A stretch of 64,000 nt of DNA from Rebecca billardiae RCC1528 (GCA_965240325.2 OZ251240.1:1426001-1490000), one strand, 5' to 3'; numbered from the stretch's first letter, positions 1 through 64,000 are shown. The notes: a model not told the origin generated them from the sequence alone. Translations and numbers: made by a program.

Positions 1-885
1 GCCAGACTTGTCGATCGCCTGCGGGGAGGGCACGCCGCGCGCGCGGAGAAGACGAGTTGCGTGAGCGCGCGGGTCGGCGCGCGTGCGCACGGCGCGCCGC
101 GCACCGCGCGCGCCCACCGTGGTGTAGCAGCGGATGGCGGCGGCGAAGCGCCCCTCCTGGAAGGCCTTGTTGCCCGCGTCCTTGTTGGCGGCCGCCGACA
201 GCTCCTGCCGAGAGGGGGGCGGGCGCTCCTGCCGGGGGCGGCCGTACCGGTTGTACCGCGAGCGCTCGCCCTCGCCGTCCTCGTCGCTGAAGTCGTCGTC
301 ATCGTCGTCGTCCTCGTCGTCGAAGCGCGAGCGCCCGCCGCCGAAGCCGCCGCCAAAGCCGCGCGGCGGCGGCGGCGGCGGCGGCGGGCCTCGGCCGCCG
401 CGCCTGCCGCCGCCGCCGCCGCCGTGCTGGCGGCGCGGGCCACCCGGCATCGGGCCAAAGTGCATGCCGCCACCACCGCCCAGGTCGCCGAAGAAGATGC
501 TCATCAGCGGATCGGCGAACGGGTCGTCGCCGCCGCGCCGTCGGCCGCCGCCGCCGCCGCCGCCGCGCCGGCCGCGCGGGCCGTGCTGGTGGTGCGCAAA
601 CATGCGCGACGCGAACGCGTTCGCGAAGAATTGCGAGAGGAAGTCGGCGATGTCCTCGTCGTCCATCGCGTCGTACTCGTCCTCGCTGTCGTCCTTGCCC
701 GACATGAGCCGCTCCATCGCCATCGTCACCTCCTGCATCTTCTCGGTCGTGTCCACGCCCGGGTTGCGGTCCGGGTGGTGGATCATCGCCTTCTGCTTGA
801 AGGCCTTGCGGATCGTCGTCTCGTCGGCGCCCTCCTCCACCTCGAGGATCTCGCGCGCTTGCGCGAGGCTGACCTTCGACGCCAT
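1..885 (-). CDS. J-domain (DnaJ) protein with downstream TPR repeat; 5' part only, exons 885-118 and 18-<1
   Basis: Read by hand (absent from the ORF track): MASKVSLAQAREILEVEEGADETTIRKAFKQKAMIHHPDRNPG with the HPD motif, G/F-rich and acidic linkers, then TPR-like ANKDAGNKAFQEGRFAAAIRCYTT|AIDKS across a GT-AG intron at 117-19. Confidence 0.85.
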   Translation of the reverse strand, partial: MASKVSLAQAREILEVEEGADETTIRKAFKQKAMIHHPDRNPGVDTTEKMQEVTMAMERLMSGKDDSEDEYDAMDDEDIADFLSQFFANAFASRMFAHHQHGPRGRRGGGGGGGRRRGGDDPFADPLMSIFFGDLGGGGGMHFGPMPGGPRRQHGGGGGGRRGGRGPPPPPPPPRGFGGGFGGGRSRFDDEDDDDDDDFSDEDGEGERSRYNRYGRPRQERPPPSRQELSAAANKDAGNKAFQEGRFAAAIRCYTTVGARGARRAVRTRADPRAHATRLLRARGVPSPQAIDKSG

Positions 886-1195
886 GCCTCCGCGCGGCGC
901 AGTCGGTCCACTCCCCCGATGCACTGTGGCGCGCGCGCGCGCCCCTCCCAGCGATCCCGCGCTGCTCCCGCAGCAGTCCTGGAAGCGTGGGGCTGCGCCG
1001 GTCCGGGCGGGCTCTTGCGGGCCGGACGGACGGGCCGGAGATCTCTCCGCTCCGGATGAAAGCGCTTGGCCAAAGGAATCAAGCTTTGGCTTGGCACTGG
1101 CGCTTCGCTTCGCTGCATCCTCAGCCGCATCGGCTCGGCCCTCGCCCCTCGCTCGCTCGCACGGCCGCCGGGCGCGGGCAACTCGGGCATCGCGA

Positions 1196-4100
1196 ATGAG
1201 CCACCCGTTCGACAACCATCTGGCCCACTGGGAGCTGGACAAGTACCTCAACCAGATAACGGCCGGAATGGTGGACGCTCTGGGGGACCAACCGCCGCCG
1301 CTCCAAGCTGATGAGGCTCCTCCTCGCGGAGGCGCGGCGCAAGCCGACGCGCCCGTGCCGCCCGTGCCGGCCCCGCCGACGTGGGGGGACACGCAGCTGC
1401 GTACGTGGTTGGTCGGTATCCTCTGGCCGGAGGTGATCGATCGGATGGTCGAGCAACGGCCAGAGGTGCTCCTCGCCGCTGAGTACGCATACCAGCGGGA
1501 GATCTGTCAGCGGCTGCAGCAGCAGCGGCAGCAGCTGGAATTGCTGCGGCAGCAGGCGCAGCAGGAGGAGCGGGTCCAGCAGCTGGCGCAGGAGGTCCGG
1601 CGGCTCCAGCAGAGTTGGCAATCCATGGTCCAGCTCGTCCGCACCGACCGGGTCGTGTACGCCTTGCAGGCGCTTGATCCCGCACAGGCGCAGCCGCCTG
1701 CGCCTGTGGAGGTGAACCCGCCCGCGGTGCATCCGCCGGCAGCTCCGGGGCCGGTCGGCGACTGCGCCGGTGTCCCGGCAGCTCTCGAGCCCGCTGTGAG
1801 CACGGGCGGCGCAGCTGGCCCCAGCAGTGCCGGTGGCGGTGCGGTGATCGCAGCGGTGCCGAGCGTCGCCGCCGCGGCGCCAAGCGGCCTCGCCGCGGCG
1901 TCGCAGGCCATCCCGCCTTCTCGGGCCGTCGATCATTCGTCCGGAGAGGGCCAATTCCGCACAAAAGTCCTCAAGGTGTTCAGGAAGGCGGCAAAGGAGT
2001 ACTGCGCGCACCTGGCGGCGCAGTCGCGCCCGGTGGTCGAGGGTCGCCAGCCGCCGCCGGACTACGAGCTGTCGGAAGAGATGCAGGGCGAGTTCGACCG
2101 CCTCATCGACTTTGGCGACGACGACGGCCTGCGCACCGAGCTGCTGTCCAAGGCGCTGGTCAAGCTCAACGAGGTCTGCTGCGTCGCTTTCGCGCGGCGG
2201 AGGGCGGCAGACGGGAGCATGGGCGAGGGCCACGTCGACGAAGACCAAGTCAGCTGCGAAGCTGCCGACAAGGCCCGCGCGGCGCTGGTGAAGGCGCTGG
2301 ATGCGGCGATGAGACACCGGTACGTGTACTTTGTGTACAAGCGCAATGGCAAGTTGGCGGAGCACCACCCGCAGCAGGAGATGGACGAGGCGCGGCGCCT
2401 TGCCGAGGCGCATCGCAGCGAGCCGTGGAGAAGCACGCGCATCACGCTTAAGTCGATCGGGAGCAGGTGGGGCTGCGTGCTCAACCTGCTGCTGCTGCGG
2501 CGCGACGCCGCGTTTGCGCTCCTCGCGGCTCTGCAGAGCGCGCACCCGCCCACGCTCGGCGGCGAGCCGGTGCTGTGGGCCGTGATGCTCAAGCTGGATT
2601 GCGAGGAGGTGGTGGAGCAGGCGCGCCTCACCGCTCCCGCCGAGTGCTCCCTGGACGAGTGCGCCTCGATCGCGCGCACGCTCGTTTGCGACGTGCTGCG
2701 CCAGCCTCTCGTCGTCTTCACGAGCGCGCCCTCGGACGCAGCCGCGCCGCCCCTTGCGGTGGCAGCCACAGCCAACAGCCTCATCGCACCCGCCCAGCCG
2801 CAGGTGCGTGTGCCGCTCGGCGCGCCGCACCGCGCCCTGTGCTGCGGCGGCTGCTCGCGCCGATCTGACCCGCGCCGCCACGCACGCCACCTGCGCCGCC
2901 CAGCCCGCGCCTCAGGCAGCAAGCGCGCAGCAGCAGGGGCCCTCGCCCGGTGCGGCCTCGGCCGAAGCGGAGGAGCGCCACTCAGGCGGGGGGGTTGTGG
3001 GGCGCCTGGTGGGCTCGCTCGCCTCCTCAGACGAAGCCGCGAGCCAGCGCGCTGCTGCGAGCTCGAGTGCGCGCACCGCTACGGCCGCGGCCGCGGCTGT
3101 GCTGCCGCCGAGGCCGAGCACGGAGCCGAGTGGGCCCGCGCTGCCGCCGCAGGGGCCGAGCACGGAGCCGAGCGAGGCGGAGGTCCTCGGGCGCTTCCGT
3201 GAGGCGAGCGGGCTTGAGCCCGCCATCATCGACATGCTCGTCGACTCGATCCGGCACGATCCGGCGCAGCACGTGGACAAACCGGACCGCCAGGGCGGCG
3301 AGCTTGCGCGGTTCCTCGTCCGCGCGGCCGCGTGCGCCGATTCCGCCGCGCACGCGTCGGACGGCGCGACGGGCGCGCCGCGTGCCAGCCCGGACCTGCT
3401 CTCGGCGCTGTGCGCTCTGCCCGAGCTGGTGCGGCTGCGCGAGGCGGCGCAAAGCCGCGTGCCGCTGAGCAAGGCCGAGCTGAAGGCACTGCTGGTCGCG
3501 GCCGCGGACGCGATCATCGCCGCCACCCCGCTTGGCAGCAGCCTGCGCACGAACCTCGTGCCGGAGCTGCGCAGGCAGGCGGAGGCGATGCGCGGCCACG
3601 GCCGGGCGGCGGTCGCAATCCTCAACACGATCGGCGCGCTGCTGAGATCGCACTTCGGTGACCGGCTTGGCGGGGCGAGCGACGGCGGGGGGCGGCCGCC
3701 GTCGGAGCCCGCCAGCGCTCCCAACGCGGGCGAAGACGAGATCGAGGACCTCGATGACGACGACGACAACGACGCGGAGGGTGGCGCCGACGCCGACGCC
3801 GACGACCGCAGCGACGACCAGCCTGCCACGGGCGCGATGCCCGTGCGCGAGCAGCGCGAGCCGTCGGACTGGCCCGACACGCCCAAAGTCGTGTGCGACG
3901 CGTTCGAGCTGATCATGGGCATCGCGCCGCTGCGCCAGTCGCTGCGCTTCGAGCTCGTGCCGTTCCTGCGACGCGTCCACGACAACATCGCCAGCGGCCT
4001 GGCCCACCTCGACAGCTCCGACGGCGAGTTCTTCACCGAGCCGTGGCGGCGCATGCTGGGCGGCGGCAAGTGCCAGTCGCGCAAGACGCCGCTCAAGGTG

Positions 4101-5967
4101 TGCACGGTCGTGCTGTGCCGGATGATGGGCGTGGCGACGGTGGTGATCACCACGGGCACGAGCGGGCGCGACGACCTCTTCTCCAAGTTCTTTGAGCTGC
4201 TCGACGGCGTCCACGTGCCCTACCCCGAGCCGGCCGTCAAGCCGGGCTCGGAGGTGGAGTTCCGGTACGAGCGTGTGCCGGGCTCGCTGCCGCAGCTGGC
4301 GGAGCACAAGGGCACGCGCAGCGCGAAGACGTTCGTGATCAAGCACCCATTCAAGCAGGGCAGGCATCGCGAGTGGGTGCTCGACACGCTGGTCAGAGGC
4401 GGCTGCCTCGTCATCAACCACTCGCCGGCGGCGATCGAGAGGGCGATCGAGCTCATCCGCTCTGCAGAGCGCCAGTCGATCGACCCGCGCCTCGCAGTGA
4501 TGCGCGGCAGCCGGCCCGCGCGCAAGCTGCAGTTCGCGCTGGTGCTCGACGAGGCAGACGACTTCTACCGCACCGCCGCAGCACACCGCGAGGGGCAGTT
4601 CAGCCAGGCCATCCAGCTCGAGCGCAAGCTCGAGGAGCTCCGCGAGCTCGGCCCGATCCTGCAGCTCGAGGTGACGGCGACGCTGCTCGCGATCTACATG
4701 ATCTACAAGGAGACGGGCGCCGCGGACGAGATCGAGGGTGCCGACATCGTGTACACCGACGCGTCGGAGGAGTACGTCGGCACCGACCGCTTCAAGCCGC
4801 CAATCGACGCGACCGGCGCGCCGTGCTTCCTCCAGCCCGGCGAGCTCAAGCCGGCCAACGACTTTATCAGCCCCACCGTGCTCGAGTTTTATCACGGCGC
4901 CGCGTCGCACGAGCGCGCGCTCGTTCTGGACGCGACGAGCTCGGCGGTGACGGCCAGGGGGAACATCTTCACCAAGTCGCAACGGCTGCTGCGCGAGGTG
5001 CCGCGCGCCATTGCCATCGTCGTCTCGGGCAGCGTGATCTGCTGGCGCACCGACGAGCCGCGCGGCGACCGCCCCTCCGACCGCAAGCTCCACGTCTTCA
5101 AAGGGCAGCAGCGCATCTTCAGCTTGATTCTCGACGAGATCGACCGGCTGTACCCGCGGCGGCCGATCTTCGTCTTCGGCTTCTCGCAGCTCGTGCGCGG
5201 GATCTCGTACCGCTCGAAGCGGCGCGTGCCATCGCACTTCGTGCTGCTGCACGGCGAGAGCATCAGCATGTGCCGCCTCGTGCAGGCCGCGGGCCGCGCG
5301 AACGGCGAGCAGCACTCGCAGCTGCGCGCAAACGGCTTTGATCACGTCGAGCTGCTCACCACCGGCCGCACCTTCGACCTGGTCAAGCAGTACCCCACGT
5401 TCCTCGAGGAGATCAAGCGGCAGATGGATCTGCACCACACCGACCTGGCCAGCGCGCTCACGCGCGGCGCGGCGAACCAGTACCTGCCCGTCGACCGCCC
5501 CATCGGGCAGAAGAAGCTCGGCCTCGACGCTCAGCAGCTCAACACGCGCCCGCCGCTGCCGGGCGAGGCGGTGGGCGCGGAGGCGGAGGATGCCAAGCTG
5601 CAGGAGGGCGGCAGGAGCGCGCTCCGCGCAGTGCTGCAGGTGCTGATCGACGGTTTGGCATTCAGCGAGGACTACGCGATGAGTGCCGCCGATGTGAGCG
5701 AGGAGATCGGCGCCAACCCGCGCCACTACGACAGCTTCTGCCACGAGGGCGAGGTGAAGGCGAGCGAGATGAACGCCGCCGACGTGCGGTCCAAGCTGGC
5801 CGCGCTCTGCGTGTCGCGCCCGCCGCGCGGCGCGCTCGTGATGAAGGAGAAGGTCGGCAGGAAGCTCGTGTACTTCGTGAACGAGTCGGTGCTTGATGCG
5901 GTGCGCGCGCCCTCGGGCGGCCAGGCAGCGCCCGGCACAGCGACGACCGGCGCGCAACCGGCCGCCA

Positions 5968-6020
<53 letters not shown>

Positions 6021-6674
6021 AGCGCGCCGGGGCCGGCTGCGGCGGCCGCCGGCGCGCCGGCCACGGCCGCGGCCGCCGCACGCTCGGCTTCACCGTCCGA
6101 CGAGCTCGACGACGACGCGGAGGATGACGCGCAGCATTTCGCGCTCTCGCAGCCGGACCCGAGCGCTCGCACCGGCCGCGCGGCCGCATTGGAGGAAGCC
6201 CGCACCGCGCAGGTCGAGGAGGACTGGATGCTCGCCCTCGCGCTCGAGGCCTCGACGCACGCCACGACGCCGGAAGCGAATGACGACGTCGAGCAGTGGG
6301 ACGAGGACCTCTCGAAGGTGCTGAAGAAGTCCCTCGAGGACCAGGCGGCGTCGCAGCGGGCGAGCGGGGCAGCGCTCGGCTCGTCAAATGCAGCAGGCCC
6401 CAGCGCTCTCAACACGTCAGCTGCTCCCGCCTCCACGTCGGCGAACCCCGCCGGCAGCGGCACGCCGCACGGCGGCAAGGCCCCTGCTCGCGACAGTACG
6501 CCGCAGCTCAAGCGCTCGAACTCGACCGCCGAGCTTGAGCAACGCCGGGAGGCGAAGCGCGCTCGCGGAAAGCGCAGGAGCCAGTCGCAGCGGAACGGCG
6601 AATCAACATGGTCCGACGCCGCGATGGAGTACCAGGCGGCGCTCATCCGCGGCGATGCCATCGATTTGACATAA
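1196..6674 (+). CDS. ~1790-aa SF2 helicase-like protein (Z1-associated type) with winged-helix-like region, two UIM-like motifs and terminal SIM; exons 1196-2803, 2904-6674
   Basis: A GT-AG intron (2804-2903) joins ORF 134..3202 to ORF 2754..6674 in frame. Motifs: GGGKCQSRKT, LVLDEADD, EVTATLL, YVGTDRF, FGFSQLVRGISY, LVQAAGRANG; EEDWMLALALEAS, DEDLSKVLKKSLED; DAIDLT-stop. Confidence 0.75.
5968..6020 (+). repeat. (GCCGAC)n coding repeat (Ala-Asp)
   Basis: About 8 consecutive gccgac units inside the helicase-like CDS. Confidence 0.9.
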
Positions 6675-6697
6675 TATGTACACGTGTATCGAGCCCG

Positions 6698-7320
6698 AGG
6701 GCCAGGTTCCCCAGCATCAAGCGCAGCATCTACAGCAGCCCGCCGGCGGGTCGGGCTGCGACGTCGACTAGAACCTCATCCGCTTCATCGCCCAGAGCCA
6801 CTAGGCGGCGTGCTCGCTCTCCAAGCCCCTCTTCAGTCTTCTGGGCTGTGGGCAGCCTTCTGCAGCTGCGTGTCGCCAGGCCGCCGGCGGCGCGCGGCGA
6901 CGCGTACGACGACCTCATCCTCATCCAGGCGCCCACGCGGGCGCCCGGGGGCGACAGCCGCGGCTGTCGCCTCCGCAGCTGCTCGCCGCTAGGTCACGGC
7001 GGGCGCCGACATCGACTACGACCTCACCCTCATCCAAGTGCTCCAGAAGGCGCTCGGCCGCGGCGGCATCTGCCGTCGCCGCCGCGTGCCCCAGGCCGAG
7101 GCGGTGCTTCCGTAACTAGGGGGGCAGGGCTGCGGGTGGCGCACTGCCTGACCTGGTCGGAACGCGCGGACTACGCGCCATTCGTCTCATTACTACATCA
7201 TCATCTTTGTGTCTGCTGCGCACGCTCTCATCATGATCATCAGCCTATATATATATATAATATGACTACTATACGCCTGCTGCCCGTTGCATACTACGTA
7301 CGACTAGCTACGCGCCGTTA
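6698..7320 (+). repeat. Dispersed repeat copy A; probable decayed retroelement 3' end
   Basis: gggccaggttccccagcatcaagc...ctgacctgg aligns by eye with 8216-8660; the tail ccgttgcatac resembles those at 37320 and 37775. Confidence 0.7.
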
Positions 7321-8215
7321 TTGACGATGTGTATATATATATATAATATATTATATACATATATATAATATGACCAAGTAGGCTGCGCGCCTGCGCCATT
7401 CTGCTTTACTCACGCCTTGGCGACGTCGCGATGGTGCCCGCCGACGCGGCCCCCGCCCCGCTCGCTGGCCCCGGGTGCGAAGCACACGGGGCTGGTGGGG
7501 CGGGGGCCGCATGCCTGTGGTGCTCCCCCATGCTCATCTTCGGCAATCTCCTGCGCGCTCGTCGGCCTCGCGGCACTCCTGCTTGGCTGCGACATGACTA
7601 CGACTAGTTCTACGACCTCTACGACCACTTCTTCCTCCCTTCGTGCGCACGCGCTGGCCCTCGCAGAGCCAGTCGGACGCGGCGTGGGTGGCGGCACGAG
7701 CGCGGCCAGCGCGCTCGGCCTGCCTGCCTGCGAGCCTCCATGGATGCGTGCGCGTGGGGCCGGGTTCTGCCACCGTTCATTGCCAACAGCAACTGGGCAC
7801 GGACCTGCGACGAGGCATGCCGCCTTTCCCCACGCGCCCTTCAGGTTGTCCCGGCTCAGCCGGTCGCTTCGGCGGCCGACGGGCCCTCGGCCGGCTCCCC
7901 CTTCCCGGGGACTCGGTGGGGCACCGCCAGGAGTGTCTCGCGGCGGGCGGGCCGAGCGCGCGGGTCGCCAGCTGACCCCGCGACGTTCGATTCGACTGCT
8001 CTGCGCTGGCACGTGCACGCGGAGATCAACCACACGCAGCGGGTCCGGGATAGGCACTGGCACCCTCTTTCTCCAGCCGGCCGCCGGCTGCATCGCCTCG
8101 GGGGGCGATGCAGCAGGTGGACGCCGCTGCACCCATCTGGCCCTTGGCGCTGGCCTCCTCCGTGCCCTTCGCTCCACCCTAGGTGGAGCAGGGGGTGCGG
8201 GGTGTGACGCGCCCA

Positions 8216-8874
<659 letters not shown>

Positions 8875-10613
8875 ACGCAGCTGGCGACGCCAGGGCCCTG
8901 CCGATGATGATTGATGAGGCTGTGCCCACGTGGTACCGAGCAGCACCACGAGCAGTGTGAGCTGCTGGTCGTGGTCAATGTATGTATCATAATGGGATCG
9001 TTGATCAGACGAGTGGCGCGTGTCCGCAGTGGGAGTGGCCGGCTCGGTGATCCTCGTTGAGGCACTCACTGTGGTCTGGACCCGCATGGCGCTGTCCGCG
9101 CGCCCACTGATGAACTACAGGCCTCTGGCTGGCAGGACCGGCAAGCCAGACAGACAGACAGACAGGGGCGGGAAGGGCGGGCCAAACAAAGCAGCTGCTG
9201 GTCGTGGCAATGCGCGGCTCGGGCGTGCGGCGGTAGGCGCGCAGCCGAGCGGCTTGCTGAGACGAGTTGGGCATCCTCTGCTGGAGGTCGAGGCGATAGG
9301 TGTCTCGGGCGCGCAGCTGTTGTGCGCTGCCGAGTCCTACCTCGCGCGGATCGAGGAGCGAGGTGCGCGCCGATGATGCCCGCTGAATGCCCCCTTTTGG
9401 GGCTCCGACGAGGCGGCAAGAGCCAGAGCAGCTCGCCTTGCAACGAAGTGGAATGGCTCGGGGGCGCCCGAGAAGCCACTCTCACTCCAGGTGATGCAGC
9501 AGCCAGCCGTGTACCCGTAGAAGGTTCATGACGAATTCTGCGAGCTGGGTGCAACAGAGTAAGAGGCCACACGGCGAGCCCCGCCGTCGCGCAGCTCGTA
9601 CACACTCAGTTATTGTACCAATAACACCACATATATATAGTCCCTCACAAGTTTAAGCCTCCCGACATTGTTCGCCATATCAGCGCAGCAAAGCAGCGGC
9701 GCGCCACCATACCAGGGGCGTACTTGGCCCACTCCACTGCCGTGCACATGAGGTGCGCCCGGACCCGATTGCTCGAGTCCTCGCAAATAGGCGTGGCTGT
9801 GCATCCTGGGTTGACGTTTGGTACCTGGCGGCCGGCGAGCTCGACTGGCGGCGAGCAGACCTGCCTGCGTGCCGCCGGCTGTCGGCAGCCTCCGTGCGCT
9901 GAGCCGCGCGCCGCGCGGTGCGTGTGCGACGTAGCTCCGCCCACGACACGCATGCACCCTCGCGCCGCGCCGCCAGCTTGGCGCTGCCGTCAGCCAGAGC
10001 CGATCGAGTGCATGCCCGAGCCTGCTCCGAGAGCATCAATATGGGCTGCGTGTGGCAGCACTGCGTAGCGGGCGGGAGAGTTGACTCACGTGCTGACTTG
10101 TTTATCTCCATGCCGCGCGGCGCTGACCATAGACGCATCAGGCAGCGCGCGCGTGTGAACGACAGATCCGCCTTGCTGATCATCAGACCAGCTGAGTGCC
10201 AAGGAACAAGTTGGGCTGCCCGTGTCAGGTGATCCGCGTCGACGCGTTGCATAGCGCAGCAGACGGCAACAGTATCAACAAGGACAGGCACACGCGCAGC
10301 ATCAGTGCCGCTTCCTCCGTGCACGATGCCGATGTGCGCTTGCGGCAATCGGCCCGGCCAAGCTGACATTCGGCTCGCACAGCGCCGCTCTGACCGATGA
10401 CGCGAAGCGAGCGCCCAAGGAGCAGGCTTGACGGACGAAGAGATGACGCATGCGGTAGTGATCTGTCACTAGCGCGTGCGTGACTAGCGCGCGAGGCGCC
10501 AAGATGCGCGTTCAGCGCGCGCAACCGCGGCGAACGTCGCTTCCCTGCGGGCTCACCGCCCCGGCCGGTCCGCCGGCAGAGCGCCGGCACACCCCGCGCA
10601 CGCGCGAACCGTA

Positions 10614-10673
10614 TGAAAGAGCGCCCGGACCGCAGCGATCTCATGAGATCGCTGCGGTCCGGGCGCTCTTTCA
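10614..10673. repeat. Perfect 60-bp palindrome, no spacer
   Basis: tgaaagagcgcccggaccgcagcgatctca|tgagatcgctgcggtccgggcgctctttca. Confidence 0.97.
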
Positions 10674-10949
10674 GCCGACCGCCCTCCCGTGGGTTTGTGG
10701 GATAAGCCGTACCGGTCTCTAGGCTCCGTGGAAATCGTTATTGGTCGTTTTTCGGGCGGAGGGCGGGAACGAGCATCATGGCGCACCTTGTTCGCACGTG
10801 TCGGCCAATGGCTGGGTGGCGGCGGTCACGCGGCGGCGGGTTAGCTGAGTCCGTCATCGGCTGGCGGCGGCGGGATTGACGACGACGAGTCCGACGTGCT
10901 CGATCGTTCCGGGGAGCCCGAGGCGGAGAACACGTACGTGTCCGGCTAC

Positions 10950-12450
10950 ATGGATGCGGACGAGCATCATGATGATCCCGTCGCTCCGCCTTGCGGCTCG
11001 CATGACGAACATGCGGCGTCGAGGAGGCGAACATGGCGCGCGCTCAGGGCGATGCGCCAGATAGTGGCGAGCACATGTTCGTCGACGCTGCCGAGCCTAT
11101 GGTCGTTGCCGAGGACGCAGAGGAGGACGCCGATGGTGGCCTGACTCTGCCGGCTGCAGCACTCGCGGCCGAGCAGCACTCGCGGCCGAGCCGGCGCGCG
11201 TCCCTGTGTCGCGCGAGGGCGGGACGGTGAAGCCGGACGCGAAGCAGGAGTGTGTGTACTTCTCTCTCCGCGCGATCGGCACCACGGCGCGTGCGGGAGC
11301 GCCGGTGCAGCCAGGCATCGGCTGGTCGAGCTCCATATCGTCGCCAGCATCAACACACTTCTTCCGGGGCCAGATGAAGATGCTGAGGCCGAGCTGGAGC
11401 CGATCAAGGTGGGTGCGTTGGCGGGCAAGTTCAACACGGCGGGAGTGTCCATCGCACCTGACCCGGAGTGGCATGCGCTCACGGCCGAGGCCGTGGCGAC
11501 CAAGCCGGACTTCGCATCGGAGGTGGACGGTCTGCTGGATTGGATGAAGGAGATCATCACGGACACCGGGTTTGATGGCATTCTGTGTGCGCACGGCGGC
11601 GACTCGTACGACTTCCGCCTTCTCGCGCTCGAGCTGGCCGCCGCAGAGCGGCTGCTGCCAGCGAGGGTGCAGATGTGCGCTGACCCCGCGGCGATGGCCC
11701 GTCGCTTCAAGGAGGAGGACTGGCAGGAGTGGACCAAGGGCAAGCCGGTGATGAGCCCGAGATCCATGGTCACGTTCGAGACTTGAAGCCGCTGCGAGGC
11801 AGGCGGTGATGTGTCGGATTGGGCCGACGCAACGGCGCTTGTCATGCACGGGCCCGCAGTCGCTGCTGCCCTGCACAAGGGCAAGGTCGGTGCGCGCTGG
11901 CTTGACGAGCCGAGCCGAGCGCGCAGCCGACGGCGGCGGCCGCCGCCGCTGCGGCAGGGCAGCAGGTGGCAGCGCAGCGAGCGCCCACCGGCGTGATGCT
12001 CTGGGCGCGGCGGAGCCTGGCAACCTCGGCGCAGCGCGGGCACGAGCCAGTGACAGGTGCCTGGGTCGAGCTCGACATGGGTGAGATGCAGGACGAGCTG
12101 CAGCGCGTCGGCGCTGCGAGTGGCGAGCCCGTGCAGCCAGCGGCTCTCCGCGCGCACGATCTGAGGCGGCAGGACAAGATTGCAGCGGTGAAGAAGGGGG
12201 CGTGACAGCGCGAGGACGGGGGCTGGCACGCGAGCGAGGCGGCCCCATGGCCGAGCCGCGAGCTGTGCGCGCACCTAGCCGGACACGGCTTCGTCACGCG
12301 CCGGGGCAAGCTCGTGGGCGTGGCGCTGGACGGAGTCGGCGCTCTCGGCGTTGCGCTGCTCCGCTTCATACTCACGTTGCCCATTCTGTCGACGGTGGTG
12401 GCGGCGACGAACTGGCGGGCGACGCAGAAGGTGGTCGAGGTGCGGCGCGC
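10950..12450 (+). pseudogene. Frameshifted remnant: DEDDh (DnaQ-like) exonuclease followed by a possible Mutator-like/Kolobok-type transposase fragment
   Basis: LCAHGGDSYDFRLL resembles the ExoII motif AHNxxxFD; CVYFSL..TT..HRLVEL resembles a degenerate ExoI. Downstream EDGGW...LAGHGFVTRRGKLV. Several frame breaks. Confidence 0.45.
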
Positions 12451-13326
12451 GCGCGCGCGCGGCGTGCGACCACCGGCGAGGCGAGGCGTTGTTTTGACAA
12501 CGCCACCTGTCTCCCGCGGCGCGATCGCGGCTGCGCGCGACTGCTGTCTCATCAGGAGAAGCAGGACGGCAAGACGGTCGTCCGCCCGCCGCCCGGGTGA
12601 TCGACGACCGGTCGCATCAATATCAGTGCAATGCGTGTCAGTGCGCTGCATCAGAAGTAGTCACCGGCCGCTTCGTGCGCGTGGCAGCCGCCCGTCAATG
12701 CGGCATCGTCCGCTGCTCCGCCACCGCCACTGTTACACGCTGCGGTGAGTGACGGTCTGATCGCCGACGCATTCATGACAGTGAGCAGCAGCAGCACGCA
12801 AACAATATACGGCCAAAACGCGTAAAAAGCCCCCAAATAAAACTGCTCCGACGGAATTCTCCCCTGCTTGCTTTTTCACCGGGAGCACCGCCCGGAAAAA
12901 AAAAGAATCGGTCCAAAACGATGGCGTCAATGTACCAGGCGCCCCCCCCTCGACCCGCCCCTCGTGCGACGGCTCTCACTCGCCGCGATGGACGAGTCGA
13001 GCGACGCCCGGCTGGGGCTAGGCGGTCCGCTCGGGGGCACGATGTGCACCGCCGCGCATCTCGCCTCCGGCCCTCCGCAGCGTCCGCGGCGAGGCCGCAA
13101 AGTGCCTGGAACCACATGGAACCACAGGGGGCGTACGGCCACGGCCACGGACGCAATGCCAAGTGTGCACGTTAAAACATAGTATAAACTGTACCAGCCA
13201 GACGACGGCGGCTTTGCGACTTCATCGCGTGTTCGGCCCGGGCGGGACGATGGCGTGAGCTGACCGCCCCGGCGCCACGGGTTGTACGCACGCGCGCACG
13301 CACGGCCGGCGCGCGAGCGCGCGCGG

Positions 13327-14607
13327 ATGCAGGGCAGGCCTCGGCGCGGCGAGGGCGCGGATGGCGGGCGCGGCGGGCCGCGCCGCCGGCCGCTCGGCCC
13401 GCGCAAGACGGTCGACTACGCGGGCCCGATGATGCGGCACGTGCGCGAGCGGCTGTCGCACGACGACGACCTGCGCGACTACCACGGGCTGCAGCCCGAG
13501 CGCGCGTACGCGCGGCACGTGCTGGCGCCGCAGGCGTACGCCTCCAACGCGAGCACGAGCGTGTGCACGCGCCTCGCGTACACCTCGTGCAACTCGCCGC
13601 GCTCGCCCGTGCACGCGCTCGCGTGGATGCCGGACGCGCACCGGCTGCTGACCGGCTCGCACTCGGGCATGTTCACGCTGTGGAACGGGTTCACGTTCAC
13701 GTCGGACGCGATCCAGCAGGCGCACGACGCCCCCGTGCGCGCGATGGCGTGGTCGCACGCCGAGCGCTGGCTCGTCACCGGCGACCACGGCGGCTGCGTG
13801 AAGTACTGGCAGGGCGCGCTCAACAACGTGAAGGCGTTCGACGCGCACGCGGCCACGCCCATCCGCCAGCTCTCGTTCGCGCCGGCCGACCGCAAGTTCG
13901 CGTCGTGCGCGGACGACGGGCCGATCAAGATCTGGGACTTCGAGACGTGCCGCCTCGAGCGCCGGCTGCAGGGCCACGGCGGCGACGTCAAGTGCCAGCA
14001 GTGGCACCCGTCGCGCGCGATGGTCGCGTCGGGCTCGCGCGACTCGCTCATCAAGCTGTGGGACCCGCGCTCCGAGCGCGACGTCGCCACGCTGCACGCG
14101 CACAAGTCGATCGTGGGGCAGGTGCGCTGGCACGCGAACGGGCACTGGCTCCTCTCCGGCTCGCGCGACCAGCTCATCAAGCTCATCGACATCCGCACCA
14201 TGCGCGAGCTGCGCACGTACAAGGGGCACGGCCGCGAGGTGACCGCGCTCGCGTGGCACCCGCTGCACGCGGCCGCGTTTGCGAGCGGCGCGTACGACGG
14301 CGGCGTGTGCTTCTGGGACGCGGCGCGGCCGGCGCTGGTGGCCGAGCTGCCCGCCGCGCACAACCTCGCCGTCTGGGCCCTCGCGTGGCACCCGATCGGC
14401 CACCTCCTCGCCTCCGCCTCGCAGGACGGCGCGACCAAGTTCTGGGCGCGCAACCGGCCGGGCGACGAGCGCGCGCACCTGCGCGGCGCCGAGCGAGAGC
14501 CGCGCGACGCCGACGCGCGCGCCGCCGGCGGCGCGGCAGCGGCGCTCGCCGCGACGGGGGCGGCGGGGCCCAGCACGGCTCGTGACACGGGCCTGCCGCT
14601 CATGTGA
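13327..14607 (+). CDS. WDR33: WD40 polyadenylation factor, WDR33/PFS2/FY family
   Basis: N-terminal [43 protein letters not shown], and [10 protein letters not shown] after about seven WD repeats. Confidence 0.92.
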
Positions 14608-14985
14608 GCTCTGTATGCGACTGTATCAGCACCTATCAGTAGTGTGACGACACCACGTCGGAGGGGGTGGGCCGCTGCCGGAGCGCGGGCAGGCCGCAGG
14701 CGCAGGCGCGACTGCGCTCGCGTGCCAGCCGGGCAGCAGTGATGCCATCACTTCTGACCAGGCTCGTCCGCCGCGCTACTACGAGTTCATTCGTGCCAGC
14801 TCTGGCTATAGCTCTGCTGAGCGTACGATAACGCATATATTCTATAGATGTATGTCGTATAGCATCGTCATATACGCGTATAGTATGCAGCAGCATGCGG
14901 TCGATCATCATCAGCAGCAAGCACTCCTAAGCAGCGTCGGCCATGGCTGTGGCGCTCAGAGCCAGCCAGCCGGCGCAGCGGGCGG

Positions 14986-17801
14986 TCAGCGCAGCTGGTC
15001 GCGCGTGCGCCGCCGCTTCTCTCGCGCGCGCACGGCGGCGCGGCTCGCGGCGAGCTCGCGCTCGCGGCCCTCGCGCTCGGCGGCCGCGTCGTCCGCGGCC
15101 TGGCGCGCTCGGGCGCTCGCGTGCGCGCGCGCGGAGGAGCGCGCGAGCGGCTCGGTGCGGCGCAGCACGAGGCCAGTCGCGCTCCCGAGCGGAGGGCGGC
15201 GCGGCTTCTTGGGCGACGCGCCCGCGTCGGGCGGCGGCGCGTCCACAAACGACGCGCCGATGCGCACGCGCTTGCGGCCCGCCGCGGGTGGCGCGGGCGC
15301 GGGCGCGGGCGCGGCCTGCGGCTGCGCGCGGCGGGAGGCGCGACGCGCGGGCAAGGGCGTGCGTGCACGCGCGCGCGGAGGATGAGCCGCGACGAGCCGC
15401 GCGCGCGGGTGCACGGTCGGTCGCGCGTGTCGCGCGTGCCGCGCGCGCGCACCGATCTCGGCTTGCTGGGCGCCGGCGCCGCCGGCGCCTTTGCGCCCGG
15501 CGCCGCGGCGGCCGCGGCGGCCGCCGCCTCCCTCGCGCTCCCGGCGGCGGCGGCGGGGGCGGCGTGCGCCGCGCTCGGCGCCGCGGGCACCGCCGGCGCC
15601 TGCGCGTGCCCCGCCTCCGCGTGCGCGTGCGCGTGCGCGTGCGCGCGCGCGTGCGCCGCCTGGCGCTGCGCGAGCTCGGCGAGCGCGCGCGGCGCGGCGG
15701 CGAGCGCGGCGGCGGGCTCCCACGTGTCCGCGGCGGCGCCCTGCCCGCGCCAGCGCACGCGGTAGCTCGTCGAGCCGTCGGGCTCGGTGCGCGAATCGAG
15801 CAGCGCGGCCACCTCGTACCGCACCTCCAGCCGCGCGTGGTGCCCCAGCCCGAGGCACAGCAGCGAGTGGCCGCGCCGCACGGCGACCGCGCCGCCCGGC
15901 AGCGTGCACGTGTCGCGCAGGTCGGCGTCCACGCCCACCTCGAGCGCGACGGCGGGCCACGCGTCGGTGAGCTTGGACGCGGCGAGCACCATCGAGGGCG
16001 TGGGGTGCGGGTACGCGAGGAGCTCGGCCGCGTGGCGCGCGGCGGCGGAGCTCGGCGCCGGCGGCTGCGGCTGCGGCTGCGGCGGGCTCGCGGCCGCGGC
16101 CGCGGCGGCGGCGGCCGAGCTGCCGCCGCCGCGGCCGGCGCGGCCGGCGCGGCCGCGCGCGCCGGGTGCGGGCGCGGGCGCGTCGTGGCGCGGCGTGAGG
16201 TGCGGCGCGGGCGCGGCCGCGCCCTTCTTGCCGCCGCCCTTCGCGCGCGCCCTCGCCCTCGCGCGCGCGCCCCTCAGGTCGAGCGCCATCATGTAGCTCA
16301 CGTCCCCAAACTGGTCGAGCTGCGCCTGGTCGGACGCGGCCCAGTGGTAGTAGGGCACCACGGGCACGGCGTCGAGGTCGGAGCCGGGGGAGGCGTACCG
16401 CGCGACGGCGCCGACGCGCGTGAAGCCGAGGCGCTCGTAGAAGCACACCGCGCCGAGCGCCGCCTGCAGCACCACGAAGTCGTACCGCTCGCCCGCCGCC
16501 AGCTCGTCGACGCACAGCGTCACGAGCCACGCGCCGCAGCCGAGCGCGGCGAGCAGCGAGATCTCGGCGACGCGCGGCCAGACGACGCCCGTGTCGGCGG
16601 GGTCGCCGCCGCGCGCGCAGGCGTTGAGCGCGGCGGCGAGCGCGCCGTCGTCCACCGCGCGCTCCTCCAGCCCGCCCGGCGGCCGCGCCACGTCCGGCTC
16701 CGCCTCCGCCTGGCCGACGCGCAGCGCGGTGCCGCGCTTGAGCTTGGTGCGGCCGCAGAGCGCGCCGGGCGGCGGCTTGGCGCCCGGCGGCAGCAGGTGC
16801 GGCGGGAGCGGCGGCGGCGCGCCCGCGCGGTCGGCGCGCGGCGGGTTGAGCGCGAGCAGGTCGCCCACCCCGAGCCCGAGCTGCTCCGCCGCCTCCTCCA
16901 CCGTGCACGCGCGCGGCAGCACGAACGCGTCGCGCTGCGCGGGCGGCGCGAGCAGCAGCGCGCTGCCGGGCTGCAGCCGACTCTTCTGCGTGAGGCTGGG
17001 CATGCGCGGCCGGTTGAGCTTGACGAGCGCCTCGCGCTCGAGGCCGAGGCGGCCGGCGAGCGCGCGCAGCGTCTGCGGCTCCGCGCCGCCGAGCACGTGG
17101 CTGCGCGGCGGCGCGCGCGGGGCGAGGGCGGCGGGCGCGCGCGCGCGCGCGCGTCAGCGCTCCGCGCGGCGCGCGGCGCGCGGCGCGCGGCGCGCGGCGC
17201 GGCGCGCGGCGCGCACGCGGCGCGGCGCACGCGGCGCGGCGCACGCGGCGCGGCGCGCGCGCGGCGCGCACTAGCACGGGTCGGAGTCGTGGCCCTCGGC
17301 GCGCAGCCTGCGCACGCGCGCGTTCGCGGCGCGCATCGGCGCGAGGCACGCCGCCGGGTGCTCCGAGTCCCACGTGAACTCGCGCGCCCACGTGGTGAAG
17401 GTGGTGACGGCGATGTACCCGAGCAGGTGGCCGCGCGCAGCGTGGCGGACTTGGTAGCCCCAGAGCGGCTCGTCCATGTCGATGCGGTCGGCGATGTACG
17501 CGAGGGGGAGCGAGGGGAGCGGCGCGCGCGCCTTGAGCCGCCGCGCCGCGCGCGCCGCCGCCTCGTCCGCCAGCGCCGCCATCTCCACCAGGCAGCTGAA
17601 CCACTCGTGCCGGCTGCGCGGCCGCAGCAGCAGCGCGCCCTCCAGCTCGCGGCCGCACGGCTCCACGGACGCGAAGCTGTACCGCGCGGGGCCGGGGAGG
17701 ACGGGGGGCTCGGGGGGCGGGGAGGGCTGCTCCGCGGAGCCGCCGCCCGCGGGCCCCGCGGGGCTCCGACCGCCGCCACCGCCGCCACCGCCGGACGCGC
17801 C

Positions 17802-17833
<32 letters not shown>

Positions 17834-18521
17834 CGTCGGCGGCGTCGGCGGCGGCCGCGCGTCCGCGCGAGCGCGTCGCGCGCGTGGGCGGGCGCGACAC
17901 GTCGCGCCCGCTCGCGCCGGCCGCGCCCACGCCGCCGTCCGCCGCCGCCGAGCCGCCGCTCCCGCCGCCGCCGCTCCGACCCGCCGCGGCGCCCGCGGGC
18001 AGCGCGACGCCCGGCGGCAGCGCGCGGTACGCCCACTGACGCTCGGCCGCGGGCAGCGGCGGGCCGGCGGGGATGACGACGTCGGCGAAGGGCTCGCGCT
18101 TCGGGCCGCGCGGCGTTTCGGACGCGCCCTCGCCCCGCCCGCCGCTCGACTCGCCGCCGCCGCGCGACGCCGTCGCCGTCGCGCGCGTCGCGAGCACGGC
18201 CTCGGAGAGGCCGCCCACGGGCGGCGCCGCCGCGCGCGGCCGGCTGATGCGGTCGACGACGTCGGGGAGCAGCGCCTTGACGGTCTCCCACGCGTCGTCC
18301 GAGACGCTCCGCTCGACGACGGGCGGCGCCACCGCCGCGCTCGCCGACGAGCTCCCGCCCGAGCGAGTCGTTCGCTTCTTGCTCTGCACGAGCGAGGCGG
18401 CGCGCGGCGCGAGCGAGGCGGCCGTGTCCTTCTTGCCGGGGATGGCGTTGTCAGAGAGCTGCTTGAGGATGCGCTGCAGCCGCTTCTCCGCGCTCGCGCC
18501 GGCCGATGGCGAGCGGCCCAT
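14986..18521 (-). CDS. GNAT acetyltransferase-like protein with two LysM-like repeats and a chromodomain; exons 18521-17278, 17100-15453, 15321-14986
   Basis: Both GT-AG introns keep frame. GNAT: LGCGAWLV...VVLQAALGAVCFYERLGF. Chromo: YEVAALLDSR...YRVRWRGQGAAADTWEP. LysM-like: TLRALAGRLGLEREALVKLN...LQPGSALLL and TVEEAAEQLGLGVGDLLALN. Confidence 0.8.
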
Positions 18522-19307
18522 CGCCGCCCTCGCACCAGCGGCGCGCGAGGCGGACGACGCGCGTGTCGAGCCGGCCGCACTGAGCTTGGCCTTTGCCACC
18601 CTGGGCTGGGCAGCTTGCGCTCGCGAGTTGGGATCCAAGCTTTGGCGCGCAGCTGCCTGAACGAGGACACCGTTCTGACGCATAGGTGCACTGCACCGCG
18701 GCGGCGGGCGACGGCGCATGGCACGTCAAGTGCAGCTGCGAGAACATCGGGCCGAAACACGATGTTGGCTGACGAATCTAGAAGGGCCGGACGGAGCTGA
18801 AACAGTCCGGAGTTTTTTTTAAAACGTTTTCGTAGGTCGTGGAAAAATGCGTCCGTGGTTATTCCGTTTCAAACCAGTGCCGGAATGTGACACGTGCACA
18901 CGTACCATCGTCGTCTTTGCCCCGCACACACCTTTAACCTGGCCATGCACGATCGTCGCCAGCGAACGCGAGCGCACTCGCAGCTGTCCACCACAACTGC
19001 CGCCCCGCCGACTGGCTGCTGCCCAAAGTCGGCCGCGCCGCCCGAATTGACAACGCGACCCGGATGGCGCCGCCCGCTGCTGTGAGCGAGCTGTCAGCCC
19101 GAGGAGAAGTGTGGCGGCAAGGGCTGGCGATGAGCCGGCTGCGCTACCCCGCAGGTGGCACCGAGCGCCGCACAGGTGTGCGTGGGGGCGGGTCGCGCTG
19201 TCCAGCGGCGGCCTCAGTGCACGCGACGCCGCCCGTGCCGACCCGTCGCGCCGGCGCCCGCATGACGGCCGGCTGCTTGCAGCGGCCGACCGCGGCGGGG
19301 ATCGAGC

Positions 19308-19598
19308 TCATTCTCGGTGCGCCTTCTCTCCGTGCGCGCCGCCCTCGCCGTCGTCGATCTCAATCCCGCGGCGCCGGTGCGCGAGGAAGGGCTTCACCAC
19401 CATGAACCACAAGATGCCGATGAAAATACAAAGCACGACGAGCGCAAGGTACGCGTCAGCCTCCATCTCGCGCGTGCGCGGCTTGCGCACGAGGTTCACG
19501 TCCTTCGTCGGCAGGAAGAAGCGCGTCACCGACGCACGCATCTCGTCGCTCGTGATGCCCCATACGCTGCCGGACGAGCCGGCGTTCGAGGACGCCAT
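19308..19598 (-). CDS. Small single-pass membrane protein (96 aa), unknown function
   Basis: Host-like codons, TM segment YLALVVLCIFIGILWFMVV, head-to-head with eIF3f. Confidence 0.6.
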   Translation of the reverse strand: MASSNAGSSGSVWGITSDEMRASVTRFFLPTKDVNLVRKPRTREMEADAYLALVVLCIFIGILWFMVVKPFLAHRRRGIEIDDGEGGAHGEKAHRE

Positions 19599-19715
19599 CT
19601 CCTGGCCCGCGAGCAGCTCCACTGTTAGTAGATATACGTGATACGTCCTCTTATGAACAGTACCCAGTCCGGGGAAGGCTTGTTGGCGCGCCGCCCCACG
19701 TGACCCGGCACAGCC

Positions 19716-21039
19716 ATGGCGAAGGCGCACGCCGCGCCCGCGGCGCGCGTCGCGCGCCCGGAGCCCTTCGTGGACGACCCGACGGCGATGCACGAGGCGG
19801 GGCTCGTGCAGTGCAAGCTGCACCCCACCGTCCTCTTCTCCATCGTCGACCACTTCAGCCGGCGGCAGGAGGAGCAGGGCCGCGTGCTCGGCACGCTCCT
19901 CGGCACCGTCTCGGACGGCGTCGTCGACGTGCTCAACTCCTTCCCGGTGCCGCACTCGGAGACGGACCAGGCGACGATCGACTCGGAGTTCCAGTCGACG
20001 ATGTGCGCGCTCCACAGGAAGGTGCACCCCAAGCAGGTCGTCGTCGGCTGGTACTCCACGGGCTCGGAGATGGTGCACAACGACCAGGTGTGCGCGCGCA
20101 CACCGCGCGCGCGAGAGAGAGAAAGAGCGCGCGCGCGCGTTGGGCGGAGTGCGTCCGATGGGCCGGCGGCGCGTGCCGTGCGCGCGCCGCGCGTGTGCCC
20201 GCCCGCGTGGCCTCGGCCGCCACGCGCCGCCGCGCGCGACTGCCGGCGGGCGGGTGATGCGGCGCGCTGCTCGCCGCTGCGGCCGCCGACGCGTCGCGCC
20301 CAACGCGCCGCGCGCTGCGCCGCGCGCCTCCCCCCGCGCGTGCAGTTCTACCACCAGTTCTTCGAGGAGCAGGCCGCCGAAGGGCTCTCGCCGCTCTTCC
20401 TCCTCGTCGACACGTCGCTCGCCTCGACCGGCGTGAAGACGAAGGCGTTCGTGCGCTCTGAGATCTCGCTGCGCGGCACGCACGTCGCGTCCGCGTTCAA
20501 GGACGTGCGGTTGCGCGTGGCCAAGTCGGAGGCGGAGCGGGTGGGGATCGACCACATCGTGCGCTCGTCGACGCACGGCCCGGACGGGCTGCAGGAGCTC
20601 GTCCCGCTGCGCGCGGAGGTGGACACGGTGCACTGGCGGATGTGCAAGCTGCTCAAGGCCATCGAGCACATGCAGACGTACATTGAGCAGGTCGAGGCGG
20701 GCACGGTCGCGCCCAACGCGCAGATCGGCCGCGCGCTCGCCGACACGCTCGCGGCGATCCCGAAGCCCGACGCGGCGGAGTTTGCGCAGATGGTCGACGC
20801 GAACATGCAGGTGCGCGCGCGCTCGCCGCCACGGCCCTCCGCGCACCGGGCGCCCGCCCCTCCAGACGCCAGAGCCTGAGCCTGACTGACCGCCTGACTG
20901 ACCGCTTGGCGCTCGGCTCCCGCTGCGCCCACGCGCCCACGCGCCGCGCCCGCAGGACATGCTGATGGTCAACTACCTCGCCAGCCTGACGAAAACGCAG
21001 CTCGCGCTCACCGAGAAGCTCGCGGCGATGCACGCGTGA
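19716..21039 (+). CDS. eIF3f: Translation initiation factor 3 subunit F (MPN domain); exons 19716-20087, 20346-20810, 20956-21039
   Basis: LHPTVLFSIVDHFSRR, RVLGTLLG, NSFPVPHSE, VVGWYSTG, AERVGID, C-terminal QDMLMVNYLASLTKTQLAL; canonical introns. Confidence 0.9.
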
Positions 21040-21862
21040 GCTGGGGCAGGCAGTGGGCGGCGCACGCGACGAGCCGCCGACGCCTCCCCGCAGGCGGGGC
21101 CGCAGCGGACGGCAGCGGACGGCAGCGGACGGCAGCGCGTCGGTCGCGCGTCAGGCGCGCGGGAGGCGACTCCGCTGAGCGCCTCCGTGACCGGCCCGAA
21201 CCGTCGTGCACGGTGCAGGCCCGTTGAGGGAGTCCATGGCGGCGTGAAGCCCAGCCTCGTGCCTCATCATCATCATGGACAACTTGGCCATTGGGTCTCG
21301 CACCGCCGATACGGCAGCACTCATACCGCATACTGATACGGCGGTACTCGTCGTTTCACTTTCAGCGGCGGTCGTTGACGACGCCACGGGCACGACTGCC
21401 CAATGATATTCAATAAGCCCATCATGCTCATGCCTCATGCTGCTCGTCTTAGAGTAGTTAGACTTAGCGGTAGTCACGCGTTAAACTCGCATACGTAGCA
21501 GATTGACTGCTGCGTAGGCTGCTTTTTATAAGACAGGGACATACTCTTGCTGGCGGCTTACAGGCTGTGATGTGACTAGCAGACCGTTGGCGTTGCTCAA
21601 GCTGAGCCCGTGGGCGTGGGGCCGTGGCTGTACCAAGGGTTGTACCAAGGGCGTTGTACAGCTGGCGGTGAGCCGGCGGCGGCGGCGGGCGGCGCCACCC
21701 CTGATTAATTATTGGAGTACCCATTTGAGTGCGAGTTTCATGCACTTGTTGACGTCATCGCGCCAGGTCCGCCGCCGGGTGCGCACAGACGACGACGGCT
21801 CGCCCTCGTCCACGGAGGACTCGCCGCTGCTGAAGCAGCTCTCACTCGACGCGGAGCTCGGG

Positions 21863-22717
21863 ATGGCCTCGGCAGAGCAGGATGACAGCGCCGCCGCGCC
21901 GCTGCAGGGCGGCGCGGGGCATGGCCCGCGGCCGGCACTGCCCGCCGACCGCCGGCTCAACAAGCGCAAGTCCTTCATCCCGGGCCTCGACCGCGCCCCC
22001 GACGGGGTGCCCAACTCGGACCAGACGGACGCGGCGATCAACTTCTTCTCATCCGAGCGCACGCCCGCCGCGCTGATCGCCGGCTCCGCGCTCTCCATCC
22101 TCTACGCCTTCCCGCTGACCGACTCGGATGCGCCCGACATTGCGGTCTCGAAGCGGCTCTACCTCGTGCTCGCCAACCTGGCGTTCCTGCACGCGCTGAT
22201 CGCGGTGTTCGCGGCGTCGCTCGCGATCACGCGCCTCCTCTCGCGCGGGCACGACGCGATGGCGCGCGACCCGCTCGTCATGATGCTGCGCGAGACGCCG
22301 ATCTACTTCATGGGCGTGCGCTCGCACTTCCTCACGTCGCTGCTCTGCTTCGTGGGCGCACTCACGCTGCGCATGTGGACGGAGTACTCGAAGAAGACGC
22401 CGCGCTTCGCGCGCGCGCTGCTGTGCCTTTCGGGCTCGAGCCTCGCGTTCATGATCGCGCTGTACAACATGACGCTCGTCCACTTCTCCTCGTTCCCGCA
22501 CCTGTGGTACTGCTACCTGCGCTGCCTGTTCGAGCGCTGCATCAACCGGAAGCCCAAGGTGGGCAAGCCGGCGGGCGTGATGGCGATCGCGGCGATCGTG
22601 CTCGCGGTCGTGTCCGCGGTCGACCTGTTCGCCATCGCGCGGGCCTACTTCGTCGAGGGCGTCGCGAACGTGCTCAGCTCGGACGACGGCCCCGCGCCCG
22701 CAGCGCGGCGCAAGTGA
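21863..22717 (+). CDS. Multi-pass membrane protein, unknown function (start uncertain)
   Basis: Strong GC3 bias and about five hydrophobic segments. Confidence 0.75.
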   Translation: MASAEQDDSAAAPLQGGAGHGPRPALPADRRLNKRKSFIPGLDRAPDGVPNSDQTDAAINFFSSERTPAALIAGSALSILYAFPLTDSDAPDIAVSKRLYLVLANLAFLHALIAVFAASLAITRLLSRGHDAMARDPLVMMLRETPIYFMGVRSHFLTSLLCFVGALTLRMWTEYSKKTPRFARALLCLSGSSLAFMIALYNMTLVHFSSFPHLWYCYLRCLFERCINRKPKVGKPAGVMAIAAIVLAVVSAVDLFAIARAYFVEGVANVLSSDDGPAPAARRK

Positions 22718-23975
22718 GGCCGTGCGCGGAGGAGACGGGGAGAGCTGCGGCGCGCGGCCACTCGGCGATGGAGCGGCAGTGCTCGGCGGCGGCGTGCGTG
22801 TGTGCCGCCGAGCACGGGGCTCCAGGACCGCCGAAGCGCGCGGCTGGCGGTGCGTGCGCCCATGACGTCAAGCGTGGGCGCCGCCAACTCGCAAGCACGC
22901 TGTTTGACGCCCACGGGCCGGGCGACGGCTTCGACTTTATTCTTGTACCGTGTTGTCTGTACGCCGAGTGCCATCACTACGGCTTCGCCGCGCGGCACCG
23001 ATGCGCAGCCCACTCGCACGGCCTCGCCTGTCGGCTGTCGGCAACCCGAACCCCGAGCCTGTACGCCAAGCAGGCGACCGGACACGGGAGCGAGCTCGGA
23101 GCTGCCTGCACGCGGTGAGACGGCCAAAAACTCTACTGACTACTCAAGTGCGTGTCACTGATAACTTGTATCATATGATGACTGAAGCGCAGGCTTCTGA
23201 TTGTACATGCACGGATACTCACTGCTGGTGTCGTCATCACGTCATTAGGCATTAGGCTTAGCAATAGCATAAGCAGGCGCGGAAGTGCAAGTGATCGGCC
23301 GGCGCGCGGACCGAGTCTAATATATATAGATGGATGATCCCTCCAGCGCGCCGGCCCGCAGAGTGAGAGAGCGAGCAGCATGCCACACCGAGGAACAGAT
23401 CGATGGCAGAGGGCGCACCGCGCCGACGCAGCGGCGAAAATGCCAGGCAACATCAAGCTGCCAACAGCAGGGGTGGGCGGGCGGGGCAGCTTGGACGACG
23501 CAGCTCGAGAGCCGCCAAGCCGCACGACAGCCGGAGGCACGAAGGACATCGCGCACAGGGCGCCTCGAAGCTGCGGGCCGCCGGAAACAGCTGCAGCCAT
23601 CAGGACAGAGGGCGCTTCCGACGGGCGCTGGCTGCGAGTGAGCGGGAGGCATGCAGCAGCGACGGTAACGGTTGGCTCGGCGCCTGATGAAAAACCGCCA
23701 GTTCACGAATTGGCCGTCCTGACCGCCATGCCAACCTTGCCTAGTTAGCCTATGGCCCAGGAGCAGCGCAGTGAGTAGGTCGTTCTAGGCCGCCGTGCGT
23801 GCGCACAGAGCACGGGCTCGAAAGTCCCTCGTGGCACGAAAAGAGGGTGGCCAAGATGGCAGCCGGACCTGAGCTCGGCCGCCTGGCTCAGGCTGAATGG
23901 CAGGCAGGTGTTGATACGGCGCATTGCGCTCCCACCGTCCTCTTAGACAATCAGTTATTGTGCCAATAACCCCAC

Positions 23976-24479
23976 GTCTAGCCGTCCTCGGAGCGCCTGC
24001 GCCATCCAGATGCAGTGAGGAGGCGAGGCACACGCCGGGCAGGGCGGAGCCACGCGGCGAGAGACCAGACTCTATACATTGTATGGCTGGGATTTTTGTT
24101 CCTCGAAACAAAGTGCGAGCGGCAGCCAGCGCTCGGGCCGAGCGCGCGGCAGGACTGGCCGCTCGACGCCGACAGACGCGCGGTGTGAGATGGATCCCAT
24201 TTGTGGTTGTACTGGTACTGGTAGGTGGTCCGCGCGTCGGGGTTGGAGAGGAAATCGATCCATCTCACACCGCGCGTCTGTCGGCGTCGAGCGGCCAGTC
24301 CTGCCGCGCGCTCCGCTCGGCCCGAGCGCTGGCTGCCGCTCGCACTTTGTTTCGAGGAACAAAAATCCCATACAATGTATAGAGTCTGGTCTCTCGCCGC
24401 GTGGCTCCGCCCTGCCCGGCGTGTGCCTCGCCTCCTCACTGCATCTGGATGGCGCCAGGCGCTCCGAGGACGGCTAGAC
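23976..24479. mobile_element. Fold-back element (MITE-like): ~220-bp inverted arms, ~60-bp spacer
   Basis: 23976-24197 is the reverse complement of 24258-24479 apart from a few short indels; possible TA TSD at 23979-80 and 24475-76. Confidence 0.8.
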
Positions 24480-24552
24480 ATATATATGAGCCGACGTCAG
24501 TTGTATTGCCGCTTTGGATAGTGTGGTCAGTTGTATTGCCAAAAGCACGTTA

Positions 24553-25072
24553 CAGGCAATCGCGGGCAATAAGGAGCTGTCACGTTAAGAAACTGGGGCT
24601 TGCTATCTGCGGATCTGGCCTAGAAACTGAGGCTAGCGATTGGCTGGTTCGCTATACGCATAGTCACACTAAGAAACCGGGACTACGTCGTCCCGGCTGA
24701 CGAGTGGTCCGCCGAGGGGCGAGGGCGGCGAGGCGGCAGTCGGCCCGTCGGGGACGCGGCGCGCGGCCCGACTACGAGTACAGGCCAAGTCCCGACTTCT
24801 CCTGATGACTGACTCCTGGCCAGTGCACCGCAGCATCCATGCAACATCATGCCAGATTTGCTCCAAAAAGCAAAGGCCCAAAATTTTCGTCGGCCTCGCC
24901 GGCCGGGCCTAAAGACTCAGCGGGGGGCTCTGCCCCCCTGCGCCCCCCGCGCCTGCGCGGCGGGCGGACCTAGCTAAGAAACTGAGACTCCGTAGGCGCT
25001 CGGGCTACCGAACGGCTAAGAAACCGAGGCTAGCCGTGAGATCTCTGACTTCTTATTGCCCGCGATTGCCTG
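24553..25072. mobile_element. MITE with 21-bp TIRs and TA TSD (Tc1/mariner-like)
   Basis: TA|caggcaatcgcgggcaataag ... cttattgcccgcgattgcctg|TA; five internal (a)agaaac(t/c)g(a/g)g-type repeats. Confidence 0.9.
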
Positions 25073-25223
25073 TATGACTACCGTGGTCAGTTGTATTGCC
25101 GTTTTCAGTAGTATGGGTCAAGAATATTGCCGCTTTTGGATATAGTGTGTCAACAATATTGCCCCTCAAATACTGGTTTCAAACCAATGACCCTTTCACA
25201 GTACTTGGTTCACGAATATTGCC

Positions 25224-25945
25224 TATTGGGTAAACGCGAGCTCCGAGCGTCTCGAGCCCTGCTAAGAGCTCACCGGCACGTCCTCGGGCGCGTCGTCGGT
25301 GACGCCCACGAAGGCAATCTCGACCCTCGCTCCTCTGACGAGCGAAGCTAATCCTCCTGCCGCAACCAACTTTCGGTTGCGCAGGGTGACACGGCGTTTT
25401 GCGGCCCGGCTCGGGAATCTTGTAACCTTCCTGAGCCCCGCTTCCGTGCGTCCGCCAATCGCAGGCGTTACCGACGCACCGCCGTAAGCTCATCTTTCCC
25501 CCAGGTACTCGGTAATGTCATCGGACCTGGGTAAGCTGCGCACGGACCCATGATCCCGGATTCTCGATTCTCAAAACTGAGAATCCGGGCGTCCATGAAT
25601 GAAGTGATCGAGTCCGTTGTTCCTTGGACTCTTCCACGATGGCGCCCGCCTGTGCCGCCGGCGTGCCATCCGTGCCGCGCTGCGCCGGGCCGTACCGCCC
25701 GTGCACGCGCCGCGTCCGTGTCGCTCCGCGTCCGCGCTGCCGCGTCCGCGCTCCGCGTCCACGTCGCTCCGCGCCAGCGCTGCTGCGCTCGCGCTCCTGC
25801 CGCCGCGCGCGCCGCGCGCGCGCGCCGCCAGAGCCAGCCACTGCGTAGCTGATGCCGCCGGCCCGCCTGGTGCGGCGCCGGCCCTGACGTCCCAGCGGCG
25901 ACGCCATCTGCTGAGATGCGCGCCCCAGGCTGCGTCAGCTCAACA
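25224..25945 (-). repeat. 3' LTR (722 bp), TGTTG...CAATA, lacks ~335 bp present in the 5' LTR
   Basis: Nearly identical to 31907-32972 except for 32303-32637 and a few small differences. Confidence 0.95.
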
Positions 25946-25981
25946 CCCCCCCTCGACAGCCATAGCCGCGAGCTGCGCCGC

Positions 25982-28900
25982 TTACCGCGCGCGCGTCGGG
26001 TGTCGGTCCACCATGATGGCGTCGACGTGCCGCTTGAACGTCGCACCGTCCGTCGCCTTCGTCATGATGTCAGAGTGGTTGAGTGAGGTGTGTACCTTGA
26101 CCACCTTTACCTTGCCACCCTCCTGCGCGTCACGCACATAGTGATGCTTGATCTCGATGTGCTTCGAGCGCTTGTGGTGCACAGGATTCTCCACGAGGTC
26201 GATAGCCCCCTTGTTGTCCTCTCGCACCTCCGTCGCGTCCCGCGGCGGCTGCCGCATGGACTCGAGTATGCTCCGCAAGTAGCTCACCTCGCGGCAGCAA
26301 TCGCTCAGCGCGACGTACTCCGCCTCCGTCGAGCTCAGCGAGACTGTACCTTGCAGCCCGCTGTGCCACGACACCGGCGCCCCATTGTAGAACACAATGT
26401 ATCCACCCGTCGACCTGCCCTTGGTCTCCACCGGATTGCTTGCCCAATCGGAGTCAGCGAAAGCAAGTAGGTCGGGGTGCTCGGAATCTGTCGCAAACTT
26501 GAACAAGATTCCCAATCGCGGGCATCCACGTAAGTAGCGCAGCACGCGCTTCGCACTTACCAGATCCACCGCCCGCGGACATGACATGCGTCGCATCAGC
26601 ATGTTCACCGCGTGCGCGATGTCCGGCCGCGCCGTGACCATCGCAAACATGAGACATCCCACCATCGCCTGGTAGTTCTCAATCTCTGCGCGCTGCAGCA
26701 ACGCCTCGTCGTCGTCGCTCAGCTGCGCCCGCGCCGCCGGCTCCGGCGTGCGCGCCGGCGTGCTTGCGTTCAAACCGAACCGCTGAAGCACGCTCTCGAC
26801 GTACGGCCCCAGATGCATCAGGATGCCGTCGTCATGAACTTCAAACACGGCGCCCAGGAACTTATCGAGCCGCTCACTCAGCTTGATCTCGTAATGCTCC
26901 TTCAGGTCAGCCGCCAGCTTCTCCACCGCGCGCGCGTCGCGCGTCAGGTTGAGAAACAGCAAGTCGTCGACAAAGCCGCCCGCGATGATGAACTCGCCCG
27001 GCGCCGACTCCTTGACGTAGATGCACGGCGCACTCGGACACTCCGAGAAGCCGCGCGCGAGCAGCTGGGTGCGGTGTGTGCGATGCCACGCGCGCCCAGA
27101 CTGGCGTAGGCCCGGATACGCCTTCAGGCTCCTGCCCACGACTTTGTACCCCGGCGGCGCCTGCGTGCTCTGCACGTAGCCCGGCGGGAATGAGAAGAGA
27201 GGCCGCTCATCCGGCTTCAACTCCGAGTTGAGGTACGCGTCCTTGACGTCGCCCTTCGACAGTATGCCCAGCGCCGCAACCGACGCTGCACCCAAGTCGA
27301 CTCTCGCGCCCGCCTGCTGAGCGGCGATCGCCACGAGTAGTCGCACTTGTTCCGGCCGGATCGTCGGAGCAAAGACCTCCTGAAAGTCGATCCCCGGCCG
27401 CTGTAGGTTCCCCAGTAGCACCGACCGCGCCTTGAAGCGCGTCACCTCGCCCTCCGGGTTCGACTTCACGTCAAAGACCCACTGGCTCGGCAACACCCGC
27501 GTGCCCTCCGGAACCACCACCTCCTCCGAGGTGCCGAGCAACTTGTGACCTTCCAAGTGCTCGAGCATGGCGCCCTGCCACTGGGGCGCCTCCGCCGACC
27601 GCATCGCCTCGCGATAGTTCGTCGGCACCTTCACGTTGATCTTCTGGAACACCGACGCGGCGCTGACGACGGCAGTAAGCAGCTGCGGCCGTCGGCGCGA
27701 CGTCCGATCCCTGCGAAGCGGATCGTGTCCCATATCCAGGCCGGGCGGCGGCGCGTCCTCGATCACGCCGTCGTCACCGTCTGCGCCGCGCGGCGGCCCG
27801 CCAGCATCTGCTGCGGCCCCGCGCCGTGATTCCGTCGGCGGTATCTGATCCTGCCGACCCGGCTGCGTCATCGACGCGCCTGCCCCGCCACGCCCGCCCT
27901 GCGGCGTCGGCGTCGACGGCTGTGCGCCCGCGCTGCTGCACCCGCGTTGTCCCGCGTCCACGCTGCTGCGCCCGCGCCCCGACGTTGACGCATCTGCGTC
28001 GTCGTCGTACCCGACGTCGAACTCTGTCGCGTCGTCATTCCCGGCGTCGGCTGGCGTCTCGCCGCCATCGCCGTCCTCGTCCTCACCGTCGGCGTCACCG
28101 CCGACTGGACGATGTCCGCCGCTTACCGCGGCGCCGTCACCATCACCCACGTACGCGCCACCGTCAGGTGCGCCAAGCGACGAGTGCCCCCCCTCGACCA
28201 GGTCGGTCTCGTCGATGCGTACGTCACGTGAGTGAACGAGACGTCCGTCGTCTAAACGACATACGTACCCAAGCACGTAGCGCCATGTACCGCGCCACTG
28301 CACGCCGTGCCCACCCCAGAGATAGACACGTCCGGGTAGTGCGCGCTGCTTCAGCTGCCCCAATGCATTGCGCCGTGCGCCCAGCATCAGCACGCGGCAG
28401 CGCGCGCCAAACGCCACGTGATGCTTCCACGTCGGACGTTTGCCAAAGAACAGCTCATCCGGCGTGAGCCACTCAATGTCTCCATCGTCACGAACGATAC
28501 CACGTGACGCCAGTCGATTGCGCGACGCGCATGCGTGCCACGCCGCGTAGTGCCAATCGACCCTCGAGACTCCACGCGCAACGACCGTGGCGCGCAGTCT
28601 CGACTTCAGCGTGCGGATAGCGCGTTCCGCCACGCCATTCGAGCTCGGCGAGTCGGGCGCCGACGTGACCGTCGACGAGAACCCAAGCTTCGCCAGCTCA
28701 CCCTCGACGTACGTACTCAGTAACGTCGAGCCACCGTCGGTGTGAATATGACGTCGCGCCATAGTACACCCCGACGCCAGGACCCAATGCGACATGTGCA
28801 TGGCCCCTGTTCCAAGCAACTGCGCGTACCAGCGGAATGCCCGACCAACCTCGGCGTCATCCAAGCTGCGTAGCGCGTACACTTGCCATCGACGTGAATG

Positions 28901-29296
28901 CCCATCGATGAATATGATCCCATGAGGATACCCTCCACGTGCGCCATCGGCCCCAACTGGTAAGTCGATGCGCGCCATAGAGAAGATGTCGACGTGCGTC
29001 ACCTGCCCAGGGTAGTGCGCCGTCGGCATCGCGTCCGCGAACGACCGCCGCGTCATGCCCGCCGCCGACTGCTCGTCAAGCGGCTCACGCCGCGCGTTCG
29101 CCCCCTCCATCCCCTCGGCCACGCGTCGCGTGCGCTCGAGTAGACGTTGGTCATTGGTGCCCGTTCGAACCGACCAAGTGCGTAACCACGCCGGATCAGC
29201 GCCTCGCGCCGCCTCCGTAGTAGTAGTGGTATCAGATACCGTAGTGGTTGTGTTTGTGGCTCGCACCTGCGCGGGTTCCGGGCTTAGGCGTTTGGG
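25982..29296 (-). CDS. pol: copia Pol: integrase, reverse transcriptase, RNase H; probably reached by -1 frameshift
   Basis: IN: THVDIF, HTDGG, NGVAERAIR. RT: RFKARSV, GDVKDAYLN, GLRQSGRAW, FVDDLL. RH: FADSDWA, TEAEYVA, EDNKGA, KRSKHIEIKHHYVR. Confidence 0.93.
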   Translation of the reverse strand, partial: PKRLSPEPAQVRATNTTTTVSDTTTTTEAARGADPAWLRTWSVRTGTNDQRLLERTRRVAEGMEGANARREPLDEQSAAGMTRRSFADAMPTAHYPGQVTHVDIFSMARIDLPVGADGARGGYPHGIIFIDGHSRRWQVYALRSLDDAEVGRAFRWYAQLLGTGAMHMSHWVLASGCTMARRHIHTDGGSTLLSTYVEGELAKLGFSSTVTSAPDSPSSNGVAERAIRTLKSRLRATVVARGVSRVDWHYAAWHACASRNRLASRGIVRDDGDIEWLTPDELFFGKRPTWKHHVAFGARCRVLMLGARRNALGQLKQRALPGRVYLWGGHGVQWRGTWRYVLGYVCRLDDGRLVHSRDVRIDETDLVEGGHSSLGAPDGGAYVGDGDGAAVSGGHRPVGGDADGEDEDGDGGETPADAGNDDATEFDVGYDDDADASTSGRGRSSVDAGQRGCSSAGAQPSTPTPQGGRGGAGASMTQPGRQDQIPPTESRRGAAADAGGPPRGADGDDGVIEDAPPPGLDMGHDPLRRDRTSRRRPQLLTAVVSAASVFQKINVKVPTNYREAMRSAEAPQWQGAMLEHLEGHKLLGTSEEVVVPEGTRVLPSQWVFDVKSNPEGEVTRFKARSVLLGNLQRPGIDFQEVFAPTIRPEQVRLLVAIAAQQAGARVDLGAASVAALGILSKGDVKDAYLNSELKPDERPLFSFPPGYVQSTQAPPGYKVVGRSLKAYPGLRQSGRAWHRTHRTQLLARGFSECPSAPCIYVKESAPGEFIIAGGFVDDLLFLNLTRDARAVEKLAADLKEHYEIKLSERLDKFLGAVFEVHDDGILMHLGPYVESVLQRFGLNASTPARTPEPAARAQLSDDDEALLQRAEIENYQAMVGCLMFAMVTARPDIAHAVNMLMRRMSCPRAVDLVSAKRVLRYLRGCPRLGILFKFATDSEHPDLLAFADSDWASNPVETKGRSTGGYIVFYNGAPVSWHSGLQGTVSLSSTEAEYVALSDCCREVSYLRSILESMRQPPRDATEVREDNKGAIDLVENPVHHKRSKHIEIKHHYVRDAQEGGKVKVVKVHTSLNHSDIMTKATDGATFKRHVDAIMVDRHPTRAR

Positions 29297-31848
29297 GGCG
29301 GCGCAGCGCCAACGCGCCCCCGCCCCGCGCCCACGCGCCGCACTGGCGCCCTGCGCCGTGCGCGCGCCTCCGCCGGCGCATCGCCGACGTCCGGCCCCAC
29401 CTGGCGCCGTACGATCTCGGCGCGCAGCGTGGAATCGCGCGGCAGCTGCACGACGCCGCCTCCCAGCGCCGTAAAGTCCGCAGTGTTGCCGCGCTGCGAG
29501 TAGTGGAACTCGATGCCTGCGTCCGCGCAGTGCTCGACCGACAGCAGCGGCGCCGTGACGCGCCGCGACGCCCACGCCTCGATCTCGAGCGTGAGGACCT
29601 TGTCGCTGTCGTCGTCCGCCGCAAGCTTGACCACCAGGGTCCCGCGGTGAGTGACCCGCTCCCGCGCACCGTTCCCCCACTCGATCTGACATGCGCCGTC
29701 CACCGGGGTAAGATTCGTCAAATCCTCGGCCATGGCGATGTTCTTCCGTGCGCCAGTGTCAAACACCAACGCCCGCGTGTTGTCCTCCGGCGGCGCCACG
29801 CGTGCCTCGGCCGCCCGCGCCGCGACGATCTCGATGTCCTCGTCGCGCTGCGCTCTGCCGCCGATAGCCGCGCCAATAGGCGCCAAGCCGAGTCTGGCGC
29901 CGGCGCCGCCGCCGTCTCCGGCGTCAGCGTCACCGTCGCCACCAACGGCGCCGTCTGGCTCGTCCCCCTGCTCGGGAGCGAACGCGACCTGCGTGCGGAC
30001 CGTGCCGCCGCCGTTGCCATTACCGACCACGGCGCGGGTGCTGCCCCCGCCACCGCCGCCGCCACCGCCACCGCCGCTCCGATGTGAGCCACGGCTGCGA
30101 TCCGACCGCGTCGACGCCGCGTCATCGCCAGCGTTCGAGTCGCGATCAGCCTGCGTCACCTGCGGGCAGTAACGCTTGATATGCCCCACGGCGCCGCACT
30201 TGTAGCAGCGCGGCCCGTGCGCGTCGTCGGAGTCGTCCTGGCCTCCGCGGCCGGCGCCGCGGCCAGTGCCGCCGCCGCCACCGCCACGACCTCCGCCGCC
30301 GCCACCACGGCCAGCCGGCGACGTCGTGTCGCCGCCGCCGCCACCCGCCGACGCCGCCGCCGCCTGCGCCAGGCGGAGCCCGTCGATTGGGTGCGCGCGG
30401 GTAGCGCCGCCGCCTCCTGGCGTGCGGCCACCCGCCCCTGGGCGCCCAGGGCCGCCGCGGTCAACCCGCTTGCCCTTGGAGAAGTCCCAGTCCTCGAACT
30501 TGCCGTTGAGCTCGTGCACGAGCTCCTGCACGTCGAAGTTCGTCACGGTCCTGTAGTCCTTCGACTCGTACCGCGTCCGCATCTCGATGCCCGCGCCCAC
30601 CGACGGAATGAACTCGATGAGCCGCGCAAGCATCTCCGCCGCTGGCGCTGCGTCACTCAGCTCCTGCAGCAGCACGTGGTTGTGCTGTAGCACCTGGAAG
30701 AGCTCGAGGGCGCCGACGCCGTCCTTGCCGCAGTCCGGCAGGACCGTCCGATGCCAGCGTGCCCGCACCGACATGTACTTCCGCATGTCGTCGGGCTTGC
30801 GCATGCGCAGGATCGTCTTCCACAGGTACAGAAACTCGCGCCCCGGCGTAAGTGCGCCCCGGCGCGCGCGCTCCTCCTGCACCTCCGGCTGCGTCTCCAT
30901 GAGGCGGTTGATGTGCTGCCACGCAGCCTCCGTCACCCACGACCGCAGCTCGGTGCGTAAGAAAGCCGTCCCTTTCTCGTACTGCGCCCCGGCGTACTTG
31001 GCGGGGTCCGCCTCGTCGCCGTCCGGCGCTGCCTCCAACACGCTCTGTCGGAGCTTGATGTCCAGCATAGCATGCTCGCTCGCCTGCCGCTCATACATCT
31101 GTTCCTCGGTCTCGCGCTCGCGGCGGTAGAGCTCGCGCGCGCGCGGATCGAGCGTCACGGCAGCGCCGCCCGCGGGCGCCGCGCCACCGATCCCGCCGGC
31201 GCCGCCCGTAGGCGCCGCGCCGACGCCGGCGCCGCCCGCAGGCGTCGCGCCGTCAGTCCCAGCCGGCGCATCTGCAGCGCCGCCTGTGCCCACACCCGGA
31301 CTGGGTGTGCCGGCCGCCGGACCCGGAGAAATTCCGGATCCGCCGCCCGCCGCCGGACCTGAACCCGGTCCGGTCGCAGTCGGGCCACCCGGAGTGGCTA
31401 AACCACTCCCCGCGCCCGCCGAGGCAGCCTGCGCGTAGCTTGGCGCCTGCCTCGCCCCCGCCGCCGCCGCCGCCGCGCGTTCCGCCGCGGCCCGGCGCTC
31501 GGCGTGCTCGCGGCGCTCGTGCTCGTGGCGATGGTCGAGCAGCCGCTGCTGCAGCGCGTAGTTCTCACGCGCCAGGTCCATCCGCTCGGCACTGACCTTG
31601 ATCATCTTCGCCGCGGATGGGTTGAAAGTTGCCCACGTCGAGTTGTACTCCTCGAGCGTGTTGATGCGGTGCTCCGCGTTCGGGCCGTGCGTCACGATGA
31701 TGCCGTTCAGTGCGGACATCGTAGCACCTTGCCCCGCCGGAAGCGCCGCCAGCCTGCTCACCGATTGCGCGAGCCAGCGCTGCTGATTGCCCTTGTCGTT
31801 GAGCATCCCCACGTCGACCGAGCCGTGCATCCGGCCGCTCGTGCCCAT
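29284..31848 (-). CDS. gag: copia Gag-protease
   Basis: Zinc knuckle CYKCGAVGHIKRYC; aspartic protease LVFDTGARKNI...IEWGNG...PLLSV. Confidence 0.9.
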   Translation of the reverse strand: MGTSGRMHGSVDVGMLNDKGNQQRWLAQSVSRLAALPAGQGATMSALNGIIVTHGPNAEHRINTLEEYNSTWATFNPSAAKMIKVSAERMDLARENYALQQRLLDHRHEHERREHAERRAAAERAAAAAAGARQAPSYAQAASAGAGSGLATPGGPTATGPGSGPAAGGGSGISPGPAAGTPSPGVGTGGAADAPAGTDGATPAGGAGVGAAPTGGAGGIGGAAPAGGAAVTLDPRARELYRRERETEEQMYERQASEHAMLDIKLRQSVLEAAPDGDEADPAKYAGAQYEKGTAFLRTELRSWVTEAAWQHINRLMETQPEVQEERARRGALTPGREFLYLWKTILRMRKPDDMRKYMSVRARWHRTVLPDCGKDGVGALELFQVLQHNHVLLQELSDAAPAAEMLARLIEFIPSVGAGIEMRTRYESKDYRTVTNFDVQELVHELNGKFEDWDFSKGKRVDRGGPGRPGAGGRTPGGGGATRAHPIDGLRLAQAAAASAGGGGGDTTSPAGRGGGGGGRGGGGGGTGRGAGRGGQDDSDDAHGPRCYKCGAVGHIKRYCPQVTQADRDSNAGDDAASTRSDRSRGSHRSGGGGGGGGGGGSTRAVVGNGNGGGTVRTQVAFAPEQGDEPDGAVGGDGDADAGDGGGAGARLGLAPIGAAIGGRAQRDEDIEIVAARAAEARVAPPEDNTRALVFDTGARKNIAMAEDLTNLTPVDGACQIEWGNGARERVTHRGTLVVKLAADDDSDKVLTLEIEAWASRRVTAPLLSVEHCADAGIEFHYSQRGNTADFTALGGGVVQLPRDSTLRAEIVRRQVGPDVGDAPAEARARRRAPVRRVGAGRGRVGAAPPPNA

Positions 31849-31906
31849 CGGCGCGATCGATGAGAAAGCGCCGCGCGTACGATCCCTCCCGATATCGCTG
31901 CATGCA

Positions 31907-32972
31907 TATTGGGTAAACGCGAGCTCCGAGCGTCTCGAGCCCTGCTAAGAGCTCACCGGCACGTCCTCGGGCGCGTCGTCGGTGACGCCCACGAAGGCAA
32001 TCTCGACCCTCGCTCCTCTGAGTGACTGACGAGCGAAGCTAATCCTCCTGCCGCAACCAACTTTCGGTTGCGCAGGGTGACACGGCGTTTTGCGGCCCGG
32101 CTCGGGAATCTTGTAACCTTCCTGAGCCCCGCTTCCGTGCGTCCGCCAATCGCAGGCGTTACCGACGCACCGCCGTAAGCTCATCTTTCCCCCAGGTACT
32201 CGGTAATGTCATCGGACCTGGGTAAGCTGCGCACGGACCCATGATCCCGGATTCTCGATTCTCAAAACTGAGAATCCGGGCGTCCATGAATGAAGTGATC
32301 GACATCACCCACCAGCTGCTGACCAAGAACAGGCTACACCATCGTCCACCATGACCTGCCACTGACCAAGTAGGCGACGACATCATCCGCACCAGCTGCT
32401 GACCAAGTAGGGGACGGCCTGGCCGACGCCAACATGCTCACTCGCCTTTGATTTCGTACCCATGCACTTCCTGGTGGGCCTGACGACGTCCGGACGACGA
32501 CAACAACGACATCCGCCATGGGGACCAACATCAGGCGCGCTCACACCACTGCCACTGCTGCAAGCTTCGACCAGTACCACTACAGACGAATCAGGAGAGC
32601 TGCGCCCTCGTGCCTGTGTCTTTAAATCATAGAATTAGTCCGTTGTTCCTTGGTCTCTTCCACGATGGCGCCCGCCTGTGCCGCCGGCGTGCCATCCGTG
32701 CCGCGCTGCGCCGGGCCGTACCGCCCGTGCACGCGCCGCGTCCGTGTCGCTCCGCGTCCGCGCTGCCGCGTCCGCGCTCCGCGTCCACGTCGCTCCGCGC
32801 CAGCGCTGCTGCGCTCGCGCTCCTGCCGCCGCGCGCGCCGCGCGCGCGCGCCGCCAGAGCCAGGCCACTGCGTAGCTGATGCCGCCGGCCCGCCTGGTGC
32901 GGCGCCGGCCCTGACGTCCCAGCGGCGACGCCATCTGCTGAGATGCGCGCCCCAGGCTGCGTCAGCTCAACA
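31907..32972 (-). repeat. 5' LTR (1066 bp)
   Basis: Direct repeat of 25224-25945, abutting the TSD. Confidence 0.95.
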
Positions 32973-34472
32973 TTGCCGTTTTCGAGCTTGAACATAGTCT
33001 GCTCAGAAATATTGCCCTTTCCATAACTATGTGTCAGTTGTATTGCCGCCAGCAGCTCATGGCTGGGGCACAACTCGCACTCAGACAAGAGACTCGCGCA
33101 GCCCGTGTGCGCGTGCGTGCAGAGCTGCGACTGCTGCCTGCGCGCGGCATGCAGGATACGCGACAGCAACCAACCGACATGCCATCATCATGCGGCCTGC
33201 GTAGCTCATCTTGACTTCCAGTAGCAGTCGGCGCTTCCCGTCGCCGTCGCGCTTGCCGCCCGCCGGCGGCCGGCCGCCAGCGCCATCGGGACTGCTGCTA
33301 CTTCAGCGGCCACGTGAGCCGTATCGCGTCCCATGCCGCTGCACGCGCCGCCTCAAGCTGCGACCGCGCTCGCCAAGCCTGCCACTCGGGTTCCAGCAGC
33401 AGCAGGAAGCGTCGCCTGCCCCTCCTGCTTGCTGGCTCGTCGAGGCGCGCGCGGCGCACCGCCCGCCGGTCGGTGCGTTGTGTCCCAGCTGGCAGTACGC
33501 CTTGGACTTCCTCCTCCACGGGCCAATCAGCCTGCGTTGACGAGTGCGACTGGCACACGGTCAGCCACCTGCACACGATTGGCCACAAGGCAGTCTGCTG
33601 TTGGAGTGATGACAATCGCAAAAAGGCACGCGCCAGCAGTGTTGCACGAGCGAGAGCGACGCGCGTTGGTTGATCGCCACGGTGTGAATGACAGTCGATG
33701 GCAGGCAGTGAGGGGGACGCGCGTCGCGTTGGTCAAGCTCCTTGAGGCCGTTGAAGAGCACACGCCCGTCGTGCACGTTCGACTCCCGCGAATCGGGGTG
33801 CAGCAACACATGCTCACCCTGCTTCACGCATGCACCTGCATGCGCTGCCGTCGCAATGTCATCGACTGCGCGCTTGACGGTCCCGGAGTCGAAGTGAGCA
33901 CGGAGCAACGCCGATTCGATAGAAGTCGCGACGGATTCTCGCCCGTCTCCGCGTAGACGGCGAGTAGCCCGAGGTGCACGCACGTGTTGCACTGCGCGCG
34001 CATGCGGCAGCGTTTGTGCAGATTCCGGTCCACGGTTCAGCTCGTCGTTCGGCTTGATGATGTCGAGGAACACGGCGCTACCCCGGCAGAGATCGTCGTC
34101 GTTGAACGCCACTCTTCTGGCCTGGGATCAGCTAGGCCTGCTCAAGGGCACGCCGCGCACGCCGGCGGCGCGTGGGCGCCAGCGCCATCATCAGCGCGTG
34201 GGCGATCGCGGCAACAAACCTGAATCAAAGATGATGCGCAAACGGCAACACAACTGACCCACACTACGCGACGGCAATACAGCTGGACAAAGTATTGGGC
34301 CATCATCCACGGCAATACACCTGACACAAGTATTCGACGTTGGCAACAAGATTGACACGTGATTCCCAAACATGGAAAACGGCAATACAACTGACCACGG
34401 TAGTCAAAACGTGCGTTTGGCAATACACCTGACCACACTTTCCAAAACTCGGCAATACAACTGACATTATCT

Positions 34473-34598
<126 letters not shown>

Positions 34599-35144
34599 TA
34601 ACTTATATATATACCGCCTGTATACCGGCGCAGCTGGCGGGCCCGGGCCGGCGCGCGGACCGCGTGGCGCGTCCGCTGCAGTACGGCGCTGCGGCGCTCA
34701 CTGGCACTACTAACTTACCGCTAGCGGCGCGGGCGGCGGGCGCGCGGACTCCCGCGGACCTGCCCGGTGGCCGCCCCCGGTCCGGGGCCGCGGCGGGCCG
34801 GCGGCGCGGCCGCCGCTGGGCCGCGCCGCCGGCTCGTCTCTTACTCTCTATCTGGGTGATCTGATGCCGATGGCTATATATATACACAATAACTGCTTAT
34901 AGACTCTTCGGTCTCGGAAGCAGCACGCGGGACTCACTAGTCACGGAGCCCGTACTCAGTGGTCGGCCCGTACTGAGCCGAGGCCGTCAGGGCGTCAGTG
35001 CTGGTGCATCCCGGCCCCGGGCTTTCTCGGACTACTGGAGCAGCAAGTGCGACGACCATTGCTCGCGTCGTCTCTCTCGTCTCCAATCCACAGCATGCGG
35101 ACGTACGCCATCATAGCTTAGGCATGCACGATGCCGTGGCAGTC

Positions 35145-35957
35145 TCAGACGGCCACTCCGCCTGCTGGGCGTACGTGCTGTTTGTTCGGGCAGCAGCAGC
35201 CCGAGACGAGCACCGCCATGGCCCTCTGGTAGACCAGCTGCAAGGGCGATACGCTGGGCCCCGGGGTCTGGCCAGCGAATGCAGCCTCCGCGGCACTGCG
35301 GAATGCACGCGCTTCCGCGTTGTCCGCGTCGAGCGCGGCGCGCCGCGGCTCTGCCTCCACAGGCGCACGCCACATGGATCGTGGCACGCCCACATCGAGC
35401 CATCGTTGCTCGCCACCGGCAGCGTGGTCGGCGGCGGGCGCTGCGAGCAGTACGACCTCGATGGCGTCTTCGATGCCCAAGAGCTTCACGTGTAGGCTGG
35501 CGTGCCCGCTCGTCGCTTTGCACAGCACCGCCTCGTCCATCGTCGGGCAGCCGTCCGCGGCACTGAATTCGAACGCGCCCTGGAAGAGCTCTGGGGCGCC
35601 AAAGTCGGTCACGCCCGCGCGGAAGTAGTGCACGCACGCCAGCGCACCCGCAGGAGCACGCTCGAGTAGAGCGCGCAGAGCAGTGGCTACGTTGCCGAGA
35701 GCGAACTCGGCGAAAGGCGCGGGCGTGTACGCAGCACGCAAGTTCCGCGGCTTGACGCGCAGCCTGTCGCGTTTGCCGCCGTCGAGCTCGACGGGGACAC
35801 GCGCCTCCTCGGCTGATTCCGCGGGCGTAGGAGCCGCACTTGGCTGAGCCTGCGCGCGAGACCCCAGCACGCGCGCGAGCTGGCCGTTGTAGTGGGGCTG
35901 CGACTGCAGGCCCTCGATGTAGACGAGCTGCCCGGCCGTGAACGTCGTCGTCGCCAT
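35145..35957 (-). CDS. Hypothetical protein with N-terminal SH3/KOW-like module
   Basis: GQLVYIEGLQSQPHYNGQLARV...RVPVEL...RLRVKPRNL, a module I recognise from algal proteins. Confidence 0.65.
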   Translation of the reverse strand: MATTTFTAGQLVYIEGLQSQPHYNGQLARVLGSRAQAQPSAAPTPAESAEEARVPVELDGGKRDRLRVKPRNLRAAYTPAPFAEFALGNVATALRALLERAPAGALACVHYFRAGVTDFGAPELFQGAFEFSAADGCPTMDEAVLCKATSGHASLHVKLLGIEDAIEVVLLAAPAADHAAGGEQRWLDVGVPRSMWRAPVEAEPRRAALDADNAEARAFRSAAEAAFAGQTPGPSVSPLQLVYQRAMAVLVSGCCCPNKQHVRPAGGVAV

Positions 35958-36057
35958 CAGCCCTCCCTCTCGCGTGGCATGCGCCTGGAATTCGGTGTTC
36001 GCAGCGGTGGGCAGCCTCCAGCAAATGCGGACCCGTTGGTCGCCGGAAGTGGAAGCG

Positions 36058-36966
36058 ATGGAGCCACCATTGATGCTCGCTGCGCTGGCCGCAGGGATGG
36101 GTGCACTCGCGTCTCACGCTTTGCACGCTAAGGGGCTTCCTCGCTGCGCTACGGCATTCGCGGCGGGACTTGCGGCGTGCTGCGCCGTCGACCTGCCGCA
36201 GTACCTGACACTTGCCACGATCGAGCTCGCCGCCCGTTGGCGGCGGCGATCTGCGCAGCTGGACACACTCACCGATGACTTTGCATTCGTCGTCAGCCCT
36301 CGGGCGGTCGATCGCAACGCGCACATGAACAATGCTGAGTATTTACGCCTAACGAACGTGGCTCGCCGGCGGCTACTGGCGCGCTCGGGCGTGTGGGCAT
36401 ACCTGCGCGCCGACGCACAATTTTCCAAAACGCGCGGACGCGCGCCGCTCAATTTGGTCGTAACAGCGCAGGCCATCCGGTACAGGCGCGAGCTGCGCCT
36501 GCTGCGGCGTTGCCGAGTGCAATCGCGCGTGGTGTGGGCGGACGACGATCGCAGCTTCTTCATCGAGCACCGCTTCGTCGCGCACGGCTTTGTGCACGCG
36601 CTGCAGCTCGTGAAGTACCGGCTGGTTGGGCATGGCTCTGACGGGGGCGGGGCACCGGACCATGGCGGCGGGGGGGTCACGCCATCCGAGCTCCTCGCGC
36701 GAGTCGAAGAGTGGCATCATCGCGGGGAGGCGAGGCGCGTGCGTTGCAGCTTGGCGCACGCGGGCACGGCCCCGCTGCTAGTCCCAGCGCAGGCTGCGAT
36801 CGCCTCCCCGCATGGTGAGGCCGAGGCCTCTGCCAGCGCAGGTGCTCAGCCGCGATTTGTTGGGCCATTACGGCGCGACGTCGAGTTGTTCCAGGACTTT
36901 GATCGCGCCTCCAGCGCACTGCTCCGCGCTGAGGCTCGAGCAGCAGGCAGCGCGGGTAACCGGTAA
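36058..36966 (+). CDS. Hotdog-fold thioesterase, THEM6-like
   Basis: DRNAHMNNAEYL, IRYRRELRL, DDRSFFIEHRF; hydrophobic N-terminus. Confidence 0.85.
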   Translation: MEPPLMLAALAAGMGALASHALHAKGLPRCATAFAAGLAACCAVDLPQYLTLATIELAARWRRRSAQLDTLTDDFAFVVSPRAVDRNAHMNNAEYLRLTNVARRRLLARSGVWAYLRADAQFSKTRGRAPLNLVVTAQAIRYRRELRLLRRCRVQSRVVWADDDRSFFIEHRFVAHGFVHALQLVKYRLVGHGSDGGGAPDHGGGGVTPSELLARVEEWHHRGEARRVRCSLAHAGTAPLLVPAQAAIASPHGEAEASASAGAQPRFVGPLRRDVELFQDFDRASSALLRAEARAAGSAGNR

Positions 36967-37288
36967 ATCTATACGATCGACTGCGCTGTGCGCACCGCGG
37001 GGCTACAGACTGAGACAGAGTACAGTGGCGCCGGCGGCGGTCGTGGCGCGCTAGCAAGCAGAATGCAGATACCTCGCCCTCGGCTACGGGTTGACAGTAC
37101 AGCAGTATATGACTGAATACGACGACGACGACATCGTGTCGTTGTCTTCTAGCTAGTTGAGCCTACCGCTCGGCCTGACGCCCGAGCCGGCGAGGCCACC
37201 TAATAGAGTAATAGCTAGACTCTTCGTGATCTGACTAGACAGTGATGATATATTAAATTGTCGATATATATATATATATATATATATG

Positions 37289-37800
37289 TACAGCTTGCTG
37301 ACTTTGACGCCTGCCCGTTGCATACCACGTCGTTAATATATATATATATATCGCCAAGATGGGGCGGGACACGTGGCGCGCGCGCCTCAGCGCGCCCTCG
37401 CGCCCCGCCGCCGAGCGCGCGCTGCTCGGCACCATGCGGCGCGAGCTGGGCATGCGCTGCCTGCGTGGCCAGGCCAAGATGCTCATGGCCCGCGCGCGCA
37501 TGGCGCACGTGCGCCCGGGGGCACGCGCCCGCGGGGGCGCTGCATACGACGACTACTTCGAGACGACGGCTGACGACGCGTGGCACCGCGACCACCGCGG
37601 TGGCGCGCGCGCGTCGACGCCAGACGGTGCGTCGAGCTTCCGCTCGGCGATGGAGTGATGGGCGACTACGAGGGGGGGGGGGACGACGGCGAGGAGCGCT
37701 GATCCTGGTGTTTGTCTCTGCTGCTCGATCTGATGCTGCTACAGCTTACAGCTTGCTGACTTTGACGCCTGCCCGTTGCATACCACGTCGTTAATATATT
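37289..37800 (+). mobile_element. Two tandem 5'-truncated copies (~50 bp and ~445 bp) of a putative non-LTR retroelement 3' end within (TA)n
   Basis: The tail tacagcttgctgactttgacgcctgcccgttgcataccacgtcgttaatata occurs at 37289 and 37748; ORF remnant RRELGMRCLRGQAKML; reverse copy at 59470-59778. Confidence 0.7.
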
Positions 37801-37872
37801 ATATATATAATATCGATATATATAATATTATAAATGACGAGTGCGCTGCAATTGATGTGTTCGCGTCGTTCG

Positions 37873-39402
37873 TCACTGAGCCGCAGGCTCACTCGCGTCG
37901 ATGTCTGATGGGTGGAGCATGCGAGGAAGCTTTTCAATGCGCGTGGGCGTGCCGAGGTGCTCCATGTCGGCGTAGCTCACGCCATGGCCGAGCGCGCCAG
38001 ACTGCACGCCGCACGAGTGCACGCCGCCGTCGGCCGTCACAAAGAGCGCCTGAACGTCACCGAGCGAGCAGTCGACAACACGCTCGTGCGAAAGCCTGTA
38101 CGTGCACTTGGGCATCAGCGTTTCCTCCGCGGCCCGCCCGATGCCCAGCACGCCCGAGCCGTTGTATCCAAACGAGTGCACGCAGCCGTCCACGTCGACC
38201 ACTGCGCTGCTGTAGTAGGAGCCCGCGCACGCGCGCACGGCGCGCTTGTCCATGAGCGCATCGATGCGCTTGGGCGAGAGCTGGGCCTCCTCGGTGCCAT
38301 GGCCCAGGCAGCCGCGCCACCCTGCTCCGAAGGAGTGCACCTCGCCCTCAACGTCGACCACCAGGCTGTGGAAGACGCCTGCGCTCACGTGCACGGCGCG
38401 CACGCCGGCGAGCGCCGCGATGCGCCGCGGCAAGTGTTGATGCTCCTCATCGCCGTGCCCGAGGCGCCCTTCCATGCCATCGCCAAACGAGTAGACGTCT
38501 GCACGCACGGAGAGCAGGAGCGTGTGCACACACCCCGCCGACATGCCGCCGATCGGCACGCCGTCCAGCGCCTCGATCCGTGCCGGCTCCCATCGCTCGA
38601 GGGTGTCGCCGTGGCCGAGCTGGCCCTCCGCGTTATCCCCCCAGCTGTAGACGGTGCCTGCGGAGGTGAGCGCGAGGCTGCTGAACGCCCCAGCCGCGAC
38701 GTGCACGATGGCAGCGCCGTGGAACGCGTCGTCAAGCCGCGTGAAGCAGCGGCGCGTGTCCGCGCCGTTGATCCCGAGCTGGCCGAGGTGATTGTGGCCG
38801 CACGTGTAGACGGCGCCATCGGCGCTCAGCGCAAGCAAGTGCTGCCAGCCGGCGGCCACGGCGCACACACGAATGGCCGAGAGCAGGGTGACGCGCATCG
38901 GCACGAGCACGGTCGTTTCGTCGGGATGGCCCAACGCGTCGGTGGGCACGAAGCGCCCCGTGCTCGCGCCTGCGTGGTCGTACTCGGCCACCTCGCCGCA
39001 CGTGTGCAGCCCGCCGCGCGCGTCGACGAACGCGCTCATCGAGCCCTCGCCCAGGCCTCCGCTGGCGGCGACGAGCGCGTGCGCATGCGCGAGCTCGATC
39101 ACGCGCTCGCCGACGAGGAGCTTCTCCGTCCACGAGCACGCACCCGGCGGCAGCTCGACTGGTACAGCGTGTGCGTGCCCGCGAGCACGCACGCGCTCGC
39201 GCAGCGCGTACTCGACTGCAGAGTTGCCGCGCGAAGTGCCGCGGAAGAGGCGAGCGGCGGCGTTGGCGCTGGCGAGATCTTTCGCGAGCGGAAGGTACGA
39301 AGCGATCCGTCCGATCACCTCGGATGGCATGTCGCTGAGCGCGAGCCTCGGCGTCCGGGGGCTTGGCATTGCGTCGTGTGTCATAGAGGAGGCGGATGGC
39401 AT
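37873..39402 (-). CDS. F-box + RCC1-repeat protein
   Basis: F-box LSDMPSEVIGRIASYL; repeated VYSWGDNAEGQLGHGD-type RCC1 blades. Confidence 0.9.
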   Translation of the reverse strand: MPSASSMTHDAMPSPRTPRLALSDMPSEVIGRIASYLPLAKDLASANAAARLFRGTSRGNSAVEYALRERVRARGHAHAVPVELPPGACSWTEKLLVGERVIELAHAHALVAASGGLGEGSMSAFVDARGGLHTCGEVAEYDHAGASTGRFVPTDALGHPDETTVLVPMRVTLLSAIRVCAVAAGWQHLLALSADGAVYTCGHNHLGQLGINGADTRRCFTRLDDAFHGAAIVHVAAGAFSSLALTSAGTVYSWGDNAEGQLGHGDTLERWEPARIEALDGVPIGGMSAGCVHTLLLSVRADVYSFGDGMEGRLGHGDEEHQHLPRRIAALAGVRAVHVSAGVFHSLVVDVEGEVHSFGAGWRGCLGHGTEEAQLSPKRIDALMDKRAVRACAGSYYSSAVVDVDGCVHSFGYNGSGVLGIGRAAEETLMPKCTYRLSHERVVDCSLGDVQALFVTADGGVHSCGVQSGALGHGVSYADMEHLGTPTRIEKLPRMLHPSDIDASEPAAQ

Positions 39403-40901
39403 CGAGGCAGGCGCGTCGTAGGTTGGAAGGTAGGATCTACAGGTGTGATGGGTGGAGCGGCGTGAATGTGGAGAGGGCGATCAAAAGCGCCGTTTCGACG
39501 TCGCTCATCCAATATACGACGTTTGGCGGTGTTCTCTGTGGGCATCTTGATATTTGGATTGTTCCCAGTTCAAAAAGGCTGGTGAGCACAATTCAGTGGT
39601 CAGCCTATATTCATATTTTCTCACATCCAATGAGATAGCAATCACAGGAAAGATGAGGCCATGATCGAGCTGAGATGGCGTTCTCCCGATTGACCCCTAT
39701 TGAATTACGTGAACCCTACTCCGATCAAGGGCCGGCCGTACTCCGATGTTCAATGTTTGCTAGTGAGCGGAGTAGCATGACGCCCAGAAGTAATTTACTC
39801 CATCATTTGACGATATGAAAATTATGACGCCTATAAACGCCGTTTGGCAGGTCGGGGTCCACGCTACCGCCGTCTATTCCTTTTCATTGAGCACGCGTTC
39901 GCAATTCACGTTGGTTCATCCGTTCCTCTCGGGGAACCGTCGGGAATGCTCCCCTACTACTCACCAGGCAAATAAGTACTTTCATTGCCTTCCGCTCGCT
40001 ACATACAGTAGTTAGAAGAAGCCTTTCCGTTTGGTCTGCCATCTCTTGCGACCCCAGTAGCTAGTAGTTCTAAGTAGTTCAGTTAGTTCTGCACCCAACC
40101 GTTTAGTTTACGGCGTCCCTCACCCGTCCAAAGACCCGCCCAGGCCGCGCCGCCTCCTCGCCGCCCTCGCCGCCCTCTCTCGGCGCGCAAAGACCTGCTG
40201 AATGGCACGCGCAGTTCTGGACAGCAGGCCTGTCTGACGAGCATGACGATTGATGGCCTGCCCGCTCCCGTGACATCCTGTGCGATGGGCATGAGACTAG
40301 TGAGTAGTGAGTACTAGTGGCTAGGTCCACGGTTTTATTACAACTGTCGGAACAATCTGTACAATCTGACTGACCGGCTCGGCCCTTAGAGTGCTTCGTC
40401 GCATGCAGCGTCATTAGACTCGTGCACGCAACCACACGGCCTATACGTGAAGCGCGTGGGCAAGCTGCTGAAGCTCTATCACGATGCGCGCTTCCTTCTC
40501 ACCTCCGCGCTCGCCGACCGCCGTGCCCAGTGCCCCAGTTCCGCGCGCGGGCGCGCGGACCGCGGGCGGACACCTGCCCGCGACTCTGCGGCGCGCTCGA
40601 CGCAGCCTGCGCGCAGCGGCGCCGTAACGCGGAAGGTGGTACGAAGATCCGCGCGCTGCCACGCTCCCGCTGCCGGCAGCAGCGGCATGCCCGAGGCGGC
40701 GACAGTGACTATCATCACGCCGTGCTGTTCAACACTTCAACAGTGCCAAAGTAAGCTGAGCAGCGTATAAGATTGTTAGAGAGTAGCGGGTAGCCAGTGT
40801 CGATTTTTCGGCGCTCACGCCCGACGCCGTCCGCGAGCCATCTGACGCGTGCAACTGGTCAATCGGCATCGTCAGTCGTCCATATATCAGTCTGACGGAC
40901 A

Positions 40902-43370
40902 TCACGAGAGAGCACAGCTGGCGCTGCGCTGCTCGAGGCCGATCGCACGTCGCAGCGCGCCAACGTGGACCCACGGCACCGTCCTTTGCGACGCGACGTA
41001 CGCCAGCGGCGCCGTGGCGAGCAGCTCCAGCACGAGCTCGACGACGCGATCGGCGCCGGCCTCCTCGTGCGGCGGCAGTGGCTCCTGCGGCGCGTGGGCC
41101 TGCAGCGGCGCGCTGCCGGCCGCTGCGCCGGCGGGATGCTCGAGCGCCGGCGTCGGGCTGGCGGCGAGGACGAGCGCGACGAGCGAGCGCACCTCGTGCG
41201 GTGCCAACGGCCGTCCCTCCAGCCGTCTCGCGCGCGTGAGCTGTGGGAAGCGCACGCCTGCTTCCCGCGCGCGGTGCATTGCCCAGCCTGGCACGTACCG
41301 CCAGGGCACCGCGTGCGGCGCATGGCGCCGGCGAGCGGGGCCGGCGGGGAAGGGGGCGTCAGTCAGCACGCCAGCGTCAGCCAGCACGCCAGTCAGCGCA
41401 CGCGGCAGGTGGGCGCACCCAGCCCCAGCCACACGGCCGAGCGCACGGCCCAGCGCTCCGCGCAGCCTCAACACGCGCAAGCAAGGGCGCATCACCGGCG
41501 CTCGCTCGGGCCCCGGGCGGCACACCCAGCCAGCAGCGCCTGCTGGCGCGGAGCAGTGCGCGGGGTATGACGCTGTCGCCTGTCGGCCCATTAGCCGGTG
41601 CGCGCGGCGCGGCGCCGTCCCGCCGCCCCGCCCCGTCCCGTACCGTAGTTGAGGAAGGGCGCGTGCTGCGACAGCTCGCGCGACTCCTTGCGGAACTGGC
41701 GGAGGACCTCAAGGTCGACTGCGCGCGCGGCACGGCGCGGGGTGCGGGCCACGCACGGCGGCGCAGCAGCTCAGCCGTGCGCGCGCGCTGACAACCGTGC
41801 GCGCGCGCGCCGCGTGCGGCCGCCCGTACTCGTGGCCGCTGCCTCGAGCTGCTGCCAGTAGTCCAGCGCCTCCGGCCCGTCCGTGCACAGCCGGACGGTC
41901 AGCCGGACCGGCAGCCCCGCCATCGCATCGAGCGCCTCTGCCAGGTCGCCATCTGTCGGCTTGCCGTCGGTGACCACCGTCACCGTCACCTCCTCCCCTG
42001 CCGCGCGCAGCTCCGCCGCGTGCGCCGCCACCATGCGGCCCAGCGCGCGCACCTGACGCGGCCGAGCACGAACACCCCCAGGGGGGGCAGGCGCCCGGAC
42101 GTGACGCGCGGGGCGCGGCGCGCGGGCGTGAGCCGGCGTCAGGCAGCAGCCCCCAATCCCAACCCCTCGGCCCCGCGCCTGCCACGATCACACCCCGCGA
42201 GCCCGGCGCGAGCTCGAGCGTGGGGCGCGGCGCGGGGCAGCGCGCGCGCACGTGCGCGACGAGGGGTGTGCGACCGCCCGGCCACGAGCCGAGCGCCTCC
42301 CGCAGCGCGGGCAGCTCCGCCTCGCTCTGCACGAGGACGCGCGCGGGGCCGTGCTGCGGCGTGTTGAGGAAGCGGAACTCAGTCGGCGTGCGCGCCGCCG
42401 CCGCGAGCGTCCCATGCCACAGCGCGGCGCTCCCAATCTCGCGCCAGCGCGAGCAGCGCACGAGCCGCGGGCGCGCGGCAGACACGCTGCCGCCGCCGCG
42501 CCGAGCGCCGCTGCCGCCGTTGAGCGTCGCGCCGCCGTTCAGAGTGGCGCCGCCGTCGTCGAGGCGCTCGCCGTCCTTGGAGACGGTGGAGGACGAGTTG
42601 TCGCACAGCCAGAAGCAGCGCGCGCGCGCGCGCATGCGCGCGCACACGAGCGCGCGCAGCCCTGCCGGGAAGCCGTCCACGTCGAGCAGCGCGCGCGCTC
42701 GCGCCTCGGCCGCGCCCACGCCGGCGTCGGCGGCGGCGTCGGCGCCGAGAGGCGGAGCGCTCGAGCGCGCGTCACGCAGCAGCGGTGCGTCTGCCGCGAG
42801 TGGCGGCGGGTCTGCCGCGGGCGCGCCGCTTGGTGCCATGGCACCCGCCCGCGTGGGCGCGCGCCTCGGCGCCGGCGCCGCGCCCTCCGCCGAGAGTGCT
42901 GGCGGCAGTGCGGCAGGGGCGGGCGCAGGCCGCGCGTGCGGCTCAGGTGACGGCTGCGCGCTCGGCGGCCACGACGCACGCGTCGCGCCAGCAGCCGAGC
43001 GCGCGGGTGGTGGCGCGTGTGGCGAGTCCGTGCGCGGGGCACTGCCGCCCACACGCGCCACGGCCGGCTCGATGCCCGCACGGGCCGCAGGCGCGTTGTC
43101 GGCCGCAGCTCGCGCGAGCCCTGGTGCGAGGGCTGCGTCCGCAGAGGCGGGCCGCGGGGTGTCGGGCGTTTGAAACGGCTGCACGCCGTGCGATGCTGGT
43201 ATGCTTGCCGCCCGACGCCGCGCGCGCCGGTACGAGTCGCGGCCCGGCAAGGACGCGCTCAGCTGCGCCATGGTGTTGGCCCTGTCCGCGCACGACCACA
43301 CGGGCGCAGCAGCACGCAGCGTGGCAGGCAGCGAGGCGCGGCGCTGGGTGCACGCGCTGGCGGGTGCCAT
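40902..43370 (-). CDS. vWA-like domain protein; exons 43370?-42252, 42052-41830, 41718-41644, 41287-40902 (start uncertain)
   Basis: MIDAS-like CDNSSS, GRTPL, VVTDGKP, VRLCTD; three GT-AG introns keep frame. Confidence 0.75.
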
Positions 43371-43899
43371 GGCGCGCGAGTCCAGCCGAGCAGTGCGCGG
43401 GGAACCGCGTGCGTCGTCGGGCGAGGCTGGGGGCGCCCGCTGGGGTCCAAGCCCGAGCGGGGCCGGCGGGGCCGCCATCGTGAGACCTGCCCAGGCCGGT
43501 GCCATTTTCGACGCAAGAAAAGCCACAATCATCGTCATCCCGAAATCCGGCGATGAGTGAGATGATCGGGACGCGGTGAATGTAGCGATTTGTTTGCCCG
43601 GCAGTTTGCCAGTTTCCCCCCAAAACCCTCCGGTTTGGGGCAGTAGAATTGCCCGCATCCACGTCGCCACCTCGCGAGGCCGGCGATCTCATGCGGCACA
43701 CAAACCGGGCCGGCTCGAGCGCACTCGAGCGGTTCCGGCCGGGGCCGTTCCGCGCTGATGATGGGGCGAACGGCCACTTTTGGTGCGGCAACTCGGGACG
43801 CCGCGCGCCGGCGGGTGGGCCTAAGACTTGGACGGCAGCCGCCCGCCCCCGGCCACCGCATCCACCCCTCACACCGGCCGGCCGCCCGGCGTTCGCCAA

Positions 43900-44845
43900 G
43901 ATGGTGGCGCTGTCCATGCCTCTCTCGTCCCTGCTGAGCTCATCCGAGGCGCCCCTCTTGAGGCTCGCGGCCGCGCTTACCATGCCCGCAACCAAACTGT
44001 TGGCCCTTCTGTCTGCGTGGCTCGAGCCGACCGAGCCGAGTCCGATGGACGCCCTGCTGAACGAGAGCATCCCGCAGTGCGTGGCGTCGTTCGCGCTCTG
44101 CTACGTGCTCGACGCGGCGGTGGTTCGGATCGGATGCGCCAAGTCGCGCTGGTTCACCCTTCACACCCTCGTCAACATCATCGTCGTCGCCCTCTCCGCC
44201 GACGACGCGTACTACACGCTCAAGGCGCCGATGCATGCCGTCGGCGGCCCTGCGTCGACCATGGCGATCTCGCTGATCATCGCGCTGCACGCGTACCACG
44301 CGGTGTTTTTCAAACTGAGCGCCGTCGACATCGTGCACCACGTCGTCTCCGTCGGGATCCTCGGCCCCCTCGCCGTGTGGTTCCGGCCGGGCGTGTTCAT
44401 GAATTACGTGTGCTTCTTCGTGAGCGGCCTGCCAGGCGGGATCGACTACGCGATGCTCGCGCTGGTGAAGCATGGGTACATGGACGCGCTGACGGAGAAG
44501 TACTGGAACACCAAAATCAACGTGTGGATGCGCGGGCCCTTCCTCGTCATCGGCAGCTTCATCGCCTACCAGTCGGCCCTCGAGTCGACTGCCTCTGGCT
44601 CGTGCAAGGCGCCCGGGCTCAACACGGCATCGCTGGTGACAGCTGCCGTGCTGCTGTGGAACGGTCAGTTCTTCGCGGAACGCGTGATCGTCAACTACGG
44701 GATGAAGAGCAAGGAGTCGACCGCCGAGATGTACGCGAGCAGCGTGCTGGTGAACCTCCCACGCAACATGTCGAAGAACTCCCTGAGCAAGCTTGCGCGC
44801 AACCTGTCGCGTGACTCCTTGCTGCGGCTGGCTGAGGGCGCCTGA
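43900..44845 (+). CDS. TLC (TRAM/LAG1/CLN8)-like membrane protein (start may be 44045)
   Basis: Multiple TMs, DIVHHV, SGLPGGIDYAMLALVK, INVWMRGP. Confidence 0.75.
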
Positions 44846-45961
44846 GGCAGGCAGCAGATCAACGACGTATCATAGACGAGCGAGTAAACTGTGAGCCTCA
44901 TATCAGACTATGTTGCGGCGCTACGGGTTATTATGTCGGGCTGATACTTGTATAATCAGCAGGCCCGGCGGGCCCGCAGGCCGGCGGCCGCGCCGCACTC
45001 GTTACCGCGACTGAGACTCGGAGTGAGTGAGTCGGAGAGCAGTTTGAATAGTGTCACGCGGTCGGACCGTCCGTGCTGGCTGGCGGTTATTATACTGCGC
45101 CGCTATACTCATCATCGGCGCACTACTCAGCCTGATGATACTATCCGCCCTGGTATATATACCGTGACATACTGGCACACGACTTTAAAGGGCCAGGCGG
45201 CGCCGGCGTGGGCCCGCGCGGACAGTTCAATGAGTTTCTTAGCCTCTCATGACAAACGGGCCCGCGCCGTGGGCCGAACTCCGAATATAGGACAGTGCCC
45301 CCTGCCTGTTCATCAGCACCCCACCCTTGATGGCGTTGCACGCTGAGCCGTCGCGATGCACTGCGCCAGCGTCACACTTCATCAAGAGCAAGTGATCAAG
45401 AGCAAGTGCTCACTTGCTCTTGATGAAGCAAGTGAGCAAGACGCGAGCACACTTGCCGCAGCTGGAGAGAGCAGGACTCTCACGGTGTCATTCGCGCCGT
45501 TCTGGACTGTGCTGTAGACGCAACCGCCACCCGAGTCAGTTGTCTGTCATTCCGGTCCGGGACACCCGGGCTGCTGGCTCACAAGCTGCAACGAGCGGCG
45601 ACGGGTGGTGGGGGCGGGGGGCACAACGCGCGCATCGCATTGCCTGACCGCCCGAGCCCAAGCGGCGAGCAGCCTCTCATGACAAACGCGCGGCGCGGCC
45701 GCGCTGCCAAACAGGATCAGGCGGCGCGCACGTCGATGTGTACCACTCGCGCACACCCGTGTCGCGCCCATGACGCACGGCGAGCTCCGTCCCTGATCAT
45801 CATGGGCGCTTGCCGGCCAACGCTACCAACGCGGCTTCCATCCTTGGGTCCGGACATCCGGTGGCGCGAGTCCGGACGAGCGCCGTTGCGAAACTCAACA
45901 GGTCAGATCACACCAGGGTGGCGGCTCCCCCTTCGCCCAGCCTCAACCGGCGGGGCGACTG

Positions 45962-47703
45962 ATGGGCGGCGGCACGGGCCCCGACGGCGCGGACCCGCCG
46001 GGCGGGGCGCCGACGGAGGACCCCGCGGCTGCGCCGACCCCCTCAGTGGCCGCGGCCACGTTCACACCCGCCGACGGCGGCTCGCGCCAGCGCGGCTTCT
46101 ACTCGGAGAAGCTCGACCCCGAGTACGTCGCCAAGGCGCTCGCGAGCTCGCCGAAGCGCGCGAAGGGCGGCGGCGGCGGCGCGCGCCCCGGCTTCGTGTC
46201 GAAGGCGGCGGGCGCGCACCCCGCCGGCGCGCTCCAGGGCGCGCGGCGGCAGGTCGTCCCCAAGGCGAGCACGTTTGTGTCGGCGCCGGAGGACGAGGGC
46301 GCGCTGCGGCGCAAGGCCGCGCTCGGCCTCGGCGTCGACGCGCGCGGCGCGCGCGACGTCGAGCCGCCGTCGAAGGCGCTCGAGCCGAAGGTGCTCGTGC
46401 CCTTCAACCCGGGCCCGGGCAAGACCCCGCGCCAGATCATGATCGAGCGGCAGAAGCGCCTCTTTGCGCAGCAGGACATCCAGCAGCTGCTGCTCGCCGA
46501 GGGCGTCGACGCGTGCGCCGCCGAGCCGGAGGGCGCGCTGCCGCTCGAGCTGTTCGACGACACGGAGTTCGAGTCGCGGCCGCCGGAGGAGTGGATCGAG
46601 CTCGCGCGCGACGACGCGAGCGGCGAGACGCGCCACGTCCCCGCCACCTGCCTGCACCGCGACGAGTCGACGCGCGAGGGCCGGTGGCGGCCGTGCCAGG
46701 TGCTCGCGTACGACGGCGGTGCGGCGCTCTTCGACGTGCGCGTGCGCGAGGGGCGCGACGCGGAGTGGGAGGGGCTGCGGCTGCCGCGCATCGCGGTGCT
46801 GTTCGCCGCCGAGGACCCCTTCGTCTTCGCGCGCCGCGTCGCCGCCGCGCACAAGGGCCGCGCCTCCGCCGAGGCGCTGCTGCGGTACGAGCTGTGCGTC
46901 GACTCGATGCCAAGCGACGACGTGTCCTCGCTCGAGAAGGAGCGCGTCTCGCGGATGCTCGCGCTGGCGCTGAACACGGCGCGGCTGCAGGAGCGGCAGA
47001 TGAACGCGTCCGCGCTGCTCAACGAGGTCAACGTCGAGTACGCCCGCGCGATGTGCGCCATCATCTTCGACCGGCTCGCCGACGCGTCGGCGGCGGCCGA
47101 CGCGGCCGCGCCGGACGAGGAGGGGCGGCGCCGCATGCGCCAGGTGTCCATCTTCTCGCAGATCGAGGTGCCGCCGAAGCCGGCGAGGCCGGCGGTGCCG
47201 TGGAAGGCGACGGTGGAGGTCCCCGAGCACGACGTCGCCGAGCAGTCCCGCGCCTTCGCCTTCGCCACCCTCCTCTCGCAGCGCGAGGTGATCTCGGCGC
47301 TGATGCGCGTGCGCGCCGAGTGCCTCAAGGTGCAGGGGATGGCTCTGGTCGCGGTCGGCTTCGCAAAGTCGGTGCGGCTGGAGGAGTTCGAGCAGGCGCA
47401 GCAGCAGGCGCTCTCGGCGACGGCGACGCACCTCAAGGACGCGTGGATCCCCGCGCTCAAGTCGGGCATCCGCTCCAACCTCAAGGACATCGGCAAGGGC
47501 TGGTTCAACCTGCTCGAGACGGACGAGCGCGTGTACGCGATGAGCAAGCTGCGCCGCCTGCTCGCGACCGTCAAGCTGATGATGCAGGACTCGGTGGTGT
47601 ACCTGGCGGAGGAGTCGCTCGAGGCGTACGCCGCGTTCATCGACTCGCGCACCGCCTTCCACGTCGACGTGCGCTCCGTCTCCGACGTGCGCGTCACGCC
47701 GCT

Positions 47704-47739
<36 letters not shown>

Positions 47740-50700
47740 GCCGCTCGCCGACCGGCCGCCGCCGCTCTTCATGCTCGACATGGTGGTGAAGGACGGCGCG
47801 GTGGGCTGGCGGCAGCAGCCGGGCGCGTTCTCGGACGTGGTGATGGGCTCGTTCCGCAAGGCCGTCGACGCGTGCCTCGGCATCCCGCAGCTCGAGAAGG
47901 CGGTGATGGAGGGCCTCTTCTGGTCACACACGCCCACGCTCGTCACCCTCTCCAAGCACGAGGGCGTGCCGCCCGCCAAGGAGCGGCAGCTGCTCGGCGC
48001 GCTGGCGCGCGCGCAGCCGGCGCTCGAGGCGTACCTCGCGCAGTACGAGCCGTACGCCGCGTTCATCGCGCTCGACGTCGCCGCGCACCTCGACGAGTGG
48101 GACGCGCGCGCGGACGACGGCGCGCCGCTGCGCTCGGTGAGCGAGATCAAGGCGGCGGTGCGCGAGCACGCCGCCGCCGCGGACGAGGCGGAGGCGACGA
48201 TCCCGGCGGAGGTGGACCTCGGGCTGTTCGTCGTCACCGCGACGAGCGTCTCGCAGTTCGTCGCCGAGAAGCACCGCGAGCTCGCCAAGTCGCTCCTCCA
48301 GCTCGTCACCTCGCGCGTGCGCGCGGGCGCGCAGGAGCTGCACCGCGCGTTTGACGGCGTCGCCGGCACGCTCAACCGGCGGCCGCGCAACATCGAGGAG
48401 GTGGCGGAGCTGGAGGAGTACATGACGAAGGTGCCGGAGCTGCTGGAGGAGCTGCGCGTGCAGATCGACGGCGTGATGCGCGACCAGGCCGTGCTCGACG
48501 AGTTCGACACCTCGCTCCCCGACGCCGACTTCCGCGCGATGTGGGCGTCGATCGCGTGGCCCAAGAAGATTGAGGAGCGCATCGCCGAGGTGGTCGCCGA
48601 GTGCGTGACGAGCCGGGAGAACTTCGAGTCGGCGATGCTCGGCGACCAGGACGCGTTCGCGAAGGAGCTCGAGCAGCTCGAGCGCGTGGTCAACACCTTC
48701 GGCACGCGGCACACCGACCTCGCCAAGGTGCGCGAGGTCGCGGCGGACGTGGTGCGCATCCAGGAGCAGCTCAAGGGCTGCGAGACGAAGAAGCAGCAGT
48801 TCAACTCGAGGGAGGCGCTGTTCGGCCGGCCGGTGACGGAGTACGCGCAGCTGGCGAAGGTGGTGAAGCAGTTCGAGCCGTACGCCACGCTCTGGTCCAC
48901 CTCCGCCGCGTGGCTCTCGTGGCACGCCGAGTGGCTCACCTGCCCGTTCACGCGGCTCGACCCCGAGCGCATGCGCAAGGACCTCGAGGGCGCGACCAAG
49001 GCGATCGCAAAGTCGGTCAAGGTGTTCGCGGAGACGGCGCACCTGAACGAGATCTCGCGGACGATCCGCGACCAGATCGCCGAGTTCATGCCGCACATGC
49101 CGCTCATCGAGGCCCTGCGCAACCCCGGCATGCGCGAGCGCCACTGGGACAAGATCTCCGAGGTGGTGGGCAAGAAGATTGTCGTTGACGAGGCGTTCAC
49201 GCTCACCAAGATGCAGGGCATGGAGCTCGAGGCGCACGAGGAGCCGATCGTGCGCGAGTGCGACATCGCGGGGAAGGAGTTCCAGATCGAGGAGTCGCTC
49301 GACACGATGGAGGCCGCGTGGGCCGACGTCCACCTCGAGATCGTCGCGTACCGCGAGACCAAGACGTACGTGATGCGAGGCTTTGACGAGGTGCAGCAGC
49401 AGCTCGACGACCACATCGTGATGACGCAGACGATGGCCTTCTCGCCGTACAAGAAGGCGCACGCGGAGCGGATCGAGGCGTGGGAGGCGACGCTGAAGAA
49501 CATGTCCGACATCTTCGAGGAGTGGATCAAGGTGCAGCGCGCGTGGATGTACCTCGAGCCCATCTTCTCCTCCGAGGACATCATGCGCCAGCTGCCGGCC
49601 GAGGGCAAGCGCTTTGAGAAGGTCGACGTCAAGTGGCGGCGCGCGCTCGGCGAGGCGCACGACGCGCCGCACGCGCTGACGTTCTGCCGGAAGCGCGACC
49701 TGCTCGCGACGTTCCGCGAGGGCAACGTCCTCCTCGACCAGGTGCAGAAGGGCCTGAGCGACTACCTCGAGACCAAGCGGCAGGGCTTCTCGCGCTTCTA
49801 CTTTTTATCGAACGACGAGCTGCTCGAGATCCTCTCGCAGACCAAGGACCCGCGCGCGGTGCAGCCGCACCTGAAGAAGTGCTTCGAGAACATCAACGTG
49901 ATCGAGTTCCGCGCGGACCTCGAGATGGTCGGCATGTACTCCGGCGAGAAGGAGTACATCCCCTTCGAGTACGCGTCCAAGAAAGAGCCGCTCTACCCGC
50001 ACGGCAACGTGGAGGACTGGATGACGCGCGTCGAGCAGACGATGAAGGCGACGATCCAGCACCAGGTGTACTCGGCGGCGCTGGACTACAAGCAGCAGAA
50101 GCGCACCGAGTGGGTCAAGTCGTGGCCCGGCCAGATCATCCTCGCCGGCGCGGGCATCTACTGGTCCGACGAGACGGGCGCCGCGCTGCGCGAGCGCGGG
50201 CTCGCCGGCCTGACCGAGTACGCCGCCTACTACCACGGCGCGCTCATGGACCTGACCGAGCTGGTGCGCGGCGAGCTGACGAAGCTGCAGCGGATGTCGC
50301 TGGGCGCGCTGATCACGCTCGACGTGCACGCGCGCGACGTCCTCGAGTCGATGGTCACGCACGAGGTCTCCGAGGAGACCGACTTCAAGTGGATCTCGCA
50401 GCTGCGGTACGCCATCCCCGAGTGGGAGACGCCCGACTGCCGCGCGCTCGTCATCCAGGTGGACTCGACGTTCGACTACGGGAACGAGTACCTGGGGAAC
50501 ACGATGCGGCTGGTGGTCACGCCGCTCACCGACCGCATCTACCTCACGCTCACCGGCGCGCTCTCGATGACGCTCGGCGGCGCGCCCGCCGGGCCGGCGG
50601 GCACGGGCAAGACGGAGACGACCAAGGACCTCGCCAAGGCGCTCGCCAAGCAGTGCGTCGTGTTCAACTGCCAGGAGGGGCTGGACTACCTGGCGATGGG

Positions 50701-53700
50701 CAAGTTCTTCAAGGGGCTCGCCATGTCCGGCGCGTGGGCCTGCTTCGACGAGTTCAACCGCATCGACATCGAGGTCCTCTCCGTGATCGCGCAGCAGCTC
50801 TCGACGATCCGCACGGCGATGCTCGCGCACGCGCCGCGCTTCGAGTTCGAGGGCGGCGAGATCTCGCTCGACGCGACGAACGCGGTGTTCATCACGATGA
50901 ACCCGGGGTACGCGGGGCGCACCGAGCTGCCCGACAACCTCAAGGCGCTCTTCCGCCCCGTCGCGTGCATGGTGCCCGACTACGCGCTGATCGGCGAGAT
51001 CCGGCTCTACTCGTTTGGGTACCGCGACGCGCGCCGGCTCGCGCGCAAGATGGTCGCCACGTTCCGCCTCTCGAGCGAGCAGCTCTCGTCGCAGGACCAC
51101 TACGACTTTGGGATGCGCGCGGTGAACACGGTGATCCAGGCCGCCGGGCTCATGCGCCGCGACTTCCCCGAGATGGAGGAGGACCTGCTGCTGCTGCGCT
51201 CGCTCGGCGACTCGAACCGGCCCAAGTTTCTGGCGGAGGACATTGTGCTCTTCAACGGCATCATCTCCGACCTCTTCCCCGGCGCGGAGCTGCCCGCGCC
51301 GGACTACGGCGAGCTGCTGCCGGCGATCGAGGCGGCGCTCGAGGCGCTCGGGCTGCAGCGCGTCGACGCGTTCGTCGCCAAGTGCATCCAGCTGTACGAG
51401 GTGACCGTGCTGCGGCACGGGCTGATGCTGGTCGGCCCGACCGGCGGCGGCAAGTCGGCCAACAAGGAGGTGCTCGCGCGCGCGCTCTCGTCGCTCGAGC
51501 ACCTCGACAAGTTCAACCGCGTGCGGATCTCGCAGTGCAACCCCAAGTCGATCACGATGGGCCAGCTCTACGGCGAGTTCGACGAGAACACGCACGAGTG
51601 GACCGACGGCATCCTGTGCACGCTGTACCGCAACTGCGTGAAGGAGTTCTCCGAGGCGGGGCGCGAGGACCGGCAGTGGCTTGTCTTCGACGGCCCGGTG
51701 GACGCGCTGTGGATCGAGTCGATGAACACGGTGCTCGACGACAACCGGAAGCTGTGCCTCGTCTCGGGCGAGATCATCGCGATGACGCCGTGCATGAACA
51801 TCGTCTTCGAGGTCGAGGACCTCGCCGTCGCCTCGCCCGCCACCGTCTCGCGCGTGGGCATCATCTACATGGAGCCGCTGTCGTGCGTCGGCACGGCCGC
51901 GCAGACCAAGTCGTGGGCGGCGGCGCAGCCCGCGCTGCTGCAGCCGGTGATGGGGCGGATGCTCGAGCTGTGCGACGCGCTGCTCGACCGCGCGCTCGAC
52001 TTCATCCGCAAGAACGTCCGCCACTACGTCACCCCCGTGCTCAACAACCTCGTCGACTCGACGCTGCACGTGCTCGAGCGCTGCCTGGCCGACTTTGTGC
52101 CGGTCGAGGGCGTGTACGAGGTGGGCGAGGAGAAGGCCGCGCTGCTGCCCGCGACGGCGGAGCGCGCGTTCTTCTTCGCGCTCACGTGGGGCGCGGGCGG
52201 CGCGTGCAACGCCGACGGCCGCCGCCTCTTCGACGGCTGGCTCCGCCAGACCGTCGAGTCGGAGGAGCTCACCGGCGCCGCCGCGTTCCCCGAGGGCGGC
52301 GGCCTCGTGTACGACTACGCGCTCGACCTCGACACGAACGCGTGGCTGCCGTGGATGGAGACGATCCCGCCGTTCACGCTGGCGCCGACGACGCCGTTCG
52401 CCGACATCATCGTGCCGATGACCGACTCGGTGCGCTACATGTGGCTCGTCGAGCGCCTCCTCGTCGGCGGGCACCACGTGCTGTGCGTCGGCCCTACCGG
52501 CACGGGCAAGACGCTCAACGTGAAGGACAAGCTGATGACGCGCATGCCCGAGGCGTTCACGCCGGTGTTCATCAACTTCTCGGCGCAGACGACGGCGAAC
52601 CAGACGCAGGACCTGCTCGACTCGAAGCTCGAGAAGCGGCGCAAGGGCATCTACGCGCCGCCCGCGGGCAAGCGCTTCGCCGTGATGGTCGACGACGTGA
52701 ACATGCCCAAGCGCGAGACGTACGGCGCGCAGCCGCCGATCGAGCTGCTGCGCCAGTGGTTCGACCAGGCGGGCTGGTACGACCGGAAGACGCTCGAGTT
52801 CCGCAAGATCGTGGACATCGGGCTGGTCGGGTGCATGGGCCCGCCCGGCGGCGGCCGGCAGGTCGTGACCAACCGCTTCCTCCGCCACTTCAACTTCGTC
52901 GCGTTCCCCGAGCTGCAGGACGAGTCGGTCGCGACGATCCTGCGCACGATCCTCACGACGTTTGCGCACGCGCACCTGCCCGCGCAGGTGCACGGCGCGG
53001 TGGAGCCGATGGTGGGCGCGACGATCGAGGTGTACTCGACGATCCTGAAGGAGCTCCTCCCCACCCCCGCCAAGTCGCACTACACCTTCAACCTGCGCGA
53101 CATGGCCTCGGTCATGCAGGGCTGCCTGAGCGCAGACCCGAAGGAGATGCTGTCGCCCAACGACCTGATCGCGCTGTGGGTGCACGAGAACGAGCGCGTG
53201 TACTGCGACCGGCTGGTGTCGATGGAGGACAAGCACTGGTACGACGCGCTCGTGCGCCGCGTGGTGGGCGCGCGCTTCGGCGTGCCCTACGCCGACGTCG
53301 TGCCCGACGGCGCGCTCCTCCTCTTCGGCGACTTCATGGTGCCGGGCGCCGACCCGCGCGCGTACAACCGGATCGCCGACCGCAAGGGGCTCGTGCGCGT
53401 GGTCGAGGAGTACCTCGAGGACTACAACGCGGCGAACACGAAGAAGATGGCGCTGGTGATGTTCATCGACGCGATCACGCACGTCGCGCGCCTCTCGCGC
53501 GTGCTGCGCCAGCCCGGCGGCAACGCGCTGCTGCTCGGCGTCGGCGGCTCGGGCCGGCAGTCGCTCACGCGGCTCGCCGGCTTCATGCAGGAGATGGACG
53601 TCTTCCAGATCGTGATCTCCAAGAACTACGGGCCGGCGGAGTGGCGCGACGACATCAAGCGGCTGCTCTTCACGACGGGCGAGGAGGGCAAGCCCACGCT

Positions 53701-56700
53701 CTTCCTCTTCTCCGACACGCAGATCATCGCCGAGTCCTTCCTCGAGGACATCAACAACATCCTGAACACAGGCGAGGTGCCCAACCTGTTTGACGACAAC
53801 GACCACAACCGGATCCTCGCCGCGATGCGGCCCGTCTGCATCGCGGAGGGGCTGCCGCAGACGAAGATCGCGATGTACTCCAAGTTCATCAAGCGCGTGC
53901 TCGCGCACATCCACCTCGTCATCTGCATGTCGCCGCTCGGCGAGGTCTTCCGCACGCGGCTGCGCAACTTCCCCTCGCTCGTGAACAACTGCACGATCGA
54001 CTGGTTCCTGCCGTGGCCGGACGACGCGCTCAAGGACGTCGCGCGCGACGCGTTCGAGCCGATCGCGTCGCTGAGCGGCGAGGAGAAGGAGGCGATGACG
54101 CTGATGGCGGGGCAGATCCACCTCTCCGTCGAGAAGGCCTCGACCACCATGCTCGCCGAGCTCTCGCGGTACAACTACGTGACGCCCACGTCGTACCTCG
54201 AGCTGCTGCGCACGTACCGCGCGCTGCTCGGCTCCAAGCAGACCGAGCTGGCGACCGCGAAGAAGCGGCTGGTGAAGGGGCTGGAGAAGCTGGCGACGAC
54301 GGAGACGGACGTGGCGCAGCTGCAGACGCAGCTCGCCGAGATGCAGCCCGTGCTCATCAAGACCGCCGCCGACGTCGAGGAGATGATGGCGCAGATCCAG
54401 AAGGACAAGGCGGCGGCGGACGAGACGCGCACGGTCGTCGTGCGCGAGGAGGCGATCGCGTCGTCCAAGGCCGAGGAGTGCCAGGGGATCAAGGACTCGG
54501 CGGAGAAGGACCTGGCGGAGGCGCTCCCCGCGCTGGACGAGGCGGTGCAGTGCCTCCGCGACCTCAAGCTCTCCGACATCTCCGAGGTCGCCAAGTACGC
54601 CAACCCGCCGGGCGGCGTGAAGCTGGTCGTCGAGGCGATCTGCGTGATCCGCAACATCCCGCCCAAGATGGAGACGGCGTCCGACGGCAAGGGCAAGGTG
54701 GCCAACTACTGGGAGCCGGGGAAGAAGATGCTGAACGACGCGAAGGGGCTGCTCGACGCGATGTTCCAGTTCGACAAGGACAACATCCCCGAGCGCACCG
54801 TCTCGCGCATCGAGCCGTACATGGTCGACCCCAACTTCGAGCCGAAGAAGATCGAGTCGGTCTCCAAGTCGTGCAAGGCGATGTGCCAGTGGGTGCGCGC
54901 GATGTACACGTACCACCACGTGGCGAAGAACGTGGAGCCGAAGCGGCGCGCGCTGAAGGCGGCGCAGGAGGAGCTCGACGTGCTCACGGACAACCTGAAC
55001 AAGCTGCGCGCCGCGCTCAAGGAGGTCGAGGACAAGATCGCCGAGCTCGAGTTCTCGTTCAACCAGTCGGTCGCCAAGAAGGAGTCGCTGCAGCGGCAGG
55101 TCGACGACGCGACCGTCAAGATGGACCGCGCGCAGCGGCTGCTCGGCGGGCTGGGCGGCGAGAAGGTGCGGTGGCAGGAGACGGTGCAGCGCCTCTCCGA
55201 CCTCGAGACCTCGCTCGTCGGCGACGTCGTCATCGCCGCCGGCTCGGTCGCGTACCTCGGCCCGTTCACGGCGGCGTACCGCGCCGACCTGTGCGCGACG
55301 TGGCGCTCGCAGCTCGCCGAGCTGCGCGTGCCGTTCACCGAGGGCGCGACGCTGTTCACCACGATGAACGACGCGGTGAAGATGCGCGCGTGGACCATCG
55401 CCGGCCTGCCCACCGACGCGATCTCGATGGAGAACGGCCTCATCCTCTCGGCCGCGCGCCGCTGGCCGCTCATGATCGACCCGCAGGGGCAGGCGAACAA
55501 GTGGGCCAAGAACATGGAGAAGGAGCACCAGCTCGAGGTGATCAAGCTGTCGGACAAGGACTTCTTGCGCACGCTCGAGAACGCGGTGCGCTTCGGCAAG
55601 CCCGTCGTGCTCGAGAACATCCTCGAGGAGCTCGAGCCCGCGCTCGAGCCCATCCTGCTCAAGCAGACGTTCAAGCAGCAGGGCTCGGAGGTGATCAAGA
55701 TTGGCGAGAACATCATCCCGTACCACGCCGACTTCCGCTTCTACATGACGACCAAGCTGTCGAACCCGCACTACCAGCCCGAGGCGTCGGTGAAGGTGAC
55801 GCTGCTCAACTTCACGATCACGCAGGAGGGGCTGGAGGACCAGCTGCTCGGCATCGCCGTCGCGAAGGAGCGGCCCGACCTCGAGGAGACGAAGAACAAC
55901 CTCGTGCTCTCGAACGCGGCGATGCAGAAGCAGCTCAAGGAGATCGAGGACGAGATCCTCAAGCTGCTCTCGGAGGCGTCGGGCGACATCCTGGACGACG
56001 AGCAGCTGATCCACACGCTCGCGCAGTCCAAGGTCACCTCCGACGAGATCAACGTCAAGGTCGCCGAGGCGCGCACCACCGAGAAGATGATTGACGAGAC
56101 GCGCGAGGAGTACCGGCCGTGCGCGTTCCGCGCGGCGTTGCTCTTCTTCTGCGTCTCCGACATGGGGCGCGTCGACCCGATGTACCAGTACTCGCTGCCG
56201 TGGTTCGTCGCGCTGTTCACGCGCGCGATCGAGGACTCGGAGCAGTCCGACGAGATCGCCACGCGCCTCAAGACGCTCAACGACTACTTCACCTTCTCGC
56301 TGTACGAGAACATCTGCCGCTCGCTCTTTGAGGTGCACAAGCTGCTCTTCTCGTTCACCGTCTGCATCAAGGTGCTGATGGGCGACTCGATGATCGACCA
56401 CGAGGAGTGGCGCTTCCTGCTCGCCGGCACGGCGCAGGGCCAGCTCTCCGACGCGCCCAACCCCGCGCCCGAGTGGATCACCGCGCAGATCTGGACGGCC
56501 GTGCGCGCGCTCGCGCTGCTGCCCGCGTTCAACGACTTCGCGGACTCGTTTGTGGACTGCCTCGCCGAGTGGCGCGGCTACTTCGACGAGATGGAGGCGC
56601 ACCGCGCGAAGCTGCCCGCGCCGTGGGACGAGCGGCTCTCGTCGTTCCAGAAGCTGCTCGTGCTGCGCTGCGTGCGCGGCGACAAGGTCGTCCCCGGCTT

Positions 56701-59337
56701 CCAGGACTTTGTCTCCGAGCAGATTGGCCAGCGCTTCATCGAGCCGCCGCCGTTCGACCTGGCCGCGTCCTACAAGGAGTCGACGTACCTCGTGCCGCTC
56801 GTGTTCGTGCTCTCGGCGGGCGCGGACCCGATGGAGCACGTCGTCGAGTTCGCGGCGGAGATGAAGATGTCCAAGAAGTTCGCCGCCATCTCGCTCGGCC
56901 AGGGGCAGGGGCCCATCGCCGAGAAGATGATGCTGCAGTCGATGGAGCGCGGCGCGTGGGTGATGCTGCAGAACTGCCACCTCGCCATCTCGTGGATGCA
57001 CCGGCTCGAGGCCATCGTCGAGCAGTACGACGTGGACACGATGCACAAGGACTACCGGCTCTGGCTCACCTCGATGCCCTCGCGCCACTTCCCCGTCTCC
57101 ATCCTGCAGAACTCCGCCAAGATGACCAACGAGCCGCCGACCGGCGTCAAGATGAACCTGATGGGCTCCTACATGCCGATGACGGACGAGTACCTGAGCA
57201 AGTCGAGCAAGCCGACCGAGTTCAAGAAGCTGCTCTTCGGGCTGTGCTTCTTCCACGCGCTCGTGCAGGACCGGCGCAAGTTCGGCCCGATCGGCTTCAA
57301 CATCCGGTACGAGTTCACCACCTCCGACCTCAAGTGCTCCATGCTGCAGCTCGAGGCCTTCCTCGAGAAGTACGAGCACGTGCCGTACCGCGTGCTCGAG
57401 CACCTCACCGGCCACATCAACTACGGCGGCCGCATCACCGACGACTGGGACCGCCGGCTGGTGATGACGATGCTCGCGACGTTCATGGACGAGCGGATCC
57501 TGGACGACGCGTACGAGCTCGCGCCGGGCGAGCTCTACCGCTCGCCCCCCGTCGGCGCGCGCGCCGACTACCTCAAGCACATCTCGGCCATGCCGCACAA
57601 CCCGCACCCGTCCATGTTTGGGCTGCACGAGAACGCAGACATCGCGTGCGCGCAGGCGGAGACGAACGCGATGTGCGAGACGCTGCTCTCGCTGCAGGCG
57701 AAGGTGTCGGGCGGGAAGGGCAAGTCGAGGGACGAGATCCTCGCCGAGACGGCCAAGGGCATCCTCGACCGCGCCTTCAAGATGTTCGACATCGAGGCGG
57801 TGCGCGCGCTGCTGCTGCTGCTCGCCGCGCGAGCGCGAGCGCGAGCGCGCGCGCGCAAACATGCTCGCACGCGCGCGCGAGCGGTGCGGGAGAGCCGGGA
57901 GGGAGGGAGGGAGGGAGCGGCGGGGCGGGCGGGCGGGGCGCGCGGCGTGCGGAACGGGCGAGGGCGGGGCGAGGGCCGGGCGCCGACCGAGGGCGAGCGC
58001 AGGCCCGCGCGAGCGCGCGAGCTCACTGCCCTCTCCACGCGGCCTTCTCGGCACGCGCCGCGCGCGCCCGCGGCTGCCGCGCGACACCCACCCGCGCACG
58101 CACAGGTGGTGGCTGCGTACCCGCTCGTGTACTCCGAGTCGATGAACACGGTGCTCACGCAGGAGTGCAAGCGCTTCAACGGGCTGATCAGCGTGCTCAA
58201 CCGCTCCCTGCAGGTCCGAGCCCCGCGCCCCCGCCCGCCCTCGCCGAGCGCGCCGCCGCCGACGGCCGTGCGCCGCCGCCGAGCGCCGCGCGGGCCGCGG
58301 CGGCGCGCTCACCCGTGCCCCGCGCCGCGCCGCCCCGCGCCGCGCCGCCCGCCCTCCACCCCGCGCACCGCGCGCAGGAGCTGATCAAGGCGCTCAAGGG
58401 CCTGGTCGTCATGTCCGAGGAGCTCGAGGCGATGGCGACCTCGCTGTTCAACAACCAGGTGCCTTCCCTCTGGGCGGACAAGGCGTACCCGTCGCTCAAG
58501 CCGCTGAGCGCGTGGGTGCCCGACCTGCAGCGGCGCATCACCTTCCTCAAGAGCTGGATCGCCGACGGCACGCCCGCCGCCTTCTGGATCTCGGGCTTCT
58601 TCTTCCCGCAGGTGCGCGCCGCGCGGCGCGCGCGCGCGAGCGACGCGGAGCGGCGCGCTGAGCTGAGCCGAGCCGAGCCGAGCCGCCACGCGCGCGCGGC
58701 CCCGACGCGCGCGCGCGCGCAGGCCTTCCTGACGGGCACGATGCAAAACTACGCGCGCAAGCACGTGATCTCGATCGACACGATCTCGTGGGCGTACGAG
58801 ATGGTCGAGGTCGAGCCGGACAAGATCAGCTCCAAGCCCGAGGACGGGTGCTACATCCACGGCCTCTTCCTCGAGGGCGCGCGCTGGAACGCAGACACGC
58901 ACGCGCTCGACGAGTCGCGGCCAAAGCTGCTCTTCGAGGAGTTCCCCGTGATCTGGCTCAAGCCGGAGGCGGACCGCGAAAAGCCGACCGAGGGTGCGGC
59001 GCGCGCGCGCCCGCGCGCGTCCGCGCGCGCGCCGTGCCGCGGCGCGCGCGAGCGGCCGAGAGGGCGTCGGCGCGCGCCGGGCGCTGACGCGGCGCGCGCG
59101 CGCGCGTGCGCCCGCCCCCTCGGCCACGCGTGTGCAGGCATCTACATCTGCCCCGTGTACAAGACGCTCACCAGGGCAGGCACGCTGTCGACCACGGGGC
59201 ACTCGACCAACTTCGTCCTCTACGTCGAGCTGCCCTCGCGCGAGCCGTGCTCGGGCATGTACTCGCAGTACGTGGAGACGTACTCGGCGCACTGGATAAA
59301 GCGCGCCGTCGCCCTCTTCTGCAGCCTGAACTACTGA
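45962..59337 (+). CDS. DNAH1: Axonemal inner-arm dynein heavy chain, DNAH1-like; exons 45962-57799, 58106-58213, 58378-58611, 58723-58993, 59138-59337
   Basis: P-loops GPAGTGKT, GPTGGGKS, GPTGTGKT, GVGGSGRQ; coiled-coil stalk; C-terminal CPVYKT...HWIKRAVAL; N-terminal PGKTPRQIMIERQKR typical of the DNAH1 class. Four GT-AG introns keep frame. Confidence 0.93.
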
Positions 59338-59469
59338 CGACGACGACGATGCGCGCGCATATATATATAGATATATGCGCTGCTGATGATAGCTCAGATC
59401 TGATGATGAGGCGCGGCTGATGGTACGCGGCGCGATATTATCTGCTGCGCTCAGGTAATATTCGCGTCT

Positions 59470-60018
<549 letters not shown>

Positions 60019-61549
60019 AGCTGTAGCAGTATAGCATAAATATAGCAGCAGATATCAGCTTATTGCTGATATATATAATATATCGGATGCTGATCTGCTG
60101 CTCTAATAGTACGTAGTCGATCCGAGTCTGTCACGCACTCTGAGTCTGTCAGCCGAGTCGTCCGTAGACGTAGTCACGGTAGTGTGAGTCTAGGAGTGTC
60201 GTCTGAAGAGGCGGCTCGGCTGCGCTGCTGCTGACGATGCCGAAGTTATGTCGCATCATGTCGATCATCTGCTCAGACAATATACGACATGCGCTGCCTG
60301 CTGTGCCTCCGCTGGATCAGATTGCAGCAGCGCGCTCATCATCGTCAGCGCAGCACCGAGCACGGTCCGCGACGAGTCGTCATGCGACAGCCGAGACTTC
60401 GTCCGCGCCACTCGATCGTCTGACGAGCCCTTCGAGTTAGTTATACGGCTTACGCGGCCACTGATGCCGGCCGACGGACAGACCCCGGCGGCGACGGTAC
60501 GACGCGGCCAGTCGGCCATCGAGTGATGCCTGCTGCGTCTGCACTATAATATGTGGCGTTATAACGGAGTTATATAACCGAGTGTGTCGGGAGGCTGGAA
60601 AGGCAACGCGCAGCTGGTGGACAAGGGCCGCCATCGTCTTCTAGGTCCTGCAGGTAGTTGCAGTCGATTTCCGGAGCTCATCGGCCACGGAGCTATCCTT
60701 TATCATCATCATGGCGGGCGCTGGTCCTTTCATATCGGCCAACCACACTACTGGCTCCTCTGTAGTTAAGTACCCGCTCCTCTCCACTATCCGGCGCTCG
60801 AGATCATATCCAAGGTCATCTTAAGTCGGCGTGGCAACTTACCAAAGTTCATATCATTATCAAGCAGCCCACCTAGCAGAGCTCGCTCGATCATCGGTTA
60901 CACGACCTTTCGGGCCGAGCTGCTCAGCTCACTCGGCACGGCCCCTGATGCTTCGGCCTGCGCATCTGCAAAGCCCGAGGTCCAGTAGTACGCGTAGTAA
61001 AATAGTTGTATATATATATATATATTATATATAGCAGGCTATCCAGGCTTAGAAATAGATAGACGAAGTCGATCGCCACTGATCGATCGTCGTCCGAGCA
61101 GCACGGCCTCATCGATGCCGACGAGTGCCAAGCCTACCTGCCTGACTCGACTGGGCTGACGTGTAAACTCGCCGCCTCAGCAGATTCATCAGTTATATAT
61201 AGACCAGGCCACTGCGCTACGCGGTCCGCCGCCGCGCCCGCCGACGTCGCAGCGATGCCTCGGAGCCGCGTCACCCGCTGCGGTGCCGCCGCCGGGGGGC
61301 AGGTGCCGCCGGTGTGCCGCCGTGGCGCCGCCGGCGCCACGGCGGGCGCGGGCTGGCAGCCACGCGAGTGCCGAGATCGCTGCCGCGACGCTGGCCTACT
61401 GGTGGCCCCCTCGGAGGGCGGGCCGTGACCGTACTGTCTGGGTGGGCTGCAAGCAGCGCCGCCGCAGAGCGCCTCGCGCCGTGCGCGCCGCGCGGCGCCG
61501 TCGCTCGCAGGCTCGGCGCTCCGGGCGCGTGCGCCGCCGCGCCTGCGGC

Positions 61550-64000
61550 TCACTGCGCCGCGGCGGGCCCGGCCGCGCCCATCGCCGCGCGGCGCGCGCG
61601 CAGCGTCGTGAGCAGCTCGCCCACACGCTGGTTGCTCAGCCTGGGCGCGCCCTCGAAGCGCGCGCCAAAGTGCGCCTTGATCGTCTTGAACGTCATCGCC
61701 GCGAGCGCGGCCGAGCCGGGCGGCGGCACGAAGCGCTCGAGCTCCTCGAGGTACTCGCCGTCCGTGGGCGCGGCGGCGGCGGTGGGCGCGCGCTGCGGCG
61801 GCGCGCCGCCCGCCGCCGCGGCGGCGGCGGGCGGCAGCGGCGCGGAGAAGGAGGCGGGGCGCGAGGCGAGGCCGGCGCGCGCAGGCGAGGCCGCGCCGGG
61901 CCGCTGGGACGCGGCGGGCTCTGGCACGCAGTCGTGCGCGTCCGACCCCACGCCCGCGCTGAAGCTCTCGCCCTTGCGGATGGCCGCGTCCGCGTCCGCG
62001 CCGCCGCCGCCGCCGCCGCCGCGGTCCGCGCGCTCGACGGCGGGCAGCGCCGCGGCCGCCGGCGCGCCGTCGGCGGCGGGCGCGTCCGCGTCCGCGCCCG
62101 CGTCCGCGGCGGCGGGCGGTGCGGGCTGCATCAGCCTCTCGCGCAGCAGGTCGGCGAGGATCGAGCCGCAGAGCGAGCCCTCGTCGTCCGCGTCCGCCTG
62201 CGCACCGCCGCCGCGCGTGCGGCCGCGACCGCGCGTGTGAGGCGCCCCTCGCCGCCGCTCCCGCGCTCGTCGGGCGGCGGCGCGGCCGCGCCGGCCGAGC
62301 GCGCGCGCGCGCGCGGCGCACGCACCCCTGCGCGCCCCGCAAGCACGCGGTCGTTGAGCTCGGCCTTGCGCGTCTGCAGGCTGAGAATCTTCTCATCCAC
62401 CGAGTCGGCCACCACCAGTCGGTACACGGTCACGGGGCGCGTCTGCCCGATGCGGTGCACGCGGTCCTGGGCCTGCGCGCGCACACACGCACACACGCAC
62501 ACACGCACACACGCACGCACACACGCACACACGCACGCACACACGCGCAACCGCGCGCCGAGGCGAAGGCGCCGACCGTCAGCCGGCGCCGAGCGCGCGC
62601 CGCCGGCCGCGCGCGCAGGCGCGCGGCTGCTTGCTTGCTTGCGCGCGCGCGCGCCTGCCGGTCGATAGCCGGGTTGAAGTCGACGTCGTGCAGGATCACC
62701 GTGTCCGCGGCCGTGAGATTGATACCGACGCCGCCCGCGCGCGTCGTGAGCAGGAAGGCAAAGATGGACTCGTCCGCCGAGAATTCGTCAATGAGCAGCT
62801 GGCGGTCGTCGACGTTGGTCGAGCCGTCGAAGCGCACGTGCCGCAGGTGGAGCCGCTGCTCGAGCAGCTCCTGCAGGATGTCGAGCACCGACGTCCACTG
62901 CGAGAAGATCACCACGCGGTGGCCTGCGTGTGCGCGCGTGCGCGTGTGCGTGTGTGCGTGTGTGTGCGTGCGCGCGTGCGCGTGCGAGTGCGCGTGGGTG
63001 CGCGTGAGTGCGCGCGTGTGCGTGTGCGTGTGCGTGTGTGTGTGTGTGCGCGTGTGTGTGCGTGTGTGTGTGCGTGTGTGCGTGTGTGCGCGTGAGTGCG
63101 CGCGTGTGCGTGTGCGTGTGCGCGCAGGAGGCCTACGGCGCAGCGGCGGCTCAGCGCCGCCCCCGCGGGGCGGCACGCGCGCGGGCCGGGCGCCGCCGGC
63201 GTCACCGCGCCATGCCCGGCGCGGCGCGCGCCGCGCGCGCCGCGCGGCGCAGCGCACCCTTGGCCTGGAGCTCCGGCAGCAACGCGCACAGCCGGCCGCA
63301 CTTGGCGGACCCCTCGAGCGCGTCGGGCGGCAGGCAGAGGTCGTGCAGCAGCCGGTGCTGCGCGCAGCACTGGTGCAGCACGTGGTCGTTGTACCCGCTC
63401 ACCTGCGCGCAGGAGGGGCGGGCGGGCGCGTGCGCGGCGCGGCGGGCGGCGCGCGTGAGCGGCGAGGCGGGCGGGCGCGTGGGCGGCGCGCGCTCCGGTG
63501 TGGCGGCGGTGCATCAGGGGGGCTCGGGCGGGCGCGGGCGCGCGCGCGCGCGGGCGCGCGTGGCGGCGCGGCACGCCGCGGCACGCCGAGCTCGCTCGCC
63601 CTCCCTCCATCCGACGCGCACACGCGCACGCGCACACACGCGCACACGCGCACACGCGCACACACGCACACACACACACACGCGCACACGCACACACTCA
63701 CACACGCGCACACGCGCACACACGCACACACGCACACGCACACACGCGCACACGCGCACAGGCACACAGCGCAGCGCCGCCCAACACCGCGCGCACACGC
63801 CCGCCCCCGCGCGCGCGCACCTCCTCGAGCACGCGCGCGCGCGTCGCCTCGTCGCCAAAGTGCCCCGAGCGCCACAGCACCTCCGCGATCCGCCCCACCT
63901 GCGCGGGCTCGTAGCGCGCTCGCACAAGCAGCGGGTGCTGCGCGGCCTTGCGCAGCTCGGTGAAGACGTGCTTGGCGAGGCGGCGGTCGGAGGCGAGGGC
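61550..64000 (-). CDS. SNF2 ATPase, SMARCAD1/Fun30/ETL1-like, 3' part; exons >64000-63821, 63402-63258, 62923-62655, 62472-62326, 62197-61550
   Basis: [52 protein letters not shown]|[10 protein letters not shown]. Confidence 0.9.

Follow-up and report, generated by a model that had tools for sequence, protein, structure and literature searches.

DEAD-Z1 helicase-like motors (Pfam Z1, PF10593) belong to bacterial restriction and defence systems such as H.CglI and N.NgoAVII (Toliusis et al. 2018, PMC5861437; Iyer et al. 2008, PMC2292703), and their Walker A motif is marked by a glutamine, with the first glycine of the GxGKT part replaced (PMC5861437). A first-pass annotation of a 64,000-nucleotide window from Rebecca billardiae RCC1528, an alga with GC-rich DNA, had proposed that the window encodes an intron-containing homologue of these motors, domesticated from a prokaryote or virus and fused to ubiquitin and SUMO readers. 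Structural models show an SF2 helicase-like ATPase with two tandem RecA-like domains, and sequence comparison places this helicase-type motor in an undescribed family of patchy occurrence among eukaryotes; the family's link to Z1 is only partly supported. As in DEAD-Z1 proteins, the SF2 motor has a monomeric plan built on two RecA-like cores, its Walker A contains a glutamine, a tyrosine between the cores is conserved, and a further DNA-binding-type domain stands C-terminal to the motor; an extra loop after DEAD may be another common feature. The protein differs in that its clade carries arginine rather than glycine before the Walker lysine, in having a winged helix as its C-terminal domain, and in genomic setting: it lacks a partner nuclease, GHKL or methylase operon, and the family's genes are eukaryotic nuclear ones whose products have SIM, RING or OTU tails.

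The open reading frame at 2754-6674 (plus strand, frame 0) is genuine coding sequence as judged by homologues and by codon-position GC, which from about 3150 to 6600 is 0.84-0.98 at position 3 and 0.39-0.64 at position 2. The same measure gives a frame-2 coding signal over 1350-2790, and codon periodicity is absent from 2790-3150. We delimit a putative first exon at 1196..2803 (plus strand, 536 aa), beginning at the first ATG past a divergent J-domain gene. It is putatively part of the helicase gene as a lineage-specific N-terminal extension, and includes a Gln-rich, coiled-coil-like stretch; a search for homologues of this segment found none anywhere, and it has no Pfam match. The putative 100-nt intron that had been predicted at 2804..2903 (plus strand) has GT and AG ends and joins frame 2 to frame 0, but acceptors at 2915, 2918 or 3152 fit equally well: all four spans from 2804 are GT-AG, have a length of 1 modulo 3 and make the same frame change. 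Homology to P0001-P0004 starts at a conserved N-terminal region (3171..3839, plus strand; alignment A6) that contains the start motif of most homologues, helical segments and an acidic EDxIEDLD stretch. It is possible, if somewhat doubtful, that 1196-2803 is a separate gene or an exon joined otherwise, and that the helicase starts near 3171-3234. Most homologues start exactly at the motif of 3171-3240, 170-290 residues ahead of the core, as does P0018, a transcript-derived complete ORF; the missing homologues of exon 1 and the lost periodicity of 2790-3150 point the same way. However, there is no in-frame ATG upstream of 3234, and the one at 3234 already falls some 20 residues past the beginning of the conserved start motif. 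Frame 2 stays open to a first stop at 3202, past 2803 it encodes an Arg/Gly-rich, out-of-frame-looking sequence, and several GT-AG pairs join it cleanly to frame 0.

All features of the motor lie on the plus strand, and every motif listed by the first-pass annotation is present in frame 0 where that reading had placed it. In AlphaFold models (whole core, pLDDT 77 and pTM 0.76; C-core model m0450b50f96fb, pLDDT 87.8 and pTM 0.87) a helical lid conserved in alignment A1 (3840..4031; helices 16-26, 29-34 and 39-58, pLDDT 84-92) precedes the first RecA-like domain, or N-core (4032..4631), which includes a disordered loop after DEAD. The N-core, also delimited by structure matches and motifs, carries Walker A GKCQSRKT (4065-4088), framed by strand 71-76, the P-loop and helix 83-95, and Walker B LVLDEAD (4539-4559). 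The second RecA-like domain, or C-core (4632..5564; model and shape matches), has an extra N-terminal beta/loop elaboration and contains motif III VTAT (4671-4682), a tyrosine motif EEYVG (4767-4781), motif V FGFSQLVRGISY (5175-5210) and motif VI LVQAAGR (5277-5297). GKCQSRKT, LDEAD, TAT, QLVRGIS and QAAGR occupy the SF2 motif I, II, III, V and VI places in the model, with their order kept. Across the family these read G.TQSGK[TS] (here ...QSRKT), DEAD..YRT, SAT/TAT, FGYS.L.RGISYRS..RVPSH and VQAAGR, and the motif columns are invariant or nearly so in alignments A1 and A3, so they are not due to chance. Structure searches agree with the earlier assignment to SF2 helicase-like ATPases: more than 300 PDB helicases match at Foldseek E<=1e-3, with RecQ, Mfd and Prp43 at E ~1e-7, and VIA-align matches the whole core to Mfd (Z 13.1), RecG (12.9), FANCM (12.8) and INO80 (12.1) over ~350 residues. 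The Pfam DEAD profile matches 12 of 55 wider-family members, weakly.

The segment first described as winged-helix-like is indeed modelled as a C-terminal winged-helix domain (5571..5900, plus strand), a three-helix bundle with a beta-hairpin wing (model residues 578-687, pLDDT 86-96) whose strand pair lies at 5835-5882 in frame 0; model residues 537-687 match an ArsR repressor with Z 9.3 over 101 aligned residues. In the translation, a disordered tail follows (5901..6671, plus strand), with a (DA)n repeat (5973-6020), two UIM-like helices (6216-6254 and 6300-6341), a KRxR basic patch (6543-6578) and a C-terminal SIM-type AIDLT (6657-6671), directly after which stands the stop codon TAA (6672-6674). 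The ubiquitin-reader claim is unsupported, since Pfam UIM (PF02809) gives 13.4 bits for the first helix, below its gathering cut-off of 21, and no match for the second, and the Ala/Ser signature is not conserved in orthologues; relatives keep just an upstream E[ML]ERAR element, with the UIM serine replaced or the UIM-like motif missing. Of the two motif types on whose conservation in orthologues the fusion to signalling readers had been staked, the UIM half thus fails and the SIM half is kept. The [AV]IDLT-type motif and the KRxR patches recur in the tails of relatives, which otherwise cannot be aligned: 6 of the 13 tails contain a psi-psi-D-psi-[TSD] motif, where 0.10 would be expected (equalled in none of 5000 shuffles), and 12 of the 13 contain KRxR. 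Variants include VIDLT (P0001, P0003), AIDLTDD (P0006), IIDCDLTSDDD (P0002), and VVDCDLTDDDD with IVIDLR (P0004). We took as standard the PIAS/RNF4-type [VI][VI]DLT followed by acidic residues, in disordered sequence and conserved in orthologues; the window protein and its relatives show the core, an acidic or Ser/Thr flank, disorder and conservation, with the window core, A-I-D-L-T, having two strong hydrophobic residues only. We therefore regard [AV]IDLT as a putative SUMO-interaction-type motif and KRxR as a putative NLS-type motif, both being short linear motifs read from sequence.

Seventeen homologues of the open reading frame were recovered at 38-55% identity (E 1e-61 to 1e-219), and a profile search at E<=1e-3 returned 599 cluster representatives, none of which carries a name. 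The family occurs in Pavlova gyrans, Pavlovales CCMP2436, Guillardia theta and Batrachochytrium salamandrivorans, among others, and has no significant match in Pfam, PADLOC, NCBIfam, PHROG or PDB sequences. Its conserved unit consists of the N-terminal helical region, the two RecA-like domains and the winged helix. Neighbouring genes in relatives are ordinary nuclear ones, housekeeping genes such as PGK, GAPDH, Mog1 and mL59, in keeping with the eukaryotic gene that had been proposed, and one homologue stands head-to-head with a C5 DNA methyltransferase. Orthologues P0004 and P0018 derive from MMETSP transcriptomes and are thus transcribed. The disordered tails vary from lineage to lineage, and the short eukaryotic signalling modules in them include a RING in the P0012/P0013 clade, OTU, B-box and Tudor modules in some of the 55 wider-family members scanned, and an ankyrin module in another. 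Taken with the SIM and KRxR motifs, these tails point to ubiquitin/SUMO or chromatin signalling as a probable regulatory theme of the family.

The best shape matches of all are uncharacterised algal giant-virus proteins from CeV-01B (A0A0N9QIR2) and Heterosigma akashiwo virus 01 (A0A1C9C5C9), together with M1I2R9, and three unnamed Nucleocytoviricota clusters in the ESM Atlas match as well. The C-core aligns with the viral proteins at a query-normalised TM of 0.64-0.69 over ~250 of 311 residues (Foldseek E 5e-8 and 1e-7, whereas the unrelated helicase that ranks next has 6e-4), and the whole core at E 3e-11; the language-model feature score for the viral proteins is 0.96. The suspected giant-virus kinship thus holds at the level of structure, with giant-virus proteins the nearest structural kin, although these share just 12-16% identity with the family. 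Sequence searches found no bacterial or archaeal relatives, and tblastn with either family profile found none in IMG/VR, so these searches indicate no direction of transfer, and the proposed domestication from prokaryotes or viruses stays conjectural. The viral proteins are themselves unstudied and hence add no functional information.

We hypothesize, with a probability of about 0.5, that the protein acts in the nucleus as a nucleic-acid translocase and is recruited by way of SUMO. It would enter the nucleus, and its tail would draw it to SUMO-modified chromatin or repair proteins, presumably by binding SUMO. ATP-driven translocation on nucleic acid, most likely duplex DNA rather than RNA, would then remodel or strip protein-DNA complexes in the manner of Mfd, RecG, FANCM or Uls1, the last a SIM-bearing Swi2/Snf2 ATPase. 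ATPase activity would have to be kept despite the P-loop arginine. Arginine in place of the glycine preceding the Walker A lysine would disturb phosphate binding in most P-loop NTPases. The substitution, already noted in the first-pass annotation, is genuine: all members of a clade with 99% support have QSRKT or QARKT, against a family consensus of QSGK[TS]. It raises the very unlikely alternative that the proteins of the window clade are pseudo-helicases without catalytic activity, serving as a SUMO-binding scaffold or clamp. However, the Walker A Lys-Thr, DEAD, motifs III and V, and the glutamine and arginine of motif VI are invariant across the clade at ~40% overall identity, a pattern unexpected after loss of catalysis, and other branches accept lysine, glutamine or asparagine in the glycine position. 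A different substrate would make the protein an RNA helicase or RNP remodeller, which we consider improbable. For the C-core alone, the best PDB matches are the DEAH-box proteins Prp22, Prp16, Prp43 and HrpA (Z 10.5-10.8), and the top Foldseek matches include Prp43 and Prp22. The whole core nonetheless favours the dsDNA translocases Mfd, RecG, FANCM and INO80, and the gap between their Z of 12-13 and the ~10-11 of DEAH RNA helicases is too small to decide between substrates; an OB-fold or ratchet domain of the kind typical of DEAH proteins is absent, and a winged helix follows the core instead.

The original proposal, a captured bacterial or viral DEAD-Z1 restriction-type DNA translocase recruited through ubiquitin (two UIMs) and SUMO (the SIM) for repair, silencing or antiviral defence, now appears unlikely, though part of it stands. 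The Walker A glutamine is as in DEAD-Z1 (PMC5861437), and the invariant tyrosine between the cores resembles the restriction-motor Y motif. Conserved DEADDFYRT runs directly into a low-confidence, disordered loop in the model (core residues 245-254), a possible counterpart of the H.CglI loop at 163-172. Among clusters with a Pfam name, the PF10593 one comes closest in shape for both the whole core and the C-core, and language-model features score Z1 at 0.89. ESM Atlas shape searches, in which both sides are predicted models, give the C-core a TM of 0.61 over 249 residues with the Z1 cluster against 0.51-0.52 over 206-213 residues with RecG/Helicase_C clusters, and the whole core 0.54 over 470 residues against 0.44-0.45 over ~373; the C-core has extra elements as in Z1, whose models cover ~40 residues more than RecG-type C-cores. 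The giant-virus shapes and the head-to-head methyltransferase also fit capture. Against it, the PF10593 profile matches neither the window protein and its 17 relatives at E<=10 nor any of the 55 wider members at E<=0.01, and PADLOC and NCBIfam scans give no Z1-type match. Motif VI of the family is [LIVM].QA.GR(ATFNG), with canonical QxxGR spacing, in contrast to the QxxR / DThhQXuRhFG of Z1. DEAD-Z1 proteins have a His/His motif and a helical insertion at the motif IV position; between motifs III and V, alignments A1 and A3 contain no conserved histidine pair and not even one histidine that is invariant or nearly so, and the sole invariant histidine follows motif V (RVPSH). The sub-threshold, unconserved UIM and the lack of bacterial, archaeal or IMG/VR sequence relatives also weigh against capture. 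It is more speculative still, and quite improbable, that the family and the algal giant-virus helicases form a eukaryote/virus branch of restriction-type DEAD-Z1 motors, and that the family works as a translocase, coupled to SUMO or ubiquitin, that keeps watch in the nucleus for giant viruses or mobile DNA. If so, a remnant of prokaryote-style translocation-dependent restriction would persist in eukaryotic nuclei, contested by virus-encoded copies.

Among described motors, Mfd, RecG, FANCM and the INO80/Swi2-Snf2 remodellers have the overall two-domain motor geometry in common with the protein (Z 12-13, ~350 residues) but share 9-13% identity and carry different accessory domains, with no sequence-profile match to the PDB. 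Uls1/Ris1 and Rad5/HLTF/SHPRH offer a functional analogy only, the pairing of an SF2 motor with a SIM (as in the window clade) or a RING (as in the P0012/P0013 clade). Those proteins are of the Swi2/Snf2 family, carry SIMs and/or a RING, and have the RING inserted in the motor, whereas the family described here has a motor of a type other than Snf2 and bears its modules in the C-terminal tail.

The helicase-like protein encoded on the + strand of the Rebecca billardiae window belongs to an undescribed SF2 family of several hundred sequence clusters, which has no Pfam model, name or literature. Its open reading frame (2754–6674, 1306 codons) lies in a window of ~70% GC and is genuine coding DNA over ~3150–6600, where GC is 0.84–0.98 at codon position 3 and 0.39–0.64 at position 2. 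Translation of this frame recovered, in place, all of the motifs quoted in the first-pass annotation: a Walker A GKCQSRKT (4065–4088), LVLDEAD (4539–4559), VTAT (4671–4682), EEYVG (4767–4781), FGFSQLVRGISY (5175–5210) and LVQAAGR (5277–5297), followed by a winged-helix strand pair (5835–5882), two UIM-like helices (6216–6254 and 6300–6341), a basic patch (6543–6578) and a terminal AIDLT (6657–6671), then TAA, all on the + strand.

The AlphaFold model of the core (687 residues, window 3840–5900; pLDDT 77, pTM 0.76) predicts a helical lid, two RecA-like domains and a C-terminal winged helix, with the Walker A in a canonical strand-loop-helix. Alignment to PDB representatives with VIA-align gave Mfd (Z 13.1), RecG (12.9), FANCM (12.8) and INO80 (12.1) for the core, over ~350 residues, and ArsR (Z 9.3) for the winged helix, and Foldseek matched the core to RecQ, Mfd and Prp43 at ~1e-7. 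Given the predicted fold and these two sets of structural matches, we consider the SF2 assignment to be secure. A language-model feature match to a GREB1-type circularly permuted helicase was rejected because the motif order is canonical.

Neither the full protein nor segments of it matched any family significantly in direct scans of Pfam (E ≤ 10), PADLOC (E ≤ 1) and PDB sequences (E ≤ 10); the best PDB-sequence rows (E 0.05–0.24) were unrelated (a small heat-shock protein, PIX) and Pfam returned sub-threshold noise. Sets of 18, 55 and 53 relatives scanned against Pfam, PADLOC, NCBIfam and PHROGs produced only weak DEAD matches and noise, the 55 wider members yielding weak Pfam DEAD matches in 12 cases as well as B-box, Tudor and OTU as accessory domains. 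With so many comparisons made, we attributed the one MzaB match among the relatives (E 0.015) to chance. Profiles from A1, our alignment of close homologues, and A3, that of the wider family, likewise gave only noise against PDB sequences. A word-indexed search detected 17 unnamed homologues at 38–55% identity, including those of the haptophytes Pavlova gyrans and Pavlovales sp. CCMP2436, and the A1 profile retrieved 599 proteins at E ≤ 1e-3 (167 of them at E ≤ 1e-30) from 1.84 billion cluster representatives. The family occurs in haptophytes, cryptophytes and a chytrid; among its named members are L1JZC2 of Guillardia theta and a protein of Batrachochytrium salamandrivorans. Its wider consensus comprises a Walker A G.TQSGK[TS], a motif II DE[AC]D...R, SAT, a conserved Tyr, LLDxTxPRV, PIFVFG[YF]S.M.RG.SFRS..RVPTH and QA.GRATFNG. 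On a metagenomic contig (L007), one member, P0075, stands head-to-head with a 979-aa C5 DNA methyltransferase (PF00145) at 102–3041 (−) and 3799–6228 (+), a restriction-like pairing seen in this one case and absent at the other loci examined. Relatives' contigs carry ordinary and differing eukaryotic neighbours (PGK, GAPDH, Mog1, mL59, a PA-domain protein) and the window holds a single copy; the gene is thus a cellular one, and an origin as a transposon or integrated virus was rejected.

Upstream of the helicase part, a frame-2 stretch from ATG 1196 bears a clear coding signature in codon-position GC over 1350–2790. By sequence reading, a GT at 2804 paired with an AG at 2903 would bring frame 2 into frame 0, and a putative intron at 2804–2903 is plausible; alternative acceptors in the same frame lie at 2915, 2918 and 3152. 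No in-frame ATG occurs in the window upstream of 3234, so some upstream exon is needed. The exon-1 part and the helicase part may instead be two separate genes, the less probable arrangement of the two, yet one to which we give appreciable weight. Codon-position GC shows no codon periodicity over 2790–3150, and homologues mostly start exactly at the motif encoded by 3171–3240, among them a transcript-derived open reading frame marked complete. Relatives of exon 1 were found neither among family members, nor by language-model features (no atlas match), nor in a word-indexed protein search, and exon 1 does not resemble the long N-terminal region of one homologue, P0003. The preferred reading remains a single gene with a putative first exon. 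ATG 1196 lies ~310 bp from the start of a divergent gene on the − strand (1–885), which encodes a J-domain with an HPD motif, then stretches rich in Gly/Arg or in acidic residues, and a TPR-like segment; since this gene runs leftwards from ~885, the interval 886–1195 is probably a bidirectional promoter common to both. Beyond the 3′ end of the helicase gene, the window contains two copies of a ~300-bp repeat with 90% identity (6880–7171 and 8365–8669), (TA)n and (TG)n microsatellites at ~8700–8900, and a 4140-codon open reading frame (45962–58384, +).

The Arg that replaces Gly in the Walker A, already remarked upon in the first-pass annotation, is fixed in the clade uniting the window protein with homologues P0005, P0009 and P0042 (99% support). 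Arg recurs at this position in other branches, as do Lys, Gln and Asn; across the family it is this residue, before the catalytic Lys, that varies within an otherwise conserved motif. Gly at this P-loop position is thought to be required, and tolerance of Gly, Arg, Lys, Gln or Asn there is unusual. Because all other catalytic residues are invariant in A1, we favour the reading that the protein is an active ATPase whose P-loop is unusual, rather than a dead scaffold. The family is a concrete instance, open to testing, of an atypical P-loop kept by purifying selection.

Regions following the winged helix cannot be aligned between relatives, yet two elements recur. Basic KRxR patches are found in 12 of 13 tails. 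The other element is [AV]IDLT, often with an acidic run after it, which is the classical PIAS/RNF4-type SUMO-interaction core. Motifs of this type are present in the window protein and in homologues P0001, P0002, P0003, P0004 and P0006, that is, in six of the 13 tails against 0.10 expected, with none of 5000 shuffles reaching six. The SUMO-interaction motif proposed at first pass is thus conserved, whereas the two ubiquitin-interaction motifs proposed with it did not hold up: the first helix scores 13.4 bits against a Pfam cut-off of 21, the second gives nothing, and relatives have lost the Ala...Ser signature, keeping just an E[ML]ERAR element upstream. On this difference between a recurrent motif and a sub-threshold, unconserved one, SUMO reading by the tail is plausible, and ubiquitin reading by the window protein is not supported. 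Other tails include a RING-H2 finger (P0012, P0013), a J-domain-like HPNKW segment (P0011, P0014) and ankyrin repeats (P0091, a 2253-aa member at 1895–8656 of contig L004). RING and OTU fusions in other members likewise indicate SUMO/ubiquitin signalling, and the variety of tails (SIM, RING, OTU, B-box, Tudor, ankyrin) suggests that the motor has been repeatedly plugged into SUMO/ubiquitin and chromatin signalling.

SF2 motors in general are very well studied. Building on the fold, motifs, family and tail-motif conservation established here, we hypothesize that this one is a nuclear translocase whose winged helix would help grip nucleic acid and whose tail would dock onto SUMO-modified partners. 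ATP-driven movement, probably along duplex DNA because of the resemblance to Mfd, RecG, FANCM and INO80, may then remodel or evict protein-DNA complexes. The first-pass observations largely stand, and their interpretation as a domesticated prokaryotic or viral translocase recruited by ubiquitin and SUMO survives in part.

The nearest shapes overall are unnamed Nucleocytoviricota clusters (language-model feature score 0.96), with TM 0.64–0.69 for the C-core, the second RecA-like domain (4632–5564). In BFVD, the C-core matches three algal-virus proteins, CeV-01B A0A0N9QIR2 (E 5e-8), HaV01 A0A1C9C5C9 (1e-7) and M1I2R9 (4e-6), set apart from the next match at 6e-4, and HaV01 is also top for the whole core (3e-11). 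The host of CeV is a haptophyte, and the family is mirrored structurally in viruses infecting such algae. Identity to the giant-virus proteins is only 12–16%, scans of IMG/VR with two family profiles yielded no relative confirmed by tblastn, and none of 25 pattern matches in GTDB, with each bacterial or archaeal species represented by one genome, was confirmed; hence we assign no direction to any transfer.

DEAD-Z1 proteins, bacterial restriction and defence motors of the H.CglI type, are defined by the PF10593 profile, a Gln in the Walker A, a motif VI of the short QxxR form (DThhQXuRhFG), a loop that follows motif II, and a His/His motif accompanied by a helical insertion (PMC5861437; PMC2292703). 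The Z1 affinity suggested at first pass is supported in part: the Walker A Gln is shared, a loop modelled at low confidence follows DEAD, and a conserved Tyr between the cores resembles the Y motif of restriction motors. In shape, a PF10593 cluster is the best Pfam-named match, reaching TM 0.54 over 470 residues for the whole core (RecG/Mfd clusters, 0.44–0.45 over ~373) and TM 0.61 over 249 residues, against 0.51–0.52 over 206–213, for the C-core modelled alone (pLDDT 88). Language-model feature scores for Z1 (0.89 whole core, 0.84 C-core) serve as leads only. Searching phages and plasmids with tblastn for Z1 sequences produced either no match or an unrelated TrbI. In contrast, motif VI has ordinary QxxGR spacing, A1 and A3 contain no conserved His pair between motifs III and V, and PF10593 matched no member scanned (the window protein, close relatives and 55 wider members). 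The window protein is not in the DEAD-Z1 family as defined; it probably works like these motors, and distant kinship is possible. A link of the family to restriction motors and giant-virus helicases is intriguing but unproven; if the Z1 shape kinship reflects descent, the family would connect the restriction machinery of prokaryotes with giant viruses and with the nuclear biology of eukaryotes.
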